Of a stretch of 64,000 nucleotides of DNA, positions 1 to 64,000 are shown piece by piece; position 1 is the first letter of the stretch, and every line of letters begins with the position of its first letter. The notes beneath the pieces were generated by a model, which made no database searches, had not been told where the DNA came from, and was given only the letters and a program-made list of their open reading frames with translations. Source of the DNA: Squalus acanthias (taxonomy: Eukaryota). The stretch covers positions 92,010,001-92,074,000 of the forward strand of contig CM059432.1 of NCBI GenBank assembly GCA_030390025.1, in the 5' to 3' direction. A program made the translations under genes and the position numbers.

Positions 1-222
1 AAGGCAGCAGAACCGTTGCTTGAGCACCCCGATAGTCTGTTCGATGATGTTTCTGGTGGCGGCATAGCTCTCACTTTATGAGTGCTGGGCAGGAGTGTTG
101 GGGTTGCAGAGGGGAGTCATGAGCCATCTGGAGAGCGGATAGCCCTTGTCTCCGACCAGCCAGCCGTGAACTTGATGTGGTGGCTGGAAGAATGCTGGCA
201 CACCAGTCTGGCGCAAGATGAA
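1..222 (-). mobile_element. PIF/Harbinger transposase, C-terminal part (continues from 3312-3989, split by a CR1 insertion)
   Basis: Minus strand reads FILRQ...GWLVGDKGYPLSRWLMTP and ATRNIIEQTIGVLKQRF (DDE_Tnp_4/HARBI1-like motifs). Confidence 0.9.
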
Positions 223-3200
223 CATAAGAACATAAGAAATAGGAGCAGGAGTAGGCCAATCGGCCCCTCGAGCCTGCTCCGCCATTCAATAAGATCATGG
301 CTGATCTGATCCTAACCGCCAATCTACTATCTATCACAGAACCATCTCCTGCATCTAACAGAATTGCACACATGAAATAGGAGCAGAATCAGGCTACACG
401 GTCCCTGGGCCCGCTCCACTACCCACAGGGCCATGACCGGATCCGAACCTAGACTCATGTCCAAATTCCTGCCCGCTCCCCGTAACCCTTAATGCCCTTT
501 ACTTCTAGGAAACTGTCTATTTCTGTTTTAAATTTATTTAATGATGTAGCTTCTACAGCTTTTTGTGGCAGCATATTCCATGGACCTACCACCCTCTGAG
601 TGAAGTAGTTCCTCCTCATCTCAGTTTTGAAAGAGCAGCCCCTTATTCTAAGACTATGTCCTCTAGTTCTAGTCTCACCCGTCATTGGGAACATCCTCCC
701 CGCATCCACCCGATCCAACCCCTTCACAATCTTATATGTTTCAATAAGATCGCCTCTCATTCTTCTGAACTCCAATGCGTAGAGTCCCAATCTACCCAAC
801 CTCTCCTCATATGACCACCCCCTCATCCCCGGGATTAACCGAGTGAACCTTTTTTGCACTGCCTCGAGAGCAAGGATGTCTTTCCTTAAGTAAGGACACC
901 AAAATTGTATGCAGTATTCCAGGTGCGGTCTCACCAATACATAGAAACATAGAATCTAGGAGCAGGAGTAGGCCATTCGGCCCGTCGAGCCTGCCCCACC
1001 ATTCAATACGATCATGGCTGATCATCCAAGTCCAGTACCCTGTCCCTGCTTTAATCCCCACAGTACACATATCCCACCCTACCCCTGTAACCCCACGTAT
1101 TTAATTCCCTCCTAACATATCCCATCCTATCCCCATAACCCCACATATTTAATCCCCCCCTAACACTAAGGGTCAATTTATCATAGCCAAATCAACCTAA
1201 CCCGCACATTTTTGGACTGTGGGAGGAAACCGGAGCACCCGGAGAAAACCCACGCAGACACGGGGAGAATGTGCAAACTCCACACAGACAGTCACCCGAG
1301 GTCAGATTCGAACCCGGGTCCCTGGCGCTGTGAGGCACCAGTGCTAACCACTATGCCACCGTGTTACCTTGTACAACTGAAGCAATACCTCCCTATTTTT
1401 ATATTCTATCCCCCTAGCAATGAAAGCCAACATTCCATTTGCCTTCTTAATCACTTGCTGCACCTGCATACTAACCTTTTGAGTTTCGTGCACCAGGACC
1501 CCCAGATCCCTTTGCACTTCAGTACTCTCCAGTTTCTTGCCATTAAGATAATAAATTGCTCTAGGATTTTTCCTGCCAAAGTGCATCACCTCACACTTTC
1601 CAGTGTTGTATTCCATCTGCCAAATCTCTGCCCACTTACTTAGCCTGTCTATGTCCCCTTGCAGGTTTTTTATGTCCTCCTCACTCACTACTTTCCCTCC
1701 CATCTTTGTATCATCTGCAAATTTTGATATGTTACACTTGGTCCCTTCCTCCAAATCGTTAATATAGATTGTAAAGAGTTGGGGACCCAGCACTGACCCC
1801 TGTGGAACACCACTAGTTACTGATTGCCAGTCTGAGAATGAACCATTTATCCCAACTCTTTGCTTTCTGTTAGATAGCCAATCCTCTATCCATGCCAGAA
1901 TATTACCCCCAATCCCGTGATTTTTTACCTTAAGCAATAATCTTTTGTGTGTGGCACCTTGTCAAATGCCTTTTGGAAGTCTAAATACACTACGTCCACT
2001 GGTTCCCCTTTATCCACTCTATATGTTACTTCCTCAAAGAACTCCAGCAAATTTGTCAAACATGACTTCCCCTTCGTAAAACCATGCTGACTTTGTCCTA
2101 TTAAATTATGATTATCCAAATGTCCTGTTACTGTTTCCTTAATAATGGACTCCAAAATTTTACCTACCACAGATGTTAGGCTAACCGGTCTATAGTTACC
2201 AGCCTTCTGTCGACTGCCCTTTTTAAATAAGGGTGTTACATTAGCAGTTTTCCAGTCTGCCGGGACCTTAGCGGAATCCAGGGAGTTTTGAAAAATTATT
2301 ACCAATGCATCTACAATCCCTACCGCCACTTCCTTCAAGACTCTAGGATGTAAGCCATCAGGTCCAGGTTATTTATCCGCCTTGAGTCCCATTATTTTAC
2401 CGAGTACCACTTCCTTAGTGATTTTGATCGTGTTTAGCTCCTCTCCCCCTATAGCCCCCTGTTTGTCCAGTGTTGGGATATTCTTAGTGTCCTCTACTGT
2501 AAAGACTGATACAAAATATTCATTCAGTGTTTTTGCCATCTCCATATTTCCCACCATTAATTTCCCGGTCTCATCCTCTAAGGGACCAACATTTACTTTA
2601 GCCACCCTTTTTCTTTTTATATAACTATAAAAACTCTTACTATCTGTTTTTATATTTTTTGCTAATTTACTTTCATAATCTATCTTCCCTTTCTTAATCA
2701 ATCTTTTTGTTATTTTTTGCTGCCTTTTAAAGTTTTCCCAATCCTCTGTCCGCCCACTAGATGTCGCTACCTTATATGCCCTTGTTTTTAGTCGAATACT
2801 ATCCTTAATTTCTTTACTTAGCCACGGATGACTGTCCTTTCTTTTACACCCTTTTCTTTTCAGTGGAATATATATTTTTTGGAAGTTGTAAAATAACTCC
2901 TTGAATGTACACCACTGATCATGTGTCGTCTTACCCTTTAATCTATTTTCCCAATCCACTCTACTCAATTCCGCTCGCATACCTTCATAGTCTCCTTTAT
3001 TCAAGCTTAGCACGCTTGTTTGAGATCCAACCTTCTCACCCTCTAATTGAATATGGAATTCAACCATGTTATGGTCACTCAGTCCAAGAGGATCCTTTAC
3101 TAGGACATTTTTAATTAATCCTGTCTCGTTACACAGGACCAGATCTAAGGTTGCTTGCCCCCTGGTCGGTTCAGTTACATACTGCTCAAGAAACCCATCC

Positions 3201-3311
3201 CTAATACACTGAATGAACTCATCCTCAAGGCAGCCCTGCCCCATTTGATTTGTCCAATTAATATGATAGTTAAAATCCCCCATAATTATAGATGTTCCCT
3301 TATTACATGCC
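223..3311 (-). mobile_element. 5'-truncated CR1 LINE (part of the APE endonuclease, RT, 3' UTR); frameshifted and interrupted by a SINE
   Basis: ORFs 2369-3451, 1925-2338, 1344-1937 and 455-937 carry [46 protein letters not shown] and RPHLEYC; (TTCTTATG)n tail at 223-238. Confidence 0.95.
939..1364 (-). mobile_element. tRNA-derived V-SINE (HE1-like) with a CR1-type 3' tail
   Basis: Minus strand: A box TGGCATAGTGG, B box GGTTCGAATC, V-domain-like GTGTGGAGTTTGCACATTCTCCCCGTGTCTGCGTGGG, then a CR1-like 3' UTR ending in (TTTCTATG)n; splits the CR1 codons LYKV|LVRPH. Confidence 0.88.
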
Positions 3312-3989
3312 TGGATAGCGGGCATTGACATTGAGGATTCTCTGTCTGTGGTCGCACACCAACTGCACGTTAAGTGAGTGTTAGCCTTTGCGGTTACAGA
3401 AGATCTCAGGATTGTTATGCGGTGCCCGCAAAGCCATGTGGGTGCAATCAATGGTGCCCTGCACCATGGGGAATCCCGCTACCCTGGCAAAGCCACATGC
3501 ATGTTCGTCCTGCTTTTCTCTGGTGATGGGGAAGGAAATGTAGTTCTTTCTCCTACTGTAGAGAACCTCTGTGACCTCCCGGATGCAGCGATGGATGGCA
3601 AACTGCAAGATGTTAGCTATATATCCTGTTGCACACTGGAAGTATCCGCTGGCAAAGAAATTAAGGGTGATGGTGACCGTGAATGCCACTGAGAGAGCCG
3701 TGGTCGCCCTGATCTGAGGTTCGAAGTCTGGTTGCAGGAGGTGGCAGAGTTCTGTGACCACCTCCTTGCTGAAGCGGAGCCTTCTAATATACTGCTCTTC
3801 ACTTAATTGGAGCTTGGAGAAATGCTCTCGGAATACCCTCGAAGGGTAAGGCCTCCTGTAGAGAGCCCTCGTGACCCTTCTCCTCCCTCTGGCCACATGT
3901 TCCAATCTTTCTCGCTGCCTCCGCTCCCTCCACCGTAGATCCTGGAGGGTGAGGCCGGCTGCCAGTACAGCCCCCATTAATGCAACCAA
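3312..3989 (-). mobile_element. PIF/Harbinger transposase, N-terminal and central part
   Basis: ORF 3381-3989: RRLRFSKEVVTELC, LNFFASG, GFPMVQGTIDCTH, NRKG. Confidence 0.92.
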
Positions 3990-3997
3990 GTGTAGCT

Positions 3998-4517
3998 AAT
4001 GGATAGCTAATGTAAAACCTATATTTAAGAAGGGGGATAGAACATGTCCAGGGAATTATAGACCAGTCAGCTTAACATCAGTGGTAGGAAAAATAATGAA
4101 ATCTCCACTAAAGGAGAAAATAGAAGAACATCTAGAAACCAAAAATATAATAATGAATAGTCAGCATGGATTCCAAAAGGAAAAGTCTTGCTTGACCAAC
4201 CTCATTGAATTTTTTGAAGTCGTAACAGAGAGAACAGACAATGGTAATGCAGTAGATGTAATTCATCTAGATTTTCAAAAGGCCTTCGATAAGGTACCCC
4301 ATAATAGACTGATGAACAAGGTCAGAGAATGTGGAGTCAGGGGACAAGTCGCAGAATGGCTAGTTAGCTGGCTTCAAGACAGAAAGCAGAGAATAGGGTT
4401 AAAAGGTAACTATTCACAGTGACATAAGGTGGGTAGTGTTGTTCCACAAGGATCAGTGCTGGGACCACTGTTGTTCACAATTTATTTTAACGATTTAGAC
4501 TTTGGAATCAAAAACAA
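3998..4517 (+). mobile_element. CR1 RT fragment (AT-rich CR1 family 'C')
   Basis: [36 protein letters not shown]; ends just before the ISKFADD motif. Confidence 0.9.
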
Positions 4518-4518
4518 T

Positions 4519-5100
4519 GGGCCATATTTTCCGATCGGAGGCTTTCTGCGTGCGGAGGCCTCCGATCTGGAAAAAAATCTATGGACTTACCTGAGGGCTC
4601 CCGAGGTCCGGACACTTCCGCTCCTGGGCCTCTCCAACTCGAAATGTGCAGGGCCCACGTATCCCAGAGGCGCATGCGGTTCGCAAGATAGACCTGTCAA
4701 ATATATGAATGGAGATCACCCCAAAAGCACTTAAAAACATTAAATACATTTTTTTAATCACATTTTTAAAATTCGTTGAAATAACAATAAATTAAATATT
4801 TTAAACAAAAATTAAAATTTTTGAAAAAAATAATTAAAGTTTTTTACGGGGCTAAAAATAAACTTACCTTTTTTAAGTATTTTTAAATGATAAATGAGTG
4901 GAAAAAAATTGTTTTTTTTTATACTTTTGTCAAATCTTATGCTGGTAAAAGCAGGCCTTATGCCTGCTTTTACCAGGCGTAAGATTTCTAATGGTTTTCT
5001 GCGGGCGGAGGTGCTCCAGAAAGCGGAACTATCCGCCCACAGAGGCCCTTCTCCAGCGCAGGCGTCCGATCTGTCAAGAGCATTCTTGCCGGTTTGTCAC
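4519..5100. mobile_element. Non-autonomous Harbinger-type element (MITE), right end not found; related to 36583-37348
   Basis: TIR-like start GGGCCATATTTTCCG; shares AGACCTGTCAAAT..GAAT, CCCCAAAAG and AAACTTACCTT with the reverse complement of 36583-37348; AT-rich core. Confidence 0.6.
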
Positions 5101-5554
5101 TTTGATATGTTGTGAGAATTATTGTAACTAATTGTTAGTAGCCACAACACTCCTGATACTAAACAATCTTTAAATGACTGAATGAATCGATTGCACAATG
5201 TTGAACTGACAAGGAATCAGTGAAATAGTGGAAGTAGTTTATAGGGCCTCTAACAGTCGTTGTAGTGTCGAGCACAGTATAAATCAGGAAATTAGAGAGG
5301 CATGTAACAAGGGTAATACAGTAATCATGGGGGACTTTAGTTTTCATATAGACTGGGCAAACAAATTTGCAGTAATAGTGCAGAGGACGAGTTCATGGAA
5401 TGCATTCAAAATAGTTTTCTAGATCAGTATGTCACAGAACCAACTAGGGAACAGGCTACTTTAGATCTAGCATTGTGCAATGAGACAGGGTTAATTAATA
5501 ACCTTGGAGGAAAGGAACCCCTGGGGAACAGTGAACATAATATGATAGAATTTT

Positions 5555-6878
5555 ATTACATAGGATTACATAGGATATACAGCACAGAAACAGGCCATTC
5601 GGCCCAACCAGTCCATGTTGGCGTCTTTGCTCCACTCGAGCCTCCCGTCTTTCCTCACCTAACTCTTTCAGCATAACCCTCTATTCTCTTCTCCCTCATA
5701 TGCTTATATAGCCTCCCCTTAAATGCATCTATACTATTCACTTCAACCACTCCCTGTGGTAGCGAGTTCCACATTCTCACAACTCTCTGAATTCCCTATT
5801 TAATTTCTTGGTGACTATCTTATATTGATAGCCTTTAGTTTTGCTCTTCCCCAAAAGTGGAAACACTCTCTCTATGTCTGTTCTATCAAAACCTTTCATA
5901 ATTTTAAAGACCTCTATTAGGTCCCCCCTTAGCCTTCTCTTTTCAAGAGAAAAAAGACCCAGCCTGTTCGTCCTTTCCTAATAGGTATACCCTCACATTT
6001 CTGGTATCATCCTTGTAACTCTTTTATGCACCCTCTCCAGTGCCTCTATATCCTTTCTATAATATGGCAACCAGAACTGCACGCAGTACTCCAAGTGTGG
6101 ACTAACCAAGGTTCGATACAAGTTTAGCATAACTTCTCTACTTTTCAATTCTGTCGGTCTAGAAAAAAACCCTGGTGCTTGGTTTGCTTTTTTTATGGCC
6201 TTATTAATCTGCGTTGCTACTTTTAGTGATTTGTGGATTTGTACTCCAGAAGAATGAGGGGGGATCTTATAGAGACGTTTAAAATCCTGACTGGTTTAGA
6301 CAAATTAGATGCGGGCAGAATGTTTCCAATGTTAGGGAAAACTAAAACCAGGGGTCACAGTCTAAGGATAAAGGGGAAGCCATTTAAGACTGAGATGAGG
6401 AGGAACTTCTTCACCCAGAGAGTGGTGAATCTGTGGAATTCTCTACCACAGAAGGTTGTTGAGGCCAGTTCGCTAAATATATTCAAAAGGGAATTAGATA
6501 TAATACTCACAACTAGGGGGATCAAGGGGTATGGCGAGAAAGCAGGAATGGGGTACTGAGGTAGCATGTTCAGCCATGAACGCATTAAATGGTGGTGCAG
6601 GCTCGAAGGACCGAATGGTCTACTCCTGCACTATTTTCTATGTTTCTATCCCTTTGCTCTTCTAACCCATTTAGATTCTTATTTTCCAAGTAATATGTGA
6701 CCTCCTTATTTTTCTTACCAAAATATAATACCTCACATTTATCTGTGTTGAAATTAATTTGCCAATTATATGCCCATTCTGCAAGTTTATTAATGTCTTC
6801 TTGTAATTTTTTGCAGTCCTCCTCAGTATTGACTATCCCCCCAAATTTGGTGTCATCTGCAAATTTAGAAATTGTGTT
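5555..6878 (-). mobile_element. 5'-truncated CR1 (family C) nested in a CR1
   Basis: Minus strand ISKFADDTK through the C-terminal domain and 3' UTR; tail (CCTATGTAAT)n at 5555-5575. Confidence 0.88.
6248..6649 (+). mobile_element. CR1 3' fragment nested in 5555-6878
   Basis: RRMRGDLIETFK...TRGHSLRI...WNSLP, then 3' UTR and (TTTCTATG)n tail. Confidence 0.9.
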
Positions 6879-9289
6879 GCGTTTGAGAGTGATTTAGTTA
6901 AGTCCGAAACTAGGGTCTTAAATTTGAACAATGCAAACTACATAGGTATGAGAGGCAAGTTGGCTGAGGTAGGCTGGGAAAGTAGATTAAAATATATAAT
7001 GTTAGATAAGCAATGGCAAACATTTAAAGAAATAATAAATAATTCACAACGAAAATACATTCCCTTAAGGAATAAAAACTCCAAGGGAAAAATGGTTTAA
7101 CCATGGCAAACAAGAGAAGTTAAAGATAGTATTAGATTAAAGGAAGAGGTCTATAATGTTGCCAAAAGAGTAGTAAGTCTAAGGATTGGGAGGATTTTAG
7201 AATTCAGCAAAGGAGGACCAAGCAATTGATAAAGAGAGAGAAAATAGAATACGAGAGTAAACTAGCAAGAGACATGAAAACAGTTTGTAAAAGCTTCTAT
7301 AGGTATATAAAAAGGAAGAGATTAGCAAAAGTAAATGTGGGTCCCTCACAGGCAGAGACAGGAGAAATTATAATGGGGAATAAGGAAATGGCAGAGACAT
7401 TAAGCAAATACTTTTTATCTGTCTTCACAGAAGAAGACACAAAAAGCATTCCGGAAATAGTGGGGAACCAAGGGTCTAGTCAGAATGAGTAACTTAAAGA
7501 AATTAGTATCAGTAAAGAAATAGTACTGCAGAAATTAATGGGACTAAAAGGTGACAAATCTCCCGGACCTGATGGCCTTCATCCTAGGGTTTTAAAAGAG
7601 GTGGCCACAGAGATAGTGGATGCATTGGTTGTGATCTTCCAGAATTCCCTAGATTCTAGAATGGTCCCAGCGGATTGGAAGGTAGCAAATGTAACCCCGC
7701 TATTCAAGATAGAGGGAGAGAGAAAACAGGGAACTATAGACCAGTTAGCCTGACATCAGTTGTAGGGAAAATGCTAGAATCTATTATTAGGGACATGGTA
7801 ACAGGGCACTTAGAAAATCATAATATGATTAGGCAGAGTCAACATGGTTTCATGAAAGGGAAATTGTGTTTGACAAATCTATTAGAGTTTTTTGAGGTTG
7901 TAACTAGCAGGGAAGATGTAGTGTATTTGGATTTTCAGAAAGTATTTGATAACGTGCCACATAAGAGGTTATTATACAAAATTAGGGCTCATGGGATTGG
8001 GGGTAATATACTAGCATGGATTGAAGATTGGTTAATGGACAGAAAACAGAGAGTAGGAATAATCAGGTCATTTTCAGGTTTGCAGGCTTTAACTAGTGGG
8101 GTACCACAAGGATCAGTGCTTGGGCCTCAGCTATTTACAATCTATATCAATGACTTAGATGAAGGGACCTAGTGTAATGTATCCAAGTTTGCTGACAATA
8201 CAAAGCTAGGTGGGGAAGTAATTTGTGAGGAGGACGCAAAGAGGCTGCAAAGGTTAAGTGAGTGGGCAAGAACATGGCAGATGGAATAAAATGTGGAGAA
8301 ATATGAAGTTATCCACTTTGGTAGGAAAAATAGAAATGTAGAATATTTTTTAAATCATGAGAGATTGGGAAATATTGATATTCAGAGGGACCTGGGAGTC
8401 CTTGTACACGAATCACTGAAAGTTAACAGACAGGTACAGCAAGCAATTAGGAAAGCAAATGGTATGTTGGCCTTTATTACAAAAGGATTGGAGTATAAGA
8501 GTAAAGAAGTCTTACTGCAATTATATAGGGCCTTGGTGAGACCACTTGGTGAGTACTGTGTACAGATTTGGTCTCCTTACCTAAGGAAGGATATACTTGC
8601 CTTAGAGGGAGTGCAACAAAGGCGCACCAGACTGATTCCTGGGATGGGGGGATTGTCCTATGAGGGGAGTTTGAGGAGACTAGGCCTATATTCTCTAGAG
8701 TTTAGAAGAATGATTTTACATTAGAGAAGTGCTCATAAATACTTTTAGAGGTAACTCCCATATCTCCCCACCACAGCCACCCACCCGCCACCCACCATCA
8801 CTCAAGCACTCTGTCTTGAAAGATAACAAATCATCCTGAATGGGTTAATCTGAGCCTTTGAAAGGCAAAACCTTTAGACCAAATTGTCATCACGTTGTGA
8901 CATTTGATGGGTGCCAATGTCTTCCAATAAGATGTTAAATTCTTAAAACTACTGGATCTCTTGCTGCACCATCAACATTCATGCGGTCCGGTAAAACCAT
9001 GGCCCCCTGTTTAAATGAAAAGAAAAACAGAGAATCCATTGTGGCTCTTCTTAAGAGCCCAAGCGGTTAATTTGTCAGTTCATGAATTCCTTCTGTCACC
9101 GTGGGGAAATATCCCCTCAAATTAAGAAAATTAAATTTAATAATGCCCAATATATAAATTTGCATTCAGCAATACAAAAGTATGTGGTGAATTAAAAACA
9201 GCTGTCAGCGGAAAGGGTTAACTTCTTCGTATGTTTATAAGAAGATAGCACCAGATGCAATTGCAAACTGCAGCCCATCCAAAACTCTG

Positions 9290-9596
9290 TTGTTGGTATC
9301 CTATCACAAACCAAGTCCTCTTGCCCATCACCCCCTGTCCTTGTTGATCTAGATTAACTCCCTATCATTCAACTCCTCAAATTAAAATTCTCAATCTTGT
9401 ATTTAAACCCCTCTCTATCTCTGTAACTACCTCCAGTGCTACAGCCCCCTTTCTGCTTATACTCTTATTCTTCTGACTTCAGACTCTTGAAGGTCATGCC
9501 TTCAGCTGCCTAGGTCTCATGCTCTGGAATTACCTCCCGAAACCCATCTGTCTTTCCACCTCACTGTCCTCCTGTAAGATCCACCTTAAACCCCCC
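9290..9596 (+). mobile_element. L2 LINE 3' region, left part (split by the Harbinger element)
   Basis: CCCATCACCCCCTGTCCTTGTTGA, GCCTTCAGCTGCCTAGG and CTCTGGAATT are L2-like C-terminal motifs; continues at 17941. Confidence 0.7.
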
Positions 9597-10229
9597 AGCC
9601 GCAAAATTCGGCACCTTAGCACTGGCAGTTAAGGCCAATTTCGAGAAAAAAATGGTGGCCACCTCACTCCTGCCATCTTCTGGAGCAACCTGCGCTGGTC
9701 ATCTTGATGAGGGTAAAAGCACGGGTGGGACGCCGGCAGTATGCAGAGTAGGCAAATCGTGACATCAGCCAGCGTGTAACGTTGATTTAATGCACGACCT
9801 GCCATTTTGGACGTTGCCATTACACACAACACCCTCTCCTAAACACGCACAGCTGAACATGCGTTCCGCTGCACAAGGGACCACCCCCCACCCAGCGCAA
9901 TTTAAAGGGAAACATCCAACTTGCAGGTTAGTTGATTATTTCTCTTTTACTGGCTCTTGCAGAGTTTGTATGAATACTGGCTTGCTGGAAGACATTTATA
10001 ACATTGTTAAAGTGTGCAGGGAGTGCTGCTGGATGTTGGAAGCAGTTGGCTGCAACTGGAAGGCCTCTGACTATACCACTTGCTCCCAGTCATGGGGGCT
10101 TAACTTCTAGTCCTCCTCACGCTGCAGCATGACAGAGAGATGGAGCAGAGGCAGCAAAGAAAAGCTGCTCGCAGAGGGAGGAGGAGGGTGAGGAGGGCTC
10201 TCAGCAGAAGGCCTTACCCACCTAGGGTC

Positions 10230-10697
10230 AGCCGTGACTCAGTTGGTAGCACTCTCATCTCCGAGTTGGAAGGTTGTGGGTTCAAGTCCCACTCCAGAGA
10301 CTTGAGGACAAAAATCTAGTCTGACACTCTAGTGCAGTGCTGAGGGAGTGCTGCACTATCGGCAGTGCCATCTTTCAGATGAGACATTAAACTGAGGCCC
10401 TGTCTGCCCTCTTAGGTGGATGTAAAAGATCCTATGGCACTATTTCAAAGAAGCAGGAGAGTTATCCCCGGTGTCATAGCCAATATTTATCCCTCAAATC
10501 AACATCATTAAAACAGATTATCTGGTCTTTATCACATTGCTGGTTGTGGGAGCTTGCTATGCGCTAATAAGCTGCCGTGTTTCCTATGTTACAACAGTGA
10601 CTACACTTCAAAAAGTACTTCATTGGTTGTAAAGTGCTTTGGGATGTCCGGTGGTCATGAAAGGCACTATATAAATGCAAGTTTTTCTTTTCTTTCT
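10230..10697 (+). mobile_element. tRNA-derived DeuSINE (SacSINE1-like) with an L2-type tail
   Basis: A box TGACTCAGTTGG, B box GGTTCAAGTCC, Deu-domain-like GGTGGATGTAAAAGATCCTATGGCACTATTT, tail GGCACTATATAAATGCAAG(TCTT)n; absent from the same site of the sister Harbinger (20101-20120). Confidence 0.85.
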
Positions 10698-10965
10698 TTC
10701 AGGGAACACTTCTACCTGCACCTAAGCCAGGAGTGGTGTATTCGCCGGCTCCGCTTCACCAAGGAGGAGGTCACAGAACTCTGCCACCTCTTGGAACCAG
10801 ACCTGCGGCCTCAGAGCAGGGTGGCGATGGCGCTGCCAGTGGCCTTCAAGGTGACCAGGGCCCTGAATTTTTTCGCCAGCGGATCCTTCCAGGCTGGAAC
10901 ATGCAACATAGCAAACATCTTGCTGTTCGCCATCCATCACTGCATCCGGGAGGTCACAGAGGCTC

Positions 10966-12445
10966 TGTAGGAGGGGTACGCATGTGACTTTGAAGGGATA
11001 ATTACAAGTCCTAGCCCTTCTCGGGCTACCCCAGATCAGGCGTATTCCCCAGACGTTCCCCTTCAACTAAAGTTAGAGATAGCCGAATCCTATAAGACGC
11101 TTAATTGGGTCTAAAGGTCAGACTGTCTCTCCCTAAAGGAAAGGAATGGCCTGAAGATGTTACCATCCTCCGGATAGCACTTTTAACAAGTTTAACTAGA
11201 CTGTAGCCTTCCGGATATTATGAGGGTCTGGAAAACCCCCCCAGAATTCTGCAACTCCTCACAAAAGAGTGTACAGAAATTGAGTTTGCGAGGTTGATAC
11301 AGAAATACTCTGTGAGACAATTTTAAAAATATATAGATTTATTAAAGAACCAAAATTTAGTTAACAACTGTTGATTTCAATCGCAACTTTAACAGTCAAA
11401 ATACAAATAGCTTACATTTCTTATCAGAGATCCTTATTCTCAAATCTTAACTTCGTTACATTTCCACACTTCTAATTATTTCTTAATCCAGAATATCCAC
11501 CAAAATCAAATACCTTGATTACCCGAGACTCAAAGAGTTGTAGGCCTACAGAGTGGTTCTGAAGGTGAGAATCGCTTGCCTTTCCAGCGACTTCTGACTT
11601 TCTGTCTGAAAAGCTCTATTTTTATACCTTTTTGCAGTGGCATATTCTTTGAAGTTTGCTGCTGATGTAAGCTAATTATCTCTAGCCATACCTCTGTTGA
11701 CTTCTTTCTATTCTTACTGTTAATTCAACTGTTAGCTTTCAGAATCCTGTCTGCTGTATAGGTGTTTCAAAACTTATCATAAAAAATAATGTAACAGCAG
11801 TATCTATTTGATGCCATTCTTAGCAAAGTCTTCCATTGATTTCTTAATATTGGCTTAACTGCTTGTATTACAGACTTCTCGTCTCCTTGTATTCCAAGTT
11901 CAACACACAAACAATGTGATTGCTTGGTACATCTATTGATGTAATATTTTCAAAGTCTTCTGTAGGTATCTTTTACAACATGTAAATTATAAACATTTCA
12001 TCTAGGGTGTTCTTTGCATTTCTTAGCTACTTCAATTGGTTGTATATATAATCTTGTTTCCTGTTTCATTTGATGTTACTTTTACAAAGGCACATGGTTT
12101 TTTAATGTTCTGTTTTTCTGTTCGACGTGTTAGTTTTTAACACTTTACTTGGGCATTGCTATTGTGTTGGTTCCAAACTACAGAGTCCTTGGAACCAACT
12201 CTTTGCTTCTTCAATGAGGCCATTGTGTCAGTGTCAATAACCAATCTTTATCTCAAAAGCCTGTATGGTGTTTACAGCTTTGTGTTAACACTTCATCTTA
12301 TCTCAGAAGCCTGTATTTCTGTTTACTGCTTGTGTCGTTGAGGCTTTTAGATTTTTAACCCCAGTTTGTCATATTTTAATAAAGTCTGAATTCTGTTCAT
12401 AGGATGGTGTATTTTTCTGAAATATGTTTGGCTCATTCCTTTACA
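10966..12445 (-). mobile_element. Probable solo LTR, about 1.48 kb
   Basis: TGTA...TACA termini; minus-strand TATA (GGTATAAAAATA, ~11617-11628) upstream of AATAAA (~11338-11343); absent from the sister Harbinger; no TSD found. Confidence 0.6.
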
Positions 12446-13688
12446 ACTTTGCCAGGATATCGGGCATCCCCATGGTGCAGGGTGCCATCGACTGGACACA
12501 TGTGGCTTTGTGGGCGCCGCATGTCAATGCTGAGATGTACTGTAACCGCAAAGGCTACCAGTCACTTAATGTGCATTTGGTGTGTGACCACACCCAGCAG
12601 CAGTCATGATGCCTTCATCCTGCGCCAGTCCACTGTGCCAGCAATCTTCCACCACCATGTCAAACCTGAGGGTGGCTGCTCGGAGACCAGGGCTATCTGC
12701 TCTACAACTCGTTGATGACACCCCTCCGCAACTCCACCACTCGTGGCCATATAATGACAGCCATGCTACCGCGAGGAACGCCATTGAGCAGAACATTGGG
12801 GTGCTCAAGCAACGTTTCCGCTGCCTTGACCGCTTGGGAGGAGCACTCCAGTACTCACCGGAGTGGGTGCCCTATTTCGTGGTGGTCTGCTGCATCCTCC
12901 ACAACTTGGCCATCATGACAGCGCAGCCCTTGCCACCACGGGTTCTGGGACCACCTCAGGAGGAGGAGGAGGAGGAGGAGGAGGAGGAAGGGATGAGGCA
13001 GCCTGCAAATCCCTGTTCCAGAAGGACTGTCCATGAGCGCATCATTAGACTCCAGTTCCCCAGAATGAAACCCCAGATCCCAGTTGCTCAACATTTCCCC
13101 ACCTTACCATCCTTATGTCACAGAACATCACAGCGTGCTCCTGGCCACAAAGCTGAACTGAAAGCCAACACAAAACAAACATTCCAAACAATAATTTATA
13201 AATGATTAATTCCAATATTACATTACAAAGTCAACTAATCACCCTTGTGCATTCCCTTAGTGTCTGTCTTTTGTGTGCCTTTGCCTATTCTAGTGCTCCT
13301 ACAAAGTGTTACCTCAGTGGCTGCAGCATGGCTGGTGGAAGGCTGCTGACATTCCGTGGGGAACACTGCAAATGGCCTTGCGGGACGACCTCGAGCAGTT
13401 CTGGGCCTAGAAGGCCCGGCTGTAGACTGCACCAACTTGGCATGGGTGGCAGGAGTCTGGGCTGGCTGGATAACAGGCAACTGCAATGGCACTGGCGGAG
13501 TGGCAGTGGTGGAAGTATGAATGCTGTCATCCTCAGAGAGGACAGCAGGTTCCTGCTCCATGGAGCCACTGACACTCTCCCGCAGCGGCACCTCAGCATT
13601 TGTAGCCATCTGTTGGAGGACAGATTGCTGGACTGTTGTGACACTCTGCAAGCCCCTTGCCACACTCGTAAACCCAACCACAATGGTA

Positions 13689-13793
13689 GCAGTCTGAGTT
13701 TACATGGCAGCAAGCTGAGCCTGCATGAGAGCAGTCTGAGCTTGCATAACAGCAAGCTGAGCCTGAATGACAGAAGTCTGAGCTTTCACTGCA
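13689..13793. repeat. About five copies of a 21-bp tandem repeat encoding coiled-coil-like heptads
   Basis: GCA(GT/AG)CTGAGc..gCAtgaCA-like units; minus strand reads AVKAQTS VIQAQLA VMQAQTA LMQAQLA. Confidence 0.8.
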
Positions 13794-14749
13794 GCATTCA
13801 GACACTGGGTCGCTTCCGCTTGTGCTGCAATGGAAGCTGCGAGATGGCCTCTCACAGCCAACATCATGGTTGGGTCCACGAGTGCTCTAATGGAGTTGCC
13901 GATCACTTCCATGCTGGCAATCATGGGCTCCAAGCTCTGCGCAAAGCCCCGTGCAAAGTTAGAGCCGGACTCCTCAATGCTCCTTGACACTGACAAGAGG
14001 CTCTCTGGCAGGCCTGCCATTGCACCCAGCATTTCTGCGTGCATGCCCATTACCCTTCTTCTGAAGGCCGCCCCATCGATGTCCTCATCTGAGTTCTCTG
14101 CAGCCGAACTCGTGTGGGACCTCGCCCTCCAGGGAGCTGGCACCTGCGCTACCCTTTCACCCTGGCTTGGCTGCAGCCCACTCATGCCCGGTGACTTATC
14201 ATATTTAGATCCCGCCTCTATACTACCCTCAAAGTTCGTGCAGTGCCATTTCTGAGCTAGTGCCTGGGAGTGTCAGATCGAGTGACCTTGTCTCATTTTC
14301 TCCATCACTCTCCTCCTTTACTTCTTCCTGCACTGGCTGGGCCGGTTGGAGTTCTTGGGTATCTGTAAGGAGAAAGGCACAAGGGTAGGGTTGTAGTGAA
14401 GGGAGGGGGTGGGAAAGCAAGACGTGCATGCTGACACCATCAGCAGCTTGTAAGTGAGAAGAGATTGTGGGATGAGGGGGAAGTGGGATGTGAGAAAAAG
14501 AATTAAGTATGAGCATACCGTCATCAGCAATGCTTTCAGCCTCGCAGATCACCACGGCCTCAGTGACGGCCCCTCCAATTATCTCCAGAACTGCCTCCTC
14601 CAGCTCTATCAGGTTCTGCAGCTGTGCTTGCCCCCCATCTGTTTGCTCCTGCTCACGTTGGTTGTGAGCCACCTTGGCCTGCAAGAGAAAGGGAGGTGTG
14701 TCAGTGAGTGTGGTGCAATGTGCTTAAGTGATACACCTGTCATGGTTGA

Positions 14750-17202
14750 ATATTGATTGGACAAATCAAATTGGCCATGGTAGCCTTGAGGAGGAGTTCA
14801 TAGAGTGCATCCGGGATGGTTTCCTAGAACAGTATGTAATGGAACCAACCAGGGAGCAGGCTATCTTGGATCTGGTACTATGTAATGAGACAGAATTAAT
14901 AAATGATCTCGTAGTAAAGGATCCTCTAGAAAAGAGTGATCATAGCATGGTTGAATTTCAAATTCAGTTGGAGAGTGAGAAAGTTGTATCTCAAACCAGT
15001 GTCCTGATCTTAAACAAAGGCAATTACAGTGGCATGAGGGCAGAACTGGCTAAAGTGGACTGGAAAAATAAATTAAAGGGTAAGACAGTTGAAATGCAGT
15101 GGCGGACATTTAAGGAGATATTTCATAACTCTCAACAAAAATATATTCCAGTGAGAAAGAAAGATTTTAAGAGAAGGGAGCACCATCCGTGGCTAACTAA
15201 GGAAGTAAAGGATGGTATCAAATTGAAAACTTAGGCATACAATGTTGCCAAGATTGGGAGACCAGAGGATTGGGAAATTTTAAAAAACCAGCAAAGGATG
15301 ACTAAAAAAATAATGAGAGAGAAAATGAATTATGAGAGTAAACTGGCAAGAAACATTAAAACAGATAGTATATAAAAAGGAAGAGGGTAGCTAAAGTAAA
15401 CATTGGTCCCTTAGAAGATGAGACTGGGGAATTAATAATGGGGAACGGGGAAATGGCTGAGATTCTGAACAAATATTTTGTATCTGACTTCACTGTAGAA
15501 GACACTAACAACATCCCAATAATGGATAATCAAGGGGCCACAGGGAGGGGGGAACTAAAGACAATCACTATCACTAAGGAAATAGTACTTGGTAAAATAA
15601 TGGGACTAAAAGATGACAAGTCCCCTGGACCAGATGGCCTGCATCCCAGGGTCTTAAAAGAAGTGGCTACAGAGATAGTGGATGCATTGGTTGCAATATA
15701 CCAAAATTCCCTGGACTCTGGAGAGGTCCCAGCGGATTGGAAAACCGCAAATGTAACACCCCTATTTAAGAAAGGAGGGAGACAGAAAGCAGGAAACTAT
15801 AGACCAGTTAGCCTAACATCTGTCATTGGGAAAATGCTGGAGTCCTTCATTAAAGAAGCAGTAGCAGGGCATTTGGAAAATCATAATGCAATCAAGCAGA
15901 GTCAGCATGGTTTTATGAAAGGGAAATCATGTTTAACAAACTTGCTGGAGTTCTTTGAGGAGGTAACGAGCAGGGTGGACAAAGGTGAACCAGTGGATGT
16001 GGTGTATTTGGATTTCCAGAAGGCATTCGATAAGGTGCCACATAAAAGGTTACTGCATAAGATAAGAGCTCACGGAATTGGGGGTAATATATTAGCATGG
16101 ATAGAGAATTGGCTAACTAACAGAAAGCAGAGAGTCGGGATATATGGGTCATTTTTCGGTTGGCACACGGTAACTAGTGGGGTGCCACAGGGATCGGTGC
16201 TGAGGCCTCAACTATTTACAATCTACATTAATGACTTGGATGAAGGGACTGAGTATAATGTAGCCAAGTTTGCGGATGATACAAAGATGGGTGGGAAAGC
16301 AAGTTGTGCAGAGGACTCAAAGAACCTGCAAAGGGATATAGACAGGCTAAGTGAGTGGGCAAACATTTGGCAGATGGAGTATAATGTGGGAAAGTGCGAG
16401 GTTATCCACTTTGGCAGGAAAAATAAAAAAGCAAATTATTATTTAAATGGAGAGAGATTACAAAATGCTGCAGTTCAGAGGGACCTGGGGGTCTTTGTGC
16501 ATGAAACACAAAAAGTTAGCATGCAGTTACAGCAAGTAATCAAAAAGGCAAATGGAATGTTGGCCTTTATTTCAAGGGGGTTGGAGTATAAAAGCAGGAA
16601 AGTCCTGCTACAACTGTACAAGGTATTGGTGAGACCACACCTTGAGTACTGCGTACAGTTTTGGTCTCCTTATTTAAGGAAGGATATACTTGCATTGGAG
16701 GCAGTTCAGAGACGATTCACTAAGTTAATTCCAGAGATGAAGGGGTTGACTTATGAGGAAAGGTTGAGCAGGCTGGGCCTATACTCATTGGAATTTAGAA
16801 GAATGAGAGGTGATCTGATTGAAACATATAAGATACTGAGGGGGCTCGACAGGGTAGATGCAGAGAGGATGTTTCCCCTCGTGGGGAAATCTAGAACACG
16901 GGGGCACAGTTTTAGAATAAAGGGTCGCCCTTTTAGAACTGAGATGAGGAGGAATTTCTTCTTTCAAAGGGTCATAAATCTGTGGAATTCTCTGCCCCAG
17001 AGAGCTGTGGAGGCTGGGTCATTAAATACATTTAAGGTGGAGATAGACAAATTTTTGCAAGATAAGGGAGTGAAGGGTTATGGGGAGCGGGTGGGGAAGT
17101 GGCTTTGAGGCCAAGATCAGCCATGATCTTGAATGGCGGAGCAGGCACGAGGGGCCAAGTGGCCTATTCCTGCTCCTATTTCTTATGTTCTTATGCTCTT
17201 AT
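14750..17202 (+). mobile_element. 5'-truncated CR1 LINE in intron 1 of the Myb gene, with an uninterrupted 556-aa RT/C-terminal ORF (15438-17108)
   Basis: All RT motifs lie in one frame; the EN part is broken by a stop at 15234; (TTCTTATG)n tail. Confidence 0.95.
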
Positions 17203-17940
17203 AGCTGGCATTGTGTGCAAGGTGTGAGATGTGGGTGTGAAGCTTGCAATAGTGATAAGTGTGTGAGGGTGAGGTGGAGCTATGATTGTGAGGTATGACT
17301 GATAGAGATTGTTGGTTAAGGAGTGATGGGAATGTGGTGCATTGAGCAGCGTGTGAGGCTAGTGGTACAGTTGGTGGGATACAGCATTTGATGATACATT
17401 CACTCACCTTGACCACTCGTGTGAGGTCATTAAACTTCTTCCTGCACTGGATCCATATCCTGGGGGAAAGATTGGTGGTACTGACCGCTTCAGCGATCTC
17501 CTCCCACTGCCTTCGAACAGTGTGTCTGGAAGGCCTCCTGCCCCCTGCGGGTAGAGGACGTGTCTCCTCCTATCGACCCCCTGCACCAAGGCCTCCAGTG
17601 CTGCATCCGAGAACTTAGGTGCCCTTTCTCTGCCCTGTTGTGACATTGCTAACTTCCAGCTCCAGTCAGAATGAGGTACTTCTCTCACAAAGCACCTCCC
17701 CTTTAAGAAGTGCAGACAGCCTTTCACTCTGCATGCAACCTTTAAATTTACGATATTGGGCCCCCTGTTGAGCGCTGACACAACCAGCAATGCGTTTAGC
17801 GCTGGGCTCAGCACTTCAATTATGTTAATGAGCAGGTAGCATGTATATCGCGTGCTGCCTGCATTACTTTCAATGGGCGTGGGCAGATCACGCATTGCGA
17901 TACCCGTGCCCGTTTTCGGGCCTTATCCAATTTAGCCCCC

Positions 17941-18085
17941 CTCCCCCTTCAACTTTTGGTCAAGCTTTTGGTCATCCTTCCTAATCTCTCCTTTGTTTTT
18001 GTATCCATTTTCCTTACATCTCTGGGAAGTGCCTTGGGATGTCTTTCTATGTTAAAGGGGCTCCATAAATGACGTAGTTGTTATC
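17941..18085 (+). mobile_element. L2 3' end, right part
   Basis: CAAGCTTTTGGTCA ... AAGTGCCTTGGGATGT ... GTTAAAGGGGCTCCATAAAT. Confidence 0.65.
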
Positions 18086-18611
18086 AAGTTTATAATACTG
18101 CTGTCATAATTTAAAAAAATATTTCTAACCTGTCTGATAATCGAGGATGCATGATCTGAATTCAGTGTTTCTGACTTTAAAATACTAAGAGGGCCAGTCT
18201 CTCTAGTGAAATAAATGTAGCATTCTGTAGTTTATATGACTACATTAGATTATTAACATCACATAGGAATTAAAAGAGTTACTTCTCATTACAAAAGCAG
18301 AATAAATTCGCTACACTAATATATGCAGCTATATTGTTTATAGCCCTTGCAGTATTTTGATAATAGAATTGCTTTTTAAAATATCCCCATGGTATTTAAC
18401 TGACATGGTGTTTTAGTTTAACTGGTATAATATCTCCATGTGGATCAAATGGTAAATATTCCAAAACAAAATGGCTTGCATCTCAGGAGAAATGTGCATT
18501 AGAATAGGTTACCCTGTGCAGCTGGTACAATATTCCATAGCAAACACAGTGCTGGAGATTAAAGAAGAAAAAGTATGAATGCTGGAAATCTGAAATAAAA
18601 ACAATAAATGA

Positions 18612-18740
18612 CCTTTTCTATGTGTGAATTGGCTGCCAGATTTGCCTGCAAAAGGACAGTATTTACACCGCAAAATTAATTAATTGGCTTTGGGACATTC
18701 TGAAACTGTGAAAATACCCTATATAAATGCTAGTTCTTCC
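18612..18740 (+). mobile_element. Decayed DeuSINE 3' remnant
   Basis: AATTGGCTGCC ... TTTGGGACATT ... CTATATAAATGC, colinear with 10560-10680. Confidence 0.5.
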
Positions 18741-19570
18741 TTTTTATTTTATATTTCTGATTATTAAATTTTTTAATTAAATCAGCACCATCTCATGGGA
18801 ACTCGATACCGAGCAACCTCCCTGTCAGTCATCTCTAATTAGAAGGGTCTGTCTCTCCCCAGTGACAGCCTAAAAATTGGAATATATAGGGTACTGAATA
18901 GAAATCTGTGCAATATTGCTTTTGTTTCAATCAGTGAAGTAACCATGTAGTTTCTGAGACAGCAAGTTAACATCCTAAAATGGGAAGTACTTAACAAAAA
19001 TGTGAATGAATCATTGCTAATGCAGTTCTGCCCGAGATGTTGACTTAATCATAGATGTAAAAGTATGAGCTTGGAAGTTATCCTGAGCGATGTTATCAAA
19101 AAATATTTTTTTCCCCAGATTAAAAATATTTTCATAAAAATTCCAACAAAGGTTAATAACAGAAGCCGGTACTACATACTTGAAAACTGGGGAAGAAAAA
19201 TAGGTCTTGAAGATCTTTATCGCTTATAAAGCTTCGAGTAGGCTCAATCCAGATGGGTGAAGGGAGCTCAATCTCGGCCGAAGTGGATTCAAAATCATGA
19301 TGTACTTCATTTGAGTGCGTTATAATATTTAAATTAAGTTATGGCTCTTTTTGGGTGAAAACACCATAGGCTGGTCTATTAACTATAGGCTAAGGATCTA
19401 GTGCTCGGCACTAATGTATTGCAAATCCTGCTAATGGAGCAGAGACAGATTTTCTGGTCTCCTCGTGCCTGGTCTGCTTCTGCACGATCAGAGTTTGAAA
19501 CTGGAAAATACACACACATGCATAAATCAGGGTTCATATCAGCCACATACAATTAACAATAAAAGATTAA

Positions 19571-21468
19571 GGCCGCAAAATTCGGCACCTTAGCACCGGC
19601 AGTTAAGGCCAGTTTGGAAAGAAAAATGGCGTCTGCCTCGCTTCCACCCACTTCTGGTGTGGCCCGCGCTGGAAGTCAGCTTGGTGAGTGCGATGGCGGG
19701 CAGGACGTGCGTGTGCTGGTAGTATGCAGAGTAGGCAGATCGTGATGTGCGTTCAGCTGCGCAAGGGACCCCCCACCCAAGCGCAATTTAAAGGGATACT
19801 TCCAGCTTGCAGGTAAGTTGATTATTTCTCTTGTACTGGTTCTTGCAGAGTTTATATCAATACTGGCTTGCTGGAAGACATTTATAACATTGGCAAAGTG
19901 TGCAGGGAGTGCTGTTGAACGTTGAGAAGGTGTTGGCTGCTACTGGAAGGCCTCTGGCTACACCACTTGCTCCCAGTCATGGGGGCTCTAGTTGCAGTCC
20001 CCCTCGTGCTGCAGCATGACAGGGAGATGGAGCAGAGGCAGCGAAGACAAGCTGCTCGTAGAGGGAGGGGGAGGAGGGCTCTCGGCAGGAGGCCTTACCC
20101 AACTAGGGTCTTCAGGGAGCACTTAATTTACCTGCACCTAAGCCAGGAGCAGTGAGTTCGCCAGCTCCGCTTCACTAAGGACCTGGTCACAGAACTGTGC
20201 TATCGCTTGCAACCAGACCTGCAGCCTCAGGACAGGGCAACAATGACTCTGCCAGTGGCCCTCAAGGTGACAGTGGCCCTGAATCTTTTCACCAATGGAT
20301 CCTTCCACGCTGGAATAGGCGACATAGCTAACATCTCGCAGTTCGTTGTCCATCACTGCATCCGAGAGGTCACAGAGGCTCTGTAGTCCAGGAGAAGGGA
20401 CTTCAAGCAGAAGGAGTGCGCACGTGGCTTTGCCAGGATATCGGGCTTCCCCATGGTGCAGGGCACCATTGACTGCACACCCTTAGCTTTGCGGGTGCCG
20501 CATCGCAATGCTGAGATGTACCATAACTGCAAAGGCTACCACTCACTTAATGTGCAGTTGGTGTGCAACTACGCCCAGCAGCAGTCATGATGCCTTCATC
20601 CTGCGCCAGTCCACTGTGCCAGCAATCTTCTAGCCACCACGTTGAACTCGAGGGTGGCTGCTCAGTGACAAGGGCTATCCGCTCTACACCTGGCTGATGA
20701 CTCCCCTCCGCAACCCCACCACTCATGGCCAGCAATCATATAATGACAGCTATGCCACCACGAGGAACCTCATCGAGTAGACCATCGGGGTGTTCAAGCC
20801 ATGGTTCCGTAACCTTGATTGCTCTGGAGGAGCTCTCCAGTACTCATCATAGTGATGTCCCAATTCGTGGTGGTCTGCTGCATCCTCCACAACTTGGCCA
20901 TCATGAGGGCACAGCCCTTGCCACCATGGGTTCCGCGACCACCTCAGGTGGTGGGATATGGCATTTGAAGATGCATTCATTCACCTTGACCACTTCTTCT
21001 GGCACTGGATCCAGGTCCTGGGGGAAAAACTGGTGGCACTGACCACTTCAGCGATCTCCTCCCACTGCCTTTGAATAATGTGTCTGGAAGGCCTCCTGCA
21101 GGTAGCGGACATGTCTCCTCCTATAGACCCCCTGCACTCATGGCTCCAGTGCTGCATCGGAGAAATGAGGTGCCCTTTCTCTGCCCTGTTGTGACATTGG
21201 TAACTTCCCCTTTGCATAGCTCCAGTCAGAATGAGGTACTTCTTTCACAAAGCACCTCCCCTTTAAGAAGCACAGACAGCCTTTCATTCTGCCGGTAACC
21301 TTTAAATACATAGCAGACTTCCCACGATATTGGGCCCCCTGTTGAGTGCTGAGTCAACCAGCAGCGCTTCAATCATGTTATGATCAGGCAGCATGAAATT
21401 CGCGCGCTGCTTGCATCATGCATTGTGATGCCCGCGCCCACTTTCGGGCCTTATCCAATTTAGTCCCC
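19571..21468 (+). mobile_element. Internally deleted Harbinger copy (1.9 kb) with a TAA target-site duplication
   Basis: TAA|GGCCGCAAAATTCGG ... TCCAATTTAGTCCCC|TAA; decayed transposase ~19979-20947 joined directly to the Myb intron-1/exon-1 region. Confidence 0.92.
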
Positions 21469-21488
21469 TAAGAGCTGTGAGACACAAA

Positions 21489-22008
21489 GGGGAGAATTGT
21501 GTTTGAATGCACTGGAGCCTTGGAGTCTAGATCAGGGAGTGTTCGGTGGGCCAGGAGGGAGGGAGTTCAGGGGGCCTGGGGGAAGTGGGTAAATCGGAGG
21601 GCCTGGAGGTAAGGCTGGAGGGTGATCCAAGGGCCTGGAGGTCAGGGATAGTGAGAGGGAGGTAGATCGGGGGATGGAGGGGCCAGGGCCTGGAGGTTGG
21701 GGATCTTGGGACCAGGAGCACCGGCGGTTGGAATGGTGATGTTTTGGGCTGGTTGTGGCTGAGGCAGCCAGCCTCCAATATTGGAGTGGGGACATGAAGC
21801 AAGTGTTAGACCCCTTATTTACATATACAAAGGGGCTAATGCCTTCTTCAGACTTGGGTAAAGGACGCTTCCTGTTTATCTTTAGCCAATATGGTGGGCG
21901 GCGCACACTGGTTGGAAGTGTGCACATGCTTCCTATCTGCCATTTTGGGGCCTTAGGAGGCCGTGTAGGGCCTGAAAAGCGGGCACTACGCGACCCAATT
22001 TAACCCCC
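21489..22008. mobile_element. Probable Harbinger-type MITE
   Basis: Right end CCCAATTTAACCCCC resembles the local Harbinger TIRs; left end GGGGAGAATTG is weak; G-rich GGGCCTGGAGG repeats inside. Confidence 0.45.
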
Positions 22009-23339
22009 ATCGATTTTACTTTAACTGTGGTTAGTGGTAGACTGGTACCTAACAATTAGTATAATGCAAAAAATTATAATTGCTGTTATATATATATATA
22101 TTATTTTCTAATTTTAAGTAGAAGTGATTCATAAGTTCTTTCTACTTCATGTAGCTCAAGTTACTGTGTTGTGTTTACCATCTGCAGAATAAATAAAATG
22201 TAACTTGGATTTGATGCCTGTTGATCAAACAATCATGGAGCATGACCCTGTTAACTCCAGCACTTAGAACTGTTGGATAAGCAAGTGAGCAGATTATGCC
22301 TCTTGTTCTGAGTGCTCCAAAATATTTCTTCCTGTTGCACTCACTTGATATCCTGACACATGTGCCTGTTGTAAGTCTGTCTATTTCCAACTTGGAACAA
22401 TATACGTTTACAATTCCATCTGTATATTGCCTCTGCAAGATACAGGATATTTCTCCTTTCGAATCTTTATAGATTAACTGATACCTTTTTTGTCTAGATT
22501 TAGTTAACCTGCCATAAAAAACCTGATTGTGCTCAATGTGTACTGCATTCAAATCTGAATCCATGTCACGTTAAAATTGCAAGAGGACAAATAGCATTGA
22601 CAAAAAATATGAGAGCAGACAACATAATTCAAGAGCCAGACAGCAAGAGATCAGGTGCTGAATAAGAATAAGGACACTGAATGACTAAACTGATTTCTAA
22701 CGTGTTCATGCATTTTGTATATAATGTCAAAATATCATCAGGCCTATTAAATATTATTTGTAATAAGAGTCAGCTTCTTTCTGGATTTAACACTGATATA
22801 CTATAGCAACCAACTTAAAGATAAATGGATATTGATTGCATTTAGGTTCTGTAGTTGTAGGCTTGATGTCTTGTAATGAGCATAACAATTAGGATCAGTA
22901 CAATGTATTTGCAGTTCCCATCTCTGGTATATTCAGTCAAATTATTATTCACTCACACTAAACAAATAATTGATGTTGGTGCAAATATTTGGTTAAATTA
23001 AAAAATACAGCAATGTTTAAAAATTCAGCCAAAGTGATGCATATTACAGGAAGCATAGTTTCCTTAACAAGTAAAATTGCAGATTATTTCTTTCTGCTAC
23101 TGTAATCAGAGAAAATGTGAAGTAGATGTACATCAAATTCTATCTAGACAGGAATAATAGATCTTTCTCTGTAACATGTTAGAGATAAGACATAACCAGT
23201 ATAATCCACAAGGGTAATATAGCAGTAAGTTGTATTTTATCAAGACACTGATTTCAGATTTGTATTAATAATATGGTTTATTTTTTAGTCAGGTTAAGGT
23301 TACATTAAAACACTCTATTCACTTATAAAACTAATTTTC

Positions 23340-23930
23340 TTCCATTTTAGATCTGTGCCATCTTCTGGTTTAGCATTTGGGCAGATGACATGCTCCCAGG
23401 CCTCTGACAATACTGTTCTTAAGCCAGCTGCTCAGAAAGGTGCAACGGTGACTCACCTTCTGATTTTCACTTCCTCCACAACCTTATGTCTTCTTGAGGG
23501 CATGACCAAGGCTCGAAGCTCACAGTACCAACTTTTGTCCTGCCACTCCAGTACAAACCAATGTCATCCAATGCACTAAAATCAAAATCCTTGTCCTTGT
23601 CTATAAATCCCACCATGCCTTTGCCCTACCTCATGTCTACAATCTCCTCCAGTTCTATATCGTCTGCTAAATGTTCTGTTCCTGTGACTCAGTCTTCCTT
23701 TGGCTCACCATTGGCAGTAATGCTTTCAGCTGCTGAGGTCCTACTCTTTGGAACTCTGTCCTTAAACCTCTCAACTCTCCATGTTCCCTTCACCTTAAAA
23801 AAAACCTCAAGACCCATCTCTTTGGCCTCTTCTAATTTCTCCCTTTGTGATTCAGCGTCTGTTTTTCTTTACCTTTTATGTGAAGTGCTTCAGGATATTT
23901 CTTGACATTAACAGCACTATATAAATGCAC
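23340..23930 (+). mobile_element. Decayed L2 3' region
   Basis: GCTTTCAGCTGC, CTCTTTGGAACTC, GAAGTGCTTCAGGATA ... GCACTATATAAATGC tail. Confidence 0.6.
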
Positions 23931-23959
23931 AAGGTGAGGTTAAAGGAGAGGGGAAACAG

Positions 23960-24590
23960 CCCCCCTCAACATCAAGGCAGCATTTGACTGTGGCACCAAG
24001 CAGCTCTATCAAAACTAAAGGCAAAGAGGGTCAAAGGGAAAACCCTATAGTGGCTGCAGTCATACAAAGTAAGATGTGGGTGGTTTTTGGAGGCCAATTA
24101 TTGCAACCTCAGGAGTGCCTCAGGGAAATGTCTTTGCCGCCCCACAATCAATATCTTGGGGTCACCATTGACCAGAAGCTTAACTGAACTAGCCACATCA
24201 ACGCCATGTGTTTGTCACTGAAGTTATTATCTACCCCCTCCATCACTGGTGCACTGTGGCAGCATTATGTACGATGTACAGCATGTACTGCAGCAACTCA
24301 GCAAGGTTACTTCAGCAGCATCTCCCTCCCCTGTGGCCTCTACCACTAACAAGAGTAGAAACCTTGATTTCCAAGTTCCCCTTCAAGTTACACACCATCT
24401 TGACTTGGACATACAATGCCATTCCTTCATCATTGTTGGGTCAATATCCTGGAATTCCCGACTAAACACCATCATGGGAGCACCATCACCGCAAGGACTA
24501 CAGCAGATCTTGCAGAAGGCCCATCTCATCAGGGCGACCAGGGATGTGCAATGAATGCAGTTATTGGCTGAATCGCCCACATCCCACAAC
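23960..24590 (+). mobile_element. Decayed family-B LINE 3' part
   Basis: LGVTIDQKLN and LHHWCTVAALCTMY; colinear with 62290-62960. Confidence 0.75.
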
Positions 24591-25814
24591 CTCACAAATT
24601 CACACAAGAACAATCAGTATCTGAAAGTAAAAGACAGGTTAACATGTCAGGTGGGGGAAAAAAGGGTGAAGGGTGATGAAGGTTCTCATCCAAAACATCA
24701 ACCTGTCTTTTTCTTTGAGATGTTGTACACTTTCCATAAATTTTAGTTGACATTTCAGTCTTTGCAGTAGCCATAGACCAGTATAGGGGGAAGGACAAAT
24801 TAATGCTGATGGCATAGATGCAGTTATGTAGTGTGCCAAAGCCAGGGACAGAAGTCCTATACTGTTTCAGTTTTATGTTTGATCAGGAAAGACAGAAATA
24901 GTGGAATTGAACACAGAATAAAATCTTTGGTCTCAATACATCAGGAATAAAATTCTTCGAGTGTTGAATTGTTATTTAGAGCTTATCAATATACTTCATA
25001 TTTAGATTTTTTAAACTTTTAATTTTCTAATCTTTTTGTTCATCTCTAGTTAACAATTTTTAATAACTTATAAACTGTAACCATGAAATCTGTATATCCA
25101 TCTTTGTCAAATCTAAAAATTATGTATTAAATCATTACTTATTAAATCCTGTTATTAAATTTGTATTTCCTGAAATCGGGATATAATTCTTTACTCATGA
25201 AATATCAATGTCCTTTTCATACCCCTGATTTATTAAGTAAGTTTGTCAAATTGTGCTCTGCAAGCCAAAAAGGACATTGGCTTATAGAATGACTTAATTT
25301 CTGGTGGATACAAGTTCACTATTTATTTTATCAGTCAATTTGTGCTTCTTTTCCCTATGAACTTCTGAATTGATGGGAGAATTAAGTTCACATCTCTTCA
25401 GTCACATTTGTTTGTAATCACAAATTAACAGAAATCTGCAATTGCAGGCCATTGTATCTCCTTGGAGTAGTTGTTGTTGCATCTGCTGTCCACACATTCA
25501 GAAAGGATCAGTGTGTCCGAGGACAAGGTGTTCGGGGGTGGAATGAGGCTGAGAGAAGATTTGGAAATCTCAAGAAATGGAAAGAGTAAACCGCTGCAGG
25601 AAATCTCTGCAAGTTCCTAATAACATTCACAAAAGGTACTGAGATAAGACAGGCATCCCAGAGTGTCAGCACACTGACCATTCAAGATATCTCATTTGAA
25701 CGGGTTTCTTCAGGCAGATTGGAAATAGACATCCATTGCTTCAGACCCACAGACCGTTTGATGGGACAGTGTAGAGGGAAATTTACTCTCTATCTAACCC
25801 ATACTTCCTCAATC

Positions 25815-26155
25815 TTGTTTTTTCTCCCTTTCACTATCTGCCTCATTTTATCGCTCGCTCTGCCTCACTCATCTCTGTACCTCTGTTTCTTTCTCAATTG
25901 CTCTCTCTCTCTTACCTTTCCTCTCTTCTCTCTCCACTTCGCTGACTTTCTTTTTGCCACTCCTCTGCATCTCCGTCTCTCTTTCTGCTTCACTCAGCCC
26001 CCCTCTCTTCGCCCCCTAGCTCTGCCTGTATTGCCTCTATTTCTTCTCTCTCTCTCTGTGTCTCACTTATTTTGCTGTCTGTTTCCTCTCTCTCTCTCTT
26101 CCCCTCCCCCCCACCCCTCGACCCCCACAGTTTCTCCCTTTTTATCTCTGTCTGT
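25815..26155. repeat. CT-rich low-complexity tract
   Basis: Polypyrimidine and (CT)n runs. Confidence 0.8.
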
Positions 26156-27913
26156 CAAGGTTCCTGATGTAACAGGACTGTCCAAACACAAACACTTTAA
26201 CACTGAGCCCAGCCCGTGCTCTGAACACATTGCATTAGTTGATCACAGCTTCCGCACCCGCAATTTTAAAATGAGCTGCCCAGGATGCGCCAGGCCCCAG
26301 CAGTGGTTTGGAGTCCTGCAAGATTTCGATGTTAATCTAGAGGGAAGCTTGCTTTAGATGCTAACCTCTGCTGCACCTCTGCCTCCAAATCTCATCCAGT
26401 CCCATTCCTGAACTCACTTTATTACATTTCATCGTCCAGTGACATATCCGCCCACTTATATACACATGCCTCAGATGTGCTCCTCTCTGTCAATCTACTG
26501 GGCCTCATTTTTCCTTATTTTTTGACAGCTTGTTTCTGTAATTGAAGAAGTTTGGACATTTTGTAAATTTAGCTGAAATTTTTGAATAATTGGCAAGCGA
26601 TTCCTGCTGACCTGCTGAGTGTATTTCCATATCGGACACAGATGCCTCAGGGCAGCGATGCTAAAAAGATTATTCTACAGACCACCTAACAGCGGAAGGA
26701 AACTGGAGGGAAAATATGTCAGCAAATCTATAAAATGAGTAAAATACATATAATAATCATGGGAGATTTTAACAACAAATAATCTGGCAAGAAGAGGTAG
26801 AAAAAGGGGAAAAGGGAATGGAGCATTTACAGTGTGTTCAGGACTCCTTTCTTACCCAGTACGCAAGAAGCCCAACAAGAAAGGAATCACTGATGGATCT
26901 ACAATGAGAAATGAACCAGAGCAGTTAAGAGAAGTGAGCTTAGGTAAAAAATCTAGGCTATATCGATCACAACATCATAAGCTTTAAGATAATGATTGAG
27001 AAAGACAAAAATAATAGATTGGAAAAAGTTGATTTTGAGTTGATGAAAATGGGACTAGGGAAGATAAACTGGAACAGAATATTGACGGACAGAGATAGAA
27101 CAGAGGGAAATATTTAAAAAGGTGATCAAGAGTGTTCAGGAGGAATATATTCCACTAACAAACAAAAAGAACAAACTACTGTAGTCAATAATGAAACACG
27201 ATGGATAAATAAAGAGATAAGGGCAAAATTGAAACTGAAGAAAAAGGCATACATCAAGTACACTGACAATATAGGAGAGGATGACAAAAGGGAATAGGAA
27301 GAGGTTAGCAAAGAAGTAAAAAAAAACAATTAGGAAGGCAAAGAGGAGCCACAAAATTAAATTTATCAAGGAATATAAAAAGAAATAGTAAAGTATTCCA
27401 CAGATACATAAAACAAAAAGGGATAGGACCACTAAAGGATGCACAAGATAAACTCACAGGTAATGACAGCGAAATGGCAGAAATAGTGGAGAATTACTTT
27501 GCCACAGTTTTTAACCAGGTAGACTACCAAGGTGGATATTACATTGCAAGAGGAGATAAAAAAGATAAAGATATTTAAAATTGAAAGGGGAAAATAATTG
27601 ATAAACTAGTAAAAGTTAGAGCGGATTAAATGGCAGGTCTGGATGCATTAATTCACACATACTAAAAGAAGCAAGGGAAGAGGTAGCAGAGGCAATAATA
27701 TATTTACTCGAATAGTTAGTACAATTTCAAAATTTGCAGATGACCCCAGATTTGGTGTAGAGTTAATACTGAGAAGAACTGTGACACAATACAAGATGTT
27801 AATAAACTTGTATGATGGGCGTGTAAATGGAAAATTAATTTCAATATAGATAGGTGTGAGGCGGTGCATTTTAGTAGGAGGAATAAGGAGGTCACATACT
27901 CCTTGGAAAGTTA

Positions 27914-29623
27914 GGCCGCAAATTTAATAGCGCTCAGGGGGTGGGTTTGGAGGCAGGTCTGCTGTCAAAATAGCAAAGATTTCCACACGAGTCTCCCAGG
28001 TGTCGGGTCTGTCAGCGGAGAACTGACCCGACACCAAGCGGCGGGGGATACAATTCAGCTAGTTAAATGGCTTGTTAAGAACCAATTTAAGACTATTTTG
28101 AGGCTTACTTCTAATTTTACGTTCTCCCCCATGGGTTACCCACTGTTCGGGGAACATGCCAGCTCAGCCTGGCGTGATTAGAGTCTGCTCTGATGTTTCT
28201 GATAAGCTGACAGCTGCAGAAGTGGTGTAAAGGATGCCATGTTGCAGATGGTGAGTTTCCGAGTGCAGAAAATGTTGGTTACTGCATTTTTAATACATAT
28301 AGAGATTTCTTTAGCTTGCAAGTTTTTAGATCCAACTGTATGTTCAGTGACACCTCATTGGGAGAACCTCTCTCACCATTGACAGATCGCTTCTGTCATC
28401 TCATCTGCAGCTGCCATCTATTGCAGCAACATCGGAGCCATTGAAGCAATCAGACCTTGGTCCTCCGAATCCTTCCACGATCAGCCCCAACATCACCAGG
28501 CACACCAACATCATCACCAACTTTCTCCGCCATCCGCTGCACTGGACACAGGGCATCAGCCCCCGACAACATTGCTGCCCGGGAGGCCAGCGATGGCATC
28601 ACCATGGCCAGATTTACTTCAATTGACGCTGTACACCCTGGCTGCCATATGATGCGCAAGGTTAACACCATCCCACACCAGCACCATGAAGCATCCCTTT
28701 AATGTCCAAGCCATTCCATTCACACTCATCACTATAGCGGAGTGGGGGTCGGGGAAGTTATGTCTGAACAATCACTGGAACTCAGTAAGACACTTCTCAA
28801 TGCGTGCTCAGATCTGTCAAATAAGGGGCACTTTTGGAAAAATAGATTTCACTGTATGACAGCACATTACCAGAAACTTCACATGGACATTGGCTAAACC
28901 TTTCAAGTGCCTACCCTTGTGTGTTGTTAGTTGGTATGCTTGCAGTAGGACGAGGGTGAGTGTGAGGGGTGGCTAGTGAGATGGGGATGGGTGGAGGTGC
29001 AAGGTAAGTTAGTATGAGTAAGGATGTGCAGGAATAGGGTATGGAAGGCAGAGTGATGGGGATGTGTTGAGTGGCACAGCATGATGAGTTTGAGTGTGGC
29101 TTTGCAGTAACATTTCATGATCCACTGAGATCATTGAAAGGCTGGTGCCACTGCAGCCAGGGACCCCTGACGACATCCCTGCTTTTGCCCTCCTGTGCAA
29201 CCAGGCTGCATTGGTGTCCTGGGGAGGTCTCTTCCGCCCTTGGAAGGGAAGAGAACCTCCCTGCATGCACGACTCCCTCCATAAGCATATGGAGGGAGTC
29301 ATTGGAGAGCCTGGGTGCAAGTGTTCACCTTTGTGCAGTGCTTGTCAGTGTTTGCAGCACCTCAATGCTGTCAAACACTGACAGAACAACTGTCAAACTC
29401 CATGTGGACGTGGTCCCTTTAAGGAAAGCGGCTGATGATGCGTCATCAAATGACATCATCAGACCCGCTTCCTGTTAATTGGCCAGGAACCGCGCAGGGC
29501 GGGCTTAACAAGGCCAATCAAGGAAAAATCACATCTACAGAGCGGCTTCAGCGGAGAGCGGGACCGGAACCAAGAAACCAGCTCTCACGCCACCATCTCG
29601 CCTCCTCCATTAAATTTGCGGCC
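27914..29623. mobile_element. Non-autonomous Harbinger element (1.7 kb) with perfect 15-bp TIRs and a Myb exon-1 remnant
   Basis: GGCCGCAAATTTAAT ... ATTAAATTTGCGGCC, flanks TTA/TAA; minus strand ~29110-29330 resembles APRFS...FNDL. Confidence 0.85.
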
Positions 29624-29785
29624 TAAGTGTCTAAATGGGGTAGGGTAGCAAAGGGATTTAGGGGGACAGATGCACAAGTCATTAAAAACAGGTTAACAAG
29701 GCTATGAAAATGCAAACAAAGCACTGGGGTTCAAAAGAAAATTGCAAAGCAGAGAAGTTATGTTAAATGTATATAGAACCTTGGT

Positions 29786-30512
29786 TATTTTATTTATTTA
29801 TTTTTTATTTGTTTATGGGATGTGGGAGTCACTGGCAAGGCCAGCATTTATTGCCCATCCCTAATTGCCCTTGAGAAGGTGGTGGTGAGCTGCCTTCTTA
29901 AACCGCTGCAGTCCGTGCGGTGAAGGTACTCTCAGTGCTTTTAGGGAGGGAGTTCCAGGATTTTGACCCAGCAACGATGAAGGATCGGCGATATACTTCC
30001 AAGTCAGGACGGTGTGTGACTTGGAGGGGAACTTGGAGGTGGTGTTCCCATGCGCCTGCTGCCCTTGCCCTTCTAGGTGGACGAGGTCGCGGGTTTGAGA
30101 GGTGCTGCTGAAGAAGCCTTGGCGAGTTGCTGCAGTGCATCTTGTAGATGGTACACACTGCAGCCACGGTACGCTGGTGGTGGAGGGAGTGAATGTTTAA
30201 GGTGGTGGATGGGGTGCCAATCAAGCGGGCTGCTTTGTCCTGGATGGTGTCGAGCTTCTTGAGCGTTGTTGGAGCTGCACTCATCCAGGCAAGTGGAGAG
30301 TATTCCATCACACTCCTGACTTGTGCCTTGTAGATGGTGGAAAGGCTTTGGGGAAGTCAGGTGAGACACTTGCCACAGAATACTTAGCCTCTGACCTGCT
30401 TATATGGGTGGTCCAGTTAAGTTAATGGTGACACCCAGGATGTTGTTGGTGGGGGATGCGGCGATGGTAATGTCGTTAAATGTCAAGGGGCGGTGGTTAG
30501 ACTCTCGCTTGT
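29786..30512 (-). mobile_element. Family-B LINE 3' fragment
   Basis: MEYSPLAWMSAAPTTLKKLDTIQDKAARLI; 3' UTR GGGCAATAAATGCTGGCC with an A-rich tail. Confidence 0.85.
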
Positions 30513-31352
30513 TGTACCACGCTTGGAGTACTCTGCACATTTCTGGTCTCCATATTATGAAAAGGATAGAGTCACTGGAGAAGGTGCAAAATAGATTGAC
30601 AATAATGATACCAGAAGTGAGAGGTTATAAGTATCCAAATTGACTGAATATGCTGGGGCTCTTTTCTCTAGAAAAAGAGAAGGCTGCGGGATGATCTAAG
30701 ATGTTTAAAATTGTGAAGCAGTTTGATAAGATAGCTGTAGAGCAAATGTTACCACTTGTGGGGAGTCCAAGACTAGGAGTCATAAATATAAGATACTCAC
30801 CAATAAATCCAATATGGATTTCAGGAGAAACCTCTTTCGCCAGAGAGGGGTTAGAATGTAGAGCTTGCTAGCACATGGACTAGTTAAAGTGAATAGCAGA
30901 GTGCCTTTAAGGGGAAGCCAGATAAGCACATGAGGGAGAAAGGAATAAAAGGGTACGATAGTAGGGTGAGGTGAAGCAAGGTGGGTGGATGCTCGTGTGG
31001 AGCATAAACACCGGCATGGACCTGTTGGGCCGAATGGCCCGTTTCTGTGCTGTAAATACTATGTAATTAATTTTACACCCTAATTTTCCTTTCCATTGAA
31101 TTTGGCAGGAAGAGTTAAAATTGACCCCGGAATTTACCTCCCTCCCAATCATGGTAAACCAACGACTCGTAGCTTTACTGCTCCGCACAAGTAATAAGGC
31201 TTTTCTAAGGAAACTTGAGCAAGTAAACAGCTGAGTTACATGAGCAAATGGAAGACTGGCACCAGCACAAATCCACCAACGGGAAGAGAATCCAGCCCTT
31301 AATCTTCCGATTGCTTGACTAGTTCAAAATAAATAGTTTTACATGAAAAAGT

Positions 31353-31732
31353 CTACAGGATAAGTATACCAATTAGAGAATTAACTTTAAAGTCTAATAC
31401 AAAACTGCCCTCATTTTCATGGAGTAATCGCCATGGTTGTTGTGGTGGTTTACTCAAAGCTGATGGATAATGTTCTTCTACACAGTTATAATCTAAGGAC
31501 CTTCTCAAGGTCTTAGGTTTTCTACTTAGCATGCTAAGACCATTGGAGCTCCAGGAGAATTTGCCTCTCAATTTGCTATCCAGAGACTGCAGTATAAATT
31601 TTCTGCTTTGAGATTCATGATTCATATTTTCTATTGGATGGAAAAAGTCACTACTGTAGGCGAACAATTTTCTGACGAGCAGTCCTGGTGGGCATGGTTA
31701 GCCATTGGGATCACCAAAGTGGTAAGTTTACT
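31353..31732 (-). other. Candidate host exon with an open frame of about 110 codons (unidentified)
   Basis: Acceptor CTTCTATTCTACAG ending at 31733; frame open ~31696-31353 (MNHESQSRKFILQSLDSKLRGKFSWSS...); non-repetitive context; donor uncertain. Confidence 0.3.
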
Positions 31733-32706
31733 CTGTAGAATAGAAGTTTGGTTATTGTACTGTATTCATGCCTTGTAGATCTTTGTTTTTGCATAAGTTT
31801 ATCTTTAAATAAATCTGAACAAGTAGTCTTAGCAGTGTGTTATTATTTGTCTAAGGTGACAGGAAAATATTGTGGGCATCTTATTGTCCAGAAAATTATT
31901 TACTATAAATCGAGGTTAACAGTTGGACTCTTACTCATTATGAGAAAAGTGTTCAGAAAAAGCCTGCACTGTAATTCAAATCAACTGTGTATAAATATTA
32001 TGCACAACAGGTTGGATCTGACAGACAAGGGCATAATGGTCTGTCTTTATCATTGAAGAAAATGAAGACTTAGAAGTGAATTTATTTTTGCTACCCTTGT
32101 TTTGGTGAATTTTTCACCCTGTCTAGGTTGTGCACCATTCCCAGTCAAGAGGAAACTAGCCTGTTAGCTGAATTTGTGACTGATCCAAATTTTGTAAGCG
32201 ATATTCTAAAAAGAAAATTACCATATTTATCCACCCTCCACCTCAGTTTACTAATTTAACCCGACATTTTCTCATTTCATCTGAATTTTCAACTCCGCTG
32301 CAGGCAGCTGCAGCACTGGTGGTTTTCCCCATAATGTAACAGTTTTTAAGAGAAGAACCCGAATAATTCAAAGACCTCACAGTGGTAAGTGCACACTAGC
32401 TTCAAGGCAATCCTTGCTGGAGCTCTGCAGGTGCCCTTTAAGCCGTTTCAAACTCATCCCCAAATGCAGCGGTTTCTTTACTTCTTGTTTGTATTGAACA
32501 CATCCCCAGCTTACAAATTCCAGCAGTATGTTTCAGAAGATTTCATAAACTGCTTTAATCAGCATTTAGTTAATCAGTAAAAACTTTACTTACAGGTGAG
32601 GCATTGATGAGATATAAAACAGTTGAAGATATGTTGAGTAACAAGATCTGTGTATTATACATATGATTGTGAGAGATACATACATATGTGAGAGATAGAG
32701 AGCGCC

Positions 32707-32739
32707 AGAGAGAGAGAGAGAGACACACACACACACACA
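32707..32739. repeat. Compound (GA)n(CA)n microsatellite
   Basis: Seen directly in the sequence. Confidence 0.9.
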
Positions 32740-32741
32740 AA

Positions 32742-33816
32742 TAGCTGGAAACATCCAAAATATCCTGTAACTCCCAACATAACCCACTCAAGAGTATCTA
32801 GATAGTGTTCTCAGAAGCAGCTCAAGCAGAGATCATCAGTGCAGAACCCTTCAGACACAGCAGGCTCTGGCTATATATGCACACTGGACTCTGATGGTGC
32901 TGTTTATGGGATCAAGCCAAATACATTATAAAAGGAATGGTTTCTTAGACTGGAAGCCAAAATGCAACTTAGATCAATGTTGCCAGTGATAGTGAAGGGC
33001 TCATGTGTATGTTACATCTCTATATATGTGTGCATGAATACAAGAAAGTATATATATTAAAATAAAACCAGAGAACTGTAGATATGGTCAGTGGGTCAAT
33101 CAAGATCTGAAAGCAAAATATAGGATAATTTTTTATCCTGCATTCATTTTTGTAGCACAGGCTATGGTATGGACTGATTTATGACGGGAGCTAGATTCCT
33201 TAGACGGTACCACATCTTCTGTATAAGCCAAGAGACAAAGCGCTACCACTAGAGGGCAGTGCAAAACAAAATACTGCTGCTCATTATGCAGCATTACTGG
33301 CAAGAAAAAGTTAGCCTGGGTAACTATCTCTACAATGTAGGTTAAACAGATGAACATTTGGAAATGAAGCACATTATAAACCACAATCCAACTATTGAAC
33401 ATATAGCTGTGGGCAAGTGCACAAATAGATACTGTCTTTTGTGCAGTGGAGTTACTGGTTTTTGTCCACAAGACATGTATAGTTGCAATCTCCATGTAGC
33501 TATTGATTTCTGACTAACCAATTAATTGCACCTATTGGTTATTTGATAGTTACTAATTTGTTGAACGGACTGTGCAAATTTTGCAGGATTGTACAAATTG
33601 TGTGATGTTAATGCAGGATTCATGATTAAACTGTACGAAGAGCAAAGCCTGGCTGCTGAAAGATAATTCTGTGTCGTTCAGTCCCAGCACCTGTTATGTC
33701 TGAAGGTTTCTGCACTGATGCTCTCTTCCCGAGCTTATTCTCACGAAAACACTATCTAGACACAGCCGAATGGGTTATATTGCGAGTGCCAGGAGACTTT
33801 TGGATGTTTTCAGCAA
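32742..33816. repeat. Diverged ~125-bp inverted repeat (arms 32742-32864 and 33690-33816)
   Basis: Shared blocks TGTCTGAAGG.TTCTGCACTGATG, AACACTATCTAGA, TGGGTTAT and TTTTGGATGTTT.CAGC; roughly 78-80% identity by hand alignment. Confidence 0.85.
33243..33261 (+). promoter_or_regulatory. CTCF-like motif
   Basis: CTACCACTAGAGGGCAGTG matches the CTCF core CCAC(Y)AG(R)GGGC(R). Confidence 0.55.
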
Positions 33817-36072
33817 TGAGAATGCCAGCTGAATAAACCTGTCTTGGATTGTCAGAGATTCTAGAACAAAGAGAATTTAGATTTGCAAGAAATCCAGCAG
33901 CAACACCTTTTGGTAAGGAGTGTAGCAAAATAAAGCTGTGGGATAACATTTGACAGTTTAGTCTTAAGACCTGAAATTGAGAGACTCCACTCCTGCTGCA
34001 GAATCTCAGAATTTTAGTGCATAGCTTGGTCAATTTGAAGGGGCAGTATTGAATATAGCAGCATTCCTAAGTAAGGTGGGGCATCCTTTGTGCATACTTT
34101 TCCCCCTCTCCTCCTTATGCCCAGGCCATTGCCAACAAAACACACCAATCTTGAATTGTATAATAACGTATTAATATACACGCCTATGGCAATATTGTAC
34201 AAATATGCCGCATTCCTACAAATAGCAAGTAAGCACATTTACAATTGCACCAATATGTAAAAAAAGTGCTCTTACAGGGAAAAAAATAAAATTAAAATTT
34301 TTGGATTTGACCAATAGTCTGGCTAAATATTTTCTCAGCAACAGTCACAAGACAACATGACAATTGCAGAGTGAGCACGCTGAGCTCTGAAATGCAGTCA
34401 GCAAACCTGTGGCTTAATGCACAGAAACCACAGCAGGCAGGGCAAGTGGTTCAATCAGTGTTTCAATCTATGCTGCTTCCTAAAACATTCCTCAAGTGCA
34501 TGATTTGTGTCAGCTACTGAAAGGCACTGAAACTACTTGATGGAGCTTTTATTCAGAGAACACATTTGTGTTTGGAGGCCATGGTTTTAGAGACATGTGC
34601 ATAGAATCAGAAGTGCAATTTCAATTCAGAGTGGCTTAATTAAAAAGGCTGCATTTCCCAGAGCTTTATTTCCAGTCACATTGGGATGCTAAATGGCATA
34701 TTGCCACATCAAGCACATGACAAAACCTGGCAGTTTCAGATATTAAAATCAATAAATAGCAAGATCATTTACCTAAGGAATGTTTAGCTGCTACCTGGCA
34801 CCAATACCTAATTTGTAGGCAATGTGGTATCGGCATATATATTTTTTCCAAGCAACAAAACATTGAGAATAATTATTTCTGGCTCTTTAGTGCCTTTGGA
34901 GAGCAGAAACACGGTTTGCTAAAATGCTTCATGTAAGCAAAGTCTGTTTCAGCCATATACATATGTCCAGAATGGAAAGTAAAGTGGCAAGTCATACATT
35001 CAGCAAGAACATCAGTAACTGCCAAGACACAAAACTGCATTGTAATCAAAGCAATCAATTAATCTCTATGAAACAAAAGGACCATAAAGCAAGTGTTCTA
35101 ATTAACTAACATCCTGGTCGTACCCTTGAAATTAATGTTTTCTATAGATTGATCTTCTGATGCTTAGTATACCACAATTGGAGCAAGAACGTAAAAGAAA
35201 TTTCACAAATAATATTGTGCTTTGTATTTATTGGATGCATAGATTTTGTATCTTTGAGGGCATGACATCTATCTAGTTTTTCCCTTCCCCCTTTTTTACT
35301 CCGATTCCTGTGGCTAAGGGTAAGCAGGCAACCGACTCTCATACCTCTGCTAATGACACTCTTCAGGCAGCTACTAGATGGAGTGTCCTAGCAACAGATC
35401 TATCTCCAGTTTCCCCCCCTGCCCGTGTGGGGGAGGGATTAGTGATTGAGACCAGGTGCCTGCTCGTAGCAATGCTACTGATGTTTTGAACTCAGTAGAG
35501 TGGATGGGGATTGAAGCTGCATCGCATCACTGATGTTGCTGCATGTTTCTTCTCCGATCACCCGGATACCAATTTGCTATCAATGATCATAAGCTGTATA
35601 ATATGTTACCAATGATTTGTTCAGTCCTATAGAGGGGCTTGTTTATCCCTCAGTTCCCAGGTCTAATGAAGGCTGTACACATAAAATGTTAAGAACTTGC
35701 AATTGTATAATGTAGAAAATATCCCAGGATGCTTCATTAATTTGGCAATGAGAATGCGTATGAGAATATTAAATTCAATTCACGGGGGTGGGGGGCAGGC
35801 AAATAAACCAGTGGAGATGGGGTGATGGTGGAGCACGACTTAAATGCAGGGCAGGATATAGGCTGTTGAGTTTTGTACGAGTTAGAGTTTATGGAGGTGG
35901 AGGACAGGAAACTGACAAGGAGGATATTGGAGAAAGCAAGTCTGGATGCAAAAAAGGCAGGTGATGGTGATGACTAGGCAGTGACGTTTTAAGACTAGCT
36001 TGGGGTCAAACAGGACACCAATGTTTCACATGGTGGTCTGGTTCAGCTAAATTAAGTGGCTGGGGAAGGGAG

Positions 36073-36553
36073 TTTTTTTTTTAATTCACAGGATGTGGGT
36101 GTCACTGGCAAGGCCAGCATTTATTGCCCAACCCCAATTGCCCTCGAGAAGTGGCCGTGAGCTACCTTCTTGAACCGCTGCAGTCCTTGTGAAGGTACTC
36201 CCACAGTAACTGTTACGCCAGGTGACTTCAAAGGTTTGGTACAACTGAGTGGCTTGCTAGGCCATTTCAGAGGGCAGTTAAGAGTCAACCACATTGCTGT
36301 GGGTCTGGAGTCACATGATGGCAGATTTCCTTCCCTAAAGGCCATTAGTGAACCAGATAGGTTTTTACAGCAATCTAGTAGTTTCATGGTCACCATTACT
36401 GATACTAGCTTTTTAAAAATATTCCAGATTTATTTAATTAACTGAATTTAAATTCCCCAGCTGCTGTGGTGAGATATGAACTCACATCTCAGATCATTAG
36501 TCCAGGCCTCTGGATTACCAATCCAGTAACATAACCACTACGCTACTGTTCCC
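36073..36553 (-). mobile_element. tRNA-derived SINE with a family-B LINE 3' tail
   Basis: A box TAGCGTAGTGG, B-box-like GAGTTCATATCTC, core GTAAAAACCTATCTGGTTCACTAATG; last ~130 bp match the family-B 3' end; poly(A). Confidence 0.8.
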
Positions 36554-36582
36554 AGTAAAGTATGGTGGAAGCATAAAACAAT

Positions 36583-37348
36583 GGCCCAAAAATTCGGCCG
36601 TTCTCAGGTGAGTACGGACTGTGTACTCACCCGTATTCATTCCCGAAGTGCCGGTTTCCTGCATGCACTGCGCATGCGCGGGAAACCGGCACTTCCGGTA
36701 TGGCGAAGGGGGCGGTTCCTAGGTGAACCGCGTGCGCACTAGAGGCTGCACGCACGCAGCACACTTAGGTTTTTTTTCAGGTTTCAACGCGAGGGTAAGT
36801 ATTGAAGATTCTACGCTAGTAAAAAGGAGGCGTAAGACCCCTTTTGAACAAGGTAAGTAGTTAATTAAGTATAATTTTAAATTTTTTTTCAACAGGTTTA
36901 TCTTTTTTAGAGACTTTAAAGAAAGGTAAGTTTATTTTTATAACTTTTAAAAAGTATTTTAATTTTTTCAAAAATTTAAATTTTTGTTTAAAGTGGTTAA
37001 TTTATTTAACTATAGTTATTTTAGTAATGTGATGGTTTTTTTTTTTAATTTATTTGAGGTTTAGCTGTTCTTTTGGGGCCGATTTCAATTCACAGATTTG
37101 ACAGGTCTCCTGTCAAATCTATGAATGAAAGATGGTCTGCCGCCATTGGCTCTCCATGGCCCACGTGATCCCAGGGGTCGCATCGCACTAACTGCGCCCC
37201 TGGGACACGCACGCACTGCGCGCCGGCACTAGGGAGAGGCCCGGGACCCGAAGTTGCTGTGGGCCCGAAACACAACGGCAGGCGCGGTGGGTAAGAGCGC
37301 GCGCGATCCTTACCCCCGCGGCAAGCCGGCCACCCGAATTTCTAGGCC
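36583..37348. mobile_element. Harbinger-type MITE (766 bp) with an AAT TSD
   Basis: AAT|GGCCCAAAAATTCGG ... CCGAATTTCTAGGCC|AAT; internal hairpins and an AT-rich core. Confidence 0.85.
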
Positions 37349-37409
37349 AATGACTTCTGTCTTCTTGATGTTCAGTCAGAGGAAATGTTAAAACCTGCAT
37401 GCATCCTCA

Positions 37410-38635
37410 AACCCCCCCATGTCCTTGCAAACTACCACCCAATCTTTAACCTCCCATTCCTTGAACATGTTGGTCACCTCCCAAATCCATGCCCATCTTT
37501 CCTGCAAAATCACATTTGAACACCTCCAATCAGATTTCTGCCCATGTCACACCACTGAAACAGTTCTCAAAGTCACAAATGACATCCTATGTGATTGTGA
37601 TAAATTATCCTCCTCATCCATCTTGACCTGTCTGCAGCCTTTGACATGGTTGACCACACCATCATCCTACAACACCTCTCCACCATTGTCCAGCTGCGTG
37701 GGACTGCCTCCACCTGGTTCCATTCCTAGCTATCCAGAAAAGTCACCTGCAATGGCTTCTTTCCCCACTCCATTCCCTCTGGAGTCCTCCAAGGAACTAT
37801 CCTTGACCCCCCCCTCCTTTTTCTCATCTACATGGTGCCCCTCAGCAACATCATCCAAAAATAAAGCGCCAGTTTCCACACATACGCTGAAGCTGATGAC
37901 ACCCAGCTCTACCAACCACCTCTTGAGCCCTCCACTGCCTCAGATGTCACGTTGCTTGTCCGACATACAGTATTGGAGGAGCAGAAATTCCTCCAATTAT
38001 ATATTGGGAAGACTGAAACCATTATCTTTGGTCCCAGCCACAAACTCCATTCCCAAGCTACCGCCTCCATCCCCCTCCCTGACCACCTGAGGCTGAACCA
38101 GACTGTTTGCAACCTTGGTGTCCTATTTGACCTGGAGCCGAGCTTCTGACCACACATCCTCGCCATCACAAAAACTGCCTACTGCCACCTCAACATCACC
38201 CATCACCCAACCCCACCCCACCCCACCTCAGCTTATCTGCTGCGGAAACCCTCGTCCATGCCTTGGTTACCTCTGGACTCGACTATTCCAATGCGCTCTT
38301 GTCCGGCCTCCCACTTTGCACTCTCCATAAACTTGAGCTCATCCAAAACCTTGCTGCCCATATTCTAACTTGTCCCATTCAGCCATCACCGCGTGCTCGC
38401 CGATCTATATTGGCTCCCAGTCCAGCAACACCACGATTTAAAAATTCTTTGTTTTCAAATCCCTCCATGGCCTCAACCCTCCATATCTCTAACCTCCTCC
38501 AGTACTACAACCCTCCAAGATCTCTGCACTCCTCCAGTTCTGACCTCTTGCACATTCCCTATTTTCTTTGCACCAACCTTGGTGGCCATGGCTTCTGCTG
38601 TCTAGGCCCTAAGCACTGGAATTCCCTCCCTACAC
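37410..38635 (+). mobile_element. Decayed L2 LINE RT/C-terminal region
   Basis: QSDFCPCHTTETVLKVTNDIL, NLGVLFD, SGLDYSNALLSGLP, WLPV, WNSLP. Confidence 0.85.
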
Positions 38636-38900
38636 CCAAGTTCACAGTAAAGGAGTAGGTAGAGAAATTGGATAGGATAAAAATAGCTAAAGAGGAGATA
38701 CTAAAATCGTTGGCAGTGCTATAAGTAGAAAAGTCACCTGGTCCAGATGGGATGTATCCTAGGTTGTCGAGGGAAGCAAGGGTGGAAATTGTGGAGGCTC
38801 TGGCCACAATCTGCCAATCCTCCCTTAGATATGGGGATGGTTCCAGAGGACTGGAGGATTACAACCCTGTTCAAAATAGGGGAGAAAGATAAACCCAGCT
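38636..38900 (+). mobile_element. Short CR1 fragment
   Basis: KSPGPDGMYPRLSRE ... VPEDWR. Confidence 0.75.
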
Positions 38901-39480
38901 ACACAGCATTGCTCATGTACCTTTAAGGATGTATGCACTAGAATGCCCAAATCGCTTTCTATCTCCATTTTTAATGCCTTTCCCTGAAGAGTGTATGAAT
39001 GTTGAGCATTTGGCCTGCCCACATGCATAATACTGCACTTATAAAAGTTATACATAATTTTCCAGTCTTGAGCTCAATCTCCCAACACATTAAGATCTAC
39101 CTGAAGCAGACAAGCATTATTTACAGTTCTAATACTCAGATCTTGGTATCTTCTGCAAATTTGCAGATTGTGCCCCCAACACCTACATTTAATAAAAATA
39201 GTAAAGAGCAACAGTCCCAACACTGATCCCTGTGGGACACCACTGGTGACTGGTCTCCAAACAGATCCAAATCCATCTATAACTACTTTTTTGCCTATGT
39301 CCTGCCAGCCAGTTCTCAATCCAGCTCAATATATTACCATTAATACCACAGGCTTCGATCTTAGAGAAGCCTCTTATGCGATACCTTATCAAAAGCTTTT
39401 TGGAAAGTTAAGTAGACAATGACTGGACTTCCCTCATCCACCAACTTTGTAACTTCAAAAAAATACAATTAGATTTGTCA

Positions 39481-42400
39481 CGGAGTGCAGATTGGAACAG
39501 AGTGTTAAGCTGCGAGTTTGGTGAGTGAGGGAGTAAATCTTAAAGGTTAATCTCTTATTTTTATAAATTCTAGTCTTGTGTGCTTGCAATTAGCATTTAA
39601 ATTTACTGTTTCAAGTTTTAGGTTTCTTCCAGGCTTGGGCAGGGCTAAGCAAGCTCTATGCTGGAGAGCAGGTGAGAGTAATTAATTAATTAAGTGGTCT
39701 AATCTGGTTCTGTAACTGCCAGAGAGCTCACTTATTTAAATCTCAGCAGTACAAATAAGGGAGGCTAGAGTGCAGATTGGAACAGAGTGTTAAGCTGTGA
39801 GTTTGGTGAGTGAGTAAGTTCAGGGAGGGAGGTGTTCCTTTCTTTTTCCATCTTTGTCAGCTTCCAGGAGAGCAGGAGCTAAAAAGCTGCACAAGAGGGG
39901 AAAGAGAACCAGCGGACAGGGAATGGGTGACCACCAGACAGAGTAAAAGAACTAGGAAGGTAGTGCAGAAGTCCCCTGGGTCAATCTCCCTCTCCGACAG
40001 ATTTTCTGTTTTGGATACTGATGGGGGAGATGGTTTCTCAGGGGAATGCAGCAAGAGCCAAGTCCGTGGCACTACGAGTGGCTCAGCTGCACAGGAGGGG
40101 AGGAAAAAGAGTGGGAGAGCAATAGTGGTAGGGGATTCTATCGTAAGGGGAACAGATAGACATTTCTGTGGCCGCAGACGTGACTCCAGGATGGTATGTT
40201 GCCTCCCTGGTGCCAGGGTCAAGGATGTCACTGAACGGCTACAGGGCATTCTGAAGGGGGAGGGCAAACAGTCAGAGGTCGTGGTTCACATTGGTACCAA
40301 CGACCTGGGTAGAAAGAGGGATGAGGTCCTGCAACAAGAATTTAGGGAGCTAGGTAACAGATTAAAAAGCAGGACCTCAAAGGTTGTAATCTCTGGATTA
40401 CTCCTGGTGTCACGTGCTAGTGAGTATAGGAATAGGAGGATAGAGCAGATGAATGCATGGCTAAAGAGTTGGTGCAGGAGGGAGGGCTTTAGTTTCCTGG
40501 ATCACTGGGTCTGCTTCTGGGGAAGGTGGGACCTGTACAAGTTGGACGGGTTGCACCTGAACCGGAACGGGACCAACATCCTTGCGGGGAGGTTTGCTAG
40601 TACTGTTGGGGGGGGGGGGTTTAAACTAACTTGGCAGGGGGATGGGATACAGAGTGGAGCTATAGTAGGGGGTGATGCACAGCCAATTATAGAGGAAAAA
40701 ACAAGTCAGCCTGGAAGGCAGAGCAAATATGTAACGGCACAAGGGAATATGGCAAGGCTGGATGGCATTTATTTTAATGCAAGGAGTCTTGCGAGTAAGG
40801 CAGATGAATTGAAGGTGTTGATGAACACATGGGAGTATGATATTGTTGCTATCACAGAGACATGGTTGAGGGAGGGGCAGGACTGGCAGCTCAATATTCC
40901 GGGGTATAGAATCTTCAGGCGAGACAGAAGTGGGTGTAAAAGAGGAGGGGGTGTCGCAATATTAATCAAGGAGTCAATTACTGCTGTAAGGAGGGATGAT
41001 ATCTTAGCAGGTTCCTCTAATGAGGCCATATGGGTAGAACTTAAAAACAAAAAGGGGGCAAGCACTTTGCTGGGAGTGTACTATAGGCCCCCAAACAGTC
41101 GGGGGGAGATAGAGGAACAGATATGTAGGCAAATCTCAGAGAAGTGTAGAAATAATAGGGTAATAATAGTAGGGGATTTCAACTTCCCCAATATTAACTG
41201 GGATAGTCAGAGTGTGAAAGGCTTAGAGGGTGCGGAATTCTTAAAGTGCATCCAGGAGAGCTTTTTGAGCCAGCATGTAGAATGTCCTACAAGAGAGGGG
41301 GCGGTACTGAACCTAATTCTAGGGAATGCAGCCGGGCAAGTGGTAAAAGTGTTAGTAGGAGAGCATTTTGGTGACAGTGACCATAATTCGGTGAGATTTA
41401 AGGTAGTCATGGAAAAGGACAAAGATGGACCGGAAATGAAGGTTTTAAATTGGGGGACGGCCGATTTTAATATGATAAGGCAGGATCTGGCCAAAGTGGA
41501 CTGGGATCAGCTACTTGTAGGAAAATCCACATCAGAGCAGTGGGAATGACTTCAGAAAGGAAATAGAGAGAGGACAGCGCCAACATGTTATCGTAAAGGT
41601 CAAGGGTGGGACCAACAAGTCCAGGGAACCCTGGATGTCAAGGGATATACGAGAATGGATTAGGAAAAAAAGGGAGGCTTTTGGCAGATACAAAGGACTA
41701 AAAACAATAGAAGCCCCAGAGGAGTATAGAAAGTGCAGGGGGGTACTTAAAAAAGAAATTAGGAGAGCGAAGAGGGGACATGAAATAACACTGGCAGGCA
41801 AAATAAAGGAAAATCCCAAGGTGTTTTATAAGTATATTAAGGGCAAGAGGATAACCAGGGAAAGAGTAGGGCCCATTAGGGACCAAAGTGGCAATCTGTG
41901 TGTAGAGCCAGAAGATGTAGGTGGGGTTTTAAATGAATATTTTGCATCTGTGTTCACTATGGAGAAGGACGATGTAGGCATAGAAATCAGGCAGGGGGAT
42001 TGTGATATACTTGAACAAATTAGTATTGAGAGGGAGGAAGTACTAGCGGTTTTAGCGGGCTTAAAAGTGGATAAAGCCCAAGGCCCAGACGAGATGTATC
42101 CCAGGCTGCTGTGTGAGGCAAGGGAGGAGATTGCAGGGGCTCTGACACAAATTTTCAGAACCTCTCTGGCCACAGGGGAGGTGCCAGAGGACTGGAGAAC
42201 AGCTAACGTAGTACCATTATTCAAGAAGGGTAGTAGGGATAAACCAGGGAATTATAGGCCAGTGAGCCTAACATCAGTGGTAGGGAAATTATTGGAAAAA
42301 ATTCTGAGGGACAGAATTAGTCTCCACTTGGAGAGGCAAGGATTAATCAAGGATAGTCAGCATGGCTTTGTCAGGGAGAGATCATGTCTGACCAATTTGA

Positions 42401-43633
42401 TTGAATTTTGAGAGGGGGTGACTAGGTGTGTGGATGAGGGTAGTGCAGTTGATGTGGTCTACATGGACTTCAGTAAGGCTTTTGACAAAGTCTCGCATGG
42501 GAGACTGGTCAAGAAGGTAAGAGCCCATGGGATCCAGGGCAACTTGGCATATTGGATCCAAAATTGGCTTAGTGGCAGGAGGCAGAGGGTGATGGTCGAA
42601 GGTTGTTTTTGTGACTGGAAGCCTGTGTCCAGTGGTGTACCGCAGGGATCGGTGCTGGGTCCTTTGCTGTTTGTAGTGTACATTAATGATTTAGATATGA
42701 ATGTAGGAGGTATGATCAGTAAGTTCGCAGATGACACGAAAATTGGTGGGGTGGTAAATAGTGAGGAGGGAAGCCTCAGGCTACAGGACGATATAGACGG
42801 GTTGGTTAGATGGGCAGAACAGTGGCAAATGGAATTTAACCCTGAAAAGTGTGAGGTGATGCATTTTGGGAGGACTAACAAGGCAAGGGAATACACAATG
42901 AATGGTAGGACCCTAGGAAGGACAGAGGATCAGAGGGACCTTGGTGTGCATGTACATAGATCCCTGAAGGCAGCAGGACAGGTAGATAAGGTGGTTAAAA
43001 AGGCATATGGGATATTTGCCTTCATTAGCCGAGGCATAGAATATAAGAGCAGGGAGGTTATGATGGAGCTGTACAAAATGCTAGTTAGGCCACAGCTGGA
43101 ATACTGTGTGCAGTTCTGGTCGCCACACTATAGGAAGGATGTGATTGCATTGGAGAGGGTGCAGAGGAGATTCACCAGGATGTTACCTGGGCTGCAGCGC
43201 TTCAGCTATGAAGAGAGACTGGACAGGCTGGGGTTGTTTTCCTTAGAGCAGAGAAGGCTGAGGGGGGACCTGATTGAGGTGTACAAAATTATGAGGGGCA
43301 TAGATAGGGTAGATAGAAAGGAACTTTTCCCCTTAGTAGAGGGGTCAATAACCAGGGAGCATAGTTTCAAGGTAAGGGGCAGGAGGTTTAGAGGGGATTT
43401 GAGGAAAAACCTTTTCACCCAGAGGGTGGTTGGAATCTGGAACTCACTGCCTGAAAGGGTAGTAGAGGTAGGAACCCTCAACATTCAAGAAGCATTTAGA
43501 TGAGCACTTGAAATGCCATAGCATACAAGGCTACGGACCAAGAGCTGTAAAATGGGATTAGAATAGATAGGGCTTGATGGCCGGTGCGGACACGATGGGC
43601 CGAAGGGCCTCTTTCTGTGCTGTATAACTCTAT
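39481..43633 (+). mobile_element. Near full-length CR1 LINE: 5' UTR, SGNH-esterase ORF1, APE-RT ORF2 with frameshifts near 41549, 42411 and 43490, and 3' UTR
   Basis: GDSIVRG, CLPGARV, HIGTND and DGLHLN (ORF1); NARS, ITETW, YYRPP, GDFN and SDH (EN); complete RT motif set. Confidence 0.95.
40620..40629 (+). promoter_or_regulatory. Putative -1 ribosomal frameshift heptamer TTTAAAC followed by TAA at the CR1 ORF1/ORF2 junction
   Basis: X XXY YYZ heptamer; TTT AAA CTA ACT TGG runs into the endonuclease without a stop; same motif at 57164 and 45300. Confidence 0.55.
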
Positions 43634-45290
43634 GACATGACTTATGAAGCCATGTTGAGTAGACCTAATATGTCCCTCTCTATCCCAAGTATTCATATAT
43701 TGCATCCCTAATGATTCCTTCAAGCATCTTACCTATTACTGATGTTAAACTAATGGGCCTACAGTTACCTGTCACTTTTTTTTTAAAGATAGAGACTACA
43801 TTAGCCTCCTTCCAGTCTATAGGAACCATTCCAGAGTGTAGTGAGCTATTAAAAATACAGGCTAGGGGGCTCACACAGCACTTGACCCATCTCAGAGGAC
43901 CCTTGGGTGGACATCATCTGGCCCAGCTGCTCCATCCATTTTCAAGTTCTTAATTATTTCTAAAACAATGTTACTCTATGTTTGGTTAGTAACATTATTA
44001 AATTTCAATAGTCAAGTAGCATCTTCAAAAAGGTGAAGACCGATGCAAAGTACTCATTTAATATTTCCGCCACACCCAGCGAGTCCTGTGTAACCCGTCC
44101 TTGAACACCCTTCAATGGCCCAATACAGTCTGATAGTTCTGACTGACTCTTCACATAACTGAAAAAGCTTTCCCATTACTTCCACAGTTGTCTGCGATCC
44201 TTTTATCCATTAGCCATTTTGCTGATCCAATAGCAGCCTTTGTTTTCTTTAGTTGTTCCTTATACTCAACTCTTTAAATATCTTTAATTTAGAGAAACAT
44301 TTGTTTACATCTTATTTGTCTTTGTACATAACCAGTCAGCCACCTTGGCTTTTTCTTGCTTTTGACTTTGGGTACATATGTTTTGCCACATTTTTTTCAT
44401 CTTGTTCTTAAAAACTTTATTTATATTCTACATCGGTCTCATCATCACCCAGGAGGGTTAGCCAATTTACCCGTTCCAAATCATCTGCCATTTTGGTGAA
44501 ATTTGCTCTTCTGAAATCTGGTAAGTGGTAAGTGTTGCAGGTTCTCAGTACCTTTAGTTCTACTAGCCAATTGGAACCATATAATGTCGTGGTCACTGTT
44601 GGCCAGATGTTCCCCCACATAGAGGCCCGATACAAGGTCAGGCTCACTACTAAACACTAGATCACTATGATTATCCCGAGTTACTTCATTAACATGTTGA
44701 GTCAGGAAACAGTCTTGTATATGCACACAACAATTTTTCAAGCACTTCCCACCACAACAGCAGGTAAACCATCATGTCACTGAATGCCAGGAAAATTAAA
44801 GTCAGCCAAAAGGTGGCATTTTATATTAAAGCATTTGCAATCCATTTTCATAATAACTCTCTTGTTCAGGTGTCCGACCCAGGGGCCTATAACAATTACC
44901 AATAATTAGTCCCTGCCCATGAGGTTTGTCCACTTTAACCCAGATAGCCTCTGCTGTACTTGAGGCAATGTCAAGTCAGTCTTTAGCAGAAAGATTCTCA
45001 CTGCTAAAAATAGCAACCTCACCTCCCCTCTGACCCACTATCCTTTCTGAAACCCTTAGGTGAATTTCTGTCCCATTACTTTCATCTAGCTATGTCTCAA
45101 ATACAAAATGTCTAATTTCTCTAACACAGCATAGGATTACAGTTCTACAACTCCTTGCATTTACATTGTTTAAGAGTTTTTTTAAAACTCTTGTATGCTT
45201 CCTACCTGGTTTATCAGCATGCTTAGCATCTATATAATCATCAAGTTCAGCAAGGCGATCTTTGAACTTCTACACTATCTCCTTGCTGAA

Positions 45291-45300
45291 TTAGTTTAAA
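45291..45300 (-). promoter_or_regulatory. TTTAAAC-TAA at the end of the ORF1 remnant in the old minus-strand CR1
   Basis: Minus strand GCATTTAAACTAA lies between the ORF1 esterase remnant and the EN remnant. Confidence 0.45.
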
Positions 45301-45860
45301 TGCTTTCAGAAATCATTTAAAAAGACCCTCTGCCCGCCTTTGTGCTCCCAGGAAGTTAAGATGGAGGCCATCCCTCGTAAACAACTTACCTTGTCCAGCA
45401 AACACCTCCCAATTATTGATGAAATGTAGCTTCTTTTTACAAAGGTCCCAAAGCCAGATGTTGAATCCTACAATTCAGCTATGCCTCTCCATCGATCTGG
45501 ACATGACTGGTAATAGCCCAGAGACTACTACCCTTGTATCCCTTTGCTGAAGGTTACCTATGAGGCTTTTGTAGGAATCCTGCAAAACAAATGGATTTCT
45601 AGCAATTATATCATTAGCACCAATATGTAAACCTATTACAGTTCCTTGGCACTCACTTTTCATCAGATCATCCACACAATCAGAGATCAGCTACCTTGGT
45701 CCCTGGAAAACAAAAGACTGCTCGAGAGACTTACCTCTACACAGGGTGCTCTCTGTGTGCCTGATAATAGAATCCCCTATGAGGATAGCACACTGCCTCC
45801 TACTCTTCCTTGGCTGTTCACCCAACAATGTTCTCTTGGATTTTGCAACCTTCCTCAATG

Positions 45861-47480
45861 TTTTTTTTAAATTCGTTTATGGGATGTGGGAGTTGCTGGC
45901 AAGGCCAGCATTTATTGCCCATCCCTAATTGCCATTGACAAGGTGGTGGTGAGCCGCCTTCTTGAACCGCTGCAGTCCATGTGGTGAAGGTAATCCCACA
46001 GTGCTGTTAGGTAGGGAGTTCCAGGATTTTGACCCAGCGACAACGAAGGATCGGTGTGAGACTTGGAGGTGGTGGTGTTCCCATGCGCTTGCTGCCCATA
46101 TCCTTCTAGATGGAAGAGGTCGCAGGTTCGGGAGGTGCTGCCGAAGAAGCCTTAGCGAGTTGCTGCAGTGCATCTTGTAGATGGTACACACTGCAGCCAT
46201 GGTACACCGGTGGTGGAGGGAGTGAATGTGTAAGGTGGTGGATGGGGTGCCAATCAAGCGGGCTGCTTTGTCCTGGATTGTGTCGAACTTCTTAGTGTTG
46301 TTGGAGCTGCACTCATCCAGGCAAGTGGAGAGTATTCCATCACACTCCTTACTTGTGCCTTGTAGATGGTGGAAAGGCTTTGGGGAGGCAGGTGGTGAGA
46401 CACTCACCGCAGAATACCTAGCCTCTGACCTATTCTTGTTGCCACAGTATTTGTGCCTGGTCCAGTTAAGTTTCTGGTCAATGGTGACCCCCAGGATGTT
46501 GATGGTGGAGGATTCTGTGATGGTAATGCTGTTGAATGTCAAGGGGAGGTGGTTAGACTCTCGCTTGTTGGAGATAGTCATTGCCTGGCACTTCTGTGGC
46601 TCGAATGTTACCTGCCACTTATCAGCCCAAGCCTGAATGTCATCCAGGTCTGCCTCATTATCTGAGGAGTTGTGAATGGCGCTGAACACTGTGCAGTCAT
46701 CAGCGAACATCCCCATTTCTGACCTTATGTTGGAGAGAAGATCATTGATGAAGCAGCTGAAGATGGTTGGGCCTGGGACACTGCCCTGAGGCTCTCCTGC
46801 AGCAATGTCCTGGGGCTGTAATGATTGACCTTCAACCACCACAACCATCTTCCTTTGTGCTAGGTATGACTCCAACCAGTGGAGAGTTTCCCCCCTCCCC
46901 CCAGATTCCCATTGACTTCAGTTTTACTAGGGCTCCTTGATGCCACACTCGGTCAAATGCTGCCTTGATGTCAAGGGCAGTCACTCTCACCTCACCTCTG
47001 GAATTCAGCTCCTTTGTCCATGTTTGGACCAAGGCTGTAATGAGGTCGGGAGCAGAGTGGTCTTGGCGGAACCCAAACTGGGCATCAGTGAGCAGGTTAT
47101 TGGTGAGTATGTGCCGCTTGATAGCGCTGTTGATGACACCTTCCATCACTTTGCTGATGATTTGAGAGTAGACTGATGGGGCGGTAATTGGCTGGATTGG
47201 ATTTGTCCTGCTTTTTGTGGACAGGACATACCTGGGCAGATTTCCACATTGGTCAGATAGATACCAGTGTTGTAGCTGTACTGGAATAGCTTGGCTAGAG
47301 GCGCAGCTAGTTCTGGAGCACAAGTCTTCAGCACGATAGCTGGGATGTTGTCGGGGCCCATAGCCTTTGCTGTATCCAGTGCGCTCAGTCGTTTGATATC
47401 ACATGGAGTGAATCGAATTGACTGAAGACTGGCTTCTGTGTTGGTGGGGAACCTCAGGAGTAGACCGATATGAATCATCG
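45861..47480 (-). mobile_element. Family-B LINE (CR1/L2 group, clade uncertain), 5'-truncated
   Basis: QFGFRQDHS, LDIKAAFDRVWH, PQGSVPGP, FADD, LGVTIDQKL, WNSLP. Confidence 0.9.
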
Positions 47481-47999
47481 ACAGACTAGTCAAGCAACAG
47501 CCCAGTCAGGAAGTCATCAAAATCCACCAAGTTTGTTAATTGGTCAATCTCTTTTTAGCAAACAATCTCCTACTCCCAAGACAAAACCTGAACACACTTA
47601 TTGCAAGTGAAGGCCCTACAATGCTTCACTTCAACACCATCTCTCTCTCTCTAACATTACCTTAAAGGTGTACATGCAACACACCTCACATTGGAGTCAC
47701 TCTCCTTTTCTTTGGGACCCAGGGTTCACCATCCTTATCTTTCAGGAAATCTGAATAAAAGAGGGGAGGGGAACAGAAACAAATAGGCAGAATAAGTAAC
47801 CTGCCATCACAACTCCCAGCAAGCAATTTCCCACCCTGCCCAAACCTTGCTCCACTTCACTCTACAAGCCCAGACCTTTTATATCCTTAACTGCAACTTC
47901 TAAATGATATTAGCTGTCTAAGTCACCTTTACTACCTACACCTGTTTTTCAATTACCCCCTAACTGCCCTCTAATTACACCCCAACTAGTTTTAAGTCG

Positions 48000-48530
48000 G
48001 TTCACGGACTCCCAGGCCGCCTGCCTTTTCTGCAGCCTGGAGGAGTCCGTGTTCCATGTATATATAGAATGTGAGAGGTTGCAGCCCCTCTTCCATTATT
48101 TGAAGGGGCTGCCCCTCGATTTTTGGCTGCACTTCAGTCCCCAGTCATTATTGAAGGGGCTGCCCCTCGATTTTTGGCTGCACTTCAGTCCCACGCTCCT
48201 GATCTTTGGTCACCCGGTGCGGAGGGGAGCAGGCAGATTGGGGGACCTCCTCGTGGGACTGCTCCTGGCCAAAGTGGCCATTAATTGGTCCAGGCAGCAG
48301 GCGGTCGAGGGGGTCGTTCGGCCTGACTGCCTGCCTCTCTTCCGCGGCCACGTTCGCGCCCGGGTGGCCCTGGAGATGGAGCACGCGGTGTCCGCCGGCA
48401 CGCTCGAGGCCTTCCGCGACCGGTGGGCGCCGCAGGGACTGGAGTGCATCATCACCCCAGCCAACCAAATTTTAATTTAATTTGTTAAGTTTCATTTAAT
48501 GTTTTTGTTACGTTACAATTTATTTGTTTA
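48000..48530 (+). mobile_element. Tx1-clade LINE 3' end
   Basis: C-terminal zinc-knuckle region C.FC..EESVFHVYIECERLQPLF, LLLAKVAI, FRDRWA; T-rich tail; 51-bp in-frame duplication. Confidence 0.7.
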
Positions 48531-50379
48531 TTGGTCCATACCAAAAGAGTATACCCCAACTAGACCAATCTAGACCCTATCTATAAGGAATCTGTTCTCT
48601 CAACTAATCTAATTTACAACTTTGAATACAAATAATAGATAGTACAGATGTTAGTAAGTATTAGTAGAACACAGATAAATACACACTATAATATAATGGA
48701 GATTGATACTGAAGTATCACACTGGTGTATAAGTAGAAACTAATTCATACTTTCCTCGGTCACAACCCCCAGCAAGAGATTACCACGCTCTGCTCAAGTC
48801 ACACTCCGCTGAAGTCTCACTCCCAATTTTAAAACCTGCCCGATTTTCATTTCATTGAAATCAGCTTTTACAAAGGGTGGGAGGTCAGCTCCATAAGGTC
48901 ACTCACCAGGCAGCGAAGTTGAAAATTATCCTCATAGTGCCTGAGCAAAAGGAGCCATTAACAACGTGAGAAGCGTGAGTGCTAGGAGAGGTAGTTAAGT
49001 GATCAGGAGTTGATTAGGGAGAGATTGGAAAAGCAGAACGATCTATCTTTTATCTTTACAAATATTGGTTGACTGGGTCTGTATTTCTAATGTTCACTCT
49101 TTTTATTTCAGTGTGTGGTGGGAGTGTATTAGAAGGTGATTCAGTATGAGATGGGACTACCAGACAGGGTTCTGTGTCAGATGAAATTGTGTCAGAACCG
49201 CGATAATCAATAGTGTGGTCTTATGAAGACCTGCTGCTTGTTTTGGATTAATTTTAATTTGGTTATCATCATAGTCATCAAACATTTGTCCTGACATAAT
49301 TCACTGGTGCCATTCAAAAAAATATTTATTAAAGTCTTTTTAAATAACCATGGTAAGTAGAAGTCCTAGCCACATCTAGTAGGATTAGCAGAACAATGTT
49401 AAGAACAATGGGAACCCATTTGTGCCTACATCTTCTCCAGATTTTAGTTCCTTATACTGGTCAAGATAGAGCAAAGCCGCTGTGGTGCTTAATTTATGAA
49501 GATCACATGATGCATAAATCTATTGATTGAGGCAGAACAGAGCTGATTACAGCAAGAGCTACTGGTTGCGTAAGAGAACAAGGAGCAATATCAGACTCGG
49601 AGACTTAAGAGAAAAATACAGAAGTAAGTTCTTGAAAAAAATTGAGCCCAGTGACCTGAAAGGTATAGCAGTGCAGAAATTGAGAGGAAAGAGAAGGAGA
49701 CACCCTCTTTACCTAGGCTAGCTGAGAATGATCAGGACGATTGCACACCCCATGTGTTACAGTTTATGTAGCCTTCTGTCCCATGCAAATTTTCCCTCCT
49801 GCCACTAACCCTTTGAAGTGTGTCAGGGGAACCGTGATGTTAATATGGAAACAATTAGAGCAGAACTGCAGTGACATCCAATATTCTTCCCAGAAGTGTA
49901 ATTATTCAAATGAGAACATCACCTGTCAATACTGAGCCTGGTTCAGACAGCGACAATGCACCATTAAGACAGAATAGAACATTATCCCTGCAAATTCGAT
50001 GAAGTATGATGGGGAGAAAGCAAGAATTTAACAGAAAAGAGGTGATAGGGGATGGTTCAATGGTGCAGTTAGGAGAGTACAAGCATTGAGATTTACCTGT
50101 TTTAGGCCACGTATTATTATATCCACAGACTAATAAGTTATTTACATTTAAGTACTACTAATTAAAAGATGACATATAATTAGTAGTAAAACTTAATAAA
50201 AAGTATACAGTAATTATTAAGCAAAATGAGCATTTGTGTTGAGAAATGCTTTAATTATGAGAGCTAGTTACAGTATGTAATGCAACTGTGAAATATTTAA
50301 TTAGAATTTCATGACCACTAATGTCTGTCCAACATATGACATAAAAACACATTGAATCTGATATTCCTCTCTCTCCCTT

Positions 50380-52245
50380 TGCATGGGCAGTGGACAGGTG
50401 CACCATGCCCAAATTGCACTGTGCCTGTCCAGGATCAGAAGGCCTGAAATTGGTGGGCTGGATCACTTGCATGGCCTGGTTTCACCTCCGGTGGAGGACC
50501 ACCCTATTGCAGGATGTTACACCTAGAAATAGAGATGAGAGTGTGTGGGGTGAGGGAGAAGTCAGAAGAGACAAAGCGATTAGATATGAATAAAACGTGT
50601 GCGACGTCTGCTCCAGCGTTACCATTCGCCAAGGCCTCCACTCAGCCCAGAGCTGCTCGAGGTCGTTCTCCAAGGCCATCTGATGTGTCCTCAATGAAAG
50701 CTCAGCATCCTTCCACATCCTAAGCTGTAGCCACTGGGGAAACACTTCATAGGAGCATGAGGATAGGAAAACAAGCACTCAAGACAGGCACTAAAGTTTA
50801 ATTTTTTTTGTCAATGTTGACATGATTTGACAATATTTGTTTGATAAATTTGATTTTTGTACTGGTTTGGTGTTGATAATTGTCTTTGTAGCAAAGTGAG
50901 GACAAAGCTCATAGGTCTAGAGTGAAGCGAGGCAATCGGATAGTGGCTGTAAGGAGAGTGGTAAGGATTGTAAGACTGTTGGTGAATGGGGAACGGGAGG
51001 TCTGATTTAGGCGAAGTGCTCCTCAATGTGCTGGTCTCTGAGAGCTTGGGCAAGTAAGGGCACTGATGATCGCTGCCTTTCCTTCTCCTCCTTCTCTTCC
51101 TCCTCCTCCTCCTCCTCTTCTCTCTCTTCCTGCACTTGTTGTTGCCCAGGTGGTGGTAACAGCTGGTCCCTCATGATGACCAAGTTATGGAGCATGCAGC
51201 AGACAACAACAAATCTGGATACCCACTCAGGGCTGTAGTGCAAGGCTCCTCTGGAACGGTCCAGGCAGTGGAAGCGTTGCTTGAGCCTGCCGATTGTTTG
51301 CTCGATAAAGCTGCTTGTGGCAGCATGGCTCTCATTGTAGGTGTGCTCTGCAGCTGTGCATGGGTTCCTGACTGGAGTCATGAGCCATGTCCTGAGGGAA
51401 TAACCCTTGACACCCAACAGCCAGCCTGTAACTTGGCGGTCTGGTTGGAATAAAGGCAGCACAGAAGAGTGGTGCAGGATGAAAGAATCATAACTGCTGC
51501 TGGGATAGTGGACACAGAATTGCATGATACCCTGTCTGTGGTCGCAAACCAGCTTTACGTTGAAGCAGTGTAATCCTGTTTGATTGATAAAGATGCCAGG
51601 CCGGTGATAGCAGCACACAATGCAATGGCACCCTGGGGAAGCCTGCCATGCGTGTGAAACCTAGTGCTCTCTCATCCTGCTTTGCTCTGTCTATAGGGAA
51701 GGATATGTAGATGTTCCTCGTGGTGTGGAGAGCCTCCGTGACCTTCCTGATACATTTGCAAACTGTGAAATGTTGCTGACGTCACCTGTTGGAGCCTGAG
51801 AGGAAAACGTGGCATAAAAGTTGAGGGCCACGGTGACCTTGATAGCCACAGGCAGTGCTGTCCATCCCCTGGTTTGTGGCTGCAGCAGCTGACATATCTC
51901 AGTGACAGGTGGAGCAAAGATGCCTCAGACATTGCTCCTGAGTAAAGTTGATGTAGGAGAAGTAAACCCTGAGTGGATATGGCCTCCTGTGCAGTGCCCT
52001 CCTCCCCCTCCTCCTCCCCTTGTGGCAGCTGCTCCTGCTCTGTGGTGTGTTCCTTGCTGTTGCCCCGCCTCCTCCAGCTGCGAAGGCAGCCCTATGAGAC
52101 CATCCATCTCTGCAGCCAGACTATTCTGAGGCAAAGAGCAATGGCACTACCAGACCAACAAAACCTCTCTCTGTGCGGCCAAAGTGAACTTTCCAGAGTG
52201 ATACAACACACCAAAAAACACCCAGAAGTCAAGGAATATATTTGA
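50380..52245 (-). mobile_element. Decayed Harbinger: transposase (-, ~52110-51007) plus the 3' end of the Myb partner gene (+, ~50380-50790)
   Basis: VCDHRQGI...GWLLGVKGY...IEQTIGRLKQRF...CCMLHNL and poly-Glu; the + strand PRAARGRSPRP matches the Myb-gene end near 13300-13420. Confidence 0.85.
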
Positions 52246-53348
52246 AAATTGTCTGATCTACTAATAATTGTCTGATCTACTAATAATTGTAATGTCTATT
52301 CCAGCAAGACTTATGGTGCAGTCAGGGGCCTTGAGCTAAGTGTACAGTTCCCCTGTGGTGATATAATGAAATTTCCCTGCAGTGACATCATAAATACTGA
52401 ATTCCATCTACAGCATATTACTGATTGATGGATCCCATTCCCATTCATCATAATACACTAGAGTGACTTCTGCACAAACTCCCAGGCTGCCTCTGGCCAG
52501 CAATTTTAAAGCAAAAAACAGGGTAACAATAAAACAAAACTGAGACACGTCAGTAAGTGTGCAGTGCCAAATCCTTAGTGTGTGGTAGTACATGTAGTAA
52601 AAATGCATTGTTTATGTTATTTGTAGGCTGTAACACACAAGCAGTAATGTGCAATTTTGTTCTATTTCATGCTTTGTACCACTGATGTTATTAGTGACTT
52701 CGAATCAAATCACAAAACACTGCTGCTCCTTAATAATAAACAAATCATTTACCTGCCTTAAATAGGAATGCATTACTTAATCCAAGTATTGCATGAGAAA
52801 TTTTGTGTGCAAGTGGAGCATAACACATTCAGAGGAAAGCAAGATTTGATGCCACTACCCTTGAAACATTATTGGAGTGTGTAATGCAGAACAACTACAT
52901 TATTAATGCTGCAGATGACCATCCCTTCTCCCTACAAGGAAGAGATACATGACACGTAGCAGGAAATAATGGAGACAGTGAAGACAGTGTTATATACTCA
53001 CAGGAAGTGGGAAGAAATTAGGGAGATGATGTCTGGCCTTAGGATAATTACCAAGGTAAGCCATTCGGTTACAATTAAATATCTGACTGCACCATACATG
53101 GAAACGAAAAGGAAGTAGCAGTTGACAAAGCTATATAGTTAAACAGTTTTGAAAGAGAACTGTGTCACAGCAAGGTATATGTGCATTGCAAGGAAAATAA
53201 AAGTAAATGCATTTTCACACAGCAAGACCTGGTCATATCATTGCAGCCAATCATGTATTAATACTGCAGCCAGCCAGGTAATAATATTTGTCTTGATCCA
53301 TCGGCAATGTTACAGACAGTGTAGGACACTTAGATTGCCACTATACTA

Positions 53349-53975
53349 TCTCTTCTCTCTTAGGCAGTCCCTCGGAACCGAGAATGACTTGCTTCCACAT
53401 TAAAAATGAGTTCTCAGGTGACTGATGAGTCCAATGCGGGACCGACAGTCTCTGTCACAGGTGGGGCAGATGGTGGTTGAAGGGGCAGGTGGGTGGGGTG
53501 CTTGGGTTGATGTGCGCTCCTTGCGCTGCTTGCACTTGGCTTCCGCTTGCTCCTGGTGAAGAGACTCAAGGTGTTCGGTACCTTCCTGGATGCTTCTCCT
53601 CCACTTTGTGTGGTCTTGGGCCAGGGATTCCCAGGTGTCAGTGGGGATGTTGCACTTTTTCAAGGAGGCTTTGAGGGTGTCCTTGAAGCATTTCCTCTGC
53701 TCACCTGGGGCTCTCTCGCCGTGTCGGAGCTCCGAGTAGAGCGCTTGTTTTGGGAGTCTCATATCAGGCATGCGGATGATGTGACTCGTCCATCGGAGCT
53801 GATCAAGCGTGGTCAAAGCTTCGATGCATGGGGATGTTGGCCTGAGCGAGAACACTGACATTGGTGCGCCTATCCTGCCAATGGATTTGCAGGATCTTGT
53901 GGAGGCAGCGTTGGTGGTACCTCTCCAGTGCTTTGAGGTGCCTGCTGTACATGGTCCATGTCTCTGATGCCCTCT
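53349..53975 (-). mobile_element. RTE-clade LINE 3' fragment
   Basis: ETWTMYSRHLKALERYHQRCL, LRW..HIIRMPD.RLPKQ, CPTCDRDCRSRIGLISH; (AGA)n-like tail. Confidence 0.9.
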
Positions 53976-54164
53976 CATTTACCACATACTGTTGTCCTTG
54001 CAGGAGAAGAGGACATTCAATCAGTGGGATCAGCAGTGGGCAAGTGGAGAAAACAGCCAGCTGAGGCAACTTATCCAGATACAGTTCTTTTTCAAAAGCT
54101 GTTCAACTGTATATTTTGTTAGCTGAAACGTTCTTTACACCCTTGCCCCTTACGAAGAGCCAAC

Positions 54165-54730
54165 AGTGGAGAAATTGGTATGCATTACGCCCATTTTTTC
54201 TGCGCAGGCATTGGGCCCACTGCTAAATTCGTGGGGTTCATTATTTAGGCTTCCCAGGAGGCCACCTAAAACAGGCATTCGGCCTCTTGAATATGTTAAT
54301 TAGGGGCCTAACGCCAGTTGAACAACCCATGTGTAAAATTGATGACCGAGGCAAGCGTCGGGCCTGCCTCGCTAGGATTCTTTAGCAGCCGCTGCGGCTG
54401 CCAAAAATAGGTAGGTTTTATTATTTACTTTTTATAAAACCTTTCTGTGGAGCCAGGAGGAGTAGGACTGCTCCCCCTGACTTCACAGTCCTGGCGATTG
54501 GGCCCCACCATTGCCCACTCCAGCCTCCCTCCCAGAACTTACCTGAGGGCCGGTGCTGGTAAGGCAGGTGGCCTGGAATTGATTTTTCTCGTGGGGTGAG
54601 CTGCCTGTGGGGATGCGGCCGGCGGTGGCAGTTTGCCCTGAATATGTAGATGTGTAACCAATTCTTGCCGATCCTCAGACCTCTTGGTTGGGGTGCGGCT
54701 ACCTCTGGAGCACCGAGGAAAATCTAACCC
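54165..54730. mobile_element. Probable Harbinger-type MITE with an AAC TSD
   Basis: AAC|AGTGGAGAAATTGG ... GGAAAATCTAACCC|AAC; GC-rich interior. Confidence 0.55.
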
Positions 54731-54899
54731 AACAGCTCAAATTCTATTATGGAGAATTGTAAAATATGCATCCAAAGTCATGGTTTGCAATATTATGTTC
54801 ATACTTTGTTAGTGTGAATTTTAAACTATGATTTGTATGAGCACCTGAAGCAACCTTGAAGCACCCCAGAAAATAGTATGTTCTGAAAGTGCTGCTGCA

Positions 54900-56150
54900 A
54901 TATAGAGACCTTTTATTTTTCCAAAAGTGCAGGAAATGATGAAGCTGGCCACAGCTATCAAGGTCTCACAGCACAGCACCATCAAGCACAGTTCATATAA
55001 TGCACTTTGGAGGATCATAATAATAAACTGTGTGGAAGAAACACAGTTTGAGTCACAAAACAGAGGGGAGGGAAAGCGTGTGCGGTTGGTTAGCGAAGGA
55101 AAAGTTGGTAGTGGGTGGAAAGCCAGCACAATTACTAGACATGATATTTCACCTCCTGATTCAGGTTTCCAAAGATCTGCCTATAAATATAGAATGCTGT
55201 TTGAACATCAAGGCTTACATCAGTCACTTGTCACCATGGAACACATGCAGCAAAGTCTGGGGAGTAGTGCAGAGGATTCCACAACCCAGATTTGCGGTGT
55301 GTTGAGCAAGAGCTCTCTGCATTGATTTTCCCAGTGAGAAAGTCCTTAATATCTGAAGGCCAATTGCAGGTAGACAGACACAGGATGCTCCCAGTAATGC
55401 TGTTGATGCATTGGGGTCTGCAATCCATGATTTAGCTAGTGCTGGAAAGGAAACTACAACCAAGCCTGACCACTCAGCTATAGCAGGCCAGGTCATTGCT
55501 GGTGCAAATACCGGCCCCTCTGGGTCTGAAGCACAGGGAGCCCATGGGCCATCCAAACCCAGGGCACACCTTTTTGCAGGGTTTACAGCCAGCCACGACA
55601 CTTCTTCCTTCCAGTAGTGAAGCATTTAGGAATAGCTCACAAGTTAAATGTCTTGGAAGCACTTCAAGATCTGCAAGGGGTCAGCACTGAGGTGCATCAC
55701 GAAAAATCTAACAGTATTCCAGAAATAAACATGCTTTACTTATACTTTTGAGCTGTTCTGTTCTTCATTTAGTCACCATGGTAGGGACAGTTAATAGCAA
55801 TGGCATTCCCAACATGTCAGTAAACCACTGACTACTTAAAGAGACAAGTATTGTTGGGAATTAAATCTTCACCTAGCTACACTGGGTTAATTGTTTCGGA
55901 AATATCCAAGCCAGCAGCTTCTTCTTCCCCTGCCAAGTCTTGTAGCAGCTCCTCAATAGTCTCTTATATTGTGAGATTATGGAGAATGCACCATGCCAAA
56001 ATTATTCTAGAAACGCTTTGGACTTTATTGCAAGGCTTCCCCAATTGGTCAGAGTGCCAAACGTTTGACTGATGATTACCGTAGTTGTAGATGGATATCA
56101 TGAGGATCAGTATGGATGAAGGGAGCATGCTATATCTTGAAGTAGGTAAT
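54900..56150. mobile_element. Very old Harbinger relic: Myb-partner-like remnant (+) facing a transposase C-terminus (-)
   Basis: Minus strand ~56090-55900 reads IISQTFGTL..GEALQ*SP...IILAWCILHNLTI...EEE; the + frames resemble the low-complexity Myb exon 3. Confidence 0.55.
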
Positions 56151-57163
56151 CATCCAACTTTGCCTCACTGCAATTGCAGAAGGGTCAGTTACCTAAGAAC
56201 ATAGGTGTTAACTAAGCTCCCAGTGCACCTGGTCATCACATCACATTGTGTGTCTGGACTGCAGTATGTGGGAGTTTGTGGACAGTGAGACTGTCCCGAG
56301 TGAACACGTCTGCAGTAGATGTCTCTGTCTCGAATCACTCCGGCTCAGTCATTGAGCTGAAGTGCAAATTGGAGACACTCTGACACAAAAGGGAGGGGGG
56401 GGGAGTATCTGGACAGTTTGCTTCAGACCTCGGTTATACCTCGTAGAGAGGTGCAGGATCAGAATGGAGTTGGCGTGACCAATAGTGTACAGAGTAAAGG
56501 GAATCCAGGTGAGATAGAGAACGAGGATCCACAGAAACTGATCCTTTCCAACAGGCACAATGTACTTGCTACCTGTGAGGATAAGGATAAAGACTGTCGG
56601 AAGGACAGTCAGAATGCTGATGATGGTACCTTGGAGCAGGAGGCTGTCCAAAAGGGGGAGATGGGGAAGTGTAATATGGTAGTTGTAGGGTATTCAATAA
56701 TTAGGGGGACAGATAGCATCCTTTGTAAGCAGGATCGAGAGTCCATCAAGGTATGTTGGCTACCTGGTGCCAGGGTGAGGGACATCTCGAATGGGCTTGA
56801 AAAGATATTGGAGAGGGAGGGGGAGGATCCAGTCATTGTGGTCCATGTTGGGACCAACAACATAGGAAAGAGTAGGCAAGAAGTACTGTTTGGAGAGTAC
56901 CAGGAGCTAGGAGCTAAATGGAAGGAAAGGACCTCAAGGATTATAATTTCTGGATTGTTACCCGAGCCATGTGCAAATTGGTGTAGGGATAAGAAGATTA
57001 GGGAGGTGAAAGCATGGCTGAAGGATTGGTGTGAGAAAGAGGGGCTCCATTTGATGGAATGGTACTGGGACAGGAAGGAACAGTACCGTTGGGTCTGGCT
57101 CCACCTGAACCAGACTGGGACCAGGGTCTTAGCAGAAAGGAAAAATAGGGCGGTCACGAGGAC

Positions 57164-57173
57164 TTTAAACTAG
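57164..57173 (+). promoter_or_regulatory. T TTA AAC heptamer in the ORF1 reading frame directly before the TAG stop
   Basis: ACT TTA AAC TAG ends ORF 56418-57173; G-rich sequence follows. Confidence 0.55.
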
Positions 57174-57305
57174 TAAAGGGGGGAGGGCTCAGATGGAAAA
57201 GGTAGTATAAATAATAGTTCTAAAACAAGCGAAGGGAAGAGAGTAGAGTAATAGTCAGAAATTGTGCTTTAGGCACTACTGATAAAGGGAAAACTAAAAG
57301 ATGTA

Positions 57306-58037
57306 GGGCACAAAATTCGGTTACGCCTCGTAACTTCGGTTACGTCCCGACATTTAGGTTAGGCCGGACATTAAGCAGCAAGCGCTGAAGTACTGCCCCA
57401 GCCGTTAAATTCGGCTTACCACCCCGCACAGGAAGTGAAGCGCAATGTCGGGCGCTCCACTTCCTGGTGGGGCGGTAACTGAGGGGATGTCGGGGGGAGC
57501 ACTGCCGCGTTTCAATGCCCCGCCCCTTCAGTTAAAGGGGAGGGCCGCTGCGCACTCTGCAGGGCCTCTGATGGGCCACCAGGGCGGCGTGGTGCCATGG
57601 CAGCAGTGGCCGAGACGCGGTGCAGGACTGCACGATGGAGGCCAGGACCACACCAAGGCACACCATGGAGGGCTGCACCTCCCCTTTAACTATGCCCCGC
57701 AAGCGGAGATCGGCCCGGCTCGTGACCCGCGAGGCTGACACTGATACCGCCTGCAGCAGCCACGCAGGGTGCAGCCGAATTTCTGCCGCGGGGCGGTAAG
57801 GGGCTGTGGTGGGGCGTTAAGGGGTTGCCGTGCATGGCGATGACATCATCACCGGAGGCGCTGTGGCCCGGGGCGCTACTGGCGGGGGCGCGCCGCTATC
57901 GGGTAGCGCCTCAGCAGCGCCCCACCGAATTTCTCGGGAGGCGCTTTTTTGGCTCCCCGGGCGATAAGCCCTTTGCACCCTGTTGGCACCCCCTGGAGAC
58001 GCTAAAGGCAGGCACAAAGGAGCCAAATTTCACCCCC
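57306..58037. mobile_element. GC-rich Harbinger-type MITE (732 bp) with a GTA TSD
   Basis: GTA|GGGCACAAAATTCGG ... CCAAATTTCACCCCC|GTA. Confidence 0.8.
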
Positions 58038-58356
58038 GTAAAGTTATTAAATAAGGAAAGAAAAATAAGAAATCTGTGAGAAAAATATTAGAGCAGAAGG
58101 AAAGGTTAGGGTGTGTGCCCAAAATAAGCGTTCTTTTTACAAACGCACGGAGTACAAGGAACAAATTGAATGAACTGCAGGCACAAATTCAACTTGGAGG
58201 GTATGACATGGTAGTTATTACTGAGACATGTCTGCAAGATGGTCAGGACTGGGGACTAAATATAGGAATATAAACTGGTTCTGTATCACATTAAATTCAG
58301 GTTATAAGGTCTACAGAAAAGATAGGGAAAATGGCAGAGGGAGAGGAGTAGTCTAT

Positions 58357-59232
58357 GGTCGGAATTTTGCCGGCGCTCAGGGGGCGGGTTTGGAGGTGGG
58401 ACATCTGGCAAAATCGCAAAGATTGACAGTGGGCAGGAAACCCGCTGTCAACCCACCTCCAATCAATCTTCCCAAGTGTCGGGTCCCCAATTTGCGCATG
58501 GACCCGACACCTAGCGGCGGGAAGAGAATTATAGCCACTTAACTGCCTGTTAATGGTGATTAACAGGCAGTTAACAGGCTCTTTTTCAATTTTTACGCTC
58601 CTACTTCGGGCTTCCCAACGTCCGAACACCACGCCAGGTAAGTGTGGCGTGTTGTGAATCTGCTGTAATGTTTCTGCATTGATGACAGCTGCAGAAGTGG
58701 TGTGAAGGATCCAATGGTGCACTGGTGAGTTTCAGAGGTAAGAAAATGTTGGGAAATTAATTTTTAATGCATTTAGACTTTTCTGTAGGTAACAAGTTTT
58801 GAATTGTTTGTGTAGTCCCACCTCATTGGGAGAACCGCCCTCAGCAGTGACAGATCGCTTCTGTAACCTCACCTGCAGCTGCCATCTGTTCTAGCCTAAG
58901 GAGGGAGTCACTGGAGAGCCTGGGTGCAAGAACTCATCTGTGAACAGTCATTGTCAGTGTTTGCAGCACCTCAATGCTGTCAAACACTGAGGTATGAGCT
59001 GTCAAAGAAAAATTGTGCATGGTCCCTTTAAGAAAACTGGCAAATGACGCGTCATCAAATTACATCAACTGACCGGCTTTGTCTTAATTGGCCGGCAAGC
59101 CCACAGGGCGGGCTTAACAAGACCAATTGACGTAAAATCACGTCTGTGGGCCGGATGTAGTTGGGGGCGGGACTGGAACCCGGAAGCCACCTGACCCGCT
59201 CCCAAGCCGCATCGATCGAGGAAATCGTGGCC
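58357..59232. mobile_element. Harbinger MITE, a shorter relative of 27914-29623
   Basis: Colinear blocks with both arms of 27914-29623; interrupts the CR1 EN at GRGV|LV. Confidence 0.8.
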
Positions 59233-60751
59233 TTAGTGACAAGGAATGAAATCACTTCAATGATAAGAAAGGATATAATGAGAGGTAACCAGGCAGTGAA
59301 GACTTTATGGGTAGAATTAAGAAATAGAAAAGGAGTTAAGACTGTAGTGGGAGTTGTGTATATGCCCTCTGGTAGCAGCTGTGAAGTGGTAGAATGTATA
59401 AATGCAGAGATTAAACAAGCATGTAGTAAAGGCAGAGTGGTTTTAATGGGGGATTTTAACTTTCATTTAGACTGGGATAAGCAGACTAGCTCATGTCAGA
59501 AAGGTAGTGAATTTCTCGAGTGTGTTCAGGATATTTTTCTGCAACAATATGTCCTGGAACCAACAAGGGGGCAGGCGATATTAGATTTAGTAATGAGTAA
59601 TGAGCCAGATTTAGTTAACAGCCTAACAGTGCATGAACATTTATCTAATAGTGATCATAATATGATCAAGTTCAATGTAGTGTTTGAAAGGGAGAAACAC
59701 AAAGCAGCTACTAAGATTCTAGATTTAGGTAAGGCTTACTACAATGCGATGAGACAGAGACTGTCCACAGTAAACTGGGTAAATCTGCTAAAGGGTAAAA
59801 CAACAGAAGATCAGTGGGAGGTGTTCAAAAAAATAATTGAAGGTGATATAGAACCAGTTTATACCCCTAAGGGGCAAGAGCTCTGCTTGCCAAAAAAAAC
59901 CAGCCATGGATGACTAAAGAGGTAAGGGACAACATAAAACTAGAAGAAAAAGCATACAAACATGCAAAAACTAGCGCAGATCCTGACAACTGGGAAAGAT
60001 ACAAAGAACAACAAAAGGTGACAAAACAGATAGTAAGAGCTACAAAAAGGAAGTATGAAAAGTAACTTGCGAGGCATATCAAAATCAACGCAAAATGTTT
60101 TTACAAATATATTAGGAAAAAGAGGGTGGTCAGGAACAATGTGGGCCGCTTGAAAACTGATAACAGTGATATTGTAAATGAAAATAAGGAAATGGCGGAC
60201 CTGTTGAATAATTACTTTGCGTCAGTATTTATAGCAGAGAAAGAAGATAGCATGCCGGATCTCCCAAGGAAACTGATATTAAATCAGGGATGGGTACTCA
60301 CCAAAATTAACGTAAGTAAAATAACAGTAATGAAGAAAATAATGGCAATAAAGAGTGACAAATCCCCAGGACCAGATGGTTTCCATCCCAGGGTTTTGAA
60401 GGAAGTAGGTGAGAACATTGCAGATGCCCTAACTATAAATTTCCAAAGTTCTCTCAATTTGGGAACTGTTCCGTTAGATTGGAACATTGTACATGTCACT
60501 CCGCTATTTAAGAAAGTTGAGAGAGGTAAACCAGAGAATTATAGACCAGTTAGCCGAACATCTGTTGTTGGGAAATTCCCTAGAGTCTATAAGTAAGGAT
60601 AGAGTGACTGAACACCATGAAAATTTTCAGCTGATCAGAGAGAGCCAGCATGGATTTGTAAAGGGTAAGTCATGCCTGACGAACCTGATTGAATTTTTTG
60701 AATAGATGACTAAAGTAGTGGAGAGGGGAATGTCTATGGATGTTATTTATA

Positions 60752-62972
60752 CACACTGAGGACACCCTCCATCGTGTTGTGTGGCACTACCACCGTGCTA
60801 AATGGGATAGATTCAGAACAGATCTAGCAGCTCAAAACTGGGCATACATGAGGCGCTGTGGGCCATCAGCCGCAGCAGAATTGTATTCCACCACAATCCG
60901 TAACCTCATGGCCCGGCATATCCCTCACTCTACCATTACCACCAAGCCAGGGGACCAACCCTGGTTCAATAAGGAGTGTAGAAGAGCATGACAGCAGCAG
61001 CACCAGGCATATGTAAAAACGAGGTGCCAACCTGGGGAAGCTGCAACACAGGACTACATGCATGCTAAAAAGCGGAAGCAGCATGCTATAGACAGGGCTA
61101 AGTGATCCCACAATCAACGGATCAGATCAAAGCTCTGCAGTCCTGCCACATCCAGTCGTGAATGGTGGTGGACCATTAAACAACTAACGGGAGGAGGAGG
61201 CTCCATGAATGTTCCCATCCTCAATGATGGTGGAGCCCAGCACGTGAGTGCAAAAGACAAAGCTGAAGCGCTTGCAACCATCTTCAGCCAGAAGTGCCGA
61301 GTGGATGATCCATATCGGCCTCCTCATGAGGTTCCCACCATCACAAAAGTCAGTCTTCAGCCAATTCGATTCACTCAACGTGATATAAAGAAATGGCTGA
61401 GCTCACTGGATACAGCAAAGGCTGTGGGCCCGACAACATCCCAGCTGTCATGCTGAAGACTTGTGCTCCAGAACTAGCCGCGCCTCTAGCTAAGCTGTTC
61501 CAGTATAGCTACAACACTGGCATCTATCCGACAATGTGGAAAACTGCCCAGGTATATCCTGTCGACAAAATGCAGGACAAATCCAATCCGGCCAATTACC
61601 GCCCCATCAGTCTACTCTCAATCATCAGCAAAGTGATGGAAGGTATCATCGACAGTGCTATCAAGCGGCTCTTACTCACCAATAACCTGCTCACTGATAC
61701 CCAGTTTGGGTTCCGCCAGGACCACTTGGCTCCAGACCTCATTACAGCCTTGGTCCAAACATGGACAAAGGAGCTGAATTCCAGAGGTGAGGTGAGAGTG
61801 ACTGCCCTTGACATCAATGCAGCATTTGACCGAGTGTGGCATGAAGGAGCCCTAGTAAAACTGAAGTCAATGGGAATCGGGGGGAAAACTCTCCACTGGC
61901 TGAAGTCATACCTAGCACAAAGGAAGATGGTTGTGGTGGTTGGAGGTCAATCATGACAGCCCAAGGACAAAACTGCATGAATTCCTCAGGGCAGTGTTCT
62001 AGTCCCAACCATCTTCAGCTGCTTCATCAATGACCTTCCCTCCAACATAAGGTCAGAAATGGGGCTGTTCGCTGATGACTGCACAGTGTTCAGTGCCATT
62101 CGCAACTCCTCAGATAATGAAGCAGTCCATGCCCGCATGCAACAATACCTGGACAACATTTAGGCTTGGGCTGATAAGTGGCAGGTAACATTCGTGCCAC
62201 AGAAGTGCCAGGCAATGACTATCTCCAACAAGCGAGAGTCTAACCATTGTTCCTTGACATTCAACGGCATTACCATCGCCAAATCCCCCACTATCAACAT
62301 CCTGGGGGTCACCATTGACCAGAAACTTAACTGGACCAGCCACATAAATACTGTGGCAACAAGAGCAGGTCAAAGGCTAGGTATTCTGCGGCGAGTGTCT
62401 CACCTCCTGACTTCCCCAAAGCCTTTCCACCATCTACAAGGCACAAGTCAGGAGTGTGATGGAATACTCTCCACTTGCCTGGATGAGTGCAGCTCCAACA
62501 ACACTCAAGAAGCTTGACACCATGCAGGACAAAGCAGCTCGCTTGATTGGCACTCCATCCACCATCTTAAACATTCACTCCCTCCACCACCGGCGTACCG
62601 TGGCTGCAGTGTGTACCATCTACAAGATGCACAGCAGCAACTTGCCAAGGCTTCTTCGGCAGCACCTCCCAAACCCGCAACCTCTACCACCTAGAAGGAC
62701 AAGGGCAGCAGGCACATAGGAACACCACCACTTCCAAGTTCCCCTCCAAGTCACACACCATCCTGACTTGGAAGTATATCGCCGTTCCTTCATCGTTGCT
62801 GGGTCAAAATCCTGGGACCCCCCCCCATCCCTAACTGCACTGTGGGAGTATCTTCACCACACAGACTGCAGCAGTTGAAGAAGGCGACTCACCACCAGCT
62901 TCTCAAGGGCAATTAGGGATGGGCAATAAATGGTGACCTTGCCAGCGATGCCCACATCCCATGAATGAATAA
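60752..62972 (+). mobile_element. Family-B LINE, 5'-truncated, inserted in the CR1 RT
   Basis: QPWFN, NYRPISLLS, LDINAAFDRVWH, FADD and MEYSPLAW; 3' UTR ending (ATGA)n; host DVIY|FQKA rejoins. Confidence 0.92.
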
Positions 62973-63674
62973 GGTCTTCCAAAAGGCACTTTAAAAAATC
63001 CCTCATAAGTGACTATCAGCTAAAGTTGAAGCTCATGGAATTGAAGGCAAATTATTGACCTGGTTAGGTAATTAGCTGAGCAGCAAGAGACAGAGAATAG
63101 GGATAATGGGCAGGTACTGTAATTGGCCGGATGTAACTAATGGTGTCCCGCAAGGACCTGTGTTGGGGCCTCAACTATTCACAGTATTTATTCATGTCTT
63201 AGATGATGGGATAGAAAGCCACATATACAAGTTTGCCGACGACACAAAGATAGGCGGCATTGTAAACATGTAGATGGAAACATAAAATTACCAAGAGATA
63301 TTATTAGATTAAGCGAATGGGAAAAACTGTGGCAAATGGATCTCAATGTAGACAAATGTGAGGTTATCTACTTTGGTCCTAAAAAGGATAGAACAGGGTA
63401 CTTTCTAAATGGTGAAAAGCTAGAAAAAGTGGAGGTCCAAAGAGACTTAAGGTGATTGACAAATGAACCAGAGGCGACATGAGGAAAAACTTTTTTAAGC
63501 AACGAGAGATTAGGATTTGGAATGTATTGCCTGATAGGTGGTGGATACAGATTCAATGGTAGCTTTCAAAATACATGTAGAAGAAAAAATTGCATGGATA
63601 TGGGGAAAGAGCAGGGGAGTGGGACTAACTGGATTGCTCTTCGAAAGAGCCGGCGCAGACCTCATGGCCCAGCA

Positions 63675-64000
63675 TATTGGTGAGGACAAGGTCAAGTAGG
63701 TTTTTCCCCTCATGTTGGTTCTCTCACCACCTGTCACATATGTCCTTCAGATCTCAGCCAGCAGTGGTGCTACCAAGCCACTCTTGGACATTGAAATCAT
63801 TCTGTGCCCTTGCTACCCTCAGTGCTTCTTCCAAGTGGTGTTTAATATGGAGGAGTACTAATTCAGTCACTGGTTTCCTTGCCCATGCTTGACCATGCTC
63901 ATGGGGTCCAGAGACAATGTTGAGGACTCCCAGGGCCACTCCTGACTGTATACCACTGTACCACCACCCCTGGTGGGTTTGCCCTGCCGGTGGGACAGGA
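63675..64000 (-). mobile_element. Family-B-like LINE endonuclease fragment, running off the window end
   Basis: TRGGGTVVY, ALGVLNI, DFNV.EWLGS, LDLVLT. Confidence 0.7.

What the first reader, a model, noticed from the sequence alone, without database searches (positions are those of the whole stretch)
40608..40660. Coronavirus-type UUUAAAC slippery heptamer at the ORF1 stop of three CR1 LINE copies: a possible -1 frameshift route to ORF2
Seen: TTTAAAC is immediately followed by a stop (TAA/TAG) at the end of ORF1 sequence in three divergent CR1 copies (40620-40629 +, 57164-57173 +, 45300-45291 -). At 57164 it is phased T TTA AAC in the ORF1 frame. At 40620 the -1-slipped reading TTT AAA CTA ACT TGG runs without a stop into the APE endonuclease. 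G-rich sequence follows in the two + copies. Known: U UUA AAC is the X XXY YYZ slippery site of coronaviruses, whereas mammalian L1 expresses ORF2 by reinitiation. Inference: CR1 may make a gag-pol-like ORF1-ORF2 fusion by programmed frameshifting. ORF1/ORF2 overlap in CR1 has been reported; I cannot confirm whether this mechanism has been tested.
Basis: partly seen in the sequence, partly recalled or inferred. Interest (0 to 1): 0.72.

Follow-up and report, generated by a model that had tools for sequence, protein, structure and literature searches.

The report
Frameshift signal in CR1 jumping genes
A very common jumping gene of vertebrates (CR1) keeps a seven-letter "slippery" site right at the stop of its first gene, which suggests that its copying enzyme is made when the ribosome slips back one base, as in retroviruses, rather than by starting afresh as in the human L1 element; this has not yet been tested in the laboratory.

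Summary
The three TTTAAAC-stop sites are real and mark the ends of all three esterase-type CR1 ORF1 copies in the window. Only the copy at 57164 has the site in ORF1 phase; at 40620 four extra G's have fused ORF1 and endonuclease into one frame.

All 11 vertebrate junctions held as DNA read T TTA AAC (chance about 0.01 per lineage). Seventeen published CR1-group consensus junctions, from sharks to crocodiles, do too, and 12 synonymous patterns gave no junction hit. Distant ORF1s end Q-G-N (fits G GGA AAC), and one intact element has in-phase T TTT TTA with no AUG in 189 ORF2 codons. In 7 of 10 junctions that reach the endonuclease, ORF2 lies in the -1 frame, open from the heptamer; three are decayed.

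No conserved stem or pseudoknot was found; a G-tract about 10 nt downstream is the candidate stimulator. Best reading: -1 programmed frameshifting that makes an ORF1-ORF2 fusion (0.78), untested; rival: reinitiation at the stop. Eight paper searches aimed at it found no report for CR1; older closed papers were not seen. The scan earlier noted a similar junction in a LINE on other DNA.

The parts
39894..40607 (+). Copy A: ORF1 remnant of an esterase-type CR1 LINE (N-terminal 73 residues with the zinc finger missing; SGNH esterase at about 40128-40571)
   Evidence: tblastn of P0003 residues 74-311, 69% identity; Pfam Lipase_GDSL_2 E 3.9e-14; profile match to ZfL2-1 ORF1p esterase 4c1b E 1.3e-44
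40608..40619 (+). Copy A: run of 12 G, 4 nt longer than the family form; puts ORF1 and endonuclease of this copy in one frame
   Evidence: only indel listed in contigs of two organisms is 4 letters left out at 40608; 8-nt form in published consensus rows
40620..40626 (+). Copy A: slippery heptamer T TTA AAC (X XXY YYZ)
40627..40629 (+). Copy A: TAA, the family's ORF1 stop (out of ORF1 frame in this copy)
40637..40647 (+). Copy A: G5-AT-GGG-A tract starting 10 nt after the heptamer; candidate linear stimulator (inferred)
40620..40772 (+). Copy A: stop-free linker in the -1 frame from the heptamer to the endonuclease; its only ATG is at 40749-40751 (44th codon)
   Evidence: ATG reads AGG in 55 contigs, 37% of depth, of run X6
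40773..41384 (+). Copy A: APE endonuclease domain of ORF2
   Evidence: Pfam Exo_endo_phos E 7.2e-13
41521..43503 (+). Copy A: rest of ORF2 with reverse transcriptase, broken by a frameshift near 41549 and a stop at 42409-42411; element ends near 43635
   Evidence: RVT_1 E 1.5e-6 and 3.8e-22
56361..57173 (+). Copy B: ORF1 frame ending ...T-L-N-stop; zinc-finger piece at 56242-56346 in another frame
57164..57173 (+). Copy B: T TTA AAC TAG in ORF1 phase
57178..57186 (+). Copy B: G6 tract 7 nt after the heptamer
58109..59913 (+). Copy B: APE pieces (58109-58264, 59179-59913) separated from ORF1 and from each other by GC-rich insertions
45343..45831 (-). Copy C: old, decayed esterase ORF1 remnant (33% identity to copy A)
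45291..45300 (-). Copy C: TTTAAAC TAA at the ORF1 end, one base out of phase in this decayed copy
44568..45032 (-). Copy C: broken APE remnant

Best explanation
Esterase-ORF1 CR1 LINEs make ORF2 protein by -1 programmed ribosomal frameshifting. Shown: ORF1 ends on an in-phase X XXY YYZ heptamer (U UUA AAC in jawed vertebrates; U UUU UUA in one distant element; G GGA AAC inferred from protein in another clade) directly before its stop; ORF2 (APE, RT) lies in the -1 frame, which is open from the heptamer, is often closed by a stop 1-5 codons upstream, and often has no AUG nearby. Inferred: most ribosomes stop at UAA/UAG and release ORF1p; a minority, paused with the stop codon next, slip tRNA-Leu and tRNA-Asn back one base and continue, giving an esterase-linker-APE-RT fusion (junction ...x-L-N-L...) at a low fixed ratio, like gag-pol. 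More weakly inferred: the stimulator is not a classical pseudoknot but the adjacent stop plus a single-stranded G-tract about 10 nt downstream, acting through a bound protein or a weak G-quadruplex. The window's own copies are dead; the fused frame of copy A is a copy-specific G-run expansion (or an assembly error in the run), not the mechanism.
For: (1) 11 of 11 vertebrate junctions held as DNA read T TTA AAC (3 window, 8 bird-type loci found by a protein-motif scan blind to the heptamer). Background in the same ORF1s: TTA 12 of 131 Leu, AAC 15 of 34 Asn, T at 157 of 645 four-fold third positions, product 0.0098; with four lineages at 30-43% identity, about 1e-6 after conditioning on one. In an 8-way alignment TTTAAACTA is the only long invariant block. 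(2) In the consensus table of PMC13343379 (first 400 nt of each row searchable) 17 of 20 TTTAAACTAR hits are ORF1 ends by my reading (alligator, crocodile, bullfrog, bowfin, coelacanth, chimaera, sharks, rays, one deep-sea fish row labelled Crack); 12 synonymous-variant patterns gave 21 hits, none at an ORF1 end. (3) 89 of 120 listed ORF1 homologues end in L-N. Among 93 of 150 representatives with a scorable C-terminus, 64 end in a slippery-compatible dipeptide against 5% background (52 LN, 10 GN, 1 KN, 1 LK), at 24-39 residues from the last esterase motif; the residue before LN cannot end in T in 1 of 52, before GN in 9 of 10 (Q), and none of the 10 excludes G. (4) -1 frame has 0 stops over 43-94 codons in 7 junctions while the other two frames have 3-19; shuffled linkers stay open with P 0.007-0.30 each. 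(5) L016: intact 376-codon ORF1 ending T TTT TTA GCG TAG, ORF2 in the -1 frame with no Met in 189 codons. (6) First in-frame AUG is the 44th codon in copy A and is lost in part of the family, 23rd in L006, and some 85 codons away in two stork gene models. (7) U_UUA_AAC and G_GGA_AAC are named among the most shift-prone heptamers for mammalian ribosomes (PMC5009743, passage). (8) The solved ZfL2-1 esterase ends at profile position 315, before the terminal x-L-N.
Against: No experiment. No conserved downstream structure: z-scores of the 60 nt downstream are -1.0 to +1.5 in 10 of 11 junctions (only decayed copy C -2.8) and the consensus fold has no pair downstream; without a stimulator the efficiency may be about background. 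An in-frame AUG sits at the 5th codon in 4 of 7 bird-type loci long enough to tell, and a UAAUG stop-start overlap in 3 of 17 consensus junctions, which fits reinitiation. 29 of 93 representatives do not end in a slippery-compatible dipeptide, and 3 proteins of the first search have E before LN, which breaks the first base. The ten GN ends lie in one 18-row clade, so the Q-GN link is few events and has no DNA. The G-tract is absent in L016, copy C and 2 of 17 consensus junctions. No ORF1-ORF2 fusion protein other than gene-model artefacts or shifted copies was found (weak searches). The contig data did not test the heptamer well: no variant among 40 rows shown, 82 rows hidden.
Confidence: 0.78

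Rival explanations
1. Termination-reinitiation: ribosomes stop at the ORF1 stop and restart ORF2 nearby in the -1 frame, at an AUG where one exists and at any codon where not (as described for SART1 and L1). The heptamer would be a conserved pause or termination context, or a relic of an older frameshift.
For: AUG 2 nt after the stop in L001, L002, L004, L008; UAAUG overlap in 3 of 17 consensus junctions; explains the open linker and short overlap; L1 tolerates any sense codon in place of the ORF2 AUG (PMC1965478 passage); SART1 and L1 couple ORF2 to ORF1 translation (PMC2881922 passage).
Against: Does not explain why the conserved word is exactly X XXY YYZ in ORF1 phase and is replaced by other members of that pattern; the AUG is absent in L006, L009, L016, the three window copies and 14 of 17 consensus junctions, while the heptamer never varies.
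Confidence: 0.13
2. The word is kept for another reason: a C-terminal L-N motif needed by ORF1p plus a DNA or RNA signal (protein-binding site, splice or processing signal, internal promoter) that happens to match; ORF2 starts at a downstream AUG or an internal entry site.
For: L-N is almost invariant at the protein end; the same 10-mer occurs in the 5' UTR of two dogfish consensus rows; internal entry sites have been proposed for LINE ORF2 (PMC3894237).
Against: L-N or G-N ends occur 24-39 residues from the fold and lie beyond the solved esterase; synonymous sites are frozen; UAA-ending junctions have no AG acceptor and the flank is purine-rich; the linker upstream of the first AUG is kept free of stops; L016 has no AUG at all.
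Confidence: 0.07
3. Chance or shared recent ancestry: the three copies agree only because they descend from one element.
For: All copies are homologous; the bird-type loci are closely related and count as one lineage.
Against: ORF1s are 30-43% identical in protein and neighbouring codons are scrambled while nine bases are invariant.
Confidence: 0.02

Closest known systems
CR1-clade LINEs with SGNH-esterase ORF1 (canonical vertebrate CR1; PMC13343379)
   Same: Zinc finger, coiled coil and esterase ORF1, then APE and RT; copy A's junction matches rows labelled LINE/CR1 in that paper's consensus table almost letter for letter.
   Different: The element is ordinary; the frameshift signal is not mentioned: 0 occurrences of frameshift, overlap, slippery, start codon or translat- in the main text, 0 of frameshift in PMC4120745, PMC4316615 and PMC3905857.
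-1 programmed frameshifting of coronaviruses (U_UUA_AAC), HIV-1-type (U_UUU_UUA) and gag-pol retroelements
   Same: In-phase X XXY YYZ heptamer, downstream gene in the -1 frame, structural protein first and polymerase second.
   Different: No stable stem or pseudoknot 5-9 nt downstream; the 0-frame stop follows the heptamer directly; host is a non-LTR element.
Protein-stimulated frameshifting of arteriviruses (PRRSV nsp1beta with poly(C)-binding protein on a C-rich motif 11 nt downstream; PMC5009743 passage)
   Same: A linear homopolymer-rich motif at a similar distance (G-tract 9-10 nt after the heptamer in 7 of 8 junctions that have it, 7 nt in one).
   Different: G-rich, not C-rich; no binding protein identified; resemblance only.
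Dictyostelium TRE5-A and TRE3-A
   Same: APE-type non-LTR elements said to need a -1 frameshift for ORF2 (figure legend of review PMC5911963).
   Different: Another clade and host, no esterase ORF1; the passage gives no heptamer or assay, and I did not see the primary papers.
SART1 (UAAUG stop-start) and mammalian L1 (unconventional reinitiation)
   Same: Bicistronic LINE RNA with ORF2 dependent on ORF1 translation; UAAUG occurs in 3 of 17 CR1 consensus junctions.
   Different: They give two separate proteins; here the invariant feature is the heptamer and the AUG is sporadic.

Membership tests
CR1-clade LINE (esterase type) | ORF1 with SGNH esterase | tested here: met
   Pfam Lipase_GDSL_2; 4c1b match
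CR1-clade LINE (esterase type) | ORF2 with APE endonuclease followed by reverse transcriptase | tested here: met
   Pfam Exo_endo_phos, RVT_1 in two pieces
CR1-clade LINE (esterase type) | Placement in the CR1 clade by RT phylogeny | not tested
CR1-clade LINE (esterase type) | 3' end without poly(A), with short tandem repeat | tested here: inconclusive
   Copy A ends near 43635 without poly(A), with a short inverted repeat and one ACTCTATG-like unit seen by eye; the expected tail is recalled
Canonical -1 programmed frameshift element | X XXY YYZ heptamer in phase with the upstream ORF | tested here: met
   Copy B, 8 bird-type loci, L016; out of phase in copies A and C through indels
Canonical -1 programmed frameshift element | Downstream ORF in the -1 frame, open from the heptamer | tested here: met
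   7 of 10 junctions that reach the endonuclease; 3 decayed
Canonical -1 programmed frameshift element | Conservation beyond amino-acid need | tested here: met
Canonical -1 programmed frameshift element | Stimulatory stem-loop or pseudoknot 5-9 nt downstream | tested here: not met
   No conserved stable fold; pseudoknots and long-range pairing were not modelled, so only the simple local form is excluded
Canonical -1 programmed frameshift element | Measured frameshifting and a transframe product | not testable with these tools
   Needs reporter, ribosome profiling or mass spectrometry
Protein-stimulated frameshift (arterivirus or cardiovirus type) | Conserved linear motif 10-14 nt downstream | tested here: inconclusive
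   G-tract at 7-10 nt in 8 DNA junctions and clear in 12 of 17 consensus junctions by my reading; absent in L016 and copy C; also encodes G-x-G in the -1 frame
Protein-stimulated frameshift (arterivirus or cardiovirus type) | Trans-acting protein bound to the motif | not testable with these tools
   none
SART1-type stop-start coupling | Conserved AUG overlapping or next to the ORF1 stop | tested here: not met
   Present in 4 of 7 bird-type loci and 3 of 17 consensus junctions, absent in the three window copies and L016

The most novel reading that the evidence does not exclude
Esterase-type CR1, the dominant LINE of most vertebrates, has made its reverse transcriptase as an ORF1p-ORF2p fusion by -1 frameshifting since before jawed vertebrates split, with interchangeable slippery heptamers across animal lineages, and the shift is driven without an RNA structure, by the adjacent stop and a G-tract 10 nt downstream that binds a host G-run protein or ORF1p itself (a feedback switch) or folds a natural G-quadruplex stimulator, of which the review read here knew no natural case.
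Probability: 0.3. Interest if true: 0.92.

Novelty: new variant of a known kind. Interest (0 to 1): 0.8.

Why it matters
How LINEs translate ORF2 is an open question (PMC3894237), and CR1-group elements are the dominant retrotransposons in most vertebrate species (abstract of PMC13343379). If true, the reverse transcriptase of these elements is a fusion carrying the lipid-binding esterase and coiled coil, its amount is set by a slip rate as in retroviruses, and the usual annotation of CR1 ORF2 from the first AUG is wrong. The signal is ten bases long and testable in a week with a reporter. It would also add a large natural set of chromosomal frameshift sites, with a stimulator that does not look like a pseudoknot.

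Tried and rejected
No genome is held for the window, so copies could not be counted genome-wide. Prokaryote, viral, phage and plasmid collections gave no usable junction: L031 is a decayed fragment, L030 and L032 are unrelated SGNH proteins. Of 30 loci, 15 were read (9 hold the ORF1 end; L003, L005, L007, L011 stop before it; L012 has lost it by deletion; L030 is bacterial); the other 15 end within about 50 nt of a match that stops short of the ORF1 end and were not read. No DNA was found for the Q-G-N families, and their hosts are unnamed. Searches for long fused proteins gave 13 hits, mostly chimeric gene models, and none. Raw-read runs X21 and X22 barely covered the stretch (6 and 0 reads). 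Rejected: copy A as a naturally fused single-ORF family (relatives lack the 4 extra G); a splice acceptor at the stop (TAA junctions have no AG, no pyrimidine tract); an upstream start of ORF2 (a -1 stop lies 1-5 codons before the heptamer with no ATG in 8 of 12 junctions); a conserved downstream hairpin (a bird-only hairpin starts 27 nt away). The SART1 paper PMC1190309 is not held.
Full report
OBSERVATION. TTTAAAC followed by TAA or TAG occurs three times in the 64-kb window, at 40620 (+), 57164 (+) and 45300 (-); shuffles give 0.56 on average and 1 of 100 reached three. The heptamer alone is not enriched (13 against 11.1), and 30 heptamers of the general X XXY YYZ form are followed by a stop somewhere in the window, so the case rests on position. 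tblastn finds three ORF1 homologues in the window and each ends at one of these sites; they are 43% and 33% identical to copy A in protein. Pfam gives an SGNH esterase for copies A and B and an APE endonuclease behind A, and reverse transcriptase further on. The nearest named proteins come from sharks and rays.

WHAT THE THREE COPIES SHOW. Only copy B has the site in ORF1 phase (T TTA AAC TAG), and its -1 frame closes after 13 codons before a large insertion. In copy A, ORF1 and endonuclease lie in one stop-free frame of 579 codons. The cause is the run of 12 G at 40608-40619. Relatives have 26 residues from the D-G-L-H-L motif to the end, which needs 8 nt here. Contigs of two organisms laid on the stretch show one indel only, four letters left out at 40608 (34 and 33 contigs; 7% and 2% of depth as explicit gaps, with loose ends at 40612 and G-to-A calls at 40612 and 40616 that fit the same shorter form aligned without a gap). 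Two published consensus rows have the 8-nt form. Whether the four G's are a mutation or an assembly error cannot be told. Copy C is old, with a premature stop and a one-base offset before the heptamer.

CONSERVATION IN DNA. A scan of metagenome contigs with protein motifs from the middle of the esterase, blind to the heptamer, returned 30 loci. Nine hold the end of ORF1. Eight are bird-type (by likeness to swallow and stork proteins); all eight read T TTA AAC, seven with TAG and one decayed copy with AAG. With the window's three this is 11 of 11. In the same ORF1s TTA is 12 of 131 Leu codons, AAC 15 of 34 Asn codons, and T ends 157 of 645 four-fold codons; the product is 0.0098. Counting copies A, B, C and the bird group as four lineages and conditioning on one gives about 1e-6; this assumes that synonymous sites are saturated between them. 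In an alignment of eight junctions, TTTAAACTA is the only long invariant block among about 120 columns. The consensus table of a 2026 survey (PMC13343379, supplement; only the first 400 letters of each row are searchable, so this is a small part of the library) gave 20 hits for TTTAAACTAR; by my reading 17 are ORF1 ends, in alligator, crocodile, bullfrog, bowfin, coelacanth, chimaera, catshark, dogfish, stingray, sawfish and one fish row labelled Crack, and 3 are not. That search was conditional on the motif, so I searched 12 synonymous-variant patterns: 21 hits, none at an ORF1 end. Not every synonymous form was covered.

CONSERVATION IN PROTEIN, AND OTHER HEPTAMERS. Of 152 homologues found, 120 were listed and 89 of these end in L-N, with twelve different residues before it, 86 of 89 compatible with a codon ending in T; three have E. 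A profile search of 50%-identity representatives listed 150; 93 had the last esterase motif and a tail of 20-45 residues. Of these 64 end in a dipeptide that an X XXY YYZ site can encode (52 LN, 10 GN, 1 KN, 1 LK), against 5% of internal dipeptides; the tail length varies from 24 to 39 residues. The residue before LN is one that cannot end in T in 1 of 52 cases (internal control 23 of 114); before GN it is Q in 9 of 10 and S in 1, all able to end in G. That is the pattern expected if T TTA AAC and G GGA AAC replace each other. The Fisher P of 5e-9 overstates it: on a tree of the esterase core the GN ends all lie in one supported 18-row clade, mixed with KN, FLN, FFR and GFC ends, while LN ends occur on both sides of the root. 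No DNA for these families was obtained. A clade of six with fish L2-like esterases and several others end without such a dipeptide; 29 of 93 in all. The solved ZfL2-1 esterase matches the profile up to position 315 of 319, so the fold does not need the terminal L-N.

ORF2 PHASE AND START. In copy A, L001, L002, L004, L006, L008 and L016 the -1 frame has no stop from the heptamer to the first endonuclease motif (43-94 codons) while the other frames have 3-19; copies B, C and L022 are decayed. Shuffled linkers stay open with probability 0.007-0.30 each. In 8 of 12 junctions a -1 stop lies 1-5 codons before the heptamer with no ATG between, so the frame cannot be entered from upstream. The first in-frame AUG is the 5th codon in L001, L002, L004 and L008, the 23rd in L006 and the 44th in copy A, where it reads AGG in 55 contigs (37% of depth) of run X6 and 1 contig of X1. 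Two stork gene models read F-K-L-D and run some 85 codons before a Met, and a stingray and a turtle-like protein from shifted copies also read F-K-L; gene models favour open frames, so these are weaker. L016, a distant low-GC element, has an unbroken ORF1 of about 376 codons that ends T TTT TTA GCG TAG, and an ORF2 frame 1134-1700 in the -1 phase with no Met in 189 codons, through half the endonuclease. It is one copy on a long branch.

STIMULATOR. The 60 nt downstream fold no better than shuffles in 10 of 11 junctions (z -1.0 to +1.5; decayed copy C -2.8), and at 100 nt only L002 is below -2. The consensus fold has four pairs, all upstream. What is kept is a tract of 5-6 G, then two bases and 3-4 G, starting 9-10 nt after the heptamer in seven junctions and 7 nt in copy B; G4Hunter-type scores are 1.4-2.4 and a two-layer quadruplex is predicted in 3 of 11. 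I read it clearly in 12 of 17 consensus junctions, partly in 3, not in 2. It is absent in L016 and copy C. It also encodes G-x-G in the -1 frame, always with GGG codons in six of six vertebrate junctions listed. The review PMC5009743 (passages) gives 5-9 nt as the usual spacer to a structure, 11 nt for the protein-bound C-rich motif of PRRSV, says that quadruplexes stimulate shifting in synthetic constructs with no natural case then known, and lists U_UUA_AAC and G_GGA_AAC among the most shift-prone heptamers.

MECHANISM. Shown: heptamer, phase, open -1 linker, sporadic AUG, frozen synonymous sites. Inferred: tandem slippage of tRNA-Leu and tRNA-Asn while the stop codon waits, giving a small share of esterase-linker-APE-RT fusion (0.78). 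The main rival is reinitiation at the stop (0.13): L1 tolerates loss of its ORF2 AUG (PMC1965478 passage), SART1 uses UAAUG (PMC3894237), and that pentamer occurs in 3 of 17 consensus junctions. Some families may use both. Reinitiation does not explain the X XXY YYZ form or its exchange for other heptamers.

WHAT IS KNOWN. Ten paper searches were answered; eight aimed at CR1 or non-LTR frameshifting directly, and searches returned nothing. Term searches within papers: PMC13343379, PMC4120745, PMC4316615 and PMC3905857 have no mention of frameshift (one section of the last read); PMC1925062 and PMC11835228 use the word for decayed copies and for retroviruses (only the first 300,000 characters of the latter are held); PMC5009743 names only HeT-A, TART and L1 among non-LTR elements and never CR1 in the held part; PMC2881922 names SART1 and L1 coupling; PMC3894237 (parts 1-2 of 3 read) calls ORF2 initiation an open question and does not list frameshifting in those parts. 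A review states that Dictyostelium TRE5-A and TRE3-A need a -1 frameshift (PMC5911963 passage); PMC5006619 mentions it only for DIRS-1. The 1997 and 2001 primary CR1 papers (cited) and the SART1 paper were not seen and may mention overlap or frameshifting. A look-up by sequence found nothing.

VERDICT. The elements are ordinary dead CR1 copies; the junction signal is real, deeply conserved beyond coding need, and most simply read as a -1 programmed frameshift site. New variant of a known kind; interest 0.8.

Noticed in passing
window 39483-39529 and 39768-39814: A 47-nt segment occurs twice (one difference) upstream of copy A, probably repeated 5' UTR units; the ORF1 start with its zinc finger is missing between there and 39894.
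   Followed up: partly
window about 57315-58040 and about 58356-59210: Two GC-rich insertions split the linker and the endonuclease of copy B; a further short insert lies near 58255-58300. Not identified.
   Followed up: no
window 12588-14272 (-), 3381-3995 (-), 10512-10970 (+), 51007-51660 (-), 17183-17569 (-): Several ORFs look like Harbinger/PIF-type transposase (HARBI-like) and Myb/SANT partner pieces; label recalled, not tested.
   Followed up: no
window 45925-47398 (-), 61384-61956 (-), 29898-30356 (-): A second LINE type with a different RT sequence, one copy inserted just upstream of copy C.
   Followed up: no
window 4800-4860 (+) and 36992-36930 (-): Two copies of an AT-rich repeat end that begins TTTAAAC; unrelated to ORF1 ends.
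   Followed up: no
proteins P0193, P0230, P0181, P0198, P0192, P0213, P0239, P0240: Distant esterase ORF1s without a terminal slippery dipeptide; some have K-N or F-F/F-L a few residues before the stop, so their shift site may lie upstream of it, or they use another route.
   Followed up: no
L016 55-1700: Apparently intact, distant CR1-like element with a U UUU UUA site one codon before the ORF1 stop, no G-tract and no AUG in the visible ORF2; a good second test case.
   Followed up: yes
protein P0005: A shark-type CR1 ORF1 is filed in NCBI as an SGNH hydrolase of Pseudomonas aeruginosa, most likely host contamination of that assembly.
   Followed up: no
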